This document shows positions 1 through 64,000 of a stretch of DNA of 64,000 bases, in pieces. How positions within the stretch are numbered: the first letter of the stretch is position 1; the number at the start of each line of letters is the position of its first letter. Source of the DNA: Gemmatimonadota bacterium. GTDB lineage: Bacteria; Gemmatimonadota; Gemmatimonadetes; Gemmatimonadales; GWC2-71-9. A program made the position numbers and the translations under genes. The notes below the pieces were generated by a model. It was not told the origin of the DNA and did not search any database. It saw only the letters and a program-made list of their open reading frames with translations. The stretch spans positions 32,001-96,000 of the forward strand of contig JAZDCY010000014.1 of assembly GCA_036679645.1 (NCBI GenBank), given 5' to 3'.

Positions 1-153
1 ATCTTCCCCGTACTGTTCGCCATTGGCCGCACACCGGGGTGGTTGGCACAGTGGCAGGAGATGTTGATGGACCCCGAGCGCCGTATTGCCCGGCCCCGAC
101 AGGTGTACTTGGGGATGGGGGAGCGGGCGTACGTGCCGCTGGAGAAACGATAG
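1..153 (+). CDS. gltA: citrate synthase, C-terminal fragment (gene starts before window)
   Basis: Manual translation [38 protein letters not shown]...EKR* matches the type II citrate synthase C-terminus. Confidence 0.9.
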
Positions 154-160
154 GGGTCGC

Positions 161-227
161 TAGACACAGAGGTGCTCAGACGCTCAGGTGCTCAGAGGTA
201 AGGTTGCACTCCTGAGCAGTTGAGCGA
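161..227. repeat. short intergenic GCTCAG-based tandem/inverted repeat
   Basis: gtgctcagacgctcaggtgctcagagg followed by inverted cctgagcagttgagcg, between convergent genes. Confidence 0.55.
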
Positions 228-228
228 C

Positions 229-2043
229 TCACCTTCCTATCGGAAGCCCTCCCGTCAACCGGCGTAAGCGTCCCTCCAACTCTTCGCGAATCCGCGCGAC
301 CTCTGCGCGTATGTCGTTCACTTGACCTGTCGCTTCTGACTCCAGTCTGGTCACGGCACTGCGCGCACGGCCCACATCGTCGGCGACCAGTGCATCGACG
401 CGCGCCCGCACCTGCGCCTCGGCCCGTGCCACCTCAGCACCCAGTTCGTCTCGCAGACCAGCAGCGAGGGCATCCGCTACGTTCGACTGCACCGACAACC
501 GCGGGCTCCTGAGGGGCCCGCTGAGGCGGGTAACCAACTCCAGCCTCCGGACACGCGAGAGCACACGCCACAGAAGATCGCTCGTCGCGTCGCCGTCTGG
601 TGAAGCTTGCTCCGTACGCTCAAAGACGACTGCGCTTGCCGTCCAGCGCCAACGAGCATCGAGACTGTCGCCTACACGTGTGAGTGCGATCTCCATTGCA
701 CCCGCTCCCGGCACCAGCCGGGCGCCAATCGATGCCAGCTCGATGTTTGGCAGAGTAATGCCCTCGAGCAGCACAGCGGCCGAATCCCGCACGGGAGCAC
801 CGACATGATTCAACATGCCGGTCACGCGAATGGTCTGTGGCCCCACCACCCCTTCTGTGCGCGCGAGTGCGAACGTGGACGGTCGGCCGAGCAACGTTGG
901 CTCACTCGTGAGGTCTGCAAAACGCAGCGCATAGTCCCCCGCCCCGGCTACGCTACCGCCAATCGCAACCGTGGCCTCGGCGAATTCCAGCAGGAAGGTC
1001 GGCAGGTCCTCATGCCGGGGGAATACAACCGTTGTCCCTGCACGGCGCGCCCGGTCCTTGCCCTCGCGCAGCCGCGCGCGTACGCCCGGAGGCATGTACC
1101 GATCGACGACCCCCAGCCAGTACAGGTACGGCGCGACCTGCGCCGTCACCGCCGACCCGAAGATGGCCGGGCCAAGACTCGGTCCCTCCAGCGACGGTAG
1201 CTGCAAAAAACCGAGCGCGTAGGCGTAGTCGTCACGACGCGAGGCCAACACGCGGTCGAGTCCGTCGCGTGCGCGCCCGACCTCGGCCGAGATGGTCTGC
1301 TCGACGCGTGACACCGCATCGTCGAGTTGTGCCAACTGCGTGAGCGTGTTGCGCAACGACGTCAGCGCACTGCGCGTCCCGCCAATCCCCAGGCTGCGGA
1401 GCGACGCCCCCTCCAACCGCTCGACAAGTGCGCGGGCCGAATCGAGCTGCGGCCGCGGATCGAGTGTGGCGAACTCTGCTTCCAGTGATTGCTTTGACGC
1501 ATCGATCTGAGTGACCAATCCGCGTGCCGCACGCATGGTTGCGAGGCTCTCCGCCTGGACCGCTCCCACATCGATAGCCTGACCGAATCCCGCCAGCGCG
1601 AATTCGGGCAGCGGCAGGCTCTCGCGCCACGACCCCACCTCCCGCCGGATTTCCTGCGAAGCTTCCGAAGGGCGCTCGAGCGCCCCGGATGTCGCTCGAG
1701 CCGTCCCGAAACGCAGGCCTCGTATCGCGACCGTATCGATGACGATCTTCCTCTCCAGCAGAGGCGGCACCCGTATCTTGGCCACGATCTCGTCGGCCTC
1801 GAAGAGATTGGTCATTGGCCGGTCTGGATTCGTCACTGCGAGCCCACGCAGGTAGACCGCGCCCTCGGCAAGGCGTACGTCGGCCTCTGCGAGATCAACT
1901 CGCGCACCCACAATCGTCGCCCCCAACGCTTCGATCGACCGCTCGACCGTGAGATCGAGAAACAGGTACGAGACGACCGACACCAGCGCGAGTAGCACAC
2001 CCAGAGGAACGATCGCCTTCCACCGGAAGATCCGCGTCCTCAT
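229..2043 (-). CDS. TIGR03545-like protein (N-terminal membrane anchor, AsmA-like, coiled-coil)
   Basis: N-terminal TM, VTNPDRPMTNLFEA motif, paired with TIGR03546-like gene. Confidence 0.75.
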   Translation of the reverse strand: MRTRIFRWKAIVPLGVLLALVSVVSYLFLDLTVERSIEALGATIVGARVDLAEADVRLAEGAVYLRGLAVTNPDRPMTNLFEADEIVAKIRVPPLLERKIVIDTVAIRGLRFGTARATSGALERPSEASQEIRREVGSWRESLPLPEFALAGFGQAIDVGAVQAESLATMRAARGLVTQIDASKQSLEAEFATLDPRPQLDSARALVERLEGASLRSLGIGGTRSALTSLRNTLTQLAQLDDAVSRVEQTISAEVGRARDGLDRVLASRRDDYAYALGFLQLPSLEGPSLGPAIFGSAVTAQVAPYLYWLGVVDRYMPPGVRARLREGKDRARRAGTTVVFPRHEDLPTFLLEFAEATVAIGGSVAGAGDYALRFADLTSEPTLLGRPSTFALARTEGVVGPQTIRVTGMLNHVGAPVRDSAAVLLEGITLPNIELASIGARLVPGAGAMEIALTRVGDSLDARWRWTASAVVFERTEQASPDGDATSDLLWRVLSRVRRLELVTRLSGPLRSPRLSVQSNVADALAAGLRDELGAEVARAEAQVRARVDALVADDVGRARSAVTRLESEATGQVNDIRAEVARIREELEGRLRRLTGGLPIGR

Positions 2044-2086
2044 GGTGTTCCCCTGACACCAGCCGCCCGGGAACGATCTGCGGCCG

Positions 2087-2599
2087 TCACGGCCGGAATA
2101 GCCGATACACGTTGTAGACCCTCGATGCCTTGACGGCCCTGAACGCTCGCGTGCGCCGGAGCCGTTCGTAGATGGTCGAGCGATAGGCGGTTATGCCGGC
2201 TCGTGCAGCAAAGAACAAAGGCACCGCCAGAACGAGCCAAACGACGAGGCTCCCCAAGACCACCGTGTTGTTGAAATTGGTCAGCGCAAGAGGGGTGTTG
2301 TACATCGCGGTCCACATTCGCTGCAGTGCGCCCGTGCTTACCAACAAGCCCGTGCCGAGCGCATCGAACAGGGGATCCAGCGCAAAGCCAATAGGCACGA
2401 ACGCAAACCAACCCAGCATGAAGCCCGGAAACGACACATTCAAGATGATCGCGAGCGAGAGCGCGGCGAGGTTGTGGAGATTGAGCAGCGGCGTGAGGCC
2501 AAGCACGGCCCCAAGGGTGATCCCCGCAGCCACCTGGCCCGGCGTCCCGTCCGAGTTCAGGGCCTTGATGAACGATTGCAGCAGCTTGAGCAACAACAC
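2087..2599 (-). CDS. TIGR03546/DUF2062-like membrane protein
   Basis: LNSDGTPGQVAAG...GLTP...FNNTVVLGS motifs. Confidence 0.8.
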   Translation of the reverse strand: MLLLKLLQSFIKALNSDGTPGQVAAGITLGAVLGLTPLLNLHNLAALSLAIILNVSFPGFMLGWFAFVPIGFALDPLFDALGTGLLVSTGALQRMWTAMYNTPLALTNFNNTVVLGSLVVWLVLAVPLFFAARAGITAYRSTIYERLRRTRAFRAVKASRVYNVYRLFRP

Positions 2600-2653
2600 G
2601 CACGTAACGTCTCTGGACGATCAGCCGGTGTCCAGGGGGGTAGATTTCCGGTC

Positions 2654-4795
2654 ATGTCTTCGCTAGACCCCATTCTGCGGCCGCGGTCCATTGCCGTTGT
2701 CGGTGCTTCGCGCCAGGCCAACACGATCGGCTACCAGCTGCTCGACAATCTGCTGCGCTACGAATACCAGGGGCCCATCTATCCGGTGAACCCCAAAGCA
2801 CCGTTCATCCATTCCATCGCCGCCTACGCATCCGTTGCAGACATCGGGCAGCCCATCGATCTCGCATTGATCGCGGTGCCGAAGGAGCACGTGCTCGGCG
2901 TCGCGCGGCAGTGTATCGAGGTCGGTGTGCGTGGTTTGGTTGTCATCACCGCCGGTTTCAAGGAGGTGGGCGGTGAGGGAATCGAGCGGGAGGGGCAGCT
3001 CACGGAGCTCGTCAAGGAAGCAGGCGTACGGCTCGTCGGACCGAACTGCATGGGCGTCATGAACACCGCGGCCGACGTCCGAATGAACGCAACGTTCGCG
3101 CCGTCCTGGCCCCCGCCCGGCCCCGTTGCGTTCATGAGCCAATCCGGTGCCATGGGGCTCTCAGTGCTCGATTACGCACAGAGTCTCGGGATCGGTTTCT
3201 CGTCTTTCGTATCTGCCGGCAACAAGGCCGACGTGAGCGGCAACGATCTGCTCGAGTACTGGGAACACGACCCAAACACGTCGATGATCCTCATGTACCT
3301 CGAGAACTTCGGCAACCCCGAACGGTTCGTGGAGTTGTGCCGACGCATCACGAGAACGAAACCCATCTGCGTCGTGAAGTCGGGCCGGACCGGTGCCGGC
3401 CGGCGCGCCGCGGCGTAGCACACCGGTGCTCTTGCCGGAACCGAACTGGCGACCGAGGCAGTCATCGCACAGGCGGGCGCCATTCGCGCCCATACCGTGG
3501 AGGAGCTGTTCGATCTGGCAATGGCTTTGTCCAACCAGCCCTTGCCCGAGGGAAATCGGGTGGCGATCGTGACGAACGCGGGCGGGCCGGGAATCATAGC
3601 CGCGGATGCCTGCGAAGACGCGGGCCTCATGGTCCCGGAGTTTTCCTCGACCACGCAAGACGCGCTCGGAGCCCATCTGCCGGAAGAAGCCAGTGTGCGT
3701 AACCCGGTCGACATGATCGCGAGCGCCACAGCCGATAGCTACGTGACCGCCATCGATATCGTCCTCGAGGACGAGAACGTCGACGCCGCCATTGCCGCGT
3801 TCGTTCCCCCGCTCGGGATCCAGGCGCGTGACGTCGCGGAGGCCATCGTTCGAACCAACAGCCGTCACCCCGACAAACCGCTGCTGGCGGTGCTCATGGG
3901 GCGGGAGGGACTCCCGGCAGGCATTGCCGAGCTGCACGACGCCAACGTTCCCGCTTACATCTTCCCCGAGTCCGCCGCCAGGGCTCTGGGTGCCATGTGG
4001 CGCTATCGTCAAAAGATGAACGTGGCAGAAGGGTCGACGGTTACATTCGATGTTGACGATGATTCCGTCCGGCGAATCATCGACCGCAGCCTGGCTGCGG
4101 GTGAGACGAAGGTGAGCGAGCCAGACGCCATCTGCATTCTCGAGGCATACGGGATTGCGGTACCGGCATGGACGTTCGTCGAAACGACCAAGAGCACGAC
4201 CGGCCTCGTTTCCGCCACCGCAGGCGCGGCCGACGTGCTCGGGTTCCCTGTTGCAATCAAGATTGTGAGTCCTGATGTGGTTCACAAAACGGACTTCGGC
4301 GGCGTGGTACTCGGGCTCACGGGGACGGAAGCCACCAAGAAAGCGGCGCGAGACATGATTAAGCAGGTCCCGCATGACGTGGGCGATCCCGGTCGCGCGC
4401 CTACTGTGTCAGGCATACTCGTCCAGCAGATGGCGGCGGCGGGACGCGAGACGATCGTGGGACTCACGCGCACGTCCGGCACGGGCGCGATGGTGATGTT
4501 CGGCATGGGCGGCGTCTATGTCGAGGTGATGCGCGACGTGGTGTTGCGACTCGCTCCGCTACGTGACGTCGACGCCGACCAGATGATCCGTCAAGTACGG
4601 ATGCACAAGCTCCTCGACGGCGTGCGCGGCGAGCCGCGACGGGATCACGATGCGCTGGCGGACGTGATCCTCCGGGTCGGCCAACTCGCCGTGCGCCATC
4701 CCCGTATCGTCGAGATGGACATCAACCCCCTGCTCGCGCTCGAGCGGGGCGCCGTCGCGGTCGATGCGCGGTTCTCGGTAAGGGACGGCGAGTGA
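2654..4795 (+). pseudogene. ADP-forming acetate/acyl-CoA ligase (fused alpha-beta) interrupted by in-frame TAG at 3416-3418
   Basis: CoA-binding N-terminus (SIAVVGAS, GPNCMG, SQSG, GNKAD); RRAAA*HTGALAG continues in frame to the ATP-grasp (HKTDFGGV, EMDINPL). Confidence 0.85.
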
Positions 4796-5709
4796 AAGTC
4801 GTCCTAACCGGCGGTACCGGCTACATCGGATCGCATCTCGTGCGCGCGCTGCTCCGCGATGGACACGAGTGCGTGGTCGTGACGCGGGGCAAGACCGATC
4901 CCTGGAGTGACGACCGGGTGCGCCTGCTGCGAGCCGACCCCACGGCGCCCGGTGCGTGGCAAGCAGAGGTGGAGCAAGCCGACGCGGTCGTGAATCTCGC
5001 GGGCGCGAGACTCGTGGAACCGCCACACCGGTGGACGGCCACCCGGAAGCAGGTGATCCGCGAGAGCCGTATTGCCACGACCAGGCACGTGGCGGAGGCC
5101 GTCGCGCGAGCGAGCGAGCCGCCGTCCGTCCTGATCTCCGGTTCAGCCGTGGGCTACTACGGCGATCGCGGCGACGAGCAACTCGACGAGACCGCGCCGC
5201 CCGGGGACGACTTCCTGGCACAGCTCTGCGTTGACTGGGAAACCGCGGCAGGGGCCGCGCTCAATCGAACACGGCTGGTGACTTTGCGCACGGGTCTCGT
5301 CCTCGGGCCGGAAAGCCCCCTCCTCCAATCGATGCTCCCTCCGTTCAAGCTTGGTATTGGGGGACCGTGGGGGACGGGAAGACAGTGGTGGCCCTGGGTG
5401 CACCTCGATGATGTCGTCGCCATGATCCAGCAGGTGTTGACCGGCGACCTGACAGGCCCACTCAATGTGACGGCACCGAACCCGGTGCGCGTTGCCGAGT
5501 TCGCAAAGACGCTCGGCCATGTGCTGCACCGACCCGCGATTGCCCGGATTCCGGAGTTCGTATTGCGATTGGCACTCGGTGAGGTGGCGGACGCGTTGCT
5601 GGCATCACAACGCGTCATTCCCACAAAAGCCATCGAGGCCGGGTTTCGCTTCAGCCACCCGGACCTCGAGCCCGCCCTCGCGGGAGTTCTCAACAAGAAG
5701 GAACGCTAG
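4792..5709 (+). CDS. TIGR01777-family NAD-dependent epimerase/oxidoreductase
   Basis: GGTGYIG, VVNLAG, SAVGYYG, GxQWWPWVHLDD. Confidence 0.9.
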   Translation: MKVVLTGGTGYIGSHLVRALLRDGHECVVVTRGKTDPWSDDRVRLLRADPTAPGAWQAEVEQADAVVNLAGARLVEPPHRWTATRKQVIRESRIATTRHVAEAVARASEPPSVLISGSAVGYYGDRGDEQLDETAPPGDDFLAQLCVDWETAAGAALNRTRLVTLRTGLVLGPESPLLQSMLPPFKLGIGGPWGTGRQWWPWVHLDDVVAMIQQVLTGDLTGPLNVTAPNPVRVAEFAKTLGHVLHRPAIARIPEFVLRLALGEVADALLASQRVIPTKAIEAGFRFSHPDLEPALAGVLNKKER

Positions 5710-5915
5710 TCGGTTTTTCTGGTCCGGCGATCGTCATCAGTGCGGCGCTCATCCTCACGACGTTCCGCGCCGCCGCGACGCTCGACCTCAACCGGAATGC
5801 TCTGGCGCCGCCGGTCGCCGGACCGCCGATCCCCAGCACGCCGGTCTCCCGCCCGCCGGTCTGCCTCGCGCTTATCCTCGCTGGAACAGTTGTCTTCCAC
5901 CTGTATGTTTGTCAT
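5706..5915 (-). CDS. 69-aa protein with tandem (D/E)RRxx repeats
   Basis: AGGAG RBS before ATG at 5915; DRRAGDRRAGDRRSGDRRR...ERRGGAERREDERRTDDDRR. Confidence 0.7.
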   Translation of the reverse strand: MTNIQVEDNCSSEDKREADRRAGDRRAGDRRSGDRRRQSIPVEVERRGGAERREDERRTDDDRRTRKTD

Positions 5916-6187
5916 GGCATCTCCTGCCACGAGCATCGGCAGTCGCCTGGCCGGGCTCAAATTCTTGCTACCCAACCGATTCCGTGTCCCCGCAGATGCC
6001 ACGCCCGCCCGCTCTCGGCTGGCTCGTCACGATGAACACGCTGTGTTCCGTATTCGAGGCGTCGACCGCTCACGCCATGAGCGGGCGTCACGATCCCTGG
6101 CCGCCACGGCCTCGTAATCCCCCTTGCATCTCGTAGCAGTCGTTCCCGACCCGTTATACTTGAGTAGTCGGGCAACCAGGAGCTTCC

Positions 6188-6343
6188 GTGGCTGACGACC
6201 TTGACCGCCTGCGGGCCGCGCTCGCAGATCGCTATCGCCTTCTCCGCGAGGCGGGTCGGGGTGGAATGGCGACGGTTTTTGTTGCAACGGACCTGAAGCC
6301 CGAATGCCGCGTCGCAGTCAAGGTCGTGAGGCCCTGGCCTTGA
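6188..6343 (+). pseudogene. truncated Ser/Thr protein kinase N-terminus (51 aa)
   Basis: Manual translation MADDLDRLRAALADRYRLLREAGRGGMATVFVATDLKPECRVAVKVVRPWP*: Gly-rich loop and VAVK only. Confidence 0.8.
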
Positions 6344-8265
6344 TGCACCAAATCCTACTCACCAGTGTCTGCCGTCCCTTGGGGGTCCGCCACGGCGACT
6401 CCCCGAGCGTAGGCTACGAGTTGCTGCACGAACAGGTGACCCGCGCCCAGGGTCTGTTCAGCCCCCGCTCGCACCATGTCCAGTTCTCGCTGGAGTACAT
6501 CGCCGAGAACCTCGAGGCTCCCACGGCGGTGCTCCAATATCCCTCCCGAAGGGAACTCGTCCGCGAACTCAGGCGCGGGTACGAGTTCGTGGGTGTATCG
6601 TTTGTCCTGGCCACGTACCACCGCATGAAGGAGGTTGTGGCTCTGGTCCGGAGACACTCGCCGCGGTCGAAGATTGTGCTGGGCGGGTACGGGACGGTGG
6701 CGCCCGACGAGATGCTTCGTCCCTTCAGCGACTTTATCTGTCGCGAGGAGGGAGTAGGCTTCATGCGGCGCCTCTTGGGCGAACCCGAGATCCCGATGCC
6801 GTACCGGCACCCTCTGATCATCAACCCGCTCCGGGTGTTCGGGAAAGAGGCGTCGCGGACGGGAGTAGTGTTCGGCGGCCTGGGATGTCCGAACGGATGC
6901 GACTTCTGCTGCACCTCTTACTTCTTCAAGCGCAAGCACATCCGCCTGCTTCCTACGGGAGCCGACATCTACCGGGTGATCCAACGCTACCTCGAGGTCG
7001 ATCCCCAGCTCTCCATCCTGATCTTGGACGAGGATTTTCTGCTCAACCGTCGCCGAGCGATGGAGTTTCGGGAGGAAGTTCTCCGGGTCGGAAAGCCACT
7101 CTCCATCTTTGTTTTTGCCAGCGTCCGGGCCTTGAGCCGGTACACGGTGACCGAGATTCTGGAGATGGGGATCGATGGGATGTGGATCGGCTACGAGGGA
7201 ACACGGTCAGGATATGCGAAACTGTCGGGCCGGCCGGTCGAGGAGATCTTCAACGAGTACCGTGAACACGGAATCAGCATCTTGGCCTCCATGATCGTGG
7301 GCTTCCCCTACCAGACGCCAGAGATCATCGAAGAGGAACTCTCGGGCCTCCTCGCGTTGCGACCGGTGCTCGCGCAGTTCTTGATCTACGGCCCTTGTCC
7401 CGGCACTCCATTCTACGACCAAGTCATCCGGGAAGGGAAACTGCTTCCAGAGGTGGCCGAAGATCCCGAGCTATTCTATCGTCGGGGGACTGCGTTCCAC
7501 GCGATGGTCACCCATCCGTCGATGACGTCCGGCCAGATCGAGGCTGCCCAGGAGCTTTGCTACCGGGAAGATTTCCGGAGGTTGGGACCAGTGCTGCACC
7601 GTTCGGTGGAGCGATGGCTCGAGGGATACCTCAAGCTGCGGGAGTCGCCGAGCGCGTTTCTACGCGCCAAGGCGGAGCTGATCGCGGCCGACCTCAGGAG
7701 AGCCTATCCCCTGTTCTTGGTGGGCAGGCTGTTGGGCCCGACAGCGCGGGTACGGCGTTGGATTGGCGGGCTGCAACAGCGGATTCACGTCGTGCTGGGA
7801 AGTCCCACTTGGAACGAGCGTCTCCAGTCGGTTGCGGCCGTGGGCTTGGCTCTCTGGACGGGACTTACGCTCAGATTGGGCCTCTTCCAGCACCCGCCGC
7901 TGGTAAGGCATACGTTCAGGATGTGGGACGAGCGTCCCGGGCGGGCTTGGCGGCGCTTGCGCCATGAGGATCCCGCTGGGCACTCGATCCAGGTGGAGCG
8001 CCGACCCGCCTCCACGGTGTGGGTGCTGCTGGAAGGACGGCTCACGGCAGCGGCAGCCGGACGGTTCGTTGCGGATCTCCAAGCTGCCCTGGCACGCCGC
8101 AAGGATAGAGTGGTGCTGGACCTGGCCCGCCTAGTGGGCCTGGAGGACGGTGCGATGGGTGAGCTGGTAGCGGGGCTGACAGGCCATCGCGATCGGATCC
8201 GCCTCATTCTCCCCCGCGTGGGAGAGTGCCCGGCACTGGCAGCGATCTTCCGGCTCTACCAGTAA
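6343..8265 (+). CDS. cobalamin-binding radical SAM protein with C-terminal STAS-like domain
   Basis: KIVLGGYG B12-binding region, GCPNGCDFC, DEDF, C-terminal LEGRLT...VVLDLARL. Confidence 0.85.
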   Translation: MHQILLTSVCRPLGVRHGDSPSVGYELLHEQVTRAQGLFSPRSHHVQFSLEYIAENLEAPTAVLQYPSRRELVRELRRGYEFVGVSFVLATYHRMKEVVALVRRHSPRSKIVLGGYGTVAPDEMLRPFSDFICREEGVGFMRRLLGEPEIPMPYRHPLIINPLRVFGKEASRTGVVFGGLGCPNGCDFCCTSYFFKRKHIRLLPTGADIYRVIQRYLEVDPQLSILILDEDFLLNRRRAMEFREEVLRVGKPLSIFVFASVRALSRYTVTEILEMGIDGMWIGYEGTRSGYAKLSGRPVEEIFNEYREHGISILASMIVGFPYQTPEIIEEELSGLLALRPVLAQFLIYGPCPGTPFYDQVIREGKLLPEVAEDPELFYRRGTAFHAMVTHPSMTSGQIEAAQELCYREDFRRLGPVLHRSVERWLEGYLKLRESPSAFLRAKAELIAADLRRAYPLFLVGRLLGPTARVRRWIGGLQQRIHVVLGSPTWNERLQSVAAVGLALWTGLTLRLGLFQHPPLVRHTFRMWDERPGRAWRRLRHEDPAGHSIQVERRPASTVWVLLEGRLTAAAAGRFVADLQAALARRKDRVVLDLARLVGLEDGAMGELVAGLTGHRDRIRLILPRVGECPALAAIFRLYQ

Positions 8266-8343
8266 GCACACCGACCGTGCTACGCAAACGCGCCTTGCAC
8301 TCGACGGAGCCGAAAAAGTTCCGGACTCATGGAAGGAAAGTAG

Positions 8344-8415
8344 AGCCACCGGTCGGAATTGAACCGACGACCACTCGATTACGAATCGAGAGCTCTACCG
8401 CTGAGCTACGGTGGC
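8344..8415 (-). tRNA. tRNA-Thr(CGT)
   Basis: Reverse complement GCCACCGTAGCTCAGCGGTAGAGC-CTCGA-TTCGTAA-TCGAG...GGTTCAATTCC..GGTGGCT; no encoded CCA. Confidence 0.95.
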
Positions 8416-8485
8416 GTTGCCGCGGATGGTTTCCAAAGCGCGGATCCTGTAGATCCGCGCCCGCTGGAAACGATCCGCGGCAGAG

Positions 8486-8568
8486 TGCCCTGGCCCGGAT
8501 TCGAACCGGGACGGCTCGCGCCACTGCCCCCTCAAGACAGCGTGTCTACCAGATTTCACCACCAGGGC
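8486..8568 (-). tRNA. tRNA-Leu(GAG)
   Basis: Reverse complement GCCCTGGTGGTGAAATCTGGTAGACACG-CTGTC-TTGAGGG-GGCAG, long variable arm, GGTTCGAATCC. Confidence 0.95.
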
Positions 8569-8700
8569 GGGCACAACAATGTAAGTCCTCGCGAGGGAGC
8601 AACTTATCGGGCAGGTAGGCGAGAATCAAGCGCCGCAGTGGCGGGAGCTTCTCGCCGGTCATTACCTTATAGGATCCCTCTTCTGTGAGCCGGCAACCCG

Positions 8701-9066
8701 ATGAACGTGCTGCTGATCGAAGACGATCCCCTGGTCCGAGACAGCATCGCGAATGTGTTGGAACGGGACGGGTTTGCGGTCACCGGGGTTCCCAACGGCC
8801 TTCAAGGACTGGCCGAGCTGCGGGACGGGCAATACGCCGCCATCGTGTGCGATCTGCGCCTTCCCTTTCTTCAGGGCGACGATTTCTACGTCCAGGTGAA
8901 AGACCTCTTCCCCGACATGGCCAAGCGTATCGTCTACGTCACCGGGTTCGCGGACGACCCCAAGGCCCGGGAGTTCCTCGAGGGAACCGGCCAGCCCTTC
9001 CTGGGGAAACCGTTCGAGTCGAGCGAATTGATCGAGATCGTATCGAAGGTGGCCGGCAAGGTGTAG
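8701..9066 (+). CDS. single-domain response regulator (receiver)
   Basis: LLIEDD, CDLRLP, VTG, KPF. Confidence 0.9.
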   Translation: MNVLLIEDDPLVRDSIANVLERDGFAVTGVPNGLQGLAELRDGQYAAIVCDLRLPFLQGDDFYVQVKDLFPDMAKRIVYVTGFADDPKAREFLEGTGQPFLGKPFESSELIEIVSKVAGKV

Positions 9067-9085
9067 GGGCGCATTGCGTGCACCC

Positions 9086-9658
9086 CTACCGGAAATACGG
9101 ATCGGTCCCCGATGCGTGGTCCGTCACGTCCCGGATCCCCTGAAAACCCGGGATCGTGCGGCGAAAATGCGCCTCGATGCCCTGCCTCAGCGTCACGTTA
9201 GCCATGCCGCACCCCTGACAGCCGCCCATCAGACGTAGCACGACCACGCCGTCCTGCACATCGATCAACTCGATCTGCCCACCGTGACTCGCGACCGAGG
9301 GATTGATGTCGCGCACGAGTGCCTGATCGGCGGACTCGAACATCTCATCGTCCGAGAGCGGGGGGCCGGCCGCCTCGTCAGGCCCATCTCCACGCTGGAG
9401 CGCGGTGCCGATGGCGTAGCGGACGCGGTCCTCGAGCTCGTCCCACGAGGCGTCCGCCCGCCGCAGCGCGGTGACGGCGTTCTCCTCGAGCACGACCTCC
9501 TGGACACCCGGCACCGCCATCACCGCCTCGGCAACCCGATTGCCGGCGGCGTCCTCGGCCGTGGCAATGCGGTGCGAGCCGGGCGGCGCGATGGCCTCAC
9601 CGGTCTCGACGACGAATCGGCGGATGCGCTCGTGAGAATCGGGCTGGGGAGCGGTCAT
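9086..9658 (-). CDS. NifU/NfuA-type Fe-S cluster carrier
   Basis: INPSVASHGG...GGCQGCGMA.TL..GIE; N-terminal scaffold-like domain. Confidence 0.9.
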   Translation of the reverse strand: MTAPQPDSHERIRRFVVETGEAIAPPGSHRIATAEDAAGNRVAEAVMAVPGVQEVVLEENAVTALRRADASWDELEDRVRYAIGTALQRGDGPDEAAGPPLSDDEMFESADQALVRDINPSVASHGGQIELIDVQDGVVVLRLMGGCQGCGMANVTLRQGIEAHFRRTIPGFQGIRDVTDHASGTDPYFR

Positions 9659-9695
9659 GGGGAAATGATAACAGGGTTATGACGTGCGCATCTAC

Positions 9696-12600
9696 CTACG
9701 ATCGGGGCCGCTCTCCCCCGACGACAATCGCCGGTAAATTCAAGGTCGCAACGGCCCGATTGAATGCCGGGATGCCTTCCTCGAGCACCGCATTCAACCG
9801 ATCGAGCTGTTCCTGCAGTTGTGCCGACAGTTCCTCGAAGACGGCGTACGCCTGATCGGTCGGCTTGTGGTCGCCGTTGGCTACAACACCGCTGAGACCC
9901 GCGATCTTGTTGTTGAGCCGGATCGGAAAGTTCAGCGGGTCCTGGCTGCTGCGGTTCTGAGTCTGATAGATCGATTCCTCGATCTCCTTCAGGTCTCCCT
10001 TCATGTCGTCCGCTGTGGCGCGCACCGAATCTGCCGCGACACTGTCCACCGCGTCGCCAGCAGACGTGATTCTTTCGAGCACACCGTCAATCTGCTCGCG
10101 CACCGTACGGATGCGTGACACAGCGTCATTCGCCTCGCCGACGCGATCGCGGATCCGGATCAGGAAATCGAATTGTTCCTGCAGATCTGCCTGGGTTGCC
10201 GGGACGCGCGGGTCGGCGGCCAGGTCGAACGATTCGGTCTGCGACCACTCACCGACACTCAACCGCACCTGATAGGTCCCCGGCACGGCTCGCGGCCCGG
10301 CCGTACTCCCACCCCACATGATCAGGCCATCGAACCGGCTGGCATCGGGATACCGCATGTTCCACGCAAATCGGTTCATACCGGACTCGACCTCTAGCTG
10401 GGCATTCCGCTCACTCGCCTCGGAGGAATATGACTTGATCACCTCACCGTCCTCCTCGAGGAACTCGAGCTTCACCTCGACGTCCTCGTCCGCCTCACGC
10501 ACGTAGAAGAACGTCATGACGCCAGCGGGAGGATTCTGCCCGACGCCGGTGGCACCGAACCCGAACCCGAACCCGCCACCCATTCGGTACGTGGGCCGAG
10601 GGGCATAGAGATGGAAGTCGGCCGCCGCAATGTCCTCATCAAGCGCACGCAGCGGAGTGACATCATCCAATATCCAGAATGACCGGCCGTGCGTCGCGAC
10701 AATCACGTCGCGGTCCTGGAGGATGAGATCGTGCACGGGTACTACCGGAAGATTCAGCTGTAGCGACTGCCAGTCTTCCCCGTCATTGAACGACACATAG
10801 ACACCGAACTCCCCGGCGGCGTACAACAGCCCGGGACGCTCGAGATCCTCACGCACTGCCCGGATGAAGTGGTTTGCCGGAATCCCATTCGTAATCAGGT
10901 CCCAGGACCGGCCGTAGTCATCCGTTTTGAAGATGTAGGGGGTGAAATCATCCAGCTTGTATCGTGTCGCGGCCACGTAGGCGGTGGCGGGATCGTGCGG
11001 TGAGACGTCGATGATGCTGATGAGCGCCCACTCGGGGAGATCCCGCGGCGTGACGTTGGTCCACGTCTGACCGGCATCCTGCGTCACGTGCACGAGCCCG
11101 TCGTCGGAGCCCGCCCACATGACGTTGGGGTCGTGCTGGGACGGTGCGAGCGCAAACACGGTCCCGTAGTACTCGACGCTCGTGTTGTCCTTGGTGATCG
11201 GGCCGCCCGAGGAACCCATCTTGCTCTTGTCGTTTCGTGTGAGGTCGGGACTGATCCGCTCCCACGTCTGGCCCTCATTGGTCGTGCGGTGCACGTGTTG
11301 CGATGTGACGTAGAGCGTGTTCGGGTCATGCGGGGAGAGGATGATAGGGAACGTCCACTGAAATCGCTCCCGTAACTCAGCCGCGCCCCAGCCCATGGGG
11401 TTGTCGGGCCACACCGTGACGCTGCGGTTCTGCCGGTTGGCTAGGTCATGCCGGCTGAGCTGGCCGCCATAGCATCCCGCGTAAAAGATGTCGGTGTTGT
11501 CGGGTCGTTGCGCCACATAGCCGCTCTCGCATCCACCCACACTTACGACGTAGCTCGAGGGCCGGATGCCACCTCCCGTCGTCCGGCTGGGCACACAGAT
11601 CGTGCTGTTGTCCTGCTGGCCGCCGCAGACCATGTACGGGAAGTCGGCGGTTGCATAGGCGTGATACATCTGCGCCGTCGGCTGGTTGTCCTGCTGTGTC
11701 CACGTGACGCCGCCGTTGTACGTGACGTTCGCGCCGCCGTCGTTGCCGTTGATCATCCGGTCGGCATCGTTCGGCGCAATCCACAACGCGTGATTGTCAC
11801 CGTGTGGCGTGCGAACCCGGCTGTAGGTGCTGCCGCCGTCGACCGAGCGATAGAACCCGGTGTTCATCACGTACACGGTCTCAACGTCCTCGGGATCGGC
11901 GTCGATCTCCGTGTAGTACCAGGCGCGCTGCCGCAGCGAGCGGTCACTGTTCACGCGACGCCACGTCTCGCCGGCGTCGTCGGAACGGAACACCCCACCC
12001 TCGTCGGCTTCGACGATTGCCCACACGCGGCTCGGGTTGACCGGTGAGACGGTGACCCCAATCTTCCCAATCGTGCCGTCCGGTAGCCCCTCGTTGCGCG
12101 TGAGTTCCGTCCAGGTGTCACCCCCATCAGTGGACTTGAAGAGTCCGCTCCCCGGCCCGCCGCTCTCCATCCCCCACGGCATGCGCTGCACCTGCCAGAG
12201 CGCCGCGTAGAGAATGCGCGGGTTGGTGGGATCCATCGTGACCGCGATCGCGCCCGAGCGCTCGTCGCGATAGAGCACGCGTTCCCAAGTGGTACCGCCG
12301 TCGCGCGAGCGAAAGACGCCGCGCTGCTCGTTGGGCCCGAAGATGTGGCCAAGCGCCGCCACGTAGACGACGTTGTGATCGGTGGGATGCACCGTGATCT
12401 GGCCGACTTGCCCCGCATTCTCGAGGCCGATGGCCGTCCACGACTGTCCGGCATCGGTCGACCTGTATACCCCGTTTCCGGGCGAGACGTTACCGCGCGG
12501 CGGCGACTCGCCCGTGCCGACGTAGATCACGTTGGGATCCGATGGCGCGACCGCGATAGCGCCGATAGACCCGGCCATGGTCGTGCTGTCTGTGGTCGGG

Positions 12601-12839
12601 AACCACCGCGCACCGCCGTCCGTCGTCTTCCAGACGCCGCCGCCGGTCCCGCCGAAATAGTAGGTGTAGGGTTGATCCGCATGCCCCGCGACCGCGGTCG
12701 ACCGACCGCCCCGGAAGGGACCAATCATGCGCCACTGCATTGCGTGGTAGAGGGTCGAGTCGTACTGCGCCGCTGCCGTCGCCGTGGAAAGGGCGAGCGT
12801 CGCAACGGCGAGCGTCGAGAGGAGAACCGAACGCCGCAT
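9696..12839 (-). CDS. secreted BNR/Asp-box (VPS10/sortilin-like) beta-propeller glycosyl-hydrolase-like protein
   Basis: Signal peptide; WRMIGPFRGGR; many (S/T)xDxGxTW repeats. Confidence 0.85.
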   Translation of the reverse strand: MRRSVLLSTLAVATLALSTATAAAQYDSTLYHAMQWRMIGPFRGGRSTAVAGHADQPYTYYFGGTGGGVWKTTDGGARWFPTTDSTTMAGSIGAIAVAPSDPNVIYVGTGESPPRGNVSPGNGVYRSTDAGQSWTAIGLENAGQVGQITVHPTDHNVVYVAALGHIFGPNEQRGVFRSRDGGTTWERVLYRDERSGAIAVTMDPTNPRILYAALWQVQRMPWGMESGGPGSGLFKSTDGGDTWTELTRNEGLPDGTIGKIGVTVSPVNPSRVWAIVEADEGGVFRSDDAGETWRRVNSDRSLRQRAWYYTEIDADPEDVETVYVMNTGFYRSVDGGSTYSRVRTPHGDNHALWIAPNDADRMINGNDGGANVTYNGGVTWTQQDNQPTAQMYHAYATADFPYMVCGGQQDNSTICVPSRTTGGGIRPSSYVVSVGGCESGYVAQRPDNTDIFYAGCYGGQLSRHDLANRQNRSVTVWPDNPMGWGAAELRERFQWTFPIILSPHDPNTLYVTSQHVHRTTNEGQTWERISPDLTRNDKSKMGSSGGPITKDNTSVEYYGTVFALAPSQHDPNVMWAGSDDGLVHVTQDAGQTWTNVTPRDLPEWALISIIDVSPHDPATAYVAATRYKLDDFTPYIFKTDDYGRSWDLITNGIPANHFIRAVREDLERPGLLYAAGEFGVYVSFNDGEDWQSLQLNLPVVPVHDLILQDRDVIVATHGRSFWILDDVTPLRALDEDIAAADFHLYAPRPTYRMGGGFGFGFGATGVGQNPPAGVMTFFYVREADEDVEVKLEFLEEDGEVIKSYSSEASERNAQLEVESGMNRFAWNMRYPDASRFDGLIMWGGSTAGPRAVPGTYQVRLSVGEWSQTESFDLAADPRVPATQADLQEQFDFLIRIRDRVGEANDAVSRIRTVREQIDGVLERITSAGDAVDSVAADSVRATADDMKGDLKEIEESIYQTQNRSSQDPLNFPIRLNNKIAGLSGVVANGDHKPTDQAYAVFEELSAQLQEQLDRLNAVLEEGIPAFNRAVATLNLPAIVVGGERPRS

Positions 12840-12947
12840 CGAAGACCTCGGAATTCGTGGTGAGTTAGGCTTGGCGACTTGGGTTATATCGCGCGAGACG
12901 AGATCCCGCTAGGGCCGACCCTGTCAACCGTTTCCGTCAACCATACA

Positions 12948-14159
12948 CTACTTCAAGACGTCCGCCACCTCACCCAACGCCCACTCCAACGCCTCCTTTT
13001 CCACCGTGAGCGGCGGCGCAAAGCGGATCACCTGCGCGTGCGTCTCCTTGCACAAGATCCCGCGTTCGGCCAGAGCCTCGCAGAACGGCCTGGCCGTGCC
13101 GCTCGACTCCTTGACCTCGACCCCAACCATCAGTCCCTTGCCCCGGATCTCCTTGACGTGCGGCGACTCGATCTTGCACAACTCACCCATGAACCACTGA
13201 CCGATCTCCTGTGCGCGGTCTGCCAGTCTCTCCTCTTGCAACACCTGGAGTGCGGCGCGGCCTACAGCGGCGCCGAGCGGATTCCCACCAAAGGTGGAAC
13301 CGTGATCGCCGGGAGCGAAGACGTCCATGACGGGCGCATCCGCCAGCATCGCCGAGACCGGGTACACGCCCGCGCCGAGCGCCTTGCCGAGCACCATCAC
13401 ATCGGGGCGCACGCCGTCCCACTCGCAGCAGAACATCTTCCCCGTGCGCCCGAGGCCCGTCTGAATCTCGTCGGCCACGAGCAGGACGTTGTTCGCCTTG
13501 CAGATCTCCGCTGCGCGAGCCAGATACCCGTCCGGTGCCACGATGACACCACCCTCCCCCTGAAGCGGCTCGACGAGAAACGCGGCGGTGTTCGCGGTGA
13601 TCGCGCGCTCGAGCGCATCGGCGTCGGCGAACGGCACTACCACGAACCCAGGCGTGAGTGGCCCGAAATCGGCCTTGTAGGCGTCCTCGGTGGAAAACGA
13701 CACGACCGTCGTCGTGCGACCGTGGAAGTTGTTCGCGCACACGATGATCTCGGCCTGATCGGCGGGAATCCCCTTCACGCGATAGCCCCAACGACGCACC
13801 GCCTTGATCGCCGTCTCGACAGCCTCTGCGCCGGTGTTCATTGGGAGCGCCTGCTCGTAGCCGGAGAGTTCGCAAAGTTCTCGCAGGAACGGACCCATCT
13901 GGTCGTTGTGAAAGGCGCGCGACGTCAACGTGAGCCTCTCGAGTTGTGCCCGTGCCGCCTCGAGAATCGCCGGGTGGCGGTGCCCCTGATTGAGCGCCGA
14001 GTAGGCGGCGAGGCAGTCGAGATAGCGCTTCCCATCGACATCCCACACCCAAGCGCCTTCCCCGCGCTCGAGGATGATGGGCAACGGCAGGTAGTTCTTG
14101 GCGCTGTAGCGATCGACTTCGCTGAGGTAGTCAACAGACGTGGTCATCGGTGCATACAC
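12948..14159 (-). CDS. rocD: ornithine--oxo-acid aminotransferase
   Basis: AAYSALNQGHRHP, LTLTSRAF, PMNTGAEAVETA, DEIQTGLGRTG, HGSTFGGNPL; start may be 14147. Confidence 0.92.
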   Translation of the reverse strand: MYAPMTTSVDYLSEVDRYSAKNYLPLPIILERGEGAWVWDVDGKRYLDCLAAYSALNQGHRHPAILEAARAQLERLTLTSRAFHNDQMGPFLRELCELSGYEQALPMNTGAEAVETAIKAVRRWGYRVKGIPADQAEIIVCANNFHGRTTTVVSFSTEDAYKADFGPLTPGFVVVPFADADALERAITANTAAFLVEPLQGEGGVIVAPDGYLARAAEICKANNVLLVADEIQTGLGRTGKMFCCEWDGVRPDVMVLGKALGAGVYPVSAMLADAPVMDVFAPGDHGSTFGGNPLGAAVGRAALQVLQEERLADRAQEIGQWFMGELCKIESPHVKEIRGKGLMVGVEVKESSGTARPFCEALAERGILCKETHAQVIRFAPPLTVEKEALEWALGEVADVLK

Positions 14160-14207
14160 CCTATGGTAAAGCGTCTGAATAATGATAACGCCCCTACAGG
14201 TGCGCCC

Positions 14208-15173
14208 CTACCGGCTGGGCACCTTTTCCAGGAGCAATACCGCAAACCAGTCGCGGTCGTCCGTGAACGCGCGCACCAGCCGGAAATCGAAGCAGGCGAG
14301 GTAGTCCTCGAGGCTACCCAGCGTGAACTTCCGGCTGATCTCGGTCATGATCTGTTCGCCGGCCTCGATGCGGAAGTCTCGTCCAAGCGGGCTCACGTGA
14401 AGCGTCTGCGTTGTCTGGAAGCGGGCCGAGATTTCGATCCGTCGCCACGCGGCGTTCCACGTCGCCGCATGCTCGATGCGGTCGACATCGAGACCGGCGT
14501 CGAGTTCGCGGTTCATCCGCGTGAACAGATTCCTGGTGAACGCCGCCGTGACGCCGGCGGCATCGTTGTACGCCGCCTCCAGAACCGTCCCATCCTTGAC
14601 GAGATCGACACCCAGCAGGACGTAGCTGCCGTCCTCGATGGTCGCCGAGACGCGGCGCCAGAAGCTGATCGTCTCGGCTTGATTCATGTTGCCGATGGTG
14701 GAGCCAAGAAAGAGCAACATCGTGGGCGCGTACTGCGTCAGGAGGGGGAACGCTGCTTCGTACTGCCCGTGCACCCCTGCGACGTTGACCGACGGGAACG
14801 TCTCCCCAATGCGCTCCGCCGCCACCTCGAGAATCGATGCGCTCACATCGACCGGAACGTACCGGATCTCGTCGTGGTGCTCGCTGTACGCGGCTAGCAG
14901 ATGATCGGTCTTGACCGCACTACCGGACCCCAACTCGATCAACGTTACCGGACCGGTGATCTCACGAATCTCCGACGCCGAACGTTCGAGAATGGACGAT
15001 TCGGTTCGCGTAAGGTAGTACTCGGGTAGATCGCAGATCTGCTCGAAGAGAGCGCTGCCGTTCGCATCGTACAGAAAGCGTGCGGGCAGCCATCGCGGAC
15101 TGTCACTCAGCCCGAGCGCAACGGCCTGCGCGAAGTCCAGCACCGGATTCGCGCTCACATCGGTCGAAGCCAT
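14208..15173 (-). CDS. egtD: L-histidine N(alpha)-methyltransferase
   Basis: LYDANGSALFEQICDLPEYYLTRTE, ELGSGS, FLGSTIGN, AYNDAAGVTAAF, TEISRKF. Confidence 0.9.
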   Translation of the reverse strand: MASTDVSANPVLDFAQAVALGLSDSPRWLPARFLYDANGSALFEQICDLPEYYLTRTESSILERSASEIREITGPVTLIELGSGSAVKTDHLLAAYSEHHDEIRYVPVDVSASILEVAAERIGETFPSVNVAGVHGQYEAAFPLLTQYAPTMLLFLGSTIGNMNQAETISFWRRVSATIEDGSYVLLGVDLVKDGTVLEAAYNDAAGVTAAFTRNLFTRMNRELDAGLDVDRIEHAATWNAAWRRIEISARFQTTQTLHVSPLGRDFRIEAGEQIMTEISRKFTLGSLEDYLACFDFRLVRAFTDDRDWFAVLLLEKVPSR

Positions 15174-15424
15174 TAACCAAGCTATCCGGCACCCCGGAAG
15201 GCGGCAACCATCGATGACGGAGGCTGTCCCGCCTCGAGGCAACACGACAGCGGACTGCCACCTGGCGAGCGGAATGCGACGGCCCAAAGCCAGGGCCTGG
15301 GAGATGTTCGGTGACGGAACCACTTTGTGGACAACGACTTAAGGCGCTTCCAGGAGCGTCGGTACGGCGTTTGCAACCCGTTTGCGTAGACGGCGCTCGT
15401 CAAGCAGCGATGAGTTGCCGATAA

Positions 15425-15507
15425 CTCTGTAGAACGGCATACGGCGGGTGACCGCCGGACGCAAAGCCATCGGATCTCCCACCGCGGAGACGGCCGGGCC
15501 GCCGGAG
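15425..15507 (+). ncRNA. c-di-GMP-I (GEMM) riboswitch
   Basis: GGCAUAC-GGCGG[GUGA]CCGCC-GGACGCAAAGCC..CGG.UCU...AGA.GGCCGGGCCGCCG; P1 CUCUG/CGGAG; directly upstream of ATG 15513. Confidence 0.85.
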
Positions 15508-15512
15508 AGAGA

Positions 15513-17150
15513 ATGCAAGAATCGACGAGTGCGCTCTATGCGCACCTCACGGAACTCGAAAACCGCCTCGAGATAGAAACCCAGCGCCGCGCTCAGGCGG
15601 AGACATCACTCCGACGCCTGACGAAGGCGGCGGAGACCATGCAACTCGGCGTCACAATTACCGATGTCGAGGGCAAGATCGTCTATACCAATCCGGCCGA
15701 CGCCATCATGCACGGGTACACGGTCGATGAATTGATCGGCCAGGACGTGAGCGCGCTCGGCTGCCCGCACGATCGCAACCGCCTGGAAGCCAAAGCACTC
15801 GAGGGCATGAAGAGCTGGCAGCGCGAGCGGCTCAACACGCGCAAGGATGGCTCGGTGTTCCCCGTCGAGTTGCTGTCGGACGCGGTGATCGATACCGACG
15901 GCCGCCCCATAGGGATAATCACCACCTGCCAGGACATCTCGTCCCGCAAGGCCGCCGAGCAGCAACTGCGCGATTCACACGAAGAGCTCGAAGCCCGACT
16001 CCGCCAATCCCAGAAGTTAGAAGCCATTGGACAGCTCACGGGCGGGATTGCGCACGACTTCAACAACATGCTGGCCGTCGTCCTCGCCAACGCCGAGCTG
16101 CTGGTAGCTTATCTCCCGGAGGACGACGACGATCTCCGCGTTGCAGCGTCCGACATCCGCGAGGCGGCGCGGGCCAGCGCACGGATGATCGAGCGATTGC
16201 TCGGGTTCAGCCGACAGGCGCCGCTCGAGTTGATCCCCACGGACCTGGGACAGTTGGTCTGTGATACGACGGGGATGCTGCGTCGTATCATCAGACAGGA
16301 CATCGAGATCGAGGTCGCTACCGACACGCCGGCAGGAACCGTGACGGCAGACCATTCCGCGGTGCAGCAGATGCTCATGAACCTCGTCACGAACGCGCGC
16401 GACGCCATGTCGGAAGGCGGAGCAATACGTATCGTCGTCGCGAACGAGATCCTCGGTGAAGACGAACAGAAAGCGCATCCGTGGGTGCAACCCGGAGACT
16501 ATGTGCGCGTCTCGGTCAGCGACACCGGTACCGGCATGGACGCGGATACTCTCGGGAGGGTCTTCGAGCCGTTCTTCACCACGAAACCGCAGGGGCAAGG
16601 TACGGGCCTCGGTCTCGCCATGATCTACGGGCTCATGAAGCAGCACCGCGGGTACGTGCATGTGTTCAGCGAGCCGGGCCTTGGCACGACGGTGCACATG
16701 CACTTCCCGGCCATAGCTGCCCAGGCGGAGCGTCCGTCGATCCCCATCTCCACTGCCGCGTCCTTCGACCCGCAGAGCGGCACGATTCTACTCGCCGAAG
16801 ACGAAGAGATCGTGCGGCGCACCGCCTGCCGGGCGCTCGAAAGGCTGGGGTACCGGGTGCTCGCTGCCCAAGACGGAGCCGACGCCATCGCCATTTTCCA
16901 TCAACACCGCAACGAGATCGGGTTGGTCATGTCGGACATGATCATGCCCAAAATGGGTGGCCGCGAGTTGTACGCGGCCATTCGCCGAGAGGACCCGCGC
17001 ATCCCATTTCTCTTCACGAGCGGGTACCGACCTGACGACGTGCGCGTTCGTATCTCATTGAGCGAGCACACCATGGTACTGCAGAAACCGTGGAAGCTGG
17101 ACGATCTTGCTGCTGCCGTGCGGCGAGCTCTTGACGCGGTCGCCCAGTAG
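15513..17150 (+). CDS. hybrid sensor histidine kinase (PAS-HisKA-HATPase-REC)
   Basis: GGIAHDFNNML, NLVTNARDAM, FEPFFTTK, GTGLGL, C-terminal receiver. Confidence 0.95.
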   Translation: MQESTSALYAHLTELENRLEIETQRRAQAETSLRRLTKAAETMQLGVTITDVEGKIVYTNPADAIMHGYTVDELIGQDVSALGCPHDRNRLEAKALEGMKSWQRERLNTRKDGSVFPVELLSDAVIDTDGRPIGIITTCQDISSRKAAEQQLRDSHEELEARLRQSQKLEAIGQLTGGIAHDFNNMLAVVLANAELLVAYLPEDDDDLRVAASDIREAARASARMIERLLGFSRQAPLELIPTDLGQLVCDTTGMLRRIIRQDIEIEVATDTPAGTVTADHSAVQQMLMNLVTNARDAMSEGGAIRIVVANEILGEDEQKAHPWVQPGDYVRVSVSDTGTGMDADTLGRVFEPFFTTKPQGQGTGLGLAMIYGLMKQHRGYVHVFSEPGLGTTVHMHFPAIAAQAERPSIPISTAASFDPQSGTILLAEDEEIVRRTACRALERLGYRVLAAQDGADAIAIFHQHRNEIGLVMSDMIMPKMGGRELYAAIRREDPRIPFLFTSGYRPDDVRVRISLSEHTMVLQKPWKLDDLAAAVRRALDAVAQ

Positions 17151-17156
17151 GACGCG

Positions 17157-18254
17157 CTAGCGCACGATACGCGTCTCGGGCTTGAAGATCGCCCAGGCAA
17201 ACCAGAAGTGATTGCCGTGCTGGACGGGCGTGAGGTGCCTCCCCTCCAGCGGCCCGCCCACCGCCCGGCCCAAACCGTCCCAAGTACTGCCGGTCTCACG
17301 ATCGCGAAAGTGGCCGTCTCCCGCCGGTTCGAAGGTGAGCTGTCGTCCATCGACCGTACGCCGATACACACCAGATGAACCCACATCTCGGCCCCGGCTG
17401 ATCTGCCCCGCGTCGAGCGCGCTAGCGGTGCCGGGAGCCCAGAAGACCACGAGCGAAACACCGCCCACCTCACCGTGAATCACCCGCTGCTCCTCGAGCG
17501 CGGAGAACGGGAACGCGGCGGTCTCGCCAGCGATCTGCACCGCCGCGATCCGCTCCATGGCAGGTAGCCTGGCGTCCGTGTCGGGGAAGAAGAAGCTGGA
17601 GTACGGACGCGATTGAGAGTCGTATGCCTCGTAGGGATTCTGACCGTACCGCCGCGAGAAACCGGTGTTCTTCGAGAGGACGCTGCCGTCCGGATAGGTC
17701 CCCTTGAACGTTTCCCAGTTGATCAACGGCGCATGCAGAAAGTCGAGTTGGTCGCCGGCCATCTCGCCCACAATTGCCTCGCCCGTTGCCTGCTGCCACC
17801 ATGTTTCGGTCTGGCGATCGTACATCACGAGATCCGAATGGCGCAGCCACCCGGTCGTCCCGAAGTCGAGCACCTGCCCGTTGTGTCGGCGGTCGAACGC
17901 GAGCGCGGTGTTGCATAACGGACAGAACGTGATCGTTACGGGCACGCCGCCAACCTCGTCGTTTACGATTTCGTGCCATATGAGAATCTGCAGCGGATAC
18001 GCCTTGGCGTCGCCGTTGATGCGCACCATCACTACCGGTTCACGATCATCGAGCCAGCGATCGGCGCGATCGACGGAGACGAAAGTGGGCCGATCGATAG
18101 GTGGAATGCCGTCCTTCGGCGGCCCGCCGGGGACGATCTCTTCCATCGGAACGGTGCGGTTTTCGAAATCGGTCCGCCACGAACCGTCCTGCTGAGCGGA
18201 ACACGCGGGCGGGACGGCGGCAAGCAACGCGGTGCAGACGAGGAATCGGTTCAT
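17157..18254 (-). CDS. DUF3179-family exported protein
   Basis: GGPPKDGIPPID, KAYPLQILIWHEIVND, TFCPLC, LVMYDRQTETWWQQ, FWFAW. Confidence 0.85.
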   Translation of the reverse strand: MNRFLVCTALLAAVPPACSAQQDGSWRTDFENRTVPMEEIVPGGPPKDGIPPIDRPTFVSVDRADRWLDDREPVVMVRINGDAKAYPLQILIWHEIVNDEVGGVPVTITFCPLCNTALAFDRRHNGQVLDFGTTGWLRHSDLVMYDRQTETWWQQATGEAIVGEMAGDQLDFLHAPLINWETFKGTYPDGSVLSKNTGFSRRYGQNPYEAYDSQSRPYSSFFFPDTDARLPAMERIAAVQIAGETAAFPFSALEEQRVIHGEVGGVSLVVFWAPGTASALDAGQISRGRDVGSSGVYRRTVDGRQLTFEPAGDGHFRDRETGSTWDGLGRAVGGPLEGRHLTPVQHGNHFWFAWAIFKPETRIVR

Positions 18255-18335
18255 ACCCACGAAACGGAACAGCCGCTTTGTCTGTTCCCGGTTCCCGACA
18301 CATCTTTCCCCGCACCTTCCCTCCATGGAGTTCAC

Positions 18336-20296
18336 ATGCGACGGTTTCTGATTCGCTCGTTCGTGCTTGCCGCAATGGCGCTCAGCGCTATCGCGGAGCC
18401 CGTCGTGGCCCGTGTCGTACGAATCGTGATCGACCGGCGCGAACCGGTGTTGGCCGGCCGGGCATTCGGGAACTTCGGCGCATATGAGAAACTCGTGGGG
18501 CGCGTGTTCTTCACGTTCGATCCCGCTAACCCGGCGAACGCACGTATCGTCGATCTCTCCCTCGCACCGCGGAACGCGGACGGGTTGGTCGAGGCGTGGG
18601 CGGACTTCATGGTCCTGCGCCCGGTCAACGGGGGGAGTGGGGTGGCGTTGCTCGAGGTGAGCAACCGGGGCGGTAAGGCGAGCCTGTCCTATTTCAACGG
18701 AGCGCGCGGCAGTCGCGATCCTGTCGCCGAAGAGCACTTCGGTGACGGCTTGCTCATGCGACTGGGCCTCACTGTGATCTGGGTGGGGTGGCAGCACGAT
18801 GTCCCGCTCGGCGACGAGCGACTGCGCCTTCACGTTCCCACCGCCACGGGGCCCGACGGCCCCATCACAGGGTTGGTGCGCAGCGACTGGACCATCGACC
18901 GCGCTGCCGACACGCTCGACGTGGCCCACCGAAATCACGTTCCGTACGCGGCTAGCGATCCGTCCGACCCCGAGAACGTACTAACCGTGCGCGACGGCTC
19001 CATGACCGGTGGCGCTTCACGGCCAACGGCACCCGCATTGTGCTCGACGGCGGGTTCGCGGCCGGAAAGATCTACGAGCTGGTCTACCGATCGCAGGACC
19101 CCAAGGTCGTGGGCCTCGGGCTTGCCGCAATCCGCGACATGATCTCGTATGCCAAGTACGACGAGGAGAGCGCGTTTCCGGTGGCACGCGGCATCGCCAT
19201 TGGGATCTCACAGACCGGCCGCTTCCTGCGTCACTACCTGTACGAGGGGTTCAACACCGATGAGGACGGCCGCATGGCGTTGGACGGCATCATGGCGCAC
19301 ACCGCCGGCGCCGGACGGGGGAGCTTCAACCACCGTTTCGCGCAGCCGTCCCGGGACGCACACCGCTACTCGGCCTTTTTCTATCCGACCGACATCTTCC
19401 CGTTCACGTCACGGACGCAAACCGACACCGTGACCGGATGGACCGACGGGCTGTTTGCCCGCATGCGCGAGGAACATCGGCCAAAGGTCTTCTACACGAA
19501 CACCGGATACGAGTACTGGGGTCGCGCCGCCGGGCTGATTCACGTCTCGCCCGACGGCGCCGGGGACGTCGCACCCTTCGAGAACGAACGTATCTATCAT
19601 CTCGCGAGCGGACAGCACTTCGTCGTGCGCTTCCCGCCACCCGAGCGCAGTCGCATGGCCGACTCACCCGGATACCGCGGCAACCCGCTGAACTTTCTGC
19701 TCACGATGCGCGCCCTACTCGTGCGCATGGTCGAATGGGTGAGCGACGGCACAGAGCCACCGCCAGCCACCCACCCACGCATCGCGGACGGGACGCTGGT
19801 CCCAATCGATCAGATCCGGTTCCCACATATTCCCGGTGTGCCGTTCCCCACGGTGGCGCACGAGGCGTATCGCTCCGACTACGGGCCGCGCTGGAGCCAG
19901 GGAATCATCGAGAGACAACCGCCGGACCTGGGTGCGGCGTTCCCGGTACTGCTGCCGCAGGTCGACAGCCTTGGCAATGAGATGGGCGGTGTGCCATCGG
20001 TAGAGATCCAAGCCCCGCTCGCCACGTATGCACCATGGAATCTGCGTGCCGGATTCGCCGGCGGGACAACGGAGTTGACGGATTTCTTCGGAACGTACAT
20101 CCCTCTTCCGCGCGTTCCCGATGCTAGCGATCCCCGGCCGGACATCGGGAGCCTCTACGGAAACCGCGCGGTGTACCTCGCCCTCGCCGCGCGAGCCGCC
20201 GACTCACTCGTGGACCGCGGGTTCCTGCTTCCGGAAGACTCCGACCGCGCCATCCGGCGCGCGGCCGAGCAGTGGGACTGGATCATGGCGCGTTGA
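18336..20296 (+). pseudogene. secreted alpha/beta-hydrolase-domain protein, frameshifted at ~19000
   Basis: Signal peptide, FGAYEKL, EVSNRG, GWQ; second frame GLGLAAIRD, GISQTGRFLR, EYWGRAA; frames switch at LTVRDG|HDRWRF. Confidence 0.75.
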
Positions 20297-20925
20297 GCTG
20301 GCCCTGAGCGACCGATGACGATCACAACTTTGACAAGCGGAGCCACGCAATCGCCGCTGTGGCCCCTCCGCCGAGAACCGCGGGGTCGAGATCGCATCGG
20401 CCAGTCCCTCCAGCGGCCTTGCCATGCACGGATACATGTCACATGCGACACAATATCATGGGTGACATATACTCGCGCGTCTGCTGGCCGTCGCTGAGGA
20501 AGTGTCGCGTTTTGTCGATCTCCTGTGACCGAATCCGACGTACGACCGTCAAGAATGCGACGCTGCCGATCCGCGACCAGCGAATAGGCTGATCCTTCAC
20601 ACGGAATTCACGGCAGCGTTAGCTCATCCTGAGTAGCGTATGGACCATGTAGCGCGGCCCCCGGACTTCCATCCCGATTACGAGTGAGCGACCGTCATTC
20701 AAAGTCCGTACGCCGGGAGTCTTGGTCGTTGGCCGCAGCCGGAGTCTGGTAGGCGGTGGAGTTAGCAGATGTTGGACGTACGCATCCTGCTCGTGGCTTC
20801 GTGGTCCAGCACTCTCCCGGCGTCTTGCGCCGGCCTGTTTGCCGTACTTCACACCGCAGAAACGCGTTTGAGCGCGGTCCACCTGCTGGGGTGAGAGCTG
20901 CGTACGCGTTGATTGGAGCAGCACG

Positions 20926-22589
20926 ATGAAACCGCTCTTGAGGATCCTACTCACGGCACTGCTCGCTGCCGGCGTCGGCGTGACGGCCTGTAACGACCCC
21001 ACAACGGGACCTGCCGGTGTGCCGAGGTTCGCAATCCAGGGTACCCAACGACCCGATTTCCGAGATCACGCACGCACGGTGAGCGATGCCGAACTCTTCG
21101 CGGATGCGGTCAAAGGAGACTCAATCGTGATGATCGGGGTGAAGGAACCTGGGGCAACGCGGGGTATCGGCACTCGCGGCACAATTACCGTGTCCGAGGG
21201 ACGCTCGAGGACACGCGAGCGTTCGTCCGCTCGGTACGGGGCGTCACGGTACGCCGCGATTTCGAGAACTACCCGCTCGTCGTCGCCAAGGTCACCGCCG
21301 AGGCACTCCCGGTCCTCCGAGCGGATCCTCGCATCGATTACGTCGTGCCCAGCTATCCGTTGGCGACCTTTGACTCCCCGACACGGACGCCGGCGCTGGC
21401 GTGTGCATGGAACCCGCAACAAATCGGATGGCACATCCCACGGATTCGTGCTGACGAGGCGTGGACGTGGACCCAGGGCCAATGGTATGGTCCGACCGCC
21501 CGCCGTCTGACCATCCTGGATGACGGCTTACGGCTTGACGAAGGGGTTGATTCGCTCCACTTCGAATTGCCCGTCGTCGACTACGCGGTCTATGACACTG
21601 GCACAAACTGGGGCCACCATGGCGGGTACGTCGCGCCGGTCGCCAGCGCCAGGAACAACGGTGTCGCGGTGGTCGGAGTCGCTCCGCTCGCTCGCCTTGC
21701 CTTGTTCGCGGTCGTGCAGAACAACCTGGCAGGCCCGGCAGTCAGCGACAGTATTCACCCGGACCGCGTCACGGAGGCCATCATCGACCAAGCTTCGGAA
21801 GCGTCGGTCATCAGCATGAGCTTCAAGGCAGTGACTACCTACAGTGGCGAACCGTACGGCTGGGGACCTGTCGGCAACGCGATCGACTGGGCGTTCGGCG
21901 TTCACAACACGGTCTTCGTAGCCTCAACGGGTAATGCTGCACGATCGGACCTCTATACCTGGCCTGCCCAATACCAGAACGTGATCGGCGTGGGAGGATT
22001 GGACCAGAACAACCTCCCCGTGGCCGCGAACTACGCTCCCGGAAACATCGCCATCGCCGCGCCCGCAACACGCATCCAGACGCTCTGCATCGGCGGTGGC
22101 GGTCCGGCGATTGTTTCAGTCGGCGGATCGACGTCACTCGCCACACCGATGGTAGCAGCGGCGGCCCACATGGTGCGAACGGTTCAGACAAGTTGGACGG
22201 CAGAGCAGGTCAAGCAGAGGATTCTTGGCACCGCAACTCGCCTGCTTGCTCCGAGTATCCGTGTCGGGGCCGGATTGCTCAACGTGTACAACGCGGTGCA
22301 CTTCGCACAAGATCCGCCGGAGTTCAGTGTTTCGATCGCGGGAACGAATCCGATTCGGCCCTTCGATGAGTGCACATGGGTGGCGAGTGTCACGGCAGGC
22401 ACTGGACCATTCTCGTACCAGTGGTACCGCGACGGTGTCTTTGTCGGAAGCAATGAATCGTACACCGGCTCCATGGACGGCGACTTGAACTTCGAGCTGG
22501 AGGCGTGGGTAACAGATAACACGATGTCGATGGTCACTGACATGGTAGTCATTTGGTCCGACGCAGGAGCCAATCCATGCTTGGAGTAA
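20926..22589 (+). pseudogene. S8 subtilisin-like lipoprotein with C-terminal Ig/PKD-like domain, 1-nt frameshift at ~21197
   Basis: Lipobox VTAC; propeptide continues in another frame (TLEDTRAFVRS...DPRIDYVVP); triad ILDDG / HHGGYVA / STSLATPMV. Confidence 0.75.
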
Positions 22590-23041
22590 CACAGAGATCA
22601 CCGCGTCGCCCCCATTCTTGGCCGGTCGTTTGTGCCGCTGCTGGTTTGCTCGCTTGTGGTGACAGCTTGAATCCGGTGGAAATCCGTCAAGAGACCGAAG
22701 AAGGTTTCGCACAGGTTGTACGCTTCTCCGACATCCAACCAAAGCAGGGTGATACCCTCTTGGTTGTATCGACGATCTACAACCTGAGCAGCTCCACTGC
22801 GGACGTAAGGTTTTGGGGGGGATGCCTCCAGGTCTCAGGGACCGTAGAACTCGAACGGCCGTTTGTGGCGTTCCAAGTCGAAGAATGCGGCGAATGGTCG
22901 CGGCCCATGTTCGCCGGTGATTCGGCGCGGGCGTGGGATCGTTGGGTCGTCAGGTCGCCCCCGGGACTCTATACCATCCGGATCCATCACTGGACCGATC
23001 CGCCCGTGGCGGTCGAACACACCTTGCAGGTGAAGAAGTAG
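22577..23041 (+). CDS. hypothetical lipoprotein
   Basis: Lipobox LLAC; beta-rich, PGLYTIRI; overlaps end of the S8 gene. Confidence 0.6.
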   Translation: MLGVTQRSPRRPHSWPVVCAAAGLLACGDSLNPVEIRQETEEGFAQVVRFSDIQPKQGDTLLVVSTIYNLSSSTADVRFWGGCLQVSGTVELERPFVAFQVEECGEWSRPMFAGDSARAWDRWVVRSPPGLYTIRIHHWTDPPVAVEHTLQVKK

Positions 23042-23134
23042 CCATCCCACGGGCAGAAGGGGCGCGGGAATGAGGAAGCAACAACAATTCGAACGGCGCA
23101 TGTCAGTCGCGCTGCTCGACGCTCATCCCGTGTT

Positions 23135-24220
23135 CTAGCGAACTGGAGAACCTCTCCTGGCCTTCACCACACCCCACGTCAACACCGGTACTACGAAGAT
23201 CGCCAGAAACACCCAGGTCAGCGTGCCATAGCCCTTGGCGATGAGATCGATCAGCCCGAACCGGGACAGGCCGGCTGCGATGAGAAGCAGCGTGATGGCA
23301 ACGGCCGGGCGTAGCGCGCGGGGCATGATGCTGTCCCGATCGGCGTAGACACTCGCGATGCGCTCGTTCACCGCGTGGATCATGCCGGTTCCCGTCTCGA
23401 TCAACGTTCCGAAGAGCACAATCTGAAAGACGATCGTGAACGTCCGCGAGCCCAAGAGATTAAGCAGGTAGTTGGCCGGGACGGGTTGATCGAGCACCGC
23501 CGGATACTGCCCGACCATCATCAGGTAGAACAGCAGACCCGGGATGATCGCGATCGGGCCGGCGAGGAGCCCTGCCGTCAGCGCGTCCCGCCGAGTTTCT
23601 ATGTGCCGCACCGAGAACAGCACCGCCGGGATCACCGCGAGGTTGTACCCCGCGTACTTGATCCCGCCGACGATCCAGCCGGTGCCATCCACGCCTTGGG
23701 AGAGTGCCGGCGCGATCTGCCCGCCGAACTTGGAGAGCGCCCAGACGAAGAACACGACGTAGGTCGCGTACAACACGACCGACCACCCGGTCAGCACCTT
23801 CTCGATGGTGCTGCTACCCCGGAAGACGAGGAATCCGACGGCCGCGATGATGCCGATGACACCCACCGCATAGGGGAGGTCGAACGTTTCGCGCAGCATG
23901 GTGCCCGCGGCCGACGCAATGACGGCGAGAATGATCGCCAGCAGCAGGAGATAACAGATCTCGAACAGCACCCAGCCGGGCCCGAGCAACTCCTTGAAGA
24001 AATGCCGATAGTCATAGCAGCCGAACACCCGCGCGAACTCGAAGCTCGCCGCATTCACGGCACTCCAGATCACGGTTGAGACGAGCACCATCGCGAGCAG
24101 GCCGCCGAGGGGGCCGTAGGTGAGGAAGAACTCGGCGATCTCTCGACCGGTCCCGTAGCCGCCGGCGATAACGACCGACTGAAAGACGAGGCCGGGCAAC
24201 ACGATCCTTCTCAGTCGCAT
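23135..24220 (-). CDS. YkvI-family membrane protein
   Basis: FQSVVIAGGYGTGREIAEFF, about 10 hydrophobic segments, LIAKGYG. Confidence 0.85.
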   Translation of the reverse strand: MRLRRIVLPGLVFQSVVIAGGYGTGREIAEFFLTYGPLGGLLAMVLVSTVIWSAVNAASFEFARVFGCYDYRHFFKELLGPGWVLFEICYLLLLAIILAVIASAAGTMLRETFDLPYAVGVIGIIAAVGFLVFRGSSTIEKVLTGWSVVLYATYVVFFVWALSKFGGQIAPALSQGVDGTGWIVGGIKYAGYNLAVIPAVLFSVRHIETRRDALTAGLLAGPIAIIPGLLFYLMMVGQYPAVLDQPVPANYLLNLLGSRTFTIVFQIVLFGTLIETGTGMIHAVNERIASVYADRDSIMPRALRPAVAITLLLIAAGLSRFGLIDLIAKGYGTLTWVFLAIFVVPVLTWGVVKARRGSPVR

Positions 24221-24296
24221 GTGATAGCGTGCCCCTCCTCGCTCGTTCGAACAAACGACGGCTTACTAGAAATCGACGTTATGGTGGCGGGGTGCG

Positions 24297-24699
24297 TTAC
24301 AGCCGGGAGAGTTCCGCGTCGAGGCGTTGTTGATCGATCTCGTCTAGTTCCGGCAAGGTGGGCGCGCTGACAGTTGCGTGCCGCAGTCGAAAGAAGACGA
24401 CCGCCAGCCCGGCGACGAGTGCGAGACCCGGTACCACCCAGGCCACGAGCCCGAAACCGCGCGCGGCCGGGGCCGCGAGCACGATGTCACCGTAGACGGC
24501 GTACAGCGCCCTGCTGACGGAATCCGGTGTCACACCCGTCGCGAGTTGCTCCCGGATTTCGTCCGGGACAGAACGGGCTCATGGTCGTATTGAAGAGACG
24601 TGACGCTGCGGCTTCCACCTCCGGGCTGTACTGCGCGCCAGCCGACGCGGGCGACACCGCAGATACGATCACGAGAAGTGCAGCCGTCCGTATGCGCAT
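24297..24699 (-). pseudogene. ccmH: CcmH/NrfF-like cytochrome c maturation protein with frameshifting internal deletion
   Basis: Signal peptide, MSPFCPG joined out of frame to DEIREQLATG...YGDIVLAAP...LVAWVVP; second Cys segment absent. Confidence 0.7.
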
Positions 24700-24787
24700 G
24701 GATGTCCCAACTCGAGGGGGTCGCAGGGAGTGCACCCTCTGGAAACGCTCAGATCTGTCGGAAAGTTTCACCCGAGCCACCCCCCTC

Positions 24788-24833
24788 CATCGCCCCTTTC
24801 ATCGCTCCCTTACATCGCCCCTGCCATCGCCTC
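24788..24833. repeat. ~12-bp tandem repeat CATCGCCCCTNN (4 units)
   Basis: CATCGC units at 24788, 24800, 24813, 24825. Confidence 0.7.
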
Positions 24834-27164
24834 CTCAAACATCCCGTTCATCACCGGATACTCACGCCAGTCCCGATAGTCAAAGTGCCACCACTCGAAG
24901 CGATACACGGTGAACCCCTCCGCTTCCATCGCCGCGCGCAACAGTTCGCGATGCCAACGTTGGAGAGCCGTACCGCCGGGGTATCGGGGAAAGGACCGAT
25001 CGGAGAACTCGTCGTAGCCACCCACCATCTCGACGGGCCGCCCGGTGCGACGGTCGTACAGCGTGAGGTCGACCGCCGCCCCGCGGTTGTGGCGCGACCC
25101 CTGTGCCGGATTAGCGACGAACATCCGTTGCTCCGCCGGTGTGGCATCCCAAAACATCTTGGTGACGTACCACGGGCGGTACGCGTCGTGGATCAGCAGC
25201 CCATAGCCCTGTTGCCACAGGCGCCGCTGCGCGCGTGCGAGCGCCTCAGTCGCCGGCCGTTGCATCATAGCCCGGGCCGTGTCGTAGAACCGCGCACCCA
25301 TGAAGTTGTTCTCCGACGCGTACCGTATGTCGTACATGATTGTGGCGTCGAGGCTCTTGAGCTCGACCAAATCGGGATCGCGCAGGCCCGCCGGCTGGGC
25401 CGGCGGCGTGGCGGCCAATGCCGCTTCGCGCAATTCTTCCACGGGTCGCACCGGCGTGATCCGGAACGTCTCACCGGCCCGCGTGCCCACCTCGCGGCGC
25501 ACGAAAGCTATGCCTGCCGTGTTAACGTGCGTGGCCTGGCCCGAGGCGTCGCGCTCAAACACCAGCCGTTCGCCGGCGTAGAGACCCCAGTCTGGAAACG
25601 CGTAGACGTCGCGACTGATTTGCCGGAGCGGGTAAAGGAAGAACCACTCAATCAGCGCGTGGAGCTGCCCGCCGCGCTCGAGCACGTACAGCACGTCGTG
25701 ATCCCATCCGTACTCGCCGATCAGTCCCCGCCACCGCCGCGGCGCGGCACGCGGTCGCCGGTCTGCAACACGACGCAGCGTGTCGTTTCCCAGGACCAGC
25801 CCGTCGCGAACCGGCATGATGCGACGGCCACTGAAGAGACGGTCGTCCAACACGAGCGTATCGCCCCGGCTCCTGAGGCGAACCCGAAATCCCGGCTGGT
25901 TGACCCATGCATACAGCTGATTCCCATCTCGCTCGACGTCGATCTCCGTATCCCGCAGGCGGTACGTGCCGGGAAGCGTGCGCACCAAGTCGTCCGGCAC
26001 GGGTTGCGTGTACTCCGGTGCGGGAAGCGGTAGATCCGCCCGTCGCGCGATCATCAGGCGTAGCGCGTACTCCACGACCCGCTCGACCACGGCATTCGAG
26101 ACATCCATCGATGTCGCAGCGACCGCACCGAGACGCTGGTCCGGAAGCGCCGCCAGCTCAGTTGAGAATCCGTAGATCGCGCCACCATGGCCGACCTTGC
26201 GGTGCCCTTCGAGTTCGTCAACGGCAAACCCGAGACCGAACCCCGTCGTTGCGCCCTCCTCGGCGAACTGGGGTGTGAACATCTCCGCCAGCGTCGTGTC
26301 GGCGAGAACCCTGCCCCCCTCCCCCATACCGCCGGCAAAGATCATCGTAACAAACCAGGCCAGGTCCGTGACCGGCGCGTACATCGAGCCCGCAGGAGCC
26401 ATCCCGAGTTCGAACGTGGGCGCAGGGTTCGGTGTCCCGTGGTACGACCACATGTACCCGGTCGCCGCCGTACGGCGCGTATCTTCAGTGGGCACGAACG
26501 ACGATCGGTTCATTCCCAACGGGTCTAGCACCGCCGCACGCAGATAGTCCGGGAACGGCTGGCCGGTCAGTTGCTCCAGGACGTAGCCTACCGCCGCGAC
26601 ACCAGCGTTGGAGTACTTCGTGCGGCTGCCCGGCGCGTAGACGAGCGCGGTCGAGTTGAGACTGGCCACGGTAGCGGCTAGGGTGGGACCGGTGTCGTCG
26701 AAGTAATGCCCTACCGGTGGCTCACGGACCAGGCCAGACCGGTGCGACATGAGGTGCCGCAGCGTGATGGTGTCGCCGTACGGGTTCTCTGGCGTGAAGG
26801 TGGGGAGATATGTCGTGACCGGCGCGTCCAGGTCGATCTCGCCCCGCTCGACGAGCTGCATTACCGCAAGGTCGGTGAACAACTTGGAGACCGACCCCAC
26901 CCGGTAGACGGTGCCGGCCGTCGCCGGCGTGCTGTCCGCCAGATTGGCATGGCCAAAGCCGTGCGCCCACACGATCTCCTGGTCGTCGATCAGGGCTATG
27001 GAAAGCGCCGGCAGCCCCTTGTCGGCCATTTCGCGCTCGACGAACTGCGAGAGGCGGTCCACGACCAGCCGGTAGTCCCTCCGGGCCGGCCGGTCGCCGC
27101 CACCACAGGCGCCGGCAACCGCGAGGAGCGTACACGTCGTGACGGCACGGAAGAGGCGTCGCAT
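24810..27164 (-). CDS. serine hydrolase (beta-lactamase family) fused to VanX/DdpX-type D-Ala-D-Ala dipeptidase (M15D), lipoprotein
   Basis: AGAC lipobox; SVSK, YSN, GHGG; C-terminal DAYRP, SRHNRGAAVD, EWWHFD. Confidence 0.9.
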   Translation of the reverse strand: MRRLFRAVTTCTLLAVAGACGGGDRPARRDYRLVVDRLSQFVEREMADKGLPALSIALIDDQEIVWAHGFGHANLADSTPATAGTVYRVGSVSKLFTDLAVMQLVERGEIDLDAPVTTYLPTFTPENPYGDTITLRHLMSHRSGLVREPPVGHYFDDTGPTLAATVASLNSTALVYAPGSRTKYSNAGVAAVGYVLEQLTGQPFPDYLRAAVLDPLGMNRSSFVPTEDTRRTAATGYMWSYHGTPNPAPTFELGMAPAGSMYAPVTDLAWFVTMIFAGGMGEGGRVLADTTLAEMFTPQFAEEGATTGFGLGFAVDELEGHRKVGHGGAIYGFSTELAALPDQRLGAVAATSMDVSNAVVERVVEYALRLMIARRADLPLPAPEYTQPVPDDLVRTLPGTYRLRDTEIDVERDGNQLYAWVNQPGFRVRLRSRGDTLVLDDRLFSGRRIMPVRDGLVLGNDTLRRVADRRPRAAPRRWRGLIGEYGWDHDVLYVLERGGQLHALIEWFFLYPLRQISRDVYAFPDWGLYAGERLVFERDASGQATHVNTAGIAFVRREVGTRAGETFRITPVRPVEELREAALAATPPAQPAGLRDPDLVELKSLDATIMYDIRYASENNFMGARFYDTARAMMQRPATEALARAQRRLWQQGYGLLIHDAYRPWYVTKMFWDATPAEQRMFVANPAQGSRHNRGAAVDLTLYDRRTGRPVEMVGGYDEFSDRSFPRYPGGTALQRWHRELLRAAMEAEGFTVYRFEWWHFDYRDWREYPVMNGMFEEAMAGAM

Positions 27165-27227
27165 ATCCGCCCTAGAGATACGCGCATGAGGAGGGGTCGG
27201 CTAGGAGGAAGCCTTTGAACGAGAAAT

Positions 27228-27255
27228 GGGCAGGTCGGCTCATGCCGACCTGCCC
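27228..27255 (-). terminator. intrinsic terminator-like hairpin downstream of the P460 gene
   Basis: GGGCAGGTCGGC-4nt-GCCGACCTGCCC perfect 12-bp stem followed by ATTTCT on the minus strand. Confidence 0.7.
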
Positions 27256-27281
27256 GTCCGGCCTCGTGGGCCATCCCTACG

Positions 27282-27818
27282 TCAGTTCAGCGATGCCGTC
27301 ATGATATAGTCGTTGTCAGCCCGCGCACCGTGACAATTCTCGCACCCGGCCCCACGTCCACCAACCTGGACCGTGCCGTCGGCGAGCCGCTTGATGAAGA
27401 ACCAGTTGCTGTGGTCCGGGTTGAAGGCCTCCGTCTTGTACATCACCGTGACCGCCGCGAGCATGCCGTCGGGCATGTAGTTCTCTTTGACGATCATCGC
27501 GCCGGAAGGCATGGACGTGGCCGTGCCATTCAGCGCCTCGAGCGCAACGTCGTTGAGGTAGGTCGTGAGCAGCATCCCGTGCGGCTCGCCACCCTGGTAC
27601 TTGGCCTCTTTGCCGGGCCACATTGACCAACTCTGGTAACCCGCCGACTCCAGATGCGCCCAGACGGCCTCGGCCGTCGTGTCGGGCATTGCGACCACCG
27701 CCGCCTCGGCGCCCTCGCCGTCTCCCGCCGCCGCCTCGTCTCCCTCGCCGCCGGCACATCCAACCGCGAAGATCACCGCTAAGGCCGCTAGGGTCCGTCC
27801 GATCCTGTCCCGATTCAT
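27282..27818 (-). CDS. cytochrome P460-family lipoprotein
   Basis: Lipobox AVGC; GAMIVKENY, VMYK, NWFF, C-terminal CENCH heme motif. Confidence 0.8.
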   Translation of the reverse strand: MNRDRIGRTLAALAVIFAVGCAGGEGDEAAAGDGEGAEAAVVAMPDTTAEAVWAHLESAGYQSWSMWPGKEAKYQGGEPHGMLLTTYLNDVALEALNGTATSMPSGAMIVKENYMPDGMLAAVTVMYKTEAFNPDHSNWFFIKRLADGTVQVGGRGAGCENCHGARADNDYIMTASLN

Positions 27819-27936
27819 GCCTGTCTCCTCCAACTGGTCGGTCCTATTTCCAAATAGAGGGGGGGGAACTTGGCACCCCGGCGGCCTCACCGCAACCCCG
27901 ACGCCCGTCATCTGCGTGCTAACGCCTCGACCAGGC

Positions 27937-28842
27937 TCATGGTTCCGCAAAGGAATCGTAGTTCGTAATCACCTCGAGAAAGCGTGAGACGGCCAGGATA
28001 TCGGGCCCCACGTACCGGATGGAGTGTGCGTCGGGACGATCGACGATCGCGAGCATCGCCAGCACCTGCGACGGCTGGTAGTTCTTGAATCGGACATCCA
28101 GCGTGACCGGTCCCCGGAGCACGAGCGGCTCGTATTCCTCGAGGCGCAACAGCGCCTCACGGGTCCGGCGTTCGATCAGTTCGTATGCTGCATCGGGCGT
28201 CATGGTCCGCGCGGCGTGAAAACTCACGTTCCACTTCACGACCGCCCCGCTGATACCAGGCACTGCCGCCTGCACCTCCGCGACCGCCGCATCGCCTCCG
28301 GTGACCAATACCACAGGAACACCAAAGTAGCCCGCGATGGCCGCACTGAGACCGCCTTCGGGAACCGACCGGCCGTTGAGGCGCACGTCGGCGAACCGGG
28401 CGCTGGAGATGGTATGGGCACGCACCCCGTCGGGGTTGGTGGTTCCGGCGTGGTATCCCAGCAGAATCGCCGCGTCGAAGGTCGAGTCGATACCCTGCAT
28501 CATGCCCAGCGGCCGCGGCCAGGATCGGACGACCGTCACGTCGGCGGGAAAACGCTCGATCAACAGGTTTTCACCGTTCCCGTGGGAATCCCCAATCACG
28601 ATCTCGGTCACACCGGCCGCCCGCGCCCCCCGGATGGCCGCTAGGACTTCGTTAGTCATGAACTCACGGAATCGCTCGTATTCGAACCCGCTGGGGCCCA
28701 GCTGATCCCCCGTCACGACACCGACGACGCCCTCCATATCCGCTGAGATGTAGAGCTTCAGACCAGCGGTCTGCCCGGCCAGAGCATTACCCCAGCCCGA
28801 GAAGACCAAGCAGAACGCAAGGAATCCCATCCGCATCGCCAT
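27937..28842 (-). CDS. dppA: M55-family D-aminopeptidase with signal peptide
   Basis: KLYISADMEG, DSHG, MMQGID, GYHA, AHT. Confidence 0.9.
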   Translation of the reverse strand: MAMRMGFLAFCLVFSGWGNALAGQTAGLKLYISADMEGVVGVVTGDQLGPSGFEYERFREFMTNEVLAAIRGARAAGVTEIVIGDSHGNGENLLIERFPADVTVVRSWPRPLGMMQGIDSTFDAAILLGYHAGTTNPDGVRAHTISSARFADVRLNGRSVPEGGLSAAIAGYFGVPVVLVTGGDAAVAEVQAAVPGISGAVVKWNVSFHAARTMTPDAAYELIERRTREALLRLEEYEPLVLRGPVTLDVRFKNYQPSQVLAMLAIVDRPDAHSIRYVGPDILAVSRFLEVITNYDSFAEP

Positions 28843-28907
28843 CTCCAGAAAAGACCCGCGCAGACGTTAACCCAGGCCGACCTGACTCCGATAGGGACCC
28901 ACGCCAT

Positions 28908-28945
28908 CACCGCCCCTCTCATCGCCCCTTCCATCGCCCCCCCAT
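28908..28945. repeat. second copy of the ~12-bp CATCGCCCCTNN tandem repeat
   Basis: CACCGCCCCTCT-CATCGCCCCTTC-CATCGCCCCCC-CAT in an intergenic region. Confidence 0.65.
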
Positions 28946-28982
28946 TGACTCCCCCGCCCACACCGCGTATTGGAAAAAGCCC

Positions 28983-30062
28983 ATGAAGCACAACAAGCCT
29001 GAATCCCGACATGACGCCGAGTTCGAGCGGCTGCGCAAGCGCCTGCGGTTGGCGCTCGGGGCGGTGGTGCTCGTAACCCTCGTTGGCGTGCTCGGGTTCA
29101 CCCTCATCGGCGGGCGCGGGCACAATCTGATCGATGCGATCTACATGACGGTCATTACCCTCACGACCGTCGGGTTCGGCGAGATCATCGACATGTCCCG
29201 GAACCCGGTGGGCCGCATCTTCACGATCGCCTTGTTGCTTGGGGGAATGGGAATCGTCGCCTACACGGTTCCGATGCTCGCCGCCTTCGTCATCGAGGGA
29301 CAACTGCACGACATCTTCCGGAGACGCCGGATGGAAAACCGCATTGCACAACTCGCGGGTCATTACATCATCTGCGGGGACGAGGAGACCAGTTGGTTCG
29401 TCGCAGAGGAGCTGATCCACACCGAGCGAACGATCGTACTCATCACGCCAACAGAGGAGGTCCAGGAGCTGGCGCTGGCCCGACTCGGAGACATCCCTTT
29501 GGTGATGGGCGATCCCACGGCGGATGAGGTGCTGGCACGAGCGGGGATCGAGCGGGCCAGCGGCATCGTGTTCAGCCTCGAAAACGAGAAAGACAACGTC
29601 CTGGGGGTGCTCACGGCGCGGCGGCTGTCGCCAATGACGCGCATCATCGCCTCCAGCGAGCATGCGGGCACCGAAGCGAAACTCCGCATGGCGGGCGCCG
29701 ACGGGGTCGTGAGCCCCAGCCGCATTGGGGGACTGCGGATGGCGTCTGAGTTGCTTCGACCAAAGGTGGTCTCGTTCCTCGACCAGATGCTGCGCGAAAA
29801 GGGCGGCAGCCTCCGGGTGGAAGAACTCGAGGTCCTGGCCGAAAGCTCGGCGGCGGGCAAGACGCTCGCGTGGCTCGGTGTCGGCGATGTGAGAGGAGCG
29901 GTGCTGCTCGCCGTCCGCAGGCCGGACGGGCCGTTCGAGTTCAAGCCGCCGGCTGATACGACGCTCGAGCCGGGCATGTCGCTCATCGTCATGGCAGACG
30001 CGCAGGGTCGGTCGGAACTCGAGCAAAAGGTTCAGGGAAGATGGCGGCTGAGTCGATCGTAG
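28983..30062 (+). CDS. 2-TM potassium channel with RCK (TrkA-N/C) domains
   Basis: TLTTVGFGE filter; HYIICG; TrkA-C. Confidence 0.9.
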   Translation: MKHNKPESRHDAEFERLRKRLRLALGAVVLVTLVGVLGFTLIGGRGHNLIDAIYMTVITLTTVGFGEIIDMSRNPVGRIFTIALLLGGMGIVAYTVPMLAAFVIEGQLHDIFRRRRMENRIAQLAGHYIICGDEETSWFVAEELIHTERTIVLITPTEEVQELALARLGDIPLVMGDPTADEVLARAGIERASGIVFSLENEKDNVLGVLTARRLSPMTRIIASSEHAGTEAKLRMAGADGVVSPSRIGGLRMASELLRPKVVSFLDQMLREKGGSLRVEELEVLAESSAAGKTLAWLGVGDVRGAVLLAVRRPDGPFEFKPPADTTLEPGMSLIVMADAQGRSELEQKVQGRWRLSRS

Positions 30063-32569
30063 CCGGCGTCATCGGTATCGTCGCCCTCATGTTGGTCGCC
30101 GCCGCCGCGGCGATTGGACTCAAGCGCACGAACCTGCCCTATACGGTGGGGCTCGTGCTCGTCGGGCTTCTGCTCGGCCTCATCTCGGAACAGAGCCAGG
30201 CGCTCGAGCCGTTGAGCCAGCTCACCCTCTCCCCCGAGATCATACTCTTCGTCTTTCTGCCGACGCTGATCTTCGAGTCAGCGTTTGGGCTCGACAGCCG
30301 CCTGCTTATCAAGAACCTGGCCCCCGTAATGACGCTTGCGGCGCCGGGTCTGCTCTTATCCACGGCCATCATCGGCAGCCTCCTGGCCTGGCTGACGTCG
30401 CTTCCCTTCGGAACCGCCCTGCTCTTTGGCGCTCTCATCTCCGCCACCGACCCCGTTGCGGTCATCGCGCTGTTCAGGGAGGTCGGAGCGCCCAAGCGCC
30501 TCACGATTCTGGTCGAGGGCGAGAGCCTCTTCAACGACGCCACGGCGATCGTGCTCTTCCACATCCTCCTTGCCGGTGGCGCCGCCGTGGGGCTCGCCGC
30601 CATCGGGCAGGGCGTCGCGAAGTTCGTCGTGGTCTTTGCGGGCGGGCTCGTGGTGGGCGCGGTCATCGGATACCTGATGATCCGCGTCATCGCATTCGCG
30701 GACGACGACCCGCTGGTCGAGGTTGCGCTCTCGACCGTCGTGGCATACGCAGCGTTCATCGCCGCAGATCATTACTTCCACGTCTCGGGTGTGATGGCGA
30801 CGGTCGGCGCCGGGCTCGTCGTGGGCACGCTGGGCTCGACGCGGTTCCCACCCGCGGTCAGGGCGTACCTGCATCAGTTCTGGGAGTACGCCGCGTTCGT
30901 GGCAAACAGCCTGATCTTCCTCCTCGTCGGCATGACCGTCGAGCCGGCACTGGTGTGGCAGTTCCGCGTCCCGATCCTGATCACGATTGGCGCGGCACTC
31001 GTCGCGCGGGTCGTCACCGTGTTCGGGCTGACCCCGCTCGTGAGCCGCATCAGCGAACCGATCGACTGGCGCTACCGGGTCGTGTTGTTCTGGGGCGGGC
31101 TGCGCGGTGCCGTTGCCCTGGCGCTCGTGCTCAGCCTCGATCCGTCCTACCCGCAACGCGAGATGCTGATCGGGATGGCGGTCGGGATGGTCCTGTTCAC
31201 ACTGCTGGCCGGGGGACCGACGATGGGACCCCTCATTCGCTGGCTGGGGCTGGACAAGCCGGATCTGGTCGATCGCGTGGCACGCGCGCAGGCCAACCTC
31301 GCTGCAAAACGCGGAGCGCTGGCGCGCGTTGAGCGTCTCAAGACGGCTGGGCATTTCTCAAACCGGCTAGTGGCCGATATCGAGGTCGAGTACGAGGAGC
31401 GGGTGCTGGTCATCGAGCGAGAGTTGGCGGACCTGCGCGCCGTCTGCTCCGAGACCGACATGCGTCGGGTGCTGTGGTCCGAGGCGCTCGCAGCCGAGCA
31501 GGCCGCCTATCGGGGCCAATTCGACCGTGGGGCCATGTCCGAACCGGTGCTGCGGGAGTTGGAACTTGGGCTTGCGCTGCGGCGCGACCGACTGAAACGC
31601 GGGGAGATACCCACCGATCACCAGACGGCGAGTCCCATCGAACTCAGGGTGGCCAGTGCAACGAACTGGTTGCTGGAACGCGTGGTCCCGCGCAGTCGCC
31701 TGGTGCAGCGGCACCGGGTACGCACACTCGCGGCGAAGTACGAACGTGATACTGCATTGGTCGAAGCAGGCGCACGTGTCGCCGAGGAGGTGGATCGCCT
31801 GGCGGCACTGTCGGGCATCGACCGCAAGCTGGTCGTGGAGTGTCACGAGGCCTACCAGGCGACGGGCGACGCGGCGATGGCACGAATCGACGAAATCGCC
31901 GAGCACTTCCCCGAGTACGCCCGCGAGGTTCAGCACCGCACCGCACGTCGCATCGCGCTCGATGCCGAAGGCGATGCCATAGCGAACCTCGCGAGCACGG
32001 GCGGTATCCCGAGCAACGTTGCGCGCGATGTCAAACATGAGCTCGAGCAAACACAACGCCGGCTAGCGCGTCAGCCGGTGACGGCGCTCGAACCCAGTCC
32101 CGCCGATCTTCTCGCGCGCGTACCGTTCTTCCAGGATCTCGAGCAGGCCGATCTCGACCGCGTGGTGACGCGCTTGGCACCACGCACGGTGTTCGAGGGT
32201 GAGGAGATCATCCGTCAGGGCCAGAAAGGCAATTCGCTCTTCCTCGTCGCCCGTGGGGTCGTAGCCGTGTTCGTGGTGCGGGCCGGGGCGGACGAGGGGG
32301 AACGGCGCATGGCGTCACTGTATGCCGGCGATTTCTTCGGCGAGATGGCGCTCCTGACCGCCGAGCGGCGTACCGCCACGGTGCGGGCCATGAGCGACTG
32401 CCAACTCTACGAACTGGCCAAATCAGAGGTAGACGCCTTGTGCCTCACGTGCGCCGGAGTCAAGGAGGCGCTCGTACGCGCGTACGAGAACCGGCGACAG
32501 GCGCTCGAGCGGCGACGTTCGTCACAGATTCTGCACGTGCCGCCTGAAGCGCTCGAGGAGACCGACTAG
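30041..32569 (+). CDS. CPA1 Na+(K+)/H+ antiporter with C-terminal cyclic-nucleotide-binding domain
   Basis: SATDPVAV, GESLFNDATA, WGGLRGAV; CNBD FFGEMALL...RTATVRA. Confidence 0.9.
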   Translation: MAAESIVAGVIGIVALMLVAAAAAIGLKRTNLPYTVGLVLVGLLLGLISEQSQALEPLSQLTLSPEIILFVFLPTLIFESAFGLDSRLLIKNLAPVMTLAAPGLLLSTAIIGSLLAWLTSLPFGTALLFGALISATDPVAVIALFREVGAPKRLTILVEGESLFNDATAIVLFHILLAGGAAVGLAAIGQGVAKFVVVFAGGLVVGAVIGYLMIRVIAFADDDPLVEVALSTVVAYAAFIAADHYFHVSGVMATVGAGLVVGTLGSTRFPPAVRAYLHQFWEYAAFVANSLIFLLVGMTVEPALVWQFRVPILITIGAALVARVVTVFGLTPLVSRISEPIDWRYRVVLFWGGLRGAVALALVLSLDPSYPQREMLIGMAVGMVLFTLLAGGPTMGPLIRWLGLDKPDLVDRVARAQANLAAKRGALARVERLKTAGHFSNRLVADIEVEYEERVLVIERELADLRAVCSETDMRRVLWSEALAAEQAAYRGQFDRGAMSEPVLRELELGLALRRDRLKRGEIPTDHQTASPIELRVASATNWLLERVVPRSRLVQRHRVRTLAAKYERDTALVEAGARVAEEVDRLAALSGIDRKLVVECHEAYQATGDAAMARIDEIAEHFPEYAREVQHRTARRIALDAEGDAIANLASTGGIPSNVARDVKHELEQTQRRLARQPVTALEPSPADLLARVPFFQDLEQADLDRVVTRLAPRTVFEGEEIIRQGQKGNSLFLVARGVVAVFVVRAGADEGERRMASLYAGDFFGEMALLTAERRTATVRAMSDCQLYELAKSEVDALCLTCAGVKEALVRAYENRRQALERRRSSQILHVPPEALEETD

Positions 32570-32608
32570 TCGTTGCCTCTCCTGCACTCGCATCTCATCT
32601 TCACAGCA

Positions 32609-33628
32609 ATGCACGACGATCTTACCCAGGTACGGCGCCGCCTGGCGCTGTTCGCGCTCGTCTTGCTCCTCATGGCCGTGGCCGGAAGCATCGGGTTCGT
32701 CCTGATCGAGGGGTGGACGTTCGCCGAGTCCCTGTACATGACCGTCCTGACGCTCTCCACGGTGGGGTTTGCGGAGGTCCATCCGCTCTCCACCGGCGGC
32801 CGGGCATTCACGACGGCTCTGATCGTGGCGGGTATCGCCACCGTGGCCTACCTGTTCAGCGCTGTCAGCCAGTACGTGGTGAGCGGCGAACTGAGGGGCA
32901 CTATCCGGAGCAGACGCATGAGACAACGCATCGAGGCCTTGACCGGCCATTACGTGGTGTGCGGATTCGGACGCGTGGGACGTGAGGTCGTCGCGGACCT
33001 ACGCGAGAAGGGACACGAGTGCGTCGTGGTTGAAATGCACTCTGCTGATCACGATCACGAGAAAGAGGACATTCTCTGGGTCAACGGAGATGCCGCAGAC
33101 GATGAGTCTTTGCGAAGCGCTGGTATCGAGCGGGCACGCGGGCTGGTGGTCGCAACGGGCGACGACCCGACGAATCTCTTCGTTACCGTCAGCGCGCACG
33201 CACTGAACCCCGACCTGTGCATCGTTGCACGCATGAACGACGAATCGTCCGGTCCCAAGCTGCTGCGGGCCGGCGCCACCCACGTCATCTCACCATACAC
33301 GATCAGCGGCCGGCGGATCGCAGCCCAATTGGTGTCGCCGGCGCTGACCGATTTTCTGGATGTCGTAATGCACTCGGGCGACCTCGAGTTGTGGCTCGAG
33401 GAGTGCCGGGTGTCAAACGACAGCGAAATCCAGGGTAAGACGGTGGGTGAAGCGAACGTGCGTCAGGCCACGGGCGCGAATGTCCTAGCAGTGCGGCGCG
33501 GCAAAGACGGCACAATTCTGACGAACCCCGCTCTGGATATGCGGTTCGAGTCCGGCGATGTGCTGATCGCGCTGGGAACGCGGGACCAGCTCAGCGAGTT
33601 GAACCGGGCTGCCGGGTTCCAGGCGTAG
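32609..33628 (+). CDS. 2-TM potassium channel with RCK domains
   Basis: TLSTVGFAEVHPLS; HYVVCGFGRVG; TrkA-C. Confidence 0.9.
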   Translation: MHDDLTQVRRRLALFALVLLLMAVAGSIGFVLIEGWTFAESLYMTVLTLSTVGFAEVHPLSTGGRAFTTALIVAGIATVAYLFSAVSQYVVSGELRGTIRSRRMRQRIEALTGHYVVCGFGRVGREVVADLREKGHECVVVEMHSADHDHEKEDILWVNGDAADDESLRSAGIERARGLVVATGDDPTNLFVTVSAHALNPDLCIVARMNDESSGPKLLRAGATHVISPYTISGRRIAAQLVSPALTDFLDVVMHSGDLELWLEECRVSNDSEIQGKTVGEANVRQATGANVLAVRRGKDGTILTNPALDMRFESGDVLIALGTRDQLSELNRAAGFQA

Positions 33629-33655
33629 CAACCACACCGGGCGTGTAGGGCGGCG

Positions 33656-35044
33656 CTACCGGGGAAGCGTCTCTGCCAGATCCGCCACGACGTACGCCAT
33701 CACGGCCATCGTGGCCACACACATCGCCATCTCTCTCGGGTCGAGCTTGTCGATCGTATCGCTCGCGGTATGGTGGTACCAGAAGTAACGCGTGCCGTCG
33801 ACACGGAGTCCCATCCCCGGCACGCCCTCGCGCATGATCGGGCCGATGTCTGCGCCCCCACCGCCACGACGGATCTCTCCGGCACCGATCCGGTCGAGCA
33901 ACGCGCCCACCTGGCTCACGATCGCGTACGCGGCGTCCGATCCGGTAAAACCGAATCCGAGCGGCTGGAAAACGCCGCCATCGGACTCGATGGCCAGCAC
34001 ATGATTGTCCAACTCGCCTTCATGCTGTTCCAGATACGCTCGTCCGCCGCGTAGACCGTTCTCCTCGTTGGTCCATCCGACGACGCGTATGGTTCGCCGC
34101 GGACGCAACCCCAACGCCTTGAGCAATCGGATGGCCTCCCAAGCGGCGACCACACCACCACCGTCATCCATGGCCCCCTGGCCCACGTCCCACGAATCGA
34201 TGTGCCCCCCCATGACCACAACCTCATCGGGACGTTCAGTGCCGCGTAGCTCGGCGATGACGTTGCGGGACATCGCATCGGGAAGCGAATGCGCCGCCAT
34301 CGTGAGATGCACCACGATCCGCTCGCCGCGATCCTGCATACGCTGGAGCAGTTCCGCATCCTCGATGGTGATTGCGGCATGGGGAATACGCGGCACGCTG
34401 TCAGCATATCGCATGGCGCCGGTGTGCGGCGTTTGCTGAGAGTATGGTGTCACCGACCGGATGAGACTCGCTACCGCGCCCAGGCGCCCCGCGGCGACGG
34501 CCCCGTTCAGACGGTAACGCACGGTCCGCCCATAGCCTTCGAACGGCGCGTTGAAGAGCACGATCTTCCCGCGCGCCTCCTCTGCACGGGTTTCGAGTTC
34601 GTCGAAGGTCCCGACAACGAGAACTTCCGCCGTGATCCCTTCGGCGGGCGTCCCGATGCTCCCCCCCAGTCCCAGCATGGGCAGGCGATGCCGGCGTGGC
34701 TCGATTAGCTCGGCAGACTCCTCCCCACGCACCCAAACGGGGACCATCGCCTCTTCGCCGTGAACGTTCTCCAGTCCATCCGCCCGCATCTGCTCCAGCG
34801 TCCAGCCGATTGCACGTTCGAGACTTTCCGATCCGGACAACCGGTGGCCGAATAGATCGACAAAAAGCGCCAGCCGCTCATAGGCCGCGCTGTCCGCGAG
34901 CGCCGCCTCGATTATGCGGTCCGCAACGGCACTATACCGCTCGTCTATCGATTGCCCCCCCGCCACTCGGGGCAGCACCGGCAAGAGGGCTAAGCACAAG
35001 CCCAGCGACATGACGGCCCGGAATAATCGGCTCTTCACAAACAT
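33656..35044 (-). CDS. M28-family peptidase (carboxypeptidase Q-like), secreted
   Basis: GGHIDSWDVGQGAMDDGGG, NEENG, ESDGG, YHHT; start may be 35012. Confidence 0.9.
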   Translation of the reverse strand: MFVKSRLFRAVMSLGLCLALLPVLPRVAGGQSIDERYSAVADRIIEAALADSAAYERLALFVDLFGHRLSGSESLERAIGWTLEQMRADGLENVHGEEAMVPVWVRGEESAELIEPRRHRLPMLGLGGSIGTPAEGITAEVLVVGTFDELETRAEEARGKIVLFNAPFEGYGRTVRYRLNGAVAAGRLGAVASLIRSVTPYSQQTPHTGAMRYADSVPRIPHAAITIEDAELLQRMQDRGERIVVHLTMAAHSLPDAMSRNVIAELRGTERPDEVVVMGGHIDSWDVGQGAMDDGGGVVAAWEAIRLLKALGLRPRRTIRVVGWTNEENGLRGGRAYLEQHEGELDNHVLAIESDGGVFQPLGFGFTGSDAAYAIVSQVGALLDRIGAGEIRRGGGGADIGPIMREGVPGMGLRVDGTRYFWYHHTASDTIDKLDPREMAMCVATMAVMAYVVADLAETLPR

Positions 35045-35074
35045 TTCACGACACCTTTAAGGACACGAGGAGAA

Positions 35075-35092
35075 TTTGAACGGTGGTTCAAA
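35075..35092. promoter_or_regulatory. palindromic operator candidate TTTGAAC-N4-GTTCAAA
   Basis: Perfect 7-bp inverted repeat in the divergent intergenic region upstream of tetR. Confidence 0.6.
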
Positions 35093-35115
35093 GAAACCAT
35101 TTTTCCCACGGGTAA

Positions 35116-35724
35116 GTGTACACGATGTCGCAGGCCACCGCATCACCGAAGGTGCAAGCGAAGCGGCGCCGCCGTAGGGCGGAGATCCTCCAGGCGGCGC
35201 TGCGTGCCTTTCGGGACAAGGGCTATCACGCCACGACGCTCGACGATATCGCGGAGCGCATTGGGATTCGGAACACCGCCCTCTATCACTACTTCCCCGA
35301 CAAGGAAGCGATCCTCTACGCCTGTCATCGCGAGTCCCTCGCCGAGGTCGACCGCCTACTGGCCGAAGCGACGTCACACTGCGAGCGGGCGCCCGACCAA
35401 CTGACCTACATCATACGCGAGCACGTGCGCGTGATGACAGAGACGTTGCAGGGCTCTCCGCTCGGTCTCGAGGTCTCGTCGCTATCGCCAAGACACCAGT
35501 CGGAGGTCATCAGTGCGCGGGACCGGTACGAGCGTGGCTTGCGACGGATCATCATGCGGGGCCAGCGCGAGGGTGCGTTTCGGTCCGTCAACCCGAAGAT
35601 CGCCGTCTTTGCTATCCTCGGTGCGATCAACTGGATCGCCCGCTGGTACAGCCCGGACGGCTCCATTCAAACACAACAACTCGGGTCGGAATTTGCCGAC
35701 CACCTCGTTGGAGGTCTCTCATGA
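35116..35724 (+). CDS. TetR-family regulator
   Basis: GYHATTLDDIAERIG..TALYHYFPDKE; NWIARWY.PDG (KstR2/PaaR-like C-terminus). Confidence 0.9.
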   Translation: MYTMSQATASPKVQAKRRRRRAEILQAALRAFRDKGYHATTLDDIAERIGIRNTALYHYFPDKEAILYACHRESLAEVDRLLAEATSHCERAPDQLTYIIREHVRVMTETLQGSPLGLEVSSLSPRHQSEVISARDRYERGLRRIIMRGQREGAFRSVNPKIAVFAILGAINWIARWYSPDGSIQTQQLGSEFADHLVGGLS

Positions 35725-36785
35725 CGGCAACAACGGACGCGAGGCATTTCGCCTCACGACCTGCGCAGGACTTTGGCTTCTCCGACGTGCTCTACACGAA
35801 GGAGGATCAGATTGCCCGTATAACGATCAACCGGCCACACGCCTACAACTGCTACTCGACCGCTGCACTCGAGGAGTTGGCCACGGCATTCCGGGACGCG
35901 AGCTTCGACGACGCCGTCGGGGTCATCGTCTTCACGGGCGCCGGCGACCGGTCGTTCTGCACCGGCGGGGACGTGAAGGAATACGCAGACAGTTATGTCG
36001 GCACGCCGCGTGACTACTGGAAGTACATGGCGCTGTTCCGCGCGTACATCGAGAGCATCCTCAATACAGGTAAGCCGGTCGTGGCACGCCTCAACGGCAT
36101 GGCCGTGGGCGGCGGCAACGAGAGTCAACTGGCGTGCGATCTTACCGCCATGGCCCAGCATGCCTACATCAAGCAGGTGGGCACGCAGGTGGGTTCGGTG
36201 GCATGTGGTGGATCGACCCAGTGGCTCCCGCTCGTTGCCGGTGACAAGCGCGCGCGGGAGATTCTTTTCCTGAACGAGCCGATCAGTGCGGAGAAATCCA
36301 GGGAATGGGGGCTCGTGAACTGGGTGGTTCCGTCGGTGCGCCATCATGACGAGTGGGTCGAGCAGGCATCACCTGCGGAGATCAAGCAGGCCCAGAAAGG
36401 GCAGGACGGTTATCGCATCGATCTGAGCAAGCTCGACGAGTTCGTCGACGACCTTTGCAAGCGGCTGCTGGCAAGCTTCCCCGAATGTACGCGTTACACC
36501 AAACAGCAGCTCAACTTCTGGAAAGACCTTGCGTGGCACTCGACGGCACGACACGCACAGGATTGGCTTGCGCTACACTACGCCTGCTGGGAGCCGGTCG
36601 AGGGGATGCGCGCCTTTGTCGAAAAGCGCGCGCCTGACTATGCCATGCTGCGCAACCGGGCGGCAGACGGTGCATCAACCGAGCTGCCATGGGGCGCTCC
36701 CACCCGCGCGTGCAGTGCGTGCGGTTCGATCAATCTTCCGGCGGACCACGCGTTCTGCGGCGCATGCGGCCAACAGCTGTCGTAA
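35721..36785 (+). CDS. oah: 6-oxocyclohex-1-ene-1-carbonyl-CoA hydrolase with C-terminal zinc-ribbon-like tail
   Basis: Crotonase fold YNCYST, FTGAGDRSFCTGGDVKEYA, FPECTRYTK; operon context. Confidence 0.8.
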   Translation: MTATTDARHFASRPAQDFGFSDVLYTKEDQIARITINRPHAYNCYSTAALEELATAFRDASFDDAVGVIVFTGAGDRSFCTGGDVKEYADSYVGTPRDYWKYMALFRAYIESILNTGKPVVARLNGMAVGGGNESQLACDLTAMAQHAYIKQVGTQVGSVACGGSTQWLPLVAGDKRAREILFLNEPISAEKSREWGLVNWVVPSVRHHDEWVEQASPAEIKQAQKGQDGYRIDLSKLDEFVDDLCKRLLASFPECTRYTKQQLNFWKDLAWHSTARHAQDWLALHYACWEPVEGMRAFVEKRAPDYAMLRNRAADGASTELPWGAPTRACSACGSINLPADHAFCGACGQQLS

Positions 36786-37144
36786 CGGGCGCGGGGTCCG
36801 GGATCGGTCGCGCGGTCGCCGACGCCATCGCGGGTGATGCGTGGGTGGCCTCACTCGATCTGTCTTTCCCAGACGACGAAACGCGTGCGCACCACGCGGC
36901 CAAGGCCGACGTCACCAAGCCGTCAGAGATCGATGCCGCCATAGCACGCATCGTGGACGAGCGCGGTGGCATCGACTGGGTCGTCTGCGCCGCCGGCATC
37001 GTGCGCGACCGCGTCTCCTGGAAGATGTCCGACGCGGACGATGTGGCCACGGCCGTCCGGTTTCTTTGCAGCACCGGCGCCGCTTTCATCACCGGCGCGG
37101 TCTTGCCGGTCGACGGCGGCCAGCTACTGGGAGGGGCGTCGTAA
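36764..37144 (+). pseudogene. SDR oxidoreductase with large in-frame internal deletion
   Basis: TGAGSGIG, AGIVRDRVSWKMSDAD joined directly to DVATAVRFL...FITGAVLPVDGG; YxxxK region absent; 126 aa. Confidence 0.8.
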
Positions 37145-37145
37145 C

Positions 37146-37907
37146 ATGTCTGCCATACGTCACTTCGTTCAGGACGGCATCGCCCGGGTCGCTCTCGACC
37201 ATCCCCCACTCAACATCCTGAACAGGGACGCGCTTGCCGCGCTGCGCGCCGCGCTGGCAGACCTGGCATCCGATCCCTCCGTGCGGGTCCTCGTGTTGAG
37301 CGCTGCGGGAAAACACTTCTCCGCCGGCGCGGATGTAGGCGAACACCTGCCGCCGGTGGTAGACGAGATGATCCCCGAGTTTCTCGAGACGGTGACGGCG
37401 CTCGACACGTTTCCGCTTCCAACCATCGCCGCGGTGCAGGGCAAGTGTCTTGGCGGAGGCTTCGAGATCGTACTGGGTACCGACCTCGTCATAGCCGCGG
37501 ACAACGCACTGTTCGGTCAGCCGGAGATCGTGCTCGGCGTCGTACCGCCTGCCGCGTGTGCAATGCTGCCGTCGCGCACCACGAGGGGTATCGCTGCCGA
37601 TCTGATCTTTACGGGCGACCCGTTGCCCGCCACGGAGGCGCTGCACGCCGGACTCGTGCGGCGCGTAGTGCCACTGGACGACCTCGAAACGGCCGCCCTG
37701 GACCTGGCGGCGCGGATCAGCCGGCACAGCGCGGCGGCTCTACGTGTCGCGAAACGATCACTGCGCGGTCCCGACCGCGAACACCAGGAGGCGGCAATGA
37801 CCACCGCACGCGCGGCGTACCTCGATGACCTGATGGCGACCGCGGACGCGCTCGAGGGCCTCACCGCCTTCGTCGAAAAACGACAGCCGACGTGGAGGCA
37901 CCGGTGA
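37146..37907 (+). CDS. dch: cyclohexa-1,5-diene-1-carbonyl-CoA hydratase
   Basis: HFSAGADVGEHLP, CLGGGFE, GQPEIVLGV, YLDDLMATADALEG. Confidence 0.8.
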   Translation: MSAIRHFVQDGIARVALDHPPLNILNRDALAALRAALADLASDPSVRVLVLSAAGKHFSAGADVGEHLPPVVDEMIPEFLETVTALDTFPLPTIAAVQGKCLGGGFEIVLGTDLVIAADNALFGQPEIVLGVVPPAACAMLPSRTTRGIAADLIFTGDPLPATEALHAGLVRRVVPLDDLETAALDLAARISRHSAAALRVAKRSLRGPDREHQEAAMTTARAAYLDDLMATADALEGLTAFVEKRQPTWRHR

Positions 37908-39070
37908 CGACTGCAGTCTTTACGGCGTGGCGCGACCGCTCGCTCGATGAGTCCCTGTACGAGTGCCGCGAAATGGTCGAGGATACCGACTTCCCAACGG
38001 TCCGTCGTTGGCGGGAGCAGGGCGGCAAGGTAATCGGTCACTTCCAGGTCTATTTCCCCGAGGAGATTGCGCACGCCGCCGGTGCCCTGCCATTCAAGGT
38101 GCGCGGCGCGCCCGTCGAGCCAATCCAATCCGACTCCCGTTTCGGGTCCTATCTCTGCTCCATTCTCAAGACGTCACTCGAGTTGGCACTGAGCGGCCGG
38201 GTCGAATTGGACATGTTCGTTACACACCCGATCTGTGACGCCGCCCGCAACCTCGCGGCCGTCTGGGGGCGTAACGCCGCGTATCCCTGTCAGATCCTCT
38301 ACCTGCCGCAGAACGCCAATTCGCAGCACGCAGCCACCTACCTGCGAGGGGAGTATGACCGTATCAAACGGTCCGTCGAAGAGATCGTCGGATGCGACAT
38401 AACCGATGAAGATCTCCGCCGGTCAGTAGGCGTCTTCAACGAGAATCGCGCGCTGCTTCGAGAACTGTACGAGATCAAGCGCGAAACCCCGTGGCTGATA
38501 TCCGCGGAGGACGGCTACGTCCTCGTCGCGCTGGGTGGCCTCATCCCGCGCGAGGAACACAACGAGTTGCTGCGCGCGCTGCTGCCACAAATCCGAGAGC
38601 GGCCCGGCAAGCGACAGGACCGGATCCGCATCGTGCTCGAAGGGGGGTTCTGCGAACAGCCTCCGCTAGATCTCATCCGAGCCATCGGGCGGTCGTGTTA
38701 CGTGGTGGACGACGACTTGTTGATCGGCATGCGCTGGCTCACGGACGACGTCCCGACCAAAGGCGATCCGCTCGCGAAGCTCGCGGAAGCCTATCTCGAA
38801 CGTTCCACGTACAGCCCGGTCCAGCACGACCTGCGCAAGCCCAAGGAACGCATGCTGCTCAAACGGATCGAAGGGTCGGCCGGCGAAGCTGCCGTGGTGA
38901 TGGCGGCCAAGATGTGTGAGCCCGGCCTCGAGGAGCAGGTCGTGTACACGCGCGAACTCGATACCGCGGGCATCCCGTACTTCGTGAGCGAGTTCGAGGA
39001 GAACATGACGAGCTTCGATCACCTCGAGATCCAGCTGGAAACGTTCGTGGAGAACATCTTGTTTGAGTAG
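37904..39070 (+). CDS. bcrC: class I benzoyl-CoA reductase subunit C (gamma)
   Basis: VYFPEEIAHAAG, SYLCSI, ICDAARNL, GGFCEQPP, KMCEPGL. Confidence 0.85.
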   Translation: MTTAVFTAWRDRSLDESLYECREMVEDTDFPTVRRWREQGGKVIGHFQVYFPEEIAHAAGALPFKVRGAPVEPIQSDSRFGSYLCSILKTSLELALSGRVELDMFVTHPICDAARNLAAVWGRNAAYPCQILYLPQNANSQHAATYLRGEYDRIKRSVEEIVGCDITDEDLRRSVGVFNENRALLRELYEIKRETPWLISAEDGYVLVALGGLIPREEHNELLRALLPQIRERPGKRQDRIRIVLEGGFCEQPPLDLIRAIGRSCYVVDDDLLIGMRWLTDDVPTKGDPLAKLAEAYLERSTYSPVQHDLRKPKERMLLKRIEGSAGEAAVVMAAKMCEPGLEEQVVYTRELDTAGIPYFVSEFEENMTSFDHLEIQLETFVENILFE

Positions 39071-39113
39071 GTGTGCAGAATGCGGAACGCATAGCGGAGT
39101 CCAATACGAACAT

Positions 39114-39152
39114 CCCCCTCTCCACGAAGTGGAGAGGGGGCAGGGGGTGAGG
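39114..39152. repeat. REP-like palindromic element inside the bcr operon
   Basis: CCCCCTCTCCAC-GAA-GTGGAGAGGGGG perfect 12-bp stem plus CAGGGGGTGAGG tail. Confidence 0.7.
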
Positions 39153-39153
39153 T

Positions 39154-40455
39154 ATGAGCACAACTGCGTTAGACGAATCAATCGTCGGCAGAGGAAACCG
39201 GAACGGTGCCCGCTTGTTTCGGGAATGGTTCCAAGGGCTCACCCAGGCGGCCGAGGCAGGTCGCGGGTCGGCCTACGTCTTCGTCATGGGCAGCTTTGCC
39301 GAGTTGCTGCGGACGTTCGATTTTCCACTCGTTTTCCCGGAAATCAACTCGCTGCAAACTGCGGTACGGCATGTGGCCCATGAGTATCTCGATGAGGCGG
39401 AAGACTACGGGTACTCCCCGGACATCTGTGGCTACGTGAAGGCCGATGTCGCAACGCAGCTGCGGGGCGGCGAACATCCGATGGGGCGGATTCCCAAGCC
39501 GGCCATCGCCGTCTACACCAACGCCTGCAACACCTACATCAAGTGGGCCGAGATCTGGGAGCGGATGTACAAGATCCCCACCTTTGTGCTCGATATCCCG
39601 GGCACGCGGGCGGATGGCGCCCAGACTTACGCCGGCGACCGCGACTTCGAGAACGACCGCAAGTACGTGCTTGGTCAGTTGAGGGACTTGATCGGCTTGT
39701 GTGCAGAGGTGAGTGGCGTCCCCTTCGATATCGATCGGCTACGCGAGAGCATGGGACACGCAAACGCGATGTCGCGCGCCTGGAAGCATCTCCTGGAGTT
39801 GAATCAGGCCCGTCCGTCCGTATTCAGTGCACTCTCGGACGGAACGATCTACCTCGGTGTGGCCAACGGGTTTCGCGGCGCGGAAACAGGCGCCCGGTTC
39901 TTCGAGGAACTCGTTGACGAGATGGAATACAAGGCAGTGCACGGCATCGGCACGCTGACCGACGAGCAGTACCGTCTCATTTTTGTCGGCGTCCCATGCT
40001 ACCCGATCTTCCGCCGGTTCAACGAATTGTTTACCGATTGGGGCGGTACGTTCGTCAACTCGACCTATCTGTGGTTCGCATCTGGCGGGGCGAACCTCGG
40101 CTTCGAGTACGATCTGGCTCATCCCATCGAGAGTCTCGCAGAAGGCATCCTGCTCAGCGTGCGCGACGCCATGGACAGCATGTTCTTCCAGACGAAGATC
40201 CTGCGGACGATGGTCGACGACTTCCACGCAGACGGTGTCGTATACCACCCGATCAAGAGTTGCCGCACCGTGTCAACCGGCCTCGCCGACAACCGCCGGG
40301 CGCTCATGGCCGAACAGGATGTCGCAACACTGTTCATCGAATCCGACATGATGGACCGGCGTGTCGTATCCGAAGCGCAGCTCAAGAATAGGGTGGACGC
40401 CTTCTTCGAGGGTCTGGCGACACGACGGAACCCGACCGCTCGCACAACAGCTTAA
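39154..40455 (+). CDS. bcrB: class I benzoyl-CoA reductase subunit B (beta)
   Basis: FPEINSLQ, GYSPDICGYVKAD, NACNTYIKW, HPIKSCRTVS, IESDMMD. Confidence 0.85.
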   Translation: MSTTALDESIVGRGNRNGARLFREWFQGLTQAAEAGRGSAYVFVMGSFAELLRTFDFPLVFPEINSLQTAVRHVAHEYLDEAEDYGYSPDICGYVKADVATQLRGGEHPMGRIPKPAIAVYTNACNTYIKWAEIWERMYKIPTFVLDIPGTRADGAQTYAGDRDFENDRKYVLGQLRDLIGLCAEVSGVPFDIDRLRESMGHANAMSRAWKHLLELNQARPSVFSALSDGTIYLGVANGFRGAETGARFFEELVDEMEYKAVHGIGTLTDEQYRLIFVGVPCYPIFRRFNELFTDWGGTFVNSTYLWFASGGANLGFEYDLAHPIESLAEGILLSVRDAMDSMFFQTKILRTMVDDFHADGVVYHPIKSCRTVSTGLADNRRALMAEQDVATLFIESDMMDRRVVSEAQLKNRVDAFFEGLATRRNPTARTTA

Positions 40456-40473
40456 CGGGATCGAGGAGAGGTC

Positions 40474-41295
40474 ATGGCCTACGCCGCCGGCGTGGACGTC
40501 GGGTCCACACAAACGAAGGCCGTCATCATTGACGAGGCCCGTAACATCGTGAGCCGCGCGCTCACCGACACCGGGGCCAACGTGATTCGCGCCGCCGAAA
40601 ACGCTTTCCAGGAGTCCCTGCGCGCGGCCGACCTGCGTGAGGAAGAGGTCGAGTACGTCGTCGGCACCGGGTACGGTCGCTACAAGGTGACGTTCGGGAA
40701 CACGCAGGTGACCGAAATCAGCTGTCATGGCCGCGGCGCCGTCCACATGTTCCCCGCGACACGCACCGTCCTCGACATGGGCGGTCAGGACACGAAGGCT
40801 ATCAGCGTGTCGGATACGGGCGAGATCGTGGACTTCTGCATGAACGACAAGTGCGCCGCCGGTACGGGCCGGTTTCTCGGCGCAGCGTCGAGCGCGCTGG
40901 AGATCCCGCTGGACGAGCTGGGGCCGACGGCGCTCAACGGGGAGCGACCGGTGAAGATCAGTACCACCTGCACCGTCTTTGCCGAATCCGAGGTGCTATC
41001 GTGGCTCGGCAAGGGCAAGAAGATCGAGGACATCCTGCTCGGCGTGCACGAGTCGATCGCGACGCGGTCGGTGGGCCTCCTCAGACGGGTGGGCATCGCG
41101 AGCGAAGTGACGTTCACCGGCGGCGTCGCGCGCAACGTGGCCATGATCGACACGCTCAACCGGCGGCTGGGCATGGACGTGAATGTGAGCGAAGAGTCGC
41201 ACTACATGGGTGCACTGGGCGCCGCCCTCTTCGCCCTGGACCATATCGTGACGAGTCGCAGCCCCGCGAGCTCCGCCGCGCGGGAGACGGCATGA
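40474..41295 (+). CDS. bcrA: benzoyl-CoA reductase ATPase subunit A (short, BzdQ-sized)
   Basis: [54 protein letters not shown]. Confidence 0.8.
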
Positions 41296-42098
41296 CCCAT
41301 ACCGTCGGCATCGATGTCGGCTCGACCTACACAAAGGCCGCCGTGCTCGATGCCGATCTCCACCTCGTCGGCCGCGCCATGGCACCGACCGGATTCCGCC
41401 TAACGGAGATCGCGGAGCAGACGCTGCATGCCGCCGTGGCTGACGCTGGGCTCCGGCGTGACGAGATCGAGTACGTCGTCGCTACGGGGTTCGGCAGACA
41501 CCAGGCCACCATGAGCGACGTGCGAGTCACCGATCTGACGGCCAGCGCCAGGGGAGCGGCACACCTCTTTCCCAACACGCGAACCATCCTCGACGTCGGC
41601 GGCCAGACCATGAAAGCCAGCCGGCTGGGAGACAACGCTAAGGTCAAGTCGTTCCGCCTGAACGACAAGTGCGCGGCCGGCACCGGAGCCTTTCTCGAGA
41701 AGACCGCACGCTACATGGGCTATTCCACACAGGAAATCGGTCCCCTCGTCGCCACGTCGAAGCAGGCCGTATCGATCTCAGGCGTGTGTGCGGTATTTGC
41801 GGAATCGGAGGTCATCAACCACCTGTCCGAAGGGATGGCGCCGGCCGACATCATGCACGGGGCGATCGTATCGCTCGTGGGCCGGTCCGTGCAACTGATG
41901 AAACGGGTACGCATGGAGCCCGAGTTCACGCTGATCGGCGGCATCCTGCGGTTCGAGCGAATGGTGGACGTCGTGCGCGAGCAACTGGACGCGGACGTCA
42001 ACGTCGCCCCAGGCGATTTGGTACAGTTCACGCCGGCGTTCGGGGCGGCGCTCCTGGGCCACCGCCGCCTGGCCAAACTCAAGAGCGTCGCCGCCTGA
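41292..42098 (+). CDS. bcrD: benzoyl-CoA reductase ATPase subunit D
   Basis: [39 protein letters not shown]. Confidence 0.8.
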
Positions 42099-42100
42099 GC

Positions 42101-42412
42101 ATGCCGGCACAACCGCGTAACCCTGAGGACCTCATCAAGCCACTCGGCGCCCTTGTCGAGGGCGAGGCAAGGAGGGCCCTCTCGGAAGCGCAACTTGCAC
42201 CAGACCCGCAGCGACTCGCCGATGGATGGGAGCGGCGTTTCATCACCGACGCGCGCCGCGCGGAAGAAGTCATGGCACTGTACGAGCAACTCGGATTCGA
42301 GGTCGCCGCCGATGCAATTCGCCCGGAGGAGTTGGGCGACGAGTGCGACGATTGCCAACTGGCACTGCTCCAATTCAAGACGATCTACACCCGACCACGA
42401 CGCGCCGAATAG
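42101..42412 (+). CDS. small hypothetical protein with CxxC in the bcr operon
   Basis: GWERRF..D..R..E...LY..LGFEV...ECDDC...IYTR; fills the gap between bcrD and had. Confidence 0.7.
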   Translation: MPAQPRNPEDLIKPLGALVEGEARRALSEAQLAPDPQRLADGWERRFITDARRAEEVMALYEQLGFEVAADAIRPEELGDECDDCQLALLQFKTIYTRPRRAE

Positions 42413-42432
42413 CGGCGCGCGGGAGAACCACA

Positions 42433-43455
42433 ATGCAAGCGGCAGTCTATCACGGTCCCAACCAGCCCCTTCGGATCGAGGACGTTCCGGTCCCCACCCC
42501 CGGCGCAGGAGAGGCACTCGTCAAGGTCGCAGGCTGCGGAATGTGCCACACCGATTTGCACTACCTCGACCATGGCGTGAAGCCGTTCAAGACACCGCCG
42601 CTCATTCTCGGGCACGAGGTCGCGGGTACCATCGAGCGCCTTGGCAGCGGGACGAACGGTTGGTCCGACGGAGATCGCGTTCTCATTCCCAGCGTGTTGT
42701 CATGCGGCCGGTGCCGGTACTGCCGGCAGGGACGGGAGAACCTGTGCGATGAGCTCGTCATGCTGGGCAACAACATCGACGGAGGATACGCCGAGTTCCT
42801 CACCGTCCCGGCACGGGAGATGATACGGGTTCCCGATACGCTGCCGCTCGAGCAGGCATGTGTCGTGGCCGATGCGCTCTCGACGCCGTTTCATGCGGTG
42901 AAACACCGCGGCAAGGTACGGCCCGGCGACGTTGTCGCCGTGATGGGATGCGGCGGCGTCGGACTGAACGTCGTGCAATGCGCCGCCATGGCCGGTGGAC
43001 GCGTCATTGCCATCGATCTCAACGACGACCGTCTTGCGCTCGCCAAACAGCTCGGAGCAGCGCAGACGATTAACCCCGCGGGCATCGAGCGTCTCGACAA
43101 ACACATCAAGAAACTCACCGGCGGAGGCGTGGACATCGCGTTCGAGGCAATCGGCAATCCCGACACGATGCGCGGTGCCTATGCCCTGCTCCGCAAGGGT
43201 GGCCGACTCTGCGTGATCGGCTACGCCGCGGGCGATGTCACGCTCTCGGCCGCGCGGCTCATGTACTACGAGCTGGAGGTCGTTGGCAGCCTGGGGTGCG
43301 GTGCCGGAGAGTACCCGGAGATTATTGCCCTGGTCGAAGCCGGGCGCCTTACGCTCGAGCCGATCGTGAGCGGCTGTCTGCCTCTCGAGCAAATCGACGA
43401 AGGGTTTGATCGGCTGCGACGGGGTGAGGGTGTGCGGTGGGTGGTGACTCCTTAG
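42433..43455 (+). CDS. had: 6-hydroxycyclohex-1-ene-1-carbonyl-CoA dehydrogenase (Zn-dependent MDR)
   Basis: GCGMCHTDLHY, LGHE, CGRCRYC..C, VVADALSTPF; operon context. Confidence 0.8.
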   Translation: MQAAVYHGPNQPLRIEDVPVPTPGAGEALVKVAGCGMCHTDLHYLDHGVKPFKTPPLILGHEVAGTIERLGSGTNGWSDGDRVLIPSVLSCGRCRYCRQGRENLCDELVMLGNNIDGGYAEFLTVPAREMIRVPDTLPLEQACVVADALSTPFHAVKHRGKVRPGDVVAVMGCGGVGLNVVQCAAMAGGRVIAIDLNDDRLALAKQLGAAQTINPAGIERLDKHIKKLTGGGVDIAFEAIGNPDTMRGAYALLRKGGRLCVIGYAAGDVTLSAARLMYYELEVVGSLGCGAGEYPEIIALVEAGRLTLEPIVSGCLPLEQIDEGFDRLRRGEGVRWVVTP

Positions 43456-43506
43456 ACGCTCAGGGGCTCAGGGGCTCAGAGGACGGTGTGGGCGTCCGGG
43501 CGCTCG

Positions 43507-43698
43507 TCAGCCGCCCTCGGGCCGCTCCCGCACGCGCAACCCATGTGACCGCCGCCGCCTGGCAAACAGCGCGGCCACCTCGCCCAATCGCTCAATCCGC
43601 TCGAGCTTCTCACGGAAGGGAAGCGCCAGGAAGTCCTGACGCTGCCGGCGGCGGTTCCCCTCCCATGTCGCGGTGCTCCAATCGGCCCGATCAACCAT
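43507..43698 (-). CDS. small partner protein of the nucleotidyltransferase (antitoxin-like)
   Basis: MVDRADWSTATWEGNRRRQRQDFLALPFREKLERIE; overlaps the stop of the upstream gene. Confidence 0.6.
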   Translation of the reverse strand: MVDRADWSTATWEGNRRRQRQDFLALPFREKLERIERLGEVAALFARRRRSHGLRVRERPEGG

Positions 43699-44173
43699 CG
43701 CCGGCGTCCCCATGCAGCAGCCGCAGCTCCGCAACATCCGCGAGGTCCTGCGGTCGGCCCGCCTCTCGCTTGAGTCGGAGCAGGGCCTGCAACCGAACGA
43801 CGCGTACCGGGACGCCCGGGGCCACCTCCTCCACCAGCGCGCGCCGGTACTCGTCGTCGAAGTCGAACGGCTCGACGGCGAACACGTCCACCGGGGTCTC
43901 ACGGTGCCGTCCCTTTTCCGCGATCCATCGGGCCCGTACCGCAGGATCACTGAATCCCTCGGCTGTGACAGGCAGCCGCGGCTCATAACCAAGCGACTTC
44001 AGCGCCGCAAACGCCGCCCGCACGTGCTCAGGCACGAGTTTGATGACCAGGTCCAGGTCCTCCGTGAGCCGCCCGTAGCCGTGCGCGTTCACGGCGAGTC
44101 CCCCAACGACGATGTATGGGACACCGGCATCATTCAGCGCACGCGCCACGGCCTCCACGCTCGCAACCCTCAC
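43691..44173 (-). CDS. nucleotidyltransferase-family protein
   Basis: YIVVGGLAVNAHGYGRLTEDLDL, LKREAGRPQDLADV. Confidence 0.8.
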   Translation of the reverse strand: MRVASVEAVARALNDAGVPYIVVGGLAVNAHGYGRLTEDLDLVIKLVPEHVRAAFAALKSLGYEPRLPVTAEGFSDPAVRARWIAEKGRHRETPVDVFAVEPFDFDDEYRRALVEEVAPGVPVRVVRLQALLRLKREAGRPQDLADVAELRLLHGDAGDG

Positions 44174-44469
44174 CCACTCAACTCCAGCGGCGGTTCGAGG
44201 TCGCTGGTAATCTCATTTATGGTGCAACCGTGCTTGGTGTGACGTCCGGCCGTTATCAGCATCATGTCGTTCATGGCCATCCGGACACAGGGTAGCCTGA
44301 TACAACGGGGAGTCGACCCGAATGGGAAGTACTCCATGGTATGCGAGATCCACGGCACCCTTGTTGGTTCAATAATACCGAATTCTATCCCCCGCGCGCG
44401 TCAATCCAGTGAAAACGACGCCGGGCACCTTCATCGTGTCCGTCCGCCAGACGCTCAGACGCTCGATGG

Positions 44470-44539
44470 CTATCCAACAGCTATGCCCGGCCGCCAGGCG
44501 CGCGATTGGAGTGCTTGCACGTTGTGGATCACCGCGTCG
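44470..44539 (-). repeat. detached duplicate of the 3' end of the Mur-ligase-like gene (direct repeat with 51793-51862)
   Basis: 56/70 nt identical by hand alignment; DAVIHNVQALQSRAWRPGIAVG* versus DAVIHKVQALQSRGWRPGAAIG*. Confidence 0.9.
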
Positions 44540-44821
44540 AAGCACGCGTTGTGGCCCACCAGTGTTCTGAGCGCAGATTCGCCACGCCACTTGGAGATAC
44601 AAAGCAGCAACAACAGTCGCAAAGCGATGTGTCATAGTGGGGAAAAAGCGACGTGATTTCCGCCACCGGAGGATTGCCTGATCCATGAGTTCGACCGGAC
44701 TTGATAGATTCATAGATTTTTCATCGTGCCTTTAGGCCAGGCTCTCTAGACTTATGTGGGGTGCTTGGAAAGTTCGGATTGCCTTTCTGTTGCGGCTGTA
44801 GCTCCATTTGGGGGATCATCG

Positions 44822-45433
44822 ATGCCGCTCGATAGGCACCTCGCAGCTCTTGCGACGGCGGTCGCTATCGGAGCCACGAGCCTCGTAGTCGTGCTTGGCC
44901 TACAGAACCGGTCACTCGAGACTCGCTATGGCGAAGCACGGCGTCTTGCTACGGAACTGTATCCGGGATACGGCGTCCCGGAATTCGCTACTGCTACGCT
45001 GGAGGGTGACTCCGTCGTCCTCGGCGCCGCGCCAGAGTCCGTTCGCCAACTTCTCCTCGTATTTGACACAGAGTGCGACTACTGCCGCGCCACTGTACCG
45101 GCATGGAAACAAGTGCTCAGTGTCCTCGATTCTGCTTCGTATCGGCCGATCCAGGTTCTTGGCATCTCTCTCGACAGTGACAGCGCCACGCGAGTGTACC
45201 TGGAGGACCTCGAGTTCGCTCTTCCGACGGTCACGATGCGCGACCCGAAAACCCTCCAGCTGTATCGTCTTCGGTCAGTACCTCAGACGATCCTCCTGGG
45301 GCCGCGTGGATACGTCATGTTCGCGAGGACTGGCCAGCTCTCGACCCCCGAAGCGGTAGACACTCTGCTTCAAGTAATCAAGCGTGTCGCTGGTGACGTG
45401 TCTTCCACAGAAACTGCAATACGTTCGCATTAG
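44822..45433 (+). CDS. membrane-anchored thioredoxin-fold protein (TlpA/MauD-like)
   Basis: N-terminal TM; FDTECDYC; GISLD; SVPQT cis-Pro loop. Confidence 0.8.
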   Translation: MPLDRHLAALATAVAIGATSLVVVLGLQNRSLETRYGEARRLATELYPGYGVPEFATATLEGDSVVLGAAPESVRQLLLVFDTECDYCRATVPAWKQVLSVLDSASYRPIQVLGISLDSDSATRVYLEDLEFALPTVTMRDPKTLQLYRLRSVPQTILLGPRGYVMFARTGQLSTPEAVDTLLQVIKRVAGDVSSTETAIRSH

Positions 45434-45506
45434 GGCCATGGAGAACTCCGTTGATTGGGAGCCCTGAGGAACCCACAGTGGGAACCGCAAACTGAAGGAG
45501 GACTGT

Positions 45507-45743
45507 ATGTCGCGCATCACGAAGGTTGCCGCACGAGCTTGTGGTGCGGCTATTGTCGTAGGTGGACTGCTCTTTGGCACGTCCCAAGCCCTTGCAGGCT
45601 CATCAGACGGCTGCTTGTGGGACCCTCCACACCTGGGGTCATGCGCCAACCAGGTCGACTGTCAGTACAAGTGTGATCAGTACTACGGCTATGGGTACTA
45701 CGGCAGCTGCACAGCTGGCTGTTGCCACTGTATCGAGTGGTAG
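45507..45743 (+). CDS. secreted 8-Cys defensin-like (CS-alpha-beta) peptide precursor
   Basis: RBS AAGGAGG; signal peptide ending SQALA; mature GSSDGCLWDPPHLGSCANQVDCQYKCDQYYGYGYYGSCTAGCCHCIEW. Confidence 0.85.
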   Translation: MSRITKVAARACGAAIVVGGLLFGTSQALAGSSDGCLWDPPHLGSCANQVDCQYKCDQYYGYGYYGSCTAGCCHCIEW

Positions 45744-47173
45744 CCCAGCGTGCCCGGCGGGGTGAGGCTCCCACACCTCGCCGGCCCTCAGGCTCGGGAC
45801 CGTCAAAGGACGTCTGGAACAGGCGGACGCTACGTTTCCCGACCATAACGCCTCATTTTCGCGCGCGCCCCGGGTTCCGAGGTGCGGCCGTGTTGTTACC
45901 GGTGCTTCTTGCGGCGTGCCAGCAGGAGACGATTCTCTTGCCGGGTCGTGGGGCCGCACCTCGGGATTCCTCTGCGATTGATACAAGCGGCACGACAACG
46001 GACACAACGGTAGTCCAGCGCGTGGGACTCGTACTGGCCGTTCGAGTTGGCGGCGAAGATTCAGTGCTCGCGAATGCCCTAGGATGGCAGACCAACGCGA
46101 TTCCCGGCGCTGAAGTTACAGTGCAGCGATCAGGTTCATCGATCCGGCAGACCGATCGAACTGGATTGGATGGGTCGGTAGAATTCCCTGCGCTGTTGCC
46201 CGGCGAGTACCGGGTCTCGGCCATCCGAATTCTGACGCCCAGCGAATCATCCTTGCTGGGTCCTGGGAACGAGGATGTCGACGCCTTTGGGGGGAGTACA
46301 AGTCTCATACTCGAACCGCCTGCGGCCGAGGACACCCTCGTCATCGGTGCTGGTCGCCGTGGCTCACTCGTAATCAGCGAATGGTCTTTCTATATCGCGA
46401 TCATCAACGGGACGCCCTATGAGTTCGGCGGTTTTCTGGAACTCTACAATAACTCAGACAGGACCGTGTACCTCGACGGGAAGCTGTTCGGGGCCGGGTT
46501 TTCGGCGGCGTTTGAAAGCCCCGTCGAGCCCTGCAGCACTTGGGCCACGTACCGGAATGATCCACAAGGTGTCTGGACCGAGACAGTCTTTCGCTTTCCG
46601 GGCTCAGGCCAGGACTACCCCGTAGCGCCAGGGCAGACGATAGTGATGGCGACGGACGCGATTGACCACGGTCAACTTGTCACCGGCGGACTGAACCTTC
46701 GCAATGCACAATTTGAGTTTCTCGGTAGCGGCGATGTCGATAATCCCACCGCCGCGAACATGATTGACGTGGGTCCGCGCCCCTTCACGCTCTTCGCCCA
46801 CGGGTTCTTCTTCTTCACGACTGCGGCGCTTCCCTTTCTCGCTGACGCCGTTGACCTCAGTACCCTCCCGACAGCAAGGCTTTTCGCAAGCGGAAGAGAG
46901 TACGTCCGCATACCAGCCAACAAACTACTGGACGTTGCAGCCTTGCGTTACTTCGGACCGAGCCTCGGGCCAGCGTGTCCGGAAATGGTCCATGCCAGTA
47001 TCGACGGCGCAGCGTTTCTCATGCCAGAGGACAATCCGGGCGGGGCCCGTTCGGTGCAGCGACGCGTCATCGGTAGCTTCGCGACTGGTCGTCAGGTTCT
47101 GCTACGTACCCGTACCAGTGCTCGCGATTTCGACTATCGCGTTCGCACCCCTGGTAGCCTACCCAGGCCCTGA
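45722..47173 (+). CDS. DUF4876-like lipoprotein (true start probably ~45845-45890)
   Basis: Lipobox LAAC; LVISE, FLELYNNSDRTVYLDG, FPGSGQDYPVAPG, ATDAIDH, C-terminal RTS..DF. Confidence 0.7.
   Translation: MPLYRVVAQRARRGEAPTPRRPSGSGPSKDVWNRRTLRFPTITPHFRARPGFRGAAVLLPVLLAACQQETILLPGRGAAPRDSSAIDTSGTTTDTTVVQRVGLVLAVRVGGEDSVLANALGWQTNAIPGAEVTVQRSGSSIRQTDRTGLDGSVEFPALLPGEYRVSAIRILTPSESSLLGPGNEDVDAFGGSTSLILEPPAAEDTLVIGAGRRGSLVISEWSFYIAIINGTPYEFGGFLELYNNSDRTVYLDGKLFGAGFSAAFESPVEPCSTWATYRNDPQGVWTETVFRFPGSGQDYPVAPGQTIVMATDAIDHGQLVTGGLNLRNAQFEFLGSGDVDNPTAANMIDVGPRPFTLFAHGFFFFTTAALPFLADAVDLSTLPTARLFASGREYVRIPANKLLDVAALRYFGPSLGPACPEMVHASIDGAAFLMPEDNPGGARSVQRRVIGSFATGRQVLLRTRTSARDFDYRVRTPGSLPRP
45753..45785 (+). 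terminator. GC hairpin immediately after the peptide gene (no U tract)
   Basis: CCGGCGGGGTG...CACCTCGCCGG 11-bp stem with one G-U. Confidence 0.5.
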
Positions 47174-47201
47174 TCGAACGGGCCACTGGAAGATCCCTGA
47201 C

Positions 47202-50039
47202 ATGTGCGGCCGTCGCGCAGTCCTCCCGTTCGTCCTCCTGCTGGGGGGAACCATGCACGGCACGCTTGTCTCGCAGGAGCAAGTGGTAGGTCCTCTGATC
47301 AGGGGACGGGTGACCGACCATGTGTCGGCGCTTCCCATCGCGGGAGCGATTGTGGCACTTGAGGGGAGCGGATTCAGTGCTATGACCGACACGGCTGGCA
47401 ACTACAACTTGATCAACTTGCGACCCGGACCGGCCATCCTGCTCGTTCGGATGATCGGATACGCCCCTGCCAGAGTACCGCTCGTTGTTCCACCGTCCGG
47501 CATTCTCCATCGCAACATCGCGCTGGCACGAAATGCCCTTGAACTCGCCGAGATCATCGTGACCGCTGATCCGGCCGGCCGCGCGCGCGGCGAATTGGGA
47601 ACAGCAAGTGTCATTGAACACGACGCCATCGTGAACCAGACGGCGGCGAGCATCGCTGGTATTCTCGAGCTAGTCCCCGGCATACCGCTCGCGGCTCCGG
47701 GCCTCGAGGAAGTGCAGCAGATCCAGCTCCGCACCGCCCCGGTGTCTAGCGGGGGAATAACGGCCGGCCCCAGTGGCGCCGATATCGCAGCGTTCGGCAC
47801 CACTATCATCCTCGACGGAGTTCCGCTGTCAAACAACGCCAACCTACAGAACACCGGACCGCGAGGTGAACTGCGGCCCCCTAGCTCCTCCGGGGGCGGC
47901 ATCGATCTTCGGCGCATTCCGGCATCAACTATCGAGCGCGTGGAGGTCATTCGGGGTGTGCCCTCCGCCCGCTACGGCGATCTGACTCACGGCGTGATCG
48001 TCGTCGATACGCGCGCGGGGCGAGTGTCGCCGGCAGCTACCGTCCGGTACGATGCGCGGACGACTGAAGCCAGCCTCGTCGGGGGATGGCGTTTGACCCC
48101 TGATCACACTGCCACCGCCCACTTCGACGTGGCCCGTACGAGGAAGAACCCCGGTATCACTGACGCCGATGTCCTACGCCTGACGGGACAACTGGCCCAC
48201 CGGGCGGCATTCGGGTTGCAACAGGACCAGCCCGCGACCCGTGCGCAGTTGGAGTTCGACACACGACTCGATTTCTTCCGGGTGGTCGAGGACAATCCGG
48301 AGCAGCCAGACGTTCTCCCTGGTTTCGCGACGCGCGCGAGCGACTTTGGCTTTCGGCTGTCCGAACGTGCCCGATTCCATCCGTCCCCGAACTCTGCCTT
48401 CGTGCTAACGCTGGCAATGGACCACACTCGACAGCGGTCATTTGTCCAGTCGTTCCGCCTCCGAGGAGCGCTCCCGTTCACTGATCGCCTCGAGGAAGGT
48501 CTGGCGATTGGCCGCTACGTGGGGGGCGAGTACTTGTCGCGCGTCGATCTCGAGGGAGATCCGTGGCTTGTTTATGGGCGTGGTGAGTGGGTGGGCGCGC
48601 CACGCGGTCTGGGAGGCCTGGACCATCTGTTGCGCGCGGGGTTCGAATTGCGGCGGGAGTGGAACGAGGGTGCAGGCTACCAATTCGACATCGAGTTCCC
48701 CCCCCAAGTTCGGTTCAACGGAGTACAGGGCTTTGACCGGCCAAGGCGATTCGACGCGGTGCCGCCTCTCGCGACCAGCGCCCTGTACCTGACGGACAGG
48801 ATCTCCGGGCAGCCGCTTCTTGGCATGCCCCTCCAAGTTCAGGTCGGTGCTCGCGTGGATGTTCTCCACCGTGGGACGACCTGGATCTCGGGGTACCGTG
48901 ATCTCGTCTGGCAGCCGCGCATGAACGTAGAGCTGGGGCCTCGTTGGTGGCTCCGCATCCGGGCGGGCGTCGGGAAAACGGCGAAATACCCGTCGCTTGG
49001 AAGCCTCTTCCCTCCCCCCCAATACTTCGACGTCGTCAACGTGAACTGGTTCGTGACCGATCCCGCCGAGCGTCTTGCTGTCTTGACCACGTCCATCAGC
49101 GATCCAACCAATCCAGATCTCGGACTCTCCGCCACCTGGAAGCGCGAGGTGGGCGCCGAAATGTCGCTCGGCCGGCGGGGCGGTTCTATCGCAGTCGTCC
49201 TCTTCGACGACCGAACAACAGGGGCAGTGGGGTTTCGCTCAGTCACTGGTTTCCTCACACGTGCTCGCTACGCCCTGTCCGATTCCTCCGAAGGCACCGG
49301 CGTACCCCCAACCATCATCCAACCACCGGCGTACACGGACACGGTTCCCATTCTGATCGACGAACCCACCAACAACTTGACGGTATCCAGTAAGGGCTGG
49401 GAGGTGTCCGCCAGCCTCCCGGAGATTCCCAAAACCCAAACCCGGCTTGACATCCAGGCGGCATTCATCGAGACAAGGGTCTCCCGCACGGATGTGGTTT
49501 TTGGATCCGGCACTCGGTTCTCCGAGTTTCAACTGAACGGCGCAGTTCCGCGAGCCCCATACTGGGAGGGCGCGACCGGTACCGGTCAGCGACTGACGGC
49601 CACGTTCCGCCTGGTTCACCACCAACCGCTCCTCGGCTTGGTCATCACCGGCACTATGCAGTTCATCCTGCGCGAGTCGAGACGCGACATAGGGGGAACC
49701 GATACGTTGTCTTTTGCCGGCTACGTCACGCGTGCCGGTGAGTTGGTTCCCGTCCCGACGAGTGACCGAACAGCACCCCAGTTCGCAGATCTTCGCCAAC
49801 CCCGTGGCGGCCTGCTGATCGAGCCGCGAGGCACGCCTGATGACTGGCTACTCAGTCTTCAGGTATCCAAAACGCTTCCACTGGGAGGTCGGTTTTCATT
49901 CTACGCGTTTAACGCTCTTGACCGCGAGGGCAGGTTTGCGCGTGCAGGGACCACACCGCGACCGTTTCCCAGGATGCGCTTCGGCCTCGACATCGCCATG
50001 CCGTTGCGCTCGGTTCTCGGTGCCTGGATGGATCCGTGA
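47202..50039 (+). CDS. TonB-dependent receptor with N-terminal carboxypeptidase-regulatory-like domain
   Basis: IRGRVTD...IGY; LELVPG; LDGVPLSNNANLQ; DLRRIPASTIERVEVIRGVPSARYGDLT plug motif. Confidence 0.9.
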   Translation: MCGRRAVLPFVLLLGGTMHGTLVSQEQVVGPLIRGRVTDHVSALPIAGAIVALEGSGFSAMTDTAGNYNLINLRPGPAILLVRMIGYAPARVPLVVPPSGILHRNIALARNALELAEIIVTADPAGRARGELGTASVIEHDAIVNQTAASIAGILELVPGIPLAAPGLEEVQQIQLRTAPVSSGGITAGPSGADIAAFGTTIILDGVPLSNNANLQNTGPRGELRPPSSSGGGIDLRRIPASTIERVEVIRGVPSARYGDLTHGVIVVDTRAGRVSPAATVRYDARTTEASLVGGWRLTPDHTATAHFDVARTRKNPGITDADVLRLTGQLAHRAAFGLQQDQPATRAQLEFDTRLDFFRVVEDNPEQPDVLPGFATRASDFGFRLSERARFHPSPNSAFVLTLAMDHTRQRSFVQSFRLRGALPFTDRLEEGLAIGRYVGGEYLSRVDLEGDPWLVYGRGEWVGAPRGLGGLDHLLRAGFELRREWNEGAGYQFDIEFPPQVRFNGVQGFDRPRRFDAVPPLATSALYLTDRISGQPLLGMPLQVQVGARVDVLHRGTTWISGYRDLVWQPRMNVELGPRWWLRIRAGVGKTAKYPSLGSLFPPPQYFDVVNVNWFVTDPAERLAVLTTSISDPTNPDLGLSATWKREVGAEMSLGRRGGSIAVVLFDDRTTGAVGFRSVTGFLTRARYALSDSSEGTGVPPTIIQPPAYTDTVPILIDEPTNNLTVSSKGWEVSASLPEIPKTQTRLDIQAAFIETRVSRTDVVFGSGTRFSEFQLNGAVPRAPYWEGATGTGQRLTATFRLVHHQPLLGLVITGTMQFILRESRRDIGGTDTLSFAGYVTRAGELVPVPTSDRTAPQFADLRQPRGGLLIEPRGTPDDWLLSLQVSKTLPLGGRFSFYAFNALDREGRFARAGTTPRPFPRMRFGLDIAMPLRSVLGAWMDP

Positions 50040-51601
50040 CGCGCTTCGTCACCGTCGTCTTGTGGCTAGCCACAATGCAGTCGCTGCAGGCTCAAGAGTG
50101 GACTGACGTCTGGAGCCCCTTCCGCCCGCTCTCGGACGTACCGCGGCATGGACCTCAACCGCCACACATAGCGGTGCCGCTGCTTTTTGGACCCGCCCGG
50201 GTAGGGGAACTGTGGACCGCCGGCAACCCCGCCGGGGCCGCCTGGGACGTACGTGACGCACACACGTCATTTCTCTTGAGCTATGGTCGGGAGGATGGCG
50301 CGTTCCGGCGGCCCCTCGATCCAGAGGCGGTCAACAATCCTCGCCTGGCGGCGGTCGCTTGGAGGCCGGTGCGGAGCAACATCGCCGCCGTCGGTCGCCT
50401 CACCCTAGAGCAGCAACGGCACCGGCCCGGATCCAATGCGGCGGTGGCGTTTCCGTACGGGACGAGCCCACTCGTGCCCACCGACAGCTCATCGCCGCCT
50501 ACAACCCTGACCAGAGCCCGTCTGGAGGGGCTCGTTGCGTGGCGGTTCGACCAGTGGAGCTTCGGCCTCTCGTTGGGATACGAATCCTGGGACAACCGCA
50601 CCCGGGAAACACCAGTCCCGCGCATCGGTCGTCGCGTCGCACCGGCCGGCGCCTTCGGAATCGTTCGTGCAATAGGCAGGCTGTTTCTCCTGGGCCTGCA
50701 TGTGCGCGGACGACGTACCGTGGAAACCGTGACGATCAACCCGCTGGCCGGCACCAGTACCGTCCACGAACTTGATGGCTTCAGCGACCCCGAACCAATT
50801 CCCGTCATTGCCCTTCGATACCGCCGTCGGATCACCACGGATGAAAGGGCAGCAGGGACCTCCGCGACCGGTTCGTTGGGGCTAGTCCACTGGACAGCCT
50901 ACGGGCGCAAGGAGTGGCGAGACCAGTGGCACAGCAGCCTGGAGCAGGAGAATCCTCCCGTGGACGCTTGGCGCGCGTCAGGTATCACGCTCGGTGGCGC
51001 ACTCCAGTACGTAGCTTCCAATCGAATCCCGATGATCACTGTGCACGCGTCTCGAACCTCCATCAGCGGTCACGCTGAGCGCGCCGACCTTGACGGTACG
51101 ATCTTCCGCGCGAGCGAGCGCGTGACACGCGCCGGAATCGAACTCCGCTCGGATGACACCACCGCGACCTGGGCTGGTGCCATCGGGCTCACCATTACGC
51201 ACGAGTCCCGGTTCCGGGAGGATTTCCTGGTACAACACATCGCCGATCTAAGTGAATGGACGCCGGGTGCGACCGTCGAGATAGTGCATCGCTTCGAGAC
51301 CGGGACCAGCATGGCGGTCGCAGGCTCACTCGGGTGGCACTCGGCCGTTTCTCGCATTCCGGACCCTGCCACGCTGGGCCCAATCTATCAGCAGCTCATT
51401 GCGCCCGAACTGGCGCTCTATGCGCAACGTGCCTATCCGTGGCTGGTGCGGATATCCGTGCGTCAGCGTCTGAGTACGCACACGTCACTTCTGGTCTCGG
51501 CGTCCCATCGCGTTCTTCGGCCGGCGTCTACTTCGGCAGTCCCGGCAGCCCCTGGCGGCTTGCGCAGATCATGGCATTTCCTCGCTGGACTCGTGCTCTA
51601 G
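50036..51601 (+). CDS. outer-membrane beta-barrel (DUF6850-like)
   Basis: Signal peptide; NPAG; GAFRRPLDP; amphipathic strands; ATGA-type overlap with the receptor gene. Confidence 0.6.
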   Translation: MTRFVTVVLWLATMQSLQAQEWTDVWSPFRPLSDVPRHGPQPPHIAVPLLFGPARVGELWTAGNPAGAAWDVRDAHTSFLLSYGREDGAFRRPLDPEAVNNPRLAAVAWRPVRSNIAAVGRLTLEQQRHRPGSNAAVAFPYGTSPLVPTDSSSPPTTLTRARLEGLVAWRFDQWSFGLSLGYESWDNRTRETPVPRIGRRVAPAGAFGIVRAIGRLFLLGLHVRGRRTVETVTINPLAGTSTVHELDGFSDPEPIPVIALRYRRRITTDERAAGTSATGSLGLVHWTAYGRKEWRDQWHSSLEQENPPVDAWRASGITLGGALQYVASNRIPMITVHASRTSISGHAERADLDGTIFRASERVTRAGIELRSDDTTATWAGAIGLTITHESRFREDFLVQHIADLSEWTPGATVEIVHRFETGTSMAVAGSLGWHSAVSRIPDPATLGPIYQQLIAPELALYAQRAYPWLVRISVRQRLSTHTSLLVSASHRVLRPASTSAVPAAPGGLRRSWHFLAGLVL

Positions 51602-51792
51602 GGTAACTCCCATGCGGGTATCGTCGTGCCGCCCCGCGACTTCCGTCCGCGAAGCGCGGGGCTGGACGTAACCGCGGATCGTGGCCATGACCGGGTTCTA
51701 CGCGTTCGACCTCAACGGCAACCGGCTCTGGGACGTGCATATGGGCGCCGGGGAAGAGCCGTGGTTTGCGGGGCCGCCCAGGCGCTCCGGGG

Positions 51793-53496
51793 TTACCCGA
51801 TAGCTGCACCTGGGCGCCAGCCGCGCGACTGGAGTGCCTGCACCTTGTGAATCACCGCGTCGCGCGCGGCGTGTATTGGGAGCACGATCAAGTCACCCTC
51901 CCGGGCCCACGCCAGCGCCTCGCGCAGGGCCCCCAACTCGTCGTCAACCCGTGCCACGCTTTCCTCGGCGACACCGAGTTTGTCCAGCTCGTCCGCGATG
52001 ATTGCCGCCACCTCCCCTTCCGGTCTGCCACGCAGGTAGGTCCGCATCTCCTTGATGATCACGCGATGGGGTGCGAACGTGATCGCCGCGCGCACGAGAT
52101 CACGAATGTCGTCGTCGCTCCGGTCGCCTGCCTGGCCGATTACCACGAGCCGACGTTTGGCGGGCATCGCTTGGACCATCTCGCCTACCGCTCGCATACC
52201 GTGCGGGTTGTGCGCGAAATCCAGAAAGACCCGCACTCCACCCAGATCGAACAGATGCCCTCGGCCGGGGTTCGCGTCCGGTGTACTCGCGAAGTGGTGG
52301 ATCGCCGCGCGAATGGCCGCTGATGACACACCAATGGCGCGCGCGACGGGAATGGCACCGAGAATGTTGGAGGTATTGAATTGCGCCGCACCACCGAAGG
52401 TGATCGGCGCATCGGCAACCGCACCGTAGTCTTCGGTAACCCCGCAGGTACGAAACGCAAAACGCCCATCCGCCACGAACGCGGCGTCGTCATCCGGCAT
52501 CGTATCGGTCATGCCGAACCACACGTGTGCGGCGACCTCGACATCACGAGCGCGGCGCATGACCACCGGATCGTCCGCGTTCGCCACGAGTACCCCACTC
52601 GCCCGCACGGCATGTGCGATCACGAGCTTCGCCCGGGCGATATCGTCGACGGTGGTCACGCCAAACTCACCCAGATGATCCGAGGCGACGTTGGTGAGCA
52701 GCGCGGCGTCCGCACGTTCCACCATCAAGCCTCGGCGGAGCAGCCCGCCACGGGCGGTTTCCAGCACGGCGACCTCCACGCGTCGGTCGCGCAAGATTGC
52801 GCGCGCCCCTCCCGGACCGGACCAGTCACCGGCATCGATCCGATCTCGACCGACGTAGAGCCCATCCGTATTGCTGCAACCCGCGACCTGGCCGTCTTGC
52901 GCGATCATCGCCGCAAGCAACCGTACGGTCGTGGTCTTCCCGTTGGAGCCCGTGACGAGCGCCACCCGCACGTCGTGAATCCCGTTCCAGTCCACCGCTG
53001 ACGGTGCCGGCAGGACGTGCGTGGGCCACGTCAGTGAGCCCACGCCCATCCCAACCGACACTTGATCGTCATCCCACAAGAACGCCACCCCATGGGCGCG
53101 CGCCGCTTCCCGGAGCGCGAGCATCGCAGGGTTCCGCTCAGCGGCAATGGTCGCCTGCAACCGCGGCGCAACGACCTCGAGCGGCGACGGCGACGCTCCA
53201 CCAAAGTCGGCGCAGGTGGCGGCCCAGGCCCACTCGTTCACCTCTGTCGCCGCGTAAAGCGCGTCGATGGGCACCGTGAGCACGAGACTCGCACCTCCCG
53301 GAAACGTCCGAACGGCTGTGCGCTGGTCCTTCCACCCAACCGCGTCGAGGGCGTCTCTCGCGTGCACCTTCCAGCGCGCGATGACGGCATCTCCGTCGAC
53401 GCCGGCGATATGAACGTCGAGCACCGCGCCAGCGACACTGGTCTGGAGATTGGGACCGGTCAGTCGGCGCGAGTCACGCTGTTCGAGCGTCGGCAC
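51793..53496 (-). CDS. CphA-related Mur-ligase protein lacking the ATP-grasp domain
   Basis: DSRRLTGPNL N-terminus; VTGSNGKTTT, LETARGGLLRRG, NVASDHLG, DFAHNPHG, GQAGDR. Confidence 0.85.
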   Translation of the reverse strand: MPTLEQRDSRRLTGPNLQTSVAGAVLDVHIAGVDGDAVIARWKVHARDALDAVGWKDQRTAVRTFPGGASLVLTVPIDALYAATEVNEWAWAATCADFGGASPSPLEVVAPRLQATIAAERNPAMLALREAARAHGVAFLWDDDQVSVGMGVGSLTWPTHVLPAPSAVDWNGIHDVRVALVTGSNGKTTTVRLLAAMIAQDGQVAGCSNTDGLYVGRDRIDAGDWSGPGGARAILRDRRVEVAVLETARGGLLRRGLMVERADAALLTNVASDHLGEFGVTTVDDIARAKLVIAHAVRASGVLVANADDPVVMRRARDVEVAAHVWFGMTDTMPDDDAAFVADGRFAFRTCGVTEDYGAVADAPITFGGAAQFNTSNILGAIPVARAIGVSSAAIRAAIHHFASTPDANPGRGHLFDLGGVRVFLDFAHNPHGMRAVGEMVQAMPAKRRLVVIGQAGDRSDDDIRDLVRAAITFAPHRVIIKEMRTYLRGRPEGEVAAIIADELDKLGVAEESVARVDDELGALREALAWAREGDLIVLPIHAARDAVIHKVQALQSRGWRPGAAIG

Positions 53497-53498
53497 CC

Positions 53499-56285
53499 TC
53501 AGTCTTCGGTATCGCGGGCTAGGCGCACGCCGCGCTCGTCCCGGATGACCTCCTGGCCGGCATCGATATCGATCGTCGGTAGGTCCGGCAGCTCCGGTGC
53601 TGGCCGCTTCGCGACCTCGCACCCGTCGCGCGTCGTTCCATCACTCGTGTAGTTCACCACCTGCTTCCAGGTCCGCCCAATCTGATCGGCGAAGAGCACG
53701 AGCAGATCGTCCGGCCGCGCGGCCTCGAGAGCCGCCGCCACGGCGGCCCGTTCCTCCGGGATGGTCTCGACCGCGTCCGTGGCAACACCATTGTCGATGA
53801 GGGCACGCTGCAGCATGCGGGGTACCTCATCCCCGTCTCGCCCGCGCAGGGCATCGTCGCGCCGGCAGATGTAGTGGTCGAACGCGCCCGCCGCGATCGT
53901 TCCCATTTCGATGATATCCTCGTCCCGCCGGTCGCCGGGAGCGGCTAGCACGCATAGCCGCCGGCCGACCACGTCCAAGCGGCCCACGAGATCGCACATG
54001 ACCTGAATTGCGTGGGGGTTGTGCGCGTAGTCTACGATCACCTTGAACGGCAACTCGTTGTATACGTTGAGCCGGCCCGGTGCCTGAAAGTAAGTGGAGT
54101 CGAAGGTACGGAGCCCGTGTCGGACATCTTCGAGCTTGAGACCAGCGCTGTACGCCATGGCCGCCGCGAACATGGCGTTCTGCACGTTGTGGATGGCTTT
54201 GCCCTCGATCGTCGCCGGGATGAGATGGGTCCACAGCAACGGCAAGTGCGCGCCCTTGTCGTAGAACGTGATCATGTGCCCGCTGATCGCCTGCTCGAGC
54301 ACCACCGCTCGCCCACCCGCCTGGATGTGCTCGCGGACGAGCGCGTGCTGCGGGTTCATCGTTACGTAGCAGACGTGTTCCGCATCGGAATAGTCCGCCA
54401 TCTTGAGACACAACGGGTCGTCGGCATTGAGCACGGCGGTGTTCTTCGCAATCTCGATGACCACCCGCTTCACCTCGGCCAGTTGCTCGAGCGTATCGAT
54501 ACCGCGTAGGCCAAGGTGATCGGCCTGCACGTTGAGACACGCGCTCACGTCGCTGCGGCGGTACCCCATGCCGGCGCGCAGCAGTCCACCCCGTGCCGTC
54601 TCGAGCACCGCGACCTCCACCGACGGGTCACGCAAGACCATACGCGCCGCCACTGGACCGGTCATGTCGCCTTCGACCGTCCGCTGCCCGTCGATGTACA
54701 CGCCGTCCGTCGTGGCCACGCCGACGGTGTGTCCTGCCATCTTGTAGATGTGGGCCAGCATCCGCGTCGTCGTCGTCTTGCCGTTGGTACCGGTGATTGC
54801 GAGGATGGGAATGCGGGCCGGTGTACCGGGCGGGAAGAGCATGTCCATGACCGGTCCTGCGACATCACGGGGTATCCCCTCACTCGGCTGGACGTGCATG
54901 CGGAATCCGGGAGCCGCGTTCACCTCGCAGATTGCACCGCCGATGTCCTTGTAGGACTTGGTAATGTCCGACGTGAGGAAATCCACGCCAGCCACGTCCA
55001 GGCCAATCGCCTGCGCCGCACGGACGGCCATCTCACGGTTATCCGGGTGAAGCACGTCGGTCTGATCGACCGCGGTCCCACCGGTTGATAAGTTGCCCGT
55101 CGATCGGAGGTAGACCACTTCGCCTTTGGGCAGCACGGTCTCGGACGTGTACCCCAGCAATCCGAGCAGCCGGTTAGCCTGGTAATCGAATTCGATCCGC
55201 GTCAACACCTTCTCGTGTCCGATCCCGCGTCGCGGATCGGCATTCACCTCGTCGACCAACTCCGCGATCGTGTGTACCCCATCCCCAACGACGTGCCCGG
55301 GGACACGTTTCGCCACGGCGACGAGATCACCGTTCACGACCAGCATTCTATGATCGAAGCCCGCAATGTACGACTCGATCAAGACACCGCGTGAATGCTC
55401 CCGCGCCTGGGAAAACGCCGCACGCACGTGGTCGCGGTCACCAATGTTGATCGAAACACCGCGACCGTGGTTCGCGTTCAACGGTTTGACCACTACCGGA
55501 TAGCCCATGCGTTCCGCTGCCCGCAGTGCGTCCTCTTCGGAGTAGACGAGTCGCTGCTTGGGAACGGGAAGACCAAGATCGCCGAGGATACGATTGGTCT
55601 CGTCCTTGTCGGACGAGATCTCGACCGCGATATGCGGTGTTCTACTGGTGACGGTGGCTTGGATGCGCTGCTGATAGCGACCGTGTCCGAATTGGACGAG
55701 GCTGTACTGGTTCAGCCGCAGCATGGGGATGTCGCGTTCGCGCGCCGCGCGGACGAGTGCCGCCGTTGAGGGTCCCAGGGCATGGCGCTGCGTATACCGG
55801 ATGAACGCATCGCGCTCAGTCGCGAAATCATAGTCATCGGCGACGGCACCCGCGGGCTGCAGTTCCCGCGGGAGAAGCGAATGGAGGAGATTCAGTCCCA
55901 CGCGACCGGCCTCGAGACCGACCCGTGCCTCCTCGTACTCGTACACGACGTTGTACCGTCCCGGCGCACCGGTCGTCCGCGTCCGACCAAAGGTGACTTG
56001 CTCACCGGCGGCATTCTGCAACTCGAGCGCCGTGTGTTCCAGCACGTGCCCGAGCCACGTACCTTCATCCTCCCGCAACCGCCGTACGAACCCACCGGGC
56101 TCACCGTACGAGCACCCGTGTTCGCCGAGACCCGGGAGCGCCTCCAACAACCCATCGATGAACGCGTTGCCCAGGCGCACGCTGGGCCACTCCTCGAGCG
56201 TGCCCAGGTCGAGCACGAACCGAATCACGGGGAAGTGCGCGTAGAGATTCGGGCCCAGGTAGACGGAGCGTTCGACGATGTCCAT
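53499..56285 (-). CDS. cphA: cyanophycin synthetase
   Basis: GPNLY, HGCS, GTWLGHVLEH, LGPST, KPLNANHGRG, NLSTGG, EVNAAPGFRMH, TGTNGKTT, DYAHN. Confidence 0.97.
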   Translation of the reverse strand: MDIVERSVYLGPNLYAHFPVIRFVLDLGTLEEWPSVRLGNAFIDGLLEALPGLGEHGCSYGEPGGFVRRLREDEGTWLGHVLEHTALELQNAAGEQVTFGRTRTTGAPGRYNVVYEYEEARVGLEAGRVGLNLLHSLLPRELQPAGAVADDYDFATERDAFIRYTQRHALGPSTAALVRAARERDIPMLRLNQYSLVQFGHGRYQQRIQATVTSRTPHIAVEISSDKDETNRILGDLGLPVPKQRLVYSEEDALRAAERMGYPVVVKPLNANHGRGVSINIGDRDHVRAAFSQAREHSRGVLIESYIAGFDHRMLVVNGDLVAVAKRVPGHVVGDGVHTIAELVDEVNADPRRGIGHEKVLTRIEFDYQANRLLGLLGYTSETVLPKGEVVYLRSTGNLSTGGTAVDQTDVLHPDNREMAVRAAQAIGLDVAGVDFLTSDITKSYKDIGGAICEVNAAPGFRMHVQPSEGIPRDVAGPVMDMLFPPGTPARIPILAITGTNGKTTTTRMLAHIYKMAGHTVGVATTDGVYIDGQRTVEGDMTGPVAARMVLRDPSVEVAVLETARGGLLRAGMGYRRSDVSACLNVQADHLGLRGIDTLEQLAEVKRVVIEIAKNTAVLNADDPLCLKMADYSDAEHVCYVTMNPQHALVREHIQAGGRAVVLEQAISGHMITFYDKGAHLPLLWTHLIPATIEGKAIHNVQNAMFAAAMAYSAGLKLEDVRHGLRTFDSTYFQAPGRLNVYNELPFKVIVDYAHNPHAIQVMCDLVGRLDVVGRRLCVLAAPGDRRDEDIIEMGTIAAGAFDHYICRRDDALRGRDGDEVPRMLQRALIDNGVATDAVETIPEERAAVAAALEAARPDDLLVLFADQIGRTWKQVVNYTSDGTTRDGCEVAKRPAPELPDLPTIDIDAGQEVIRDERGVRLARDTED

Positions 56286-56289
56286 GGGA

Positions 56290-57129
56290 TTAGTGCTGGG
56301 CTACGTCTGCCGGTTCCGCGGCCGTCCGCGTGGCAATGTCGAACGTCCAACCGGCCACGAGCACGTGAATCTTCAGGCCGACCAGACACACTGGGTCGTC
56401 CTGCCGCGCGGAATCCATTGAGGAGAACTCGAGTTCATGTCCGTCAGCAATCGTGAGCCCGCCCGTTCCCACCACTTCGAGACGATCGTCGGGATCGATG
56501 AATGCAGCGGTATCCTCGTCCAGCCCAACCCCGATCACGAACGGGTTGTACCCAATGGCCGTCAGCAACCGGCCCAATCGCTCCCGCTGACGAAAATGAT
56601 GATCGACCACTACCCGATTCGTGAGCCCCAACCCGGGCGCCAGCGTCACGCTGTTGGCGCGGGGCGAGAACCCTTCGTCCCCAAAGGCAATCATGTGCTC
56701 CGACAAGAAACCCGCGCCCGCCGACGTTCCGGCAACAGGCACACCCGATGCATTCAACCGACGGATCGTCCGCGCTACAGCCGTGCCTCCCATGGTGGTC
56801 GAGAGACGCAACTGGTTCCCGCCGGTGAGAAAAACACCCGTTGAGTTTTCGAAGTCCGCCAAGAGATCCTCTCGCTCGCAGTCGCCACGGGACATGAACG
56901 GATACGCTCGCGCCTCGCCCACACCCAGCTCGCCAAACACCTTCTCGTAGCGCCGCCCCGTCTCCGTCAGCTCGGACGCTGTCGGCACGATCGCGATCCG
57001 CGCGTCGTTGCCACCACACAGTTGCACAAACCGCCGGAGAATGTCCGGGTTCCGCATCTTCTTCTCGGCACCCCCAATGGGAATGATGTACCCGCGCGTG
57101 CGCCCTTCCGGGACCTGCGATGGGCTCAT
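56290..57129 (-). CDS. cphB: cyanophycinase
   Basis: IIPIGGAE, PTAS, FLTGGNQLRL, GTSAGA, DHHFRQRERLGRL, GLDEDT. Confidence 0.95.
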   Translation of the reverse strand: MSPSQVPEGRTRGYIIPIGGAEKKMRNPDILRRFVQLCGGNDARIAIVPTASELTETGRRYEKVFGELGVGEARAYPFMSRGDCEREDLLADFENSTGVFLTGGNQLRLSTTMGGTAVARTIRRLNASGVPVAGTSAGAGFLSEHMIAFGDEGFSPRANSVTLAPGLGLTNRVVVDHHFRQRERLGRLLTAIGYNPFVIGVGLDEDTAAFIDPDDRLEVVGTGGLTIADGHELEFSSMDSARQDDPVCLVGLKIHVLVAGWTFDIATRTAAEPADVAQH

Positions 57130-58310
57130 GGCGTTGCCTCGAACGCTCCGTGAATCACCTGTTCTCCTTTGTGAACGTGCCACACACCGCGAGCCATCAC
57201 GTCGGTAACGACTAGGGACGCATCGACGACCACGAGGTCGGCGTCCGCACCGGCGGCGAGCTGCCCCTTGCGACGCAGGCGCAGCAGGTCTGCCACGTTG
57301 GACGTGAACGGGGCAAGTACCTGTCCAAGATGGTGCCCCGCCTCGGTAAGCGTTCTGATGGTGTGCATGAGCGCGCCGCTTTTTCCCACGTCGTAGCGGG
57401 TAATGCGGCCATCCGCACCGAACTCGGGAAAGCAGCCGCCAGCATCTGAAGAGACCGTGATGCGGTTTGCGGGTATGTCCGCCCCCGCCCCCGCCCCCGC
57501 CCCCCACAACCGATCGAGCGCCTCCGCCGCCGAACAGCCATCGTCGGGTACGTCAGGCGGCATGCTCGTGATATCGATTGTGACCCCGTGCTGCGTCAGG
57601 GCGGCGGCCTCCTCGAGCAGCGCCTGGCTGCGATTCACGTGAGTGGGATGGAAAACGCTCGCGGGCAGGTCCGATCCGCTCATCGCGCAGCGCACCGGCT
57701 CGAGTCCTCCCTTGCCGTCACCCACGTGCAGATGAAGCGTCCCCGCCTTGCCGGTCATCATCCCTGCCACATGGGCGTCGCTCGCGAGCCGAATGAGCTC
57801 GGTCGTGGTCGGCTGGCTGGACCTGTGATCGCTGATAGCCGTCTCCCCCACACCGATGACGCGATCGACGTGGACGATATCCCCCTGCACGCTTCCCGTG
57901 AGCGTAGTGGGAGGCAGGTGGTAGCCACCCGTATAGCAGAACGCGGTGAGCCCCTCCTCCTCTAGCCCCCGCGCCGCCGCGAGCAACGAGCCGGTGTTCC
58001 GCGTAACGTCGTCCGTACCGAGGAGTCCAACAACAGTCGTGACTCCCGCTCCGGTGAAGCGGGACACGCCAACCGGCGGGACGCGGCTCCGGGCACCCGC
58101 CTCTCCGCCCCCGCCCGTGACGTGGACGTGGCCGTCGATGAGTCCCGGAAACACACGCGCGCCATCGAGGTCGACCTCCGTGACCTCATAAGCATCAGCG
58201 AGGGGTGGGGCCTTCGTCCCGATCCAGGCAATGCGGTCCTCCACGATCAGTAGATCGCACATTCCCAGATGTTCGGGGGCATACGTGTCGGCGTTGCGGA
58301 ACAGGATCAT
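57126..58310 (-). CDS. iadA: isoaspartyl dipeptidase (beta-aspartyl peptidase)
   Basis: PGLIDGHVHVTGGGGE, GLLGTD, GETAISDHRSSQP, HVGDG, PTHVNR, SSDAGG. Confidence 0.93.
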   Translation of the reverse strand: MILFRNADTYAPEHLGMCDLLIVEDRIAWIGTKAPPLADAYEVTEVDLDGARVFPGLIDGHVHVTGGGGEAGARSRVPPVGVSRFTGAGVTTVVGLLGTDDVTRNTGSLLAAARGLEEEGLTAFCYTGGYHLPPTTLTGSVQGDIVHVDRVIGVGETAISDHRSSQPTTTELIRLASDAHVAGMMTGKAGTLHLHVGDGKGGLEPVRCAMSGSDLPASVFHPTHVNRSQALLEEAAALTQHGVTIDITSMPPDVPDDGCSAAEALDRLWGAGAGAGADIPANRITVSSDAGGCFPEFGADGRITRYDVGKSGALMHTIRTLTEAGHHLGQVLAPFTSNVADLLRLRRKGQLAAGADADLVVVDASLVVTDVMARGVWHVHKGEQVIHGAFEATP

Positions 58311-58444
58311 GAGATAGAGAGGCAAATCTAGACACCACACGCTCCCAAAGGGAGAGCGACCGTGCCGCGCGCCGATGCTGCCGGTGGACCGCGTTGGCCC
58401 TGTGAGGGTATTCTCCGTCTCCCGAGCCGGATGCCGGAGGCCTC

Positions 58445-59071
58445 ATGCGTTTGCTGCTATTGATGTTCGCCACGTCGCTCCTCACTGGGCCCCTACCCCT
58501 GGCCGCCCAGGACGAGGAGCTGACATCCCCACCCACCTGGAGAGTACGCCTGGACCGCTCGACCGCGTCCATGGACGATCTGTACTACGTCGACATGCCG
58601 CCTGGGTGGCACGTCACTACCGGTCCCGCCGCGATTCTGTACGACCCGGCTCGAGTCGGTGAGGGCACGTTCACCATCGACGCTGAGATCTTCCAGTTTC
58701 CCACGACCCGGGTGCGGGAGGCGTACGGTATCATCTTTGGTGGCCGGGACCTCGAGGGCGACGGACAGGCCTACGTGTATTTCCTCATCAGGGGCGACGG
58801 TCGCTTCCTCGTGAAGCGGCGCGCGGGAAGTGCAACCGAGACGTTAGTTCCGTGGACGGCACACGAGGTGATCGTTCCGCGCGGTCCGGGTGAGGAGAAC
58901 ATCAAGAATACGCTGCGCGTCGTCGCGGGCGGGGATACCGTCTCCTTCTTCGTGAACGGCACCGAGGTGGGCAGCGTACCGCGAGCGGGCCTCGAGTGTG
59001 ACGGGATTGTCGGTCTCCGCGTGAATCACAGCGTGAACCTGCACGTGACGAATCTCGACGTGACGCAGTAG
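58445..59071 (+). CDS. secreted hypothetical protein (ConA-like beta-sandwich)
   Basis: Signal peptide; MPPGWHVTTGPA; EAYGIIFGG; GIVGLRVNH. Confidence 0.7.
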   Translation: MRLLLLMFATSLLTGPLPLAAQDEELTSPPTWRVRLDRSTASMDDLYYVDMPPGWHVTTGPAAILYDPARVGEGTFTIDAEIFQFPTTRVREAYGIIFGGRDLEGDGQAYVYFLIRGDGRFLVKRRAGSATETLVPWTAHEVIVPRGPGEENIKNTLRVVAGGDTVSFFVNGTEVGSVPRAGLECDGIVGLRVNHSVNLHVTNLDVTQ

Positions 59072-59370
59072 CGACTGGCCGGTGGGTCAGGAAGAAGACG
59101 ACCAACGTGAAAACACGACGCCCGCCCACCCCGCCGACTCGGCGACGGTGGCGCGGGCGTCGGCGCGTCCGTCTACGCCGACACATACCGGCTGCGCGCT
59201 GCCGTGCTCCGCCGCCGTCGTCGACCACTCAGCCGCCAGGCGCCGTAGATGCACGATGGCGCGGGACTCCGTGACGTGATCATACCGCACGATCGGAACT
59301 GGCCGCCGCAACCGGGATGACCGCGGGTGCAGGGCTTCCAACAGTGCCGCGAAGAGCAACCGTGGCAGCA

Positions 59371-61089
59371 CTAGGCAAACTCGGGTGGGTGACGCCGGTG
59401 AAAATCGGTCGCGTCCTGAAACGCCTTTGCGACCGCGAGCACTTGCGCGTCGCCATGCATCGTTCCGATGAACGAGATGCTCGTAGGCGTACCGCTCTCC
59501 CGGAACCCGTTGGGCAGGACGACGCATGGATGCCCGGTGAGATTCGTGATCTGCAGTAGCCTGGGGGCAAACGACGGTGCGATGAACACATCGACGTTGC
59601 CAAACAGATCGTCCATCGCCTCCATCAGCAGCGTGCGGAGGCGATTGGCCTGGATGTACTCGACGGCGGGTACCAGTCGCGACTGCCGGAAGACGTTGGG
59701 CCATGCGCGCCGCTGCTGGCGCACGAGCAAGTCGTCCTGTCCGGTGCGCGTCAGCTCGTCGAACGCGGCCGCTGCCTCGGCGCTCAGGATGAAGCCCATC
59801 GCCTGTGTGGGATACGCATCGTTACTCGGCAGCTCGACATCGACCAGACTAGGTACGAGGGATCGCATCGTCTCGAGCGATTGATCGTCAATCGCTTGCC
59901 ACTCGGCCCCTCTCTCGCCGCGGTCGCGCTCGAATGCGCTCTGCAAGTACCCGATACGGATCCCGGCGGTGCCGGCGGTACCGTCCCAGTTGAACGGGAC
60001 ATCCTTCACGGTCGGATCCTTGCCGTCCGGTCCATGGATCGCGTGCATCACGAGAGCGCAGTCCTCGACGGCGCGGCAGATGGGACCCAGCTTGTCCATG
60101 CTCCACGAGAGCGCCATCGCTCCGGCGCGGCTTACCCAGCCGAACGAGGGCCGGAAACCCGTGGCCCCGCACCGCGTCGACGGGGAGACGATCGAGCCCA
60201 GGGTCTCGCTCCCGATCGAGAAGCCCACTAGCCCCGCCACGGTCGCCGAAGCCGGTCCCGCCGACGACCCGCTCGACCCCTGCTCGAGATTCCACGGGTT
60301 GCGCGTCCGGCCGCCATACCACACGTCACCCCAGGCCAGCGCGCCGAGCGTGAGCTTCGCGACGAGCACCGCACCCGCGTCGTCGAGCCGACTCACGACG
60401 GTGGCGTTATCGTCGATTTGTCGCTCCTCGAACGGTTTCGCGCCCCAGGTGGTCCGATAGCCGGTGGCGGCGAGCAGGTCCTTTGCACCCCACGGAATAC
60501 CATGGAGCGGTCCGCGATAACGGCCGGCGGCGATCTCCCTGTCCGCCTCCCGGGCCATCGTCATCGCCCGTTCCTCGGTCAACTCGATCACGCATTCCAA
60601 CCGCGGCCCGTGAGTCTTGAGCCGGTTCAGGTACATCTGAGTCAGCTGGACCGACGTGACCCGCCGCGTGCGTACCAACTCTGCCAACTCGACAACCGAG
60701 AGAAACGCCAGCTCCTCGAGATTCGCGGTCACGCGGGGCAAGCGCGCCGGGCGGCTCGTCACGAGCGGCGTGCGCTCCGTTGGCAGATTGCGCGGGACGA
60801 CCGGATCGAAGGAGAGCGCGGGTCGCACCTGGTTGGGAATCGAAACCGACCGGAGCCGCTCGTAGGCCTCGAGGTTGTCGTTGAGATCCTCGAGCATGAG
60901 CTCGCGCTCTTCGTCAGTGAAGTCGAGGCCAGCTACCGCCTCAGCGTCGGCGAGCATCTCCTTGGTGATCTCGCCCTCGTCTTGAACGCGTCCCCACAGG
61001 ACGCCGGGGAAGAGCGTCGTGCCGAGGCCAAGACCGGAGAAGTAGCCCATGAAGGCGCGGCGATCGAGATCAGAAGCACGAGGAGGCAT
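59371..61089 (-). CDS. amidase-signature family protein with Tat-like signal
   Basis: DRRAFM; GPLHGIPWGAKDL; GSSGSSAG; GSETLGSIVSP. Confidence 0.92.
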   Translation of the reverse strand: MPPRASDLDRRAFMGYFSGLGLGTTLFPGVLWGRVQDEGEITKEMLADAEAVAGLDFTDEERELMLEDLNDNLEAYERLRSVSIPNQVRPALSFDPVVPRNLPTERTPLVTSRPARLPRVTANLEELAFLSVVELAELVRTRRVTSVQLTQMYLNRLKTHGPRLECVIELTEERAMTMAREADREIAAGRYRGPLHGIPWGAKDLLAATGYRTTWGAKPFEERQIDDNATVVSRLDDAGAVLVAKLTLGALAWGDVWYGGRTRNPWNLEQGSSGSSAGPASATVAGLVGFSIGSETLGSIVSPSTRCGATGFRPSFGWVSRAGAMALSWSMDKLGPICRAVEDCALVMHAIHGPDGKDPTVKDVPFNWDGTAGTAGIRIGYLQSAFERDRGERGAEWQAIDDQSLETMRSLVPSLVDVELPSNDAYPTQAMGFILSAEAAAAFDELTRTGQDDLLVRQQRRAWPNVFRQSRLVPAVEYIQANRLRTLLMEAMDDLFGNVDVFIAPSFAPRLLQITNLTGHPCVVLPNGFRESGTPTSISFIGTMHGDAQVLAVAKAFQDATDFHRRHPPEFA

Positions 61090-61167
61090 CTGGCTTATTC
61101 CGGTTAGAGGAACCTCATACCAATAGGACAATCGTGCTGCGACAACAGCATCGGCGCAAGAGCGAGA

Positions 61168-61197
61168 GAGTGCAGAGTGCAGAGTGCAGAGTGCAGA
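61168..61197. repeat. heptamer tandem repeat (GAGTGCA)x4
   Basis: gagtgcagagtgcagagtgcagagtgcaga. Confidence 0.9.
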
Positions 61198-61218
61198 ACG
61201 GACTTCCGACCTACACGG

Positions 61219-61599
61219 TCACCGGTTGCTTGCGCTCTTCTTGGCAGTTCGGATGCTTGTGACGAATATCGCTGTCAACTCGTCGCATTCTTGGACGATC
61301 TCACTGGTTTCGAGACGCCGTTCGTATACGTAGTCCGCCAGCCGCAACCAAACCGATGTTTCGCGCAGTTCTTTCAGGCAAAGATGCATCTTGTGCGCAA
61401 AATCCCTGGGAGATTCGGCGCCTCGTGCCTCTGCGTAGTTGGCGGCCGGCGACGTAGCTGATCGAACGAGTTGCCTGCTCAGATGCACGCCAACCACATC
61501 TCGCGGAATCCGGCGCATCATCCTGCAAACATTGGCGCTGAACCTTAGTAGTCGGTCTTCGAGCGCCGCTGGTGAGCGACGCGCTGGAGTTCGTAACAT
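61219..61599 (-). CDS. four helix bundle protein (TIGR02436 / 23S IVS protein-like)
   Basis: LEDRLLRF, QLVRSATSPAANYAEA, ESPRDFAHK, LKELRET..WL. Confidence 0.92.
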   Translation of the reverse strand: MLRTPARRSPAALEDRLLRFSANVCRMMRRIPRDVVGVHLSRQLVRSATSPAANYAEARGAESPRDFAHKMHLCLKELRETSVWLRLADYVYERRLETSEIVQECDELTAIFVTSIRTAKKSASNR

Positions 61600-61636
61600 T
61601 CTGCGATCTGCAATCTGCAATCAGTAATCTGCAATC
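61600..61636. repeat. heptamer tandem repeat (TCTGCAA)x~5, inverted relative to 61168-61197
   Basis: tctgcga tctgcaa tctgcaa tcagtaa tctgcaa tc. Confidence 0.85.
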
Positions 61637-61677
61637 ACTCCGACTCACTCGTGATCAAAACTACGCGTCATGAGTCT

Positions 61678-64000
61678 TCAGGACCCATCCCCTCGGGAAA
61701 GCGTCGCCATCCAGTTGAGCACGACGCTCACCGAACGCGGCGCAGATTCATCGACCGTCTTCACGACCAGCAAACTCCCGTTGGGTGCAACGTGCCAGCT
61801 CACCAGGCCTTCTATCCGAGGAAGCGCCTCGGCCCGGCCTACGGTGCCTGTTGCCAGATCGACCGGAGCACGAAAGATCTGTCGCGAGCGCTGGTAGTAG
61901 ATTGCACGGCCGTCGGGAGCCCACTGGGGATTCTCGCCACCGTCGAGCGAAACCCGCTCTCGCCTCGGCCCCCGGTCGAGCGGGAACGGAACGAGATACA
62001 CCTCGTCCCGTCCTGATTCGTTGGACTGGTACGCGATCCAGTCGCCATCGGGAGAGAAGCCGCCTACTCGCTGAGCGCCGGGCCCACCGAGGAACGTGGC
62101 AGCCGTATCGTCCGAAGACGGCGAGAACTTCGCGACCTTCAGGTCGCGGTGCTCATCGTAGAGCAGATACAGACCGTCCGGGGACAACCCACCAGGCCGC
62201 TTGTCGCGGGACGAAGTAATCACTAACTCCTCCGGCGCGCTTGCGTTCGCCACCCGCTTGAAGACATCGAACTGTGGCACATCCCGCCGATATACTACCT
62301 CGCGCGAGTCAGGCGTCCAGATCAACCAATTTTCGATCTGCTCACTATTGGTAAGCCGCGTAAAAAAGCGCCGCGAGAGATCGAACGTCCAGACATCACC
62401 GTCGCGCACGACCGCCAGCTGTGTTCCGTCTGGAGACGGCACCGCCTCCCGATACCGGGCGGCCGAGTCGACCGCTGGTCTTTCGACACCTGCGTCGTCG
62501 ATCCATCGAATGGCACGATCCGCCGAGCCGGCTTTCAGATAGGCGAGTGTCCCGTCTCCGCCAAGAGCGAAAGCCGCGGAGCCGCTCGTGGGAGTGAATA
62601 GCACATCCTGAAGCACGGGAGCCGGGGTTCCCGCCGTTTCCATGCGACGGAGGTCGAACAGCACGGCCATTATGGCCGATCCGCGCATGAAGAAGAGGTA
62701 GCCATCCGCGTACCGTCCGAAGTAACCACCCTCCTGAATGACGGTGCGTTTGCCACTCTCGAGCGAGAGGACCTCGAGCCAGGAACGATCCGCCGGCGTC
62801 GTGAAGTTGGTGAACAGCACGTGGTCGCCATCCGGGAGCACCTGCGGCCACCAGTGACCCAGGCGGCCCTGCTCCCGCTCGGGTCGGGTCAGCTCGGTCG
62901 TATCCCGGCCTTCTGCCGAAACGCGCCAGAGACCGTCATCATAGTCCGGCGTATAGATCACGGCTTCGCTGCCAAGCCACGCAAGGTGCCCCCAGGCAGC
63001 GCGACTCAGCGCGATGCGCGCTCCGCCAGCGACGGGCGTCTTGTAGAGGGTCCCGTCGGTGCTGAAGGCAAGCCACCGACTATCTGCCGAGAAGGCCACG
63101 TTACCGGTCACGCCCTGGGTTTCCGGCACGATGTAGACCGAATCCTCATCGAGATTCCGCATCAGCACGTGCTTGACGCCATCGACCTCGGCGGTCAGCG
63201 CAAGCGTGCGGCCGTTCCGGCTCAACGCAACCTGATTCTCTCCGACAAGGGGCGTCCCGGGCGGTAGGACCACTGATAGTCGTGTTGTAAGTGGAAACAG
63301 GGAGCGCTCGGCGGATCGAAATGCCAGCATCAACGTCACGATGGCCAACAGCCCCGCGACTCCCCACGCGATGGCAGGGCGACGCCAAAACGGTACCTCG
63401 ATCGCGCGCGATTGCACCGATCCGTCTCCGAACGTGGCCAGCGGTCCCGCACCGGCGTGGGCCAATGCGTCGGCGAATGCCGCGGCGTCGGAAAACCGAT
63501 CCGCGGGAAGCTTCTGTAGTGCAGCGTGCACCGCCACGGCTACGTGGTCGGGTACGGTCTTGCGCAGTGTTCGCACCGGTTCCGGCTCGGACGCCAGCAC
63601 CTTGGCCACGATTGCCTGTGCCGTGGGGCCGGTGAAGGGCGGTTCGCCCGTCAACATCTCGTACAGCGTGGCACCCAGCGCGTACACGTCACTCCGCGCA
63701 TCCAGGTCCCGCTCCCCCATGGCCTGTTCGGGACTCATGTAGTGCGGCGTGCCGAGTGACATGCCCGTCTCGGTCATACGCGTGCCCCCCGCACTGCTCG
63801 CTGCCAGCGCAATCCCAAAATCCGCGACGAGCGCCTGTCCGTCGTGCAGCAGGATGTTCTCGGGCTTGATGTCGCGGTGGATGATGTCCTTGCGGTGCGC
63901 GTAGTCGAGCGCTGCCGCTACTTCCGTCGCGATGCGCAGGGCGTCGGCGATCGGCAGTTGTTTCTCGCGATCGAGCCGGTCACGCAGCGACTCGCCCTCG
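61678..64000 (-). CDS. Ser/Thr protein kinase with TM and TolB-like (PD40) beta-propeller; 5' end outside window
   Basis: IIHRDIKPENILL, DFGIA, GTPHYMSPEQ, DARSDVY; C-terminal FSPDG repeats. Confidence 0.92.
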   Translation of the reverse strand, partial: EGESLRDRLDREKQLPIADALRIATEVAAALDYAHRKDIIHRDIKPENILLHDGQALVADFGIALAASSAGGTRMTETGMSLGTPHYMSPEQAMGERDLDARSDVYALGATLYEMLTGEPPFTGPTAQAIVAKVLASEPEPVRTLRKTVPDHVAVAVHAALQKLPADRFSDAAAFADALAHAGAGPLATFGDGSVQSRAIEVPFWRRPAIAWGVAGLLAIVTLMLAFRSAERSLFPLTTRLSVVLPPGTPLVGENQVALSRNGRTLALTAEVDGVKHVLMRNLDEDSVYIVPETQGVTGNVAFSADSRWLAFSTDGTLYKTPVAGGARIALSRAAWGHLAWLGSEAVIYTPDYDDGLWRVSAEGRDTTELTRPEREQGRLGHWWPQVLPDGDHVLFTNFTTPADRSWLEVLSLESGKRTVIQEGGYFGRYADGYLFFMRGSAIMAVLFDLRRMETAGTPAPVLQDVLFTPTSGSAAFALGGDGTLAYLKAGSADRAIRWIDDAGVERPAVDSAARYREAVPSPDGTQLAVVRDGDVWTFDLSRRFFTRLTNSEQIENWLIWTPDSREVVYRRDVPQFDVFKRVANASAPEELVITSSRDKRPGGLSPDGLYLLYDEHRDLKVAKFSPSSDDTAATFLGGPGAQRVGGFSPDGDWIAYQSNESGRDEVYLVPFPLDRGPRRERVSLDGGENPQWAPDGRAIYYQRSRQIFRAPVDLATGTVGRAEALPRIEGLVSWHVAPNGSLLVVKTVDESAPRSVSVVLNWMATLSRGDGS

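Follow-up and report, generated by a model that had tools for sequence, protein, structure and literature searches.

Duplicate ends of a Mur-ligase-like gene bracket a five-gene islet for a cysteine-rich peptide and its receptor lid: a probable scar of integrase-free recombination in a Gemmatimonadota bacterium

A gene at the end of a cyanophycin cluster in a Gemmatimonadota bacterium appears to end twice: a diverged copy of its 3' end lies 7.3 kb from the working one, and five genes stand between the two. How did this arrangement arise, and what do the enclosed genes do? We analysed the locus in a window of 64,000 nucleotides of contig JAZDCY010000014.1, whose numbering is used throughout. 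An earlier note had proposed that an integrative element entered the end of a cphA-like gene, supplied a replacement 3' end and displaced the original one, with a shared 12-mer as crossover core and an integrase since lost or acting in trans. We assign a probability of about 65% to the reading that an 88-base repeat is the scar of integrase-free, homology-anchored recombination which brought the five-gene islet from a related lineage, and that the products of this islet include a secreted, cysteine-rich peptide, for which folding by its own thioredoxin and capture by its own receptor lid are predicted. The features of the locus are these.

43507..44255, minus strand: nucleotidyltransferase gene pair, which we take to be toxin-antitoxin-like (88% identical to the copy on contig C49; 27-nt in-frame deletion in this copy)
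44420..44450, plus strand: N-terminal fragment of the PQQ-propeller gene represented also at 51688..51779 (31 bp, 87%, E 0.001)
44449..44464, plus strand: octamer repeat, two units (one further unit at 51780-51787)
44452..44539, minus strand: distal 3' end of the Mur-ligase-like gene (a stop codon with the 22 codons before it and the 18 bases after it); synteny with genome G002 makes it the likely displaced original
44540..51774, no strand: inserted islet, 7.2 kb (GC 62.3%, left 2.7 kb 59.3%, against 63.9% in the window; recombinase gene absent)
44822..45433, plus strand: thioredoxin-fold (TlpA/ResA-like) protein with CxxC and a hydrophobic N-terminal stretch (start possibly 44756)
45507..45743, plus strand: 78-aa peptide precursor, with a signal-peptide-like leader (by eye) and an 8-cysteine anionic mature part of predicted CS-alpha-beta (defensin) fold
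45722..47173, plus strand: DUF4876 lipoprotein, putative TBDT lid (start uncertain; lipobox, identified by eye, with cysteine codon at 45917)
47202..50039, plus strand: TonB-dependent receptor (carboxypeptidase-regulatory-like N-domain, plug)
50036..51601, plus strand: DUF6850 protein, presumably an outer-membrane barrel (Pfam DUF6850 42.4 bits, cut-off 27)
51602..51688, minus strand: remaining 5' part of a broken yggU (DUF167) gene (33/43 identical to the intact paralogue on C49)
51688..51779, plus strand: fragment of a PQQ-propeller lipoprotein gene, C-terminal part (92 bp, 92%; intact paralogue on C49)
51775..51862, minus strand: proximal copy, which serves as the 3' end of the Mur-ligase-like gene and includes 18 bases beyond the stop; probably from the donor
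51793..53496, minus strand: target gene, the final one of the iadA-cphB-cphA cluster, for a Mur-ligase-domain protein similar to the C-terminal half of cyanophycin synthetase
53499..56285, minus strand: cphA, above the NCBIfam cut-off
56290..57129, minus strand: cyanophycinase, above the NCBIfam cut-off
57126..58325, minus strand: beta-aspartyl peptidase, above the NCBIfam cut-off

The direct copies at 44470-44539 and 51793-51862 are real: they agree at 56 of 70 positions without gaps, and each reads on the minus strand as 22 codons and a stop (TAG versus TAA), with 18 of the 22 residues the same. Third codon positions hold ten of the 14 mismatches, and wholly synonymous codons hold eight. Since the best other ungapped match in the 4.05-Mb genome reaches only 44/70, the repeat is not due to chance. 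Similarity breaks off abruptly after the shared 12-mer on the gene-proximal side, just as the earlier note had described. Its claim that the repeat ends exactly at the stop codon was incorrect, for 13 of the next 18 bases also match, giving 69/88 in total (44452-44539 against 51775-51862). The target likewise had to be redefined: it is not cphA itself, but a shorter Mur-ligase-domain gene behind it. The pN/pS of this gene pair was 0.22.

The GC3 values of all five islet genes fall at the 0.3 to 5.7 percentile among 2,329 genes of the genome, and the islet is therefore foreign, as had been suggested. As for direction, the Mur-gene end in G002, a genome of the same genus, abuts hemerythrin and alcohol dehydrogenase genes with the islet absent, which makes the distal copy the probable original, now displaced. 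This part of the earlier proposal stands, whereas its attribution to an integrative element is not supported. Among the three genomes of the genus no conspecific empty site was found, G001 having neither gene nor cluster and the cluster of G002 being itself a remnant. Outgroups failed to tell the native from the donor copy, both for this pair and at the C8 islet, where they were 70-72% identical to both copies.

On the preferred reading, incoming DNA carrying the end of a cyanophycin cluster and the islet would have paired with the resident cluster, the block from cphA to the beta-aspartyl peptidase gene (53499..58325) being the likely homologous anchor. About 70 bases short of the resident stop, the far end may then have been joined, either illegitimately or, after recircularisation of the fragment, through a single crossover; the donor end would now complete the gene, and the resident end would be stranded 7.3 kb away. 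A comEC-family gene is present in the genome. In a check of the anchor, locus L063, which covers only the 5' half of the gene, was 81-91% identical without a step, and GC3 was flat.

Evidence also came from comparable loci. Three genomes together carry five members of one islet family, each placed behind the displaced end of a different, unrelated gene; the other four targets are amidohydrolase, sufD, S41 peptidase and methyltransferase genes, with no evident common core. Flanking repeats of at least 40 bp occurred at 8 of 19 islets (7 of 18 without the Mur-gene islet), against 9 of 300 random 8-kb intervals, which represent mostly core genome rather than other accessory islets, and 4 of 136 intervals at Mur loci. 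A census of 2,218 genes, based on a home-made gene caller that missed the C20 gene, returned 11 rows of end fragments facing cargo downstream of a 3' end and five upstream of a 5' end, against one row in the wrong configuration. At the queA scar the remnant adjoins tgt, and queA and tgt are neighbours in four of five relatives; at G179 two successive displaced gene ends were found. The flanks of two further islets were not counted as displaced ends: those at C97 are two whole paralogous genes (570 bp, 81%), and those at G644 are paralogues or upstream regions. Pooling ten gene/remnant pairs gave pS 0.39, pN 0.05 and dN/dS 0.09, with 101 synonymous against 39 non-synonymous differences; the two copies thus diverged under purifying selection, as judged from these substitution patterns.

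Among the alternatives, a site-specific integrative element, whose integrase recombined at the 12-mer and supplied the replacement end, is improbable. A restored gene with a displaced fragment in direct orientation does fit the island signature as outlined in parts of PMC4383910, an identical 12-mer lies at the boundary, tyrosine recombinases occur elsewhere in the genome (nine matches at eight places), and parallel scars at comM and at queA, the latter beside a CRISPR-Cas block, look like decayed islands. The gene comM is an island target, and a short literature search found no paper on it in this role. However, the 12-mer looks unremarkable, since a terminal identical run of at least 12 has P=0.07 and the 12-mer occurs eight times in the genome; the first mismatch falls within five bases of the boundary in seven of ten pairs, and the ten scars have no core in common. 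No tyrosine recombinase was found in or near the islet (on this contig the closest lies at a distance of about 73 kb), the 92.7% complete genome yielded no serine recombinase, and probing 182 loci with four of the genome's own tyrosine recombinases, a search of limited sensitivity, revealed none either. Nor is the site reused: a remnant reaching the stop was seen at 0 of 100 distant homologous loci, while the same cargo sits at five unrelated genes without a common core. An integrase lost or acting in trans is accordingly unsupported. No joint of an excised circle or of an empty site was found in the contigs of one sequencing run, although contigs drop rare variants. A joint from 44255 to 51688 was rejected as an excision product, being the paralogous C49 locus.

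Similarly improbable is a local tandem duplication of islet and gene end in a single lineage, after which the distal copy would have suffered deletions and decayed neutrally. The flanks are indeed strewn with pieces of a single block (nucleotidyltransferase pair, PQQ gene, yggU) whose order is permuted, a sign of repeated local rearrangement; a glycine common in the Mur-ligase-like family is missing from the distal copy; and the third-position bias of the Mur-gene pair alone (P=0.054) does not reject duplication and decay. The ten pooled pairs, by contrast, are far too synonymous for decay, which they reject at P about 1e-14, and to the left of the distal end there is no trace of a second islet copy. 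An assembly chimera of two strains, which the 20% difference between the ends might suggest, as in two related species, can practically be set aside, because contigs of one run, covering 44093-51717 and 51694-54195, cross both junctions without a differing letter at depths of about 94 and 105, and contamination is 0.49%. This support consists of contigs only, from the single run that holds this DNA, which is probably the source sample and hence not independent.

Integrase-free recombination from a related lineage therefore remains our preferred reading, and the surroundings of the scar bear on it as well. Both repeat copies carry the downstream octamer and adjoin debris of one PQQ-propeller gene, as expected if donor and recipient had this locus in common. 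The nucleotidyltransferase pair is an earlier insertion beside the scar. The octamer, of which the 88-base repeat contains one unit, is arrayed in tandem genome-wide (72 array stretches); such arrays were considered as a recombination signal or cause and rejected, for they lie beside this scar, yet ten boundaries show no common motif. A match in G006 that spans the right junction falls within unrelated coding sequence and was put down to chance, and a scan for promoters and terminators gave nothing above shuffled sequences.

We then considered the cargo. The thioredoxin-like protein falls just below the Pfam AhpC-TSA cut-off (25.7 bits, cut-off 26) and matches ResA-like proteins at E 8e-6. The lid protein exceeds the cut-off for DUF4876 (30.6 bits, cut-off 27.9), matches PDB 4Q1Z at E 6.5e-21 and adjoins the TonB-dependent receptor on the same strand. 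A cysteine-rich peptide gene lies behind the thioredoxin gene in 26 of 30 loci, and a lid or receptor lies within 1.5 kb in 28 of 30. Thioredoxin-peptide-lid units are duplicated, a single stretch encoding as many as five peptides; some additional lids have no peptide, and of 20 further stretches seven gave no peptide match and eight no thioredoxin match, so the lid system also exists without a detectable peptide. No paper describing this module emerged from a literature search, and the secreted peptide and its lid module are apparently undescribed so far.

The peptides are hypervariable, while CxxxC and CxC (C52, C56, C73, C75) are invariant in 28/28. The model of the islet's own peptide runs strand-helix-strand-strand (helix 49-60, strand 72-77; pLDDT 77-87 over residues 41-78), with CxxxC in the helix and CxC in the last strand. 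CS-alpha-beta proteins take all the top places in the fold and profile searches (rmsd 1.2-1.3 A over 33-36 residues), and every match is weak, with a best E of 0.0099 by profile and 0.066 by Foldseek and none at or below 0.001. The Pfam defensin-like family is matched by four of the 28 peptides, the islet's own not among them, and the best ESM Atlas score of 0.78 was uninformative. These models predict the CSαβ defensin fold for the peptide. Docking onto its own DUF4876 lid is likewise predicted: the complex model scored 0.81 against 0.05 for the best control, the runs agreed in at least 91% of contacts, partner pLDDT was at least 81, and in a benchmark such a mark was reached by 116 of 157 solved pairs and 2 of 215 mismatched pairs. 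Interface columns of the lid vary more than its other columns, which were not burial-matched (2.96 versus 1.77 bits), and lid-peptide co-variation gave a partial r of 0.13 (control sets: mean 0.07, max 0.23).

The peptide would be exported, its disulfides set by the CxxC thioredoxin-fold protein, and then caught by the lid on the TonB-dependent receptor and imported, most likely as a private lock-and-key carrier of a metal or other scarce ligand. More broadly, we tentatively propose, at somewhat less than even odds, that Gemmatimonadota-type bacteria possess a lock-and-key system. Each thioredoxin-peptide-lid unit would produce its own anionic, hypervariable peptide of defensin fold; once secreted, this peptide would be recognised by no lid but the matching DUF4876 protein and would re-enter the cell through a TonB-dependent receptor common to the units. 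It would serve as a private metallophore made on ribosomes, or as an identity signal, and integrase-free displacement at gene ends would add new specificities to the array. It is rather doubtful that the peptide is instead a bacteriocin-like toxin or kin signal, with the lid as immunity protein or receptor rather than nutrient-capture lid. The duplication of hypervariable peptides in units of up to five per stretch and the lids without peptides would suit such a role, as would the two successive displaced ends at G179, which suggest sequential addition as in the T6SS effector-immunity arrays treated in sections of PMC5361080; defensins also include antimicrobial and signalling members, according to passages of PMC11561630. 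Against it, the lid gene is encoded together with a TonB receptor, and DUF4876 loci of Bacteroidota are uptake-type and induced under iron limitation, as a portion of PMC10434189 reports. All 28 mature peptides, moreover, are anionic (net -1 to -7). Typical antimicrobial defensins are cationic, and the peptides are thus unlike them.

Were the lock-and-key system true, DUF4876 lids would gain a first ligand and bacterial defensin-fold peptides a receptor. Through the cargo, two questions come within reach of experiment: what passes through DUF4876-lidded TonB receptors, and what role non-antimicrobial defensins play in bacteria. It provides natural peptide-lid pairs by the dozen, along with a predicted interface, so that recombinant proteins could be assayed for specificity and metal binding. 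The ten pairs, for their part, show cleanly what gain of genes from a related lineage looks like when no mobile-element enzymes take part.

The scar is a known kind of event. Like homology-facilitated illegitimate recombination (HFIR) or single crossover, rare by the account in parts of PMC3240628, and like the displacement at V. cholerae T6SS and rhs loci in sections of PMC5361080, it combines one presumed homologous anchor, no integrase and a displaced 3' end behind new DNA; it further shows the HFIR-type features of no target sequence specificity, a remnant facing the cargo and both alleles under purifying selection. Successive additions at one gene end, as at G179, recall the V. cholerae loci. 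The targets here, in contrast to both, are ordinary metabolic and housekeeping genes, and the 88-bp duplication is shorter than the 109-950 bp given in PMC3240628's passages on experimental HFIR and recircularised-fragment integration. The tyrosine-integrase islands of Islander (PMC4383910) and additive flexible islands (PMC4898812), in the portions describing their structure, share the restored target, the displaced direct-orientation fragment and the foreign cargo between; unlike them, our locus has no integrase, its islet family has no conserved target and no evident shared core, and its copies show 20% mostly synonymous divergence. For the cargo, the closest relatives are the DUF4876 'alternative lid' TBDT systems of Bacteroides, BT1938/BT1939 and BT3632/BT3633 (bioRxiv 10.1101/2023.03.17.533168; PDB 4Q1Z), where a DUF4876 lipoprotein also stands beside a TonB-dependent receptor, and where the lid is predicted to cover the receptor from outside, leaving a wide opening of about 20 A, for a substrate described as unknown. 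The preprint's passages on these systems name neither thioredoxin nor peptide genes, and 'Gemmatimonad' is absent from it; here, by contrast, the lid is encoded, and duplicated, together with a thioredoxin bearing CxxC and a secreted, hypervariable peptide that the model places in the lid. The five classes of bacterial cis-defensins in sections of PMC11561630, together with plant defensins and scorpion CS-alpha-beta peptides, share with the modelled peptide the signal peptide, the CxxxC helix tied to a CxC strand, the 6-8 cysteines and high diversity. The text of PMC11561630 contains none of 'Gemmatimon', 'TonB', 'thioredoxin' and 'TlpA', whereas our peptide, known from sequence and models, is anionic, belongs to Gemmatimonadota-type genomes and is tied to a TonB receptor and a thioredoxin.

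Two same-orientation copies of one gene end bracket the islet in the window, and the arrangement can be laid out as follows:

44452..44539, minus strand: distal copy of the repeat, probably the displaced original gene end
Between the copies, plus strand: islet of five genes encoding a CxxC thioredoxin-fold protein (thioredoxin), a 78-residue cysteine-rich precursor (peptide), a DUF4876 lipoprotein (lid), a TonB-dependent receptor and a DUF6850 protein
51775..51862, minus strand: proximal copy, the working 3' end of the Mur-ligase-like gene
51793..53496, minus strand: the Mur-ligase-like target gene

The 70-bp repeat reported in the earlier note was confirmed. Its two stretches (44470-44539 and 51793-51862) match at 56/70 positions and, on the minus strand, form the final 22 codons and stop of the target gene with 18/22 residues identical, while no other ungapped match across the 4.05-Mb genome exceeds 44/70. 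The 22 codons and stop hold as claimed, but the repeat does not end exactly at the stop, since similarity runs 18 bases further (13/18), giving 69/88 in total with one octamer unit included. This octamer forms tandem arrays genome-wide (72 stretches), including 43454-43477 and 44449-44464, many of them right after stop codons and many in facing pairs. The target gene carries a Mur-ligase domain, resembles the C-terminal half of cyanophycin synthetase and is located after true cphA, cphB and iadA genes; the named records among its closest homologues are mostly Gemmatimonadota, with a best-segment identity of only about 44-61%, which makes a host of that phylum likely. In the sole run containing the locus DNA, probably the source sample, two contigs (44093-51717 and 51694-54195, depths 94 and 105) match the window letter for letter and span both junctions. 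The contigs of this run showed no joint for an empty site or an excised circle.

The GC3 of the five islet genes lies between percentiles 0.3 and 5.7 among 2,329 genes; the cph cluster spans percentiles 15-61. Together with synteny in the same-genus genome G002, this low GC3 supports the earlier view of a foreign islet that displaced a gene end. The Mur-gene end in G002 overlaps the stop of a hemerythrin gene, itself after an alcohol dehydrogenase gene, with no islet; because the distal copy lies on the dehydrogenase side, it is probably the original end. Also syntenic in G002 is a cluster at 37892-43455 with two HGD-D-family genes, BadF/BcrA-type ATPase genes and a zinc dehydrogenase, which we take to be benzoyl-CoA-reductase-like. 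All that is left of the cyanophycin cluster in G002 is the final third of the Mur-like gene (L031:10247-10888), and the query used did not detect cphA there. The search for a true empty-site allele found none, because the G002 cluster is itself a remnant and the other same-genus genome, G001, lacks the target gene; across the family the cyanophycin cluster is patchy. Debris of one gene block, intact on contig C49, adjoins both repeat copies. It comprises a pair of nucleotidyltransferase genes (88%), two pieces of a PQQ-propeller gene (31 and 92 bases) and the first part of yggU. At the position of this block, G002 has an ORF between yggU and a peptidase gene (L299:4087-4566) that presumably resembles IS200/RAYT-type transposases.

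Similar scars occur at other, unrelated genes. A census of local same-strand end fragments over 2,218 single-copy genes, with our own gene calls, gave 11 rows in nine genes for 3' ends displaced downstream, five for 5' ends upstream, one for 3' upstream, none for 5' downstream, none for inverted ends and 12 internal. Two of the nine genes look spurious: one has three rows that overlap within a probable tandem repeat, and in the other the fragment is the tail of a paralogue. Among the credible cases are queA, comM, map and a Ham1-family gene, and gyrA and dinB at the 5' end. The queA remnant adjoins tgt, and queA and tgt are neighbours in 4/5 relatives, which confirms the displacement topology. 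Between queA and its displaced 58-bp end lies a transposase-split CRISPR-Cas block (contig C9:39044-54899, L233; cas3 and cas7 by Pfam), presumably type I-C, and at the displaced map (3') and gyrA (5') ends the cargo consists of six-bladed beta-propeller (DUF5128) genes (C88:226-4269 and C5:74526-78499; L341, L342). One clear remnant appeared in 2.16 Mb of unrelated loci, so this lineage is not alone in carrying such scars.

Islets of the same family repeatedly sit behind such remnants: a second one in this genome behind an amidohydrolase end (C8; 212 bp, 78%), one in genome G438 behind sufD (140 bp, 84%), and in genome G179 one behind an S41 peptidase end (53 bp, 85%), with a second remnant within the array, and one behind a methyltransferase end (168 bp, 89%). 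The G179 methyltransferase and its remnant (L286:11792-12673) both end in TGA followed by more similar codons, and selenocysteine read-through is possible from the sequence. Out of 29 stretches examined, 19 gave usable islets with flanks, and ten were excluded as incomplete, tandemly duplicated or lying at the end of a stretch. A flanking repeat of at least 40 bp was present in 8/19, five being displaced 3' ends; with the discovery case removed, these figures are 7/18 and 4/18. Controls gave 9/300 for random intervals of the genome (seven short) and 4/136 at Mur loci (three short). The Fisher P values, 4e-6 and 0.002, are overstated, because relatives are not independent cases and the control consists largely of core DNA.

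The earlier proposal of an integrase-borne element, its integrase lost or acting in trans, is probably wrong: Pfam found no recombinase in the islet, the nine tyrosine-recombinase matches in this 92.7% complete genome lie at eight places, none near the islet, no serine recombinase was found in it, and tblastn of four of its tyrosine recombinases against 182 loci, including the islet and four others bracketed by displaced ends, gave no match. For the identical 12-mer suggested as a possible crossover core, P=0.07 for a terminal identical run of at least 12 when codon positions are kept fixed, and no motif is common to ten scar boundaries. Among 171 homologous target-gene loci, 100 had at least 3 kb of downstream sequence; these distant, partly redundant loci (the cphA end was chosen by script in two) showed 15 short weak matches and none reaching the stop, so reuse of the site by other cargoes or integrases was not seen there.

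Pooling ten gene/remnant pairs gave 101 synonymous and 39 non-synonymous differences (pS 0.39, pN 0.05, dN/dS 0.09). A model of duplication with subsequent neutral decay of the remnant, under which 40% should be synonymous, is rejected for the pool (P about 1e-14) and borderline for the Mur-gene pair alone (P=0.054). With differences mostly synonymous and neutral decay rejected, the copies are best understood as functional alleles from separate lineages, joined recently. In 7/10 pairs the copies first differ no more than five bases from the boundary, with boundaries hand-set from BLAST matches. Insertion would have proceeded by homology-facilitated illegitimate recombination or by single crossover of a recircularised fragment; either would leave such scars, and the two cannot be separated. 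For V. cholerae T6SS arrays, PMC5361080 puts forward the former as the origin of displaced 3' ends, and the latter gave 109-950-bp duplications in E. coli (PMC3240628). The scar itself is ordinary.

The cargo is apparently an undescribed peptide-receptor module with one strong structural prediction. Its spread is patchy, with thioredoxin relatives in 22/401 family genomes and the lid in 27/401 phylum genomes. In the best 30 thioredoxin loci, the window included (29 with room for a downstream gene), a cysteine-rich precursor lies directly downstream in 26, one of them frameshifted, and a lid or receptor lies within 1.5 kb in 28. Twelve of 20 further 20-kb stretches contained the thioredoxin, all with a peptide match (10 clear, two weak), and seven of the eight without it had no match to the profile, which misses a shorter peptide class. 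Thioredoxin-peptide-lid units also occur in tandem multiples. This genome has three or four more islets of the family (C19:1-7100, C24:1-6334, C8:91369-98282, C97:5107-11777). Their peptides are of the shorter class, which is about 30 residues long, has adjacent CC and ends in CxC; the one on C24 carries a frameshift. On contig C28 (26206-28670, L232), a repeated motif of roughly 31-39 bases separates small single genes, an arrangement resembling integron-type cassette arrays.

The 28 aligned precursors share a common leader and invariant CxxxC and CxC, are 26-44% identical to the window peptide and are all anionic. A profile search of 1.84 billion representatives gave 669 clusters with E values no higher than 0.001, of which 135 reached 1e-10 or lower; in ten clusters looked up, the named members are hypothetical proteins, one labelled Gemmatimonadota. 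AlphaFold2 predicts a strand-helix-strand-strand core (pLDDT 77-87), and almost every Foldseek and profile match, none of them significant, is a plant defensin or a scorpion CS-alpha-beta peptide. Modelled together, the mature peptide and the lid scored 0.81, with 0.05 for the best control (contact agreement at least 91%, partner pLDDT at least 81); the score mark is reached by 116/157 solved and 2/215 mismatched pairs, counts that are only roughly valid with our own alignments. A score owed to a memorised complex is unlikely, because 4Q1Z, the one solved structure closely related to the lid, is a single chain. The predicted lid contact columns are variable, and a lid-peptide co-variation test gave no clear signal either way.

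Our literature search, with subscription journals outside its coverage, found no paper on a defensin-like cysteine-rich peptide with a TonB-dependent receptor and thioredoxin in bacteria, and among the titles listed for Gemmatimonad and defensin nothing was relevant, although supplementary tables of bacterial defensins could include such peptides. Since the peptides are anionic and the receptor is of the import type, we favour a putative role in carrying metal or some other ligand privately; a part in toxin-immunity or kin signalling is the less likely alternative. In bioRxiv 2023.03.17.533168, DUF4876 proteins are put forward as lids whose opening is wide and for which no substrate is known, and in PMC10434189 the loci that respond strongly to iron limitation in P. 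gingivalis and B. thetaiotaomicron include DUF4876 loci. For the cis-defensins, PMC11561630 describes some members as metal-chelating and some as signalling, and one bacterial member that was tested as showing no antimicrobial activity.

What the first reader, a model, noticed from the sequence alone, without database searches (positions are those of the whole stretch)
44822..51601. Candidate undescribed system: thiol-disulfide oxidoreductase + defensin-like peptide + lipoprotein + TonB-dependent receptor + OM barrel
Seen: five co-oriented envelope-targeted genes, with the receptor and barrel genes overlapping at their stop/start. From recall of families, not a search: a DUF4876 lipoprotein / TBDR / DUF6850 triad of unknown function occurs in Bacteroidota. 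Inference: the CDYC thioredoxin folds the 8-Cys peptide in the periplasm and the lipoprotein-TBDR-barrel module exports, displays or re-imports it, giving a disulfide-only ribosomal peptide system (peptide metallophore or signal) that could supply the unknown substrate of the triad. No ABC exporter, tailoring enzyme or immunity gene is visible.
Basis: partly seen in the sequence, partly recalled or inferred. Interest (0 to 1): 0.85.

Follow-up and report, generated by a model that had tools for sequence, protein, structure and literature searches.

The report
Defensin-fold peptide with matching TonB importer
Gemmatimonadota bacteria carry a recurring five-gene cassette in which a small, negatively charged peptide, predicted to be secreted and defensin-shaped, and its likely folding enzyme sit beside a predicted outer-membrane import machine that likely recaptures the peptide as a private scavenger, which would give a widespread transporter family of unknown substrate its first candidate cargo.

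Summary
The five genes are real, and DUF4876 and DUF6850 pass Pfam cut-offs. The cassette is an insertion, and this genome has five such loci with six intact peptides. In 401 phylum genomes, peptide and DUF6850 barrel were each found in 20 and together in 13 (about 1 expected by chance). Of 82 distinct mature peptides, 72 have 8 Cys, Cys are lost in pairs, and all 82 are net anionic. The model is a cysteine-stabilised alpha/beta (defensin/scorpion-toxin) fold. The system has two modules: thioredoxin plus peptide, and lid(s) plus TonB transporter plus barrel. Peptide-lid units duplicate in tandem, and lids never number fewer than peptides. Either module can stand alone: three genomes have peptide without triad, five have triad without peptide, and Bacteroidota triads lack the peptide. 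Best reading (0.35): a secreted disulfide-locked ligand recaptured through its lid and transporter as a private, probably metal, scavenger. Rivals are toxin-immunity, identity signal and export/display. Lid-specific co-evolution, positive selection, Fur boxes and conserved metal ligands were looked for and not found. No description turned up in the literature searches.

The parts
44452..44589 (-). Degenerate second copy of the 3' end of the cyanophycin-synthetase-like gene; left scar of the insertion
   Evidence: 88-nt direct repeat, 78% identical to 51775-51862; 39 codons, 61.5% identical to that protein's C-terminus
44822..45433 (+). Membrane-anchored thioredoxin-fold protein (CDYC, V-P loop); likely dedicated disulfide oxidase/isomerase of the peptide
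   Evidence: Pfam AhpC-TSA 26.1/26; ResA, StoA and MauD all far below cut-off; 37 of 45 homologues have Tyr, Phe or Ile before the second Cys
45496..45501 (+). Ribosome-binding site (AGGAGG) of the peptide gene
   Evidence: Sequence; SD-like 4-mer upstream of 73 of 81 homologous peptide genes, no shuffled control
45507..45743 (+). Peptide precursor: about 30-aa signal-peptide-like leader plus 48-aa anionic mature part with 8 Cys (type B, ends in CC-x-C); predicted CS-alpha/beta fold
   Evidence: AlphaFold pLDDT 81.1; fold neighbours
45744..45798 (+). Stem-loop directly after the peptide stop, no U-tract; would let peptide mRNA exceed downstream mRNA
   Evidence: z -2.75; z below -2 after 27 of 81 peptide genes against 6 of 79 control stretches
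45722..47173 (+). DUF4876 lipoprotein, predicted transporter lid (Ig-like domain plus DUF4876 domain; conserved Cys pair); ORF open from 45722, true start uncertain, lipobox Cys at 45917
   Evidence: Pfam DUF4876 30.6/27.9; family profile hits PDB 4q1z at E 2.9e-28
47202..50039 (+). Non-SusC TonB-dependent transporter (carboxypeptidase-regulatory-like domain, plug, barrel)
   Evidence: Pfam Plug and CarbopepD_reg_2 over cut-off; SusC/RagA model 59.3 bits against cut-off 368
50036..51601 (+). DUF6850 outer-membrane beta-barrel, about 18 long strands with a 55-residue N-terminal segment; net basic strands
   Evidence: Pfam 42.4/27; AlphaFold pLDDT 94.4; strand net charge +20; only generic barrel matches
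51775..51862 (.). Right copy of the direct repeat; spans the stop of the cyanophycin-synthetase-like gene (51793-53622, minus strand)
   Evidence: a sister species has no cassette at this site

Best explanation
The cassette likely makes a secreted, disulfide-locked, anionic mini-protein and likely recaptures it through a matching DUF4876 lid and TonB-dependent transporter, so that it would work as a private scavenger, most likely of a metal such as iron. Shown by sequence and survey: five genes, their recurring linkage, a family of over 100 peptides with fixed Cys scaffold and negative charge, tandem peptide-lid units, and cassette mobility. Predicted: Sec export, CS-alpha/beta fold, barrel fold. 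Inferred, step by step: (1) the anchored thioredoxin sets the four disulfides in the periplasm; (2) the peptide leaves through the basic DUF6850 barrel or a general route; (3) the lid next to each peptide gene selects it; (4) the transporter pulls it back with its payload; (5) extra lids, and lid arrays in genomes without a peptide, pirate other strains' peptides. Steps 2-5 and the payload are untested.
For: Linkage: 13 of 401 genomes hold both peptide and DUF6850, against about 1 expected. Of the 13 peptide-positive genomes that gave no sequence to the profile, 10 have a triad. A lid is the gene next to the peptide's 3' end in 84 of 104 peptides (8 at contig ends). Tandem repeats copy peptide plus lid (often with thioredoxin) while one transporter and barrel serve them (L002, L024, L034, L040, L074). 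Lids equal or outnumber peptides in all 31 well-flanked rows (some rows repeat a locus). All 44 lids from type-B loci fall in one clade without a type-A lid; the A/B switch needs 1 change on the lid tree, against 2, 3 and 4 for thioredoxin, transporter and barrel. Near-complete genomes G411, G274 and G122 keep 2-3 lids per triad with no peptide of this family, which fits a receiver better than an exporter. No sensor, exporter or protease recurs beside the cassette, so it must work with five genes, as a scavenger can. Related Bacteroidota DUF4876 loci rise 20-214-fold (PG1019-22) and 38-128-fold (BT3625-33) in iron depletion (PMC10434189, passages). One triad sits beside an M16 peptidase and feoB, like the Fus systems that import a small iron protein (PMC6793856, abstract).
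Against: Beyond the four invariant Cys no column is invariant, so there is no conserved His/Asp/Glu metal site. No Fur-like box or other palindrome is enriched in 102 upstream regions. No inner-membrane metal transporter or reductase recurs. Three genomes 95-99% complete (G141, G265, G136) have thioredoxin plus peptide but no lid or barrel match, and a scavenger without a receptor is hard to explain. Lids are acidic (median -3.7 per 100 aa), not complementary to the peptide. Peptide distance follows the lid no better than the rest of the cassette (partial r -0.005, p 0.54; transporter 0.13, p 0.037), and no lid segment tracks the peptide (permutation p 0.69, 22 pairs). There is no positive selection. 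The basic barrel strands also occur in a peptide-less triad (+22) and weakly in Bacteroidota (+3 to +6).
Confidence: 0.35

Rival explanations
1. Polymorphic toxin-immunity system: the peptide would be a receptor-targeted bacteriocin that enters related cells through their triad, and each lid would be the surface immunity protein that traps its own peptide.
For: Defensin/scorpion-toxin fold. Lids equal or outnumber peptides, with orphan lids. Producers lacking a triad would be immune by lacking the receptor. The cassette is mobile and multicopy. Multi-copy defensin-like bacteriocins exist in Actinomyces (PMC6989792, passages).
Against: 0 of 82 mature peptides are net positive and Lys is 0.6%. 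Most producers keep the would-be entry transporter in the same cassette. DUF4876 is predicted to be a transporter lid in Bacteroides (bioRxiv 2023.03.17.533168). No positive selection.
Confidence: 0.22
2. Strain-identity signal: the peptide would be a coded ligand read by its lid and transporter, reporting the density of kin that carry the same cassette.
For: Fixed scaffold with variable surface (mean non-Cys identity 16% across 31 loci). Receivers outnumber signals, and receiver-only genomes exist. An ECF sigma/anti-sigma pair lies beside 8 and 7 loci, mostly of one close group, and an AraC-type regulator beside another. A plant receptor-bound defensin-like ligand is among the fold neighbours (5gyy, Z 2.9).
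Against: No sensor or regulator is conserved across cassettes. Pfam shows a carboxypeptidase-regulatory-like N-terminal domain on the transporter and no signalling (STN) domain.
Confidence: 0.2
3. Export or display: the triad would secrete the folded peptide, or the peptide would stay bound to its lid as a variable subunit filling the lid's side opening and setting substrate specificity.
For: No other exporter in the cassette. Basic barrel strands in 45 of 46 homologues face an anionic cargo. A TonB-dependent transporter can secrete a protein (PMC6434023, abstract). DUF4876 lids leave an opening of about 20 A (bioRxiv 2023.03.17.533168). Peptide and lid duplicate together.
Against: Triads with several lids persist without peptide, and intact peptides, in G265 three copies, persist without any triad.
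Confidence: 0.15
4. Two unrelated modules travel together on one mobile island; thioredoxin plus peptide act independently of the triad.
For: Each module occurs alone. Sequence co-variation does not exceed shared inheritance.
Against: Peptide-lid adjacency survives inversions and reshuffling in both orientations (51 same strand, 33 convergent), and lids duplicate with peptides while transporter and barrel do not.
Confidence: 0.08

Closest known systems
DUF4876-lidded non-SusC TonB-dependent transporters of Bacteroidota (BT1939/BT1938, BT3633/BT3632, PG1019-22; Price, Deutschbauer and Arkin, bioRxiv 2023.03.17.533168)
   Same: DUF4876 lipoprotein beside a homologous transporter (22-24% identity); DUF6850 barrel annotated in three of three annotated Bacteroidota loci; substrate unknown.
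   Different: The four Bacteroidota loci examined have no thioredoxin and no such peptide. The Gemmatimonadota clade (45-57% transporter identity) adds a self-encoded peptide, a dedicated thioredoxin and lid arrays.
Bacterial cis-defensins, especially class III with a fourth C1-C6 bond (Cardoso et al. 2024, PMC11561630)
   Same: Signal peptide, CxxxC helix, GxC and terminal CxC; the window's type B implies a C1-C6 fourth bond.
   Different: That survey lists Proteobacteria, Acidobacteria and Actinobacteria; its main text has 0 hits for Gemmatimon, TonB or thioredoxin. This family also has type A (fourth bond into a CxxCC helix) and is uniformly anionic.
Actifensin-type defensin-like bacteriocins (PMC6989792)
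   Same: Small disulfide peptides with variable sequence, several copies per genome.
   Different: Actifensins have a GA-type leader and ABC transporters. Here the leader is Sec-like, no ABC transporter recurs, and the neighbours are outer-membrane import parts.
Protease-associated import systems Fus and YddB/PqqL (PMC6793856)
   Same: A TonB-dependent transporter thought to import a whole small protein.
   Different: Cargo there is host ferredoxin, and a periplasmic M16 protease is defining. No protease recurs here, and the candidate cargo is self-made.
Self-made ligand plus TonB receptor systems: methanobactin, HasA hemophore, pyoverdine (recalled, no call)
   Same: Logic of secrete, bind and recapture, with receptor piracy by non-producers.
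   Different: No tailoring enzymes, no type I exporter, no known chelating group; specificity would lie in a duplicated lipoprotein lid, not in the transporter.

Membership tests
DUF4876-lidded TonB transporter triad | Lipoprotein with DUF4876 above the Pfam cut-off | tested here: met
   30.6 bits against 27.9; lipobox Cys aligned in five paralogues; PDB 4q1z hit
DUF4876-lidded TonB transporter triad | Adjacent non-SusC TonB-dependent transporter and DUF6850 barrel | tested here: met
   Plug over cut-off, SusC model 59.3 against 368, DUF6850 42.4 against 27
DUF4876-lidded TonB transporter triad | Lid binds the outer face of the transporter | not tested
cis-defensin (CS-alpha/beta) fold | CxxxC helix motif and terminal CxC | tested here: met
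   The four invariant columns of 74 aligned peptides are these Cys
cis-defensin (CS-alpha/beta) fold | Helix packed on a two- to three-strand sheet | tested here: met
   Model E12-15, H19-30, E34-39, E42-47, pLDDT 81; best matches 6ay7 (Z 4.3, rmsd 2.3, 37 aligned) and 2gl1 (Z 3.5, rmsd 2.4, 38); scores low, no Foldseek hit at E <= 0.001
cis-defensin (CS-alpha/beta) fold | Disulfide connectivity | tested here: inconclusive
   Paired Cys losses fit C2-C5 and C1-partner bonds; not measured
Class III bacterial defensins (PMC11561630) | Fourth bond C1-C6 and class loop lengths | tested here: inconclusive
   C1-C6 inferred for type B only; class III sequences were not compared
Cationic antimicrobial defensins and actifensin-type bacteriocins | Net positive mature peptide | tested here: not met
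   0 of 82 positive, median -5
Cationic antimicrobial defensins and actifensin-type bacteriocins | ABC exporter in the cluster | tested here: not met
   No recurring ABC transporter among neighbour clusters seen in three or more loci
Protease-associated import (Fus, YddB/PqqL) | Periplasmic M16 protease in the cluster | tested here: not met
   None in the window region and none recurring among neighbours
Protease-associated import (Fus, YddB/PqqL) | Transporter of the FusA/YddB family | tested here: inconclusive
   A four-sequence profile found only 9gbc (N-terminal part) in PDB at E <= 1e-10
SusC/SusD and the Capnocytophaga iron capture system | SusC/RagA transporter with SusD/RagB lipoprotein | tested here: not met
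   ICS homologues are annotated SusC/RagA and RagB in PMC5429918
ResA, StoA, MauD or DsbE oxidoreductases | NCBIfam equivalog or subfamily cut-off | tested here: not met
   25.9/170, 22.1/210, 21.1/188.6, 16.4/123; thioredoxin fold and CxxC are present
Peptide metallophore | Metal binding and metal-regulated expression | not testable with these tools
   No conserved non-Cys ligand; no Fur-like box

The most novel reading that the evidence does not exclude
A polymorphic lock-and-key system of a new kind: bacteria make defensin-fold mini-proteins as strain-coded cargo, each paired with its own interchangeable lipoprotein lid on a shared TonB transporter. Cells collect lids to read, steal or neutralise other strains' peptides, and the DUF6850 barrel is the peptide's exit pore.
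Probability: 0.35. Interest if true: 0.9.

Novelty: new variant of a known kind. Interest (0 to 1): 0.76.

Why it matters
DUF4876/DUF6850 triads are widespread, are induced by iron starvation in gut and oral Bacteroidota, and have no known substrate; DUF6850 had no paper in the library searched. Here a candidate cargo is encoded next door, in over 100 natural variants with neighbouring lids, so binding, transport direction and the job of the second barrel become testable with small synthetic peptides. It also adds a large, uniformly anionic bacterial family of the defensin/scorpion-toxin fold in a phylum missing from the bacterial defensin survey read, with two alternative fourth disulfides and a dedicated oxidoreductase. 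That points to a non-antimicrobial use of the fold in bacteria.

Tried and rejected
The profile search of 1.84 billion representatives with the peptide alignment was queued but never finished, so the range outside Gemmatimonadota is untested; a word-indexed search gave 49 unnamed relatives. Recalled idea that the triad is the Capnocytophaga iron capture system: rejected, since its homologues are SusC/RagB type; the original paper was not read. Positive selection on the mature peptide: not found (omega 0.30 without Cys, signal 0.31). Lid-specific co-evolution: not found. Charge complementarity with the lid: not found. Fur box or conserved palindrome: not found; only the sigma-70 -35 word was enriched. 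Natural peptide-lid fusion in L023: it reads as a deletion product in a decaying, IS-interrupted locus, so it was not used. Pfam and NCBIfam gave no family for the window's peptide (one paralogue hit big defensin at E 0.01). ESM Atlas best score 0.78, a lead only. DUF6850 fold: generic barrels only, best Z 18.3, rmsd 4.8, 278 aligned (FhaC), no family assignment. Viral contigs: no relative of the transporter. Sequencing runs: no RNA holder listed. Promoter and terminator scan: nothing above chance in the cassette. Earlier findings: none for this transporter sequence or for all the words together.
Full report
OBSERVATION. The five co-oriented genes are present as described. Pfam confirms DUF4876 (30.6 bits, cut-off 27.9), DUF6850 (42.4, cut-off 27), a TonB plug, and a marginal AhpC-TSA for the CDYC protein. 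The transporter is far below the SusC cut-off, and the thioredoxin is below every named NCBIfam family. The peptide has no family hit. It has an AGGAGG site and a stem-loop after its stop (z -2.75). The host is inferred to be Gemmatimonadota: 33 of 34 related genome loci are so labelled, and the one exception is nearly identical to a Gemmatimonadales locus.

THE CASSETTE IS AN INSERTION. An 88-nt, 78% identical repeat flanks it, and the left copy is a decayed duplicate of the last 39 codons of the cyanophycin-synthetase-like gene on the right. In sister species G002 that gene is followed by one short ORF and then the dehydrogenase gene seen left of the cassette in the window (matched by eye), with no cassette gene between. 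The genome has four more loci (contigs C8, C19, C24, C97). A genome-wide filter passed 10 ORFs, of which 6 are intact family peptides, all beside a thioredoxin and a lid; a seventh is broken. The window's lid groups with lids of other genomes, not with the four other lids of this genome that entered the tree, so it likely arrived separately.

LINKAGE. Of 34 genome loci found with the transporter, 22 hold a peptide. Seven of the other 12 end within 300 bases of a cassette gene, and 5 are well flanked without an intact peptide. These loci are not independent (three come from one genome, two are near-copies), and the peptide profile was built largely from them. A second test used one sample of 401 phylum genomes. 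DUF6850 was found in 20, the peptide in 20 (with only 14 candidates scored per genome), and both in 13, against about 1 by chance (p 6e-15 ignoring kinship). Seven of the 13 had supplied sequences to the profile. Among the 13 peptide-positive genomes that had not, 10 have a triad (one with only a decayed peptide) and 3 (G141, G265, G136; 95-99% complete) have no lid or barrel match. Conversely, G411, G274 and G122 have close-type triads with 2-3 lids and no peptide, and G166 and G325 have divergent triads without one. Four Bacteroidota triads have neither thioredoxin nor peptide. For 104 distinct peptides, the upstream neighbour is a same-strand thioredoxin in 63 (10 at contig ends), and the downstream neighbour is a lid in 84: 51 same strand, 33 convergent, 8 at contig ends. 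The metagenome loci were found with a lid query, which inflates the lid figure. Tandem arrays repeat peptide and lid, often with thioredoxin, around one transporter and barrel, and lids equal or outnumber peptides in 31 of 31 well-flanked rows (some rows repeat a locus).

THE PEPTIDE. Of 82 distinct mature peptides, 72 have 8 Cys, 8 have 6, and one each has 7 and 9. Four Cys are invariant (CxxxC and terminal CxC). The fourth pair has two forms: type A (CxxCC, 44) and type B (CC-x-C, 34, including the window). Six-Cys forms lose Cys in pairs: four lack the first Cys and its partner, and four lack the second Cys and the GxC Cys. That is the pattern expected of disulfides in a CS-alpha/beta fold rather than of free metal-binding thiols (inference). 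AlphaFold gives strand-helix-strand-strand at pLDDT 81. The neighbours are mostly scorpion-toxin-type and plant-defensin peptides at low scores (best Z 4.3; no Foldseek hit at E <= 0.001). All 82 are net negative (K+R-D-E, median -5, range -12 to -1). No non-Cys position is fixed. Twenty close pairs show purifying selection, omega 0.30 for non-Cys mature codons.

THE PARTNERS. The thioredoxin stays with the peptide even where the triad is missing, and it is absent from the well-flanked peptide-less triads, so it likely serves peptide maturation rather than import. Whether it oxidises or isomerises is not known. The lid family matches PDB 4q1z and is acidic. All 44 lids from type-B loci lie in one 54-row clade (SH-aLRT 96, quick tree) with no type-A lid. 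On 30 complete loci the A/B label needs 1 change on the lid tree, 2 on thioredoxin, 3 on transporter and 4 on barrel (FastTree; 6 of 37 loci dropped as incomplete, one six-Cys locus unlabelled). However, partial correlations give the lid no special tie to the peptide, and no lid segment tracks it in 22 pairs. Pairing is therefore supported by gene arrangement, not by residue-level co-evolution. DUF6850 models as a barrel of about 18 long strands at pLDDT 94 with no close solved relative. Its strands are net basic in 45 of 46 homologues, but also in a peptide-less triad. Clustering 1728 neighbouring ORFs found a lipoprotein family in 9 loci (a similar protein hit a TolB-like six-blade propeller model) and an ECF sigma/anti-sigma pair in 8 and 7 loci; no exporter, protease, reductase or tailoring enzyme recurred.

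MECHANISM. The system reads as a producer module and a receiver module. Import is preferred to export because multi-lid triads persist without cargo, and because homologous triads are induced by iron starvation (PMC10434189) and can sit by an M16 peptidase and feoB. Among import readings, a scavenger is preferred because the mobile cassette carries no conserved sensor and keeps the transporter in most producers. The case is thin: there is no conserved metal ligand, no Fur-like box, no binding evidence, and three producers have no receiver. Odds: scavenger 0.35, toxin-immunity 0.22, signal 0.20, export or lid subunit 0.15, hitch-hiking 0.08.

LITERATURE. Searches: DUF4876, 5 papers; DUF6850, 0; bacterial defensin terms, 7; Gemmatimonadota with peptide, defensin and TonB terms, 50, of which 20 were listed and none describes this by title or abstract start; secreted disulfide peptide with TonB receptor, lipoprotein and oxidoreductase, 0. 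Read: bioRxiv 2023.03.17.533168, parts 1-2 of 3 (its table is an image and its supplements are closed); PMC11561630, part 1 of 7 plus passages (accession tables S2-S6 not read, and the Dash et al. survey it cites not read, so a listed member cannot be excluded); passages of PMC10434189, PMC5429918 and PMC6989792; abstract of PMC6793856; listing and abstract start of PMC6434023. Methanobactin, HasA and pyoverdine are recalled. Most subscription papers are outside the library.

VERDICT. This is a real, recurring and apparently undescribed system. The triad is a member of a known but uncharacterised kind; the peptide family, its dedicated thioredoxin and the peptide-lid arrays are new. Function is inferred only.

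Noticed in passing
window 37892-43455 (+): Four genes that look like benzoyl-CoA reductase or 2-hydroxyacyl-CoA dehydratase subunits with two activators, then a zinc alcohol dehydrogenase; labels recalled from the translations, not scanned.
   Followed up: no
window 51793-58340 (-): Cyanophycin-type cluster: a 609-aa synthetase-like protein (324.8 bits, below cut-off), a 928-aa synthetase, and cyanophycinase-like and isoaspartyl-dipeptidase-like genes (last three recalled).
   Followed up: partly
window 43507-44173 (-) and 51688-51779: A DUF2204-type nucleotidyltransferase has a near-copy on contig C49, which also carries 92 bases 92% identical to the cassette's right edge; possible shared mobile remnant.
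   Followed up: partly
L003:795-1136 (G000 C24): Seventh peptide gene of this genome, broken after its first cysteines; on C97 the barrel match is in two pieces.
   Followed up: partly
L023:5700-9800: Decaying cassette: the peptide's leader and first Cys are fused to a lid, and a transposase interrupts another lid.
   Followed up: yes
L028:9945-10127, L050:4652-4957, L235:4202-4441, L154:289-504, L223:3681-3941: Other small signal-bearing Cys-rich ORFs of different Cys patterns; the first four lie within 2-7 kb of triads, three of them triads without a family peptide. They might be alternative cargo.
   Followed up: no
L149:3765-10810: Divergent peptide-less triad (transporter 34% identical) directly beside a CobW/COG0523 GTPase, a hint of zinc-related use.
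   Followed up: partly
L213:8600-11200 (G265): Three peptides and two thioredoxins in tandem with no triad in a 99% complete genome, downstream of large envelope genes without Pfam hits for the ones scanned.
   Followed up: partly
L025:8703-20234: Lid-transporter-barrel repeated twice with identical match scores; a very recent duplication or an assembly artefact.
   Followed up: no
L029 versus L030: A bin labelled Candidatus Binatia carries a cassette almost identical to that of a Gemmatimonadales bin; likely mis-binning.
   Followed up: no
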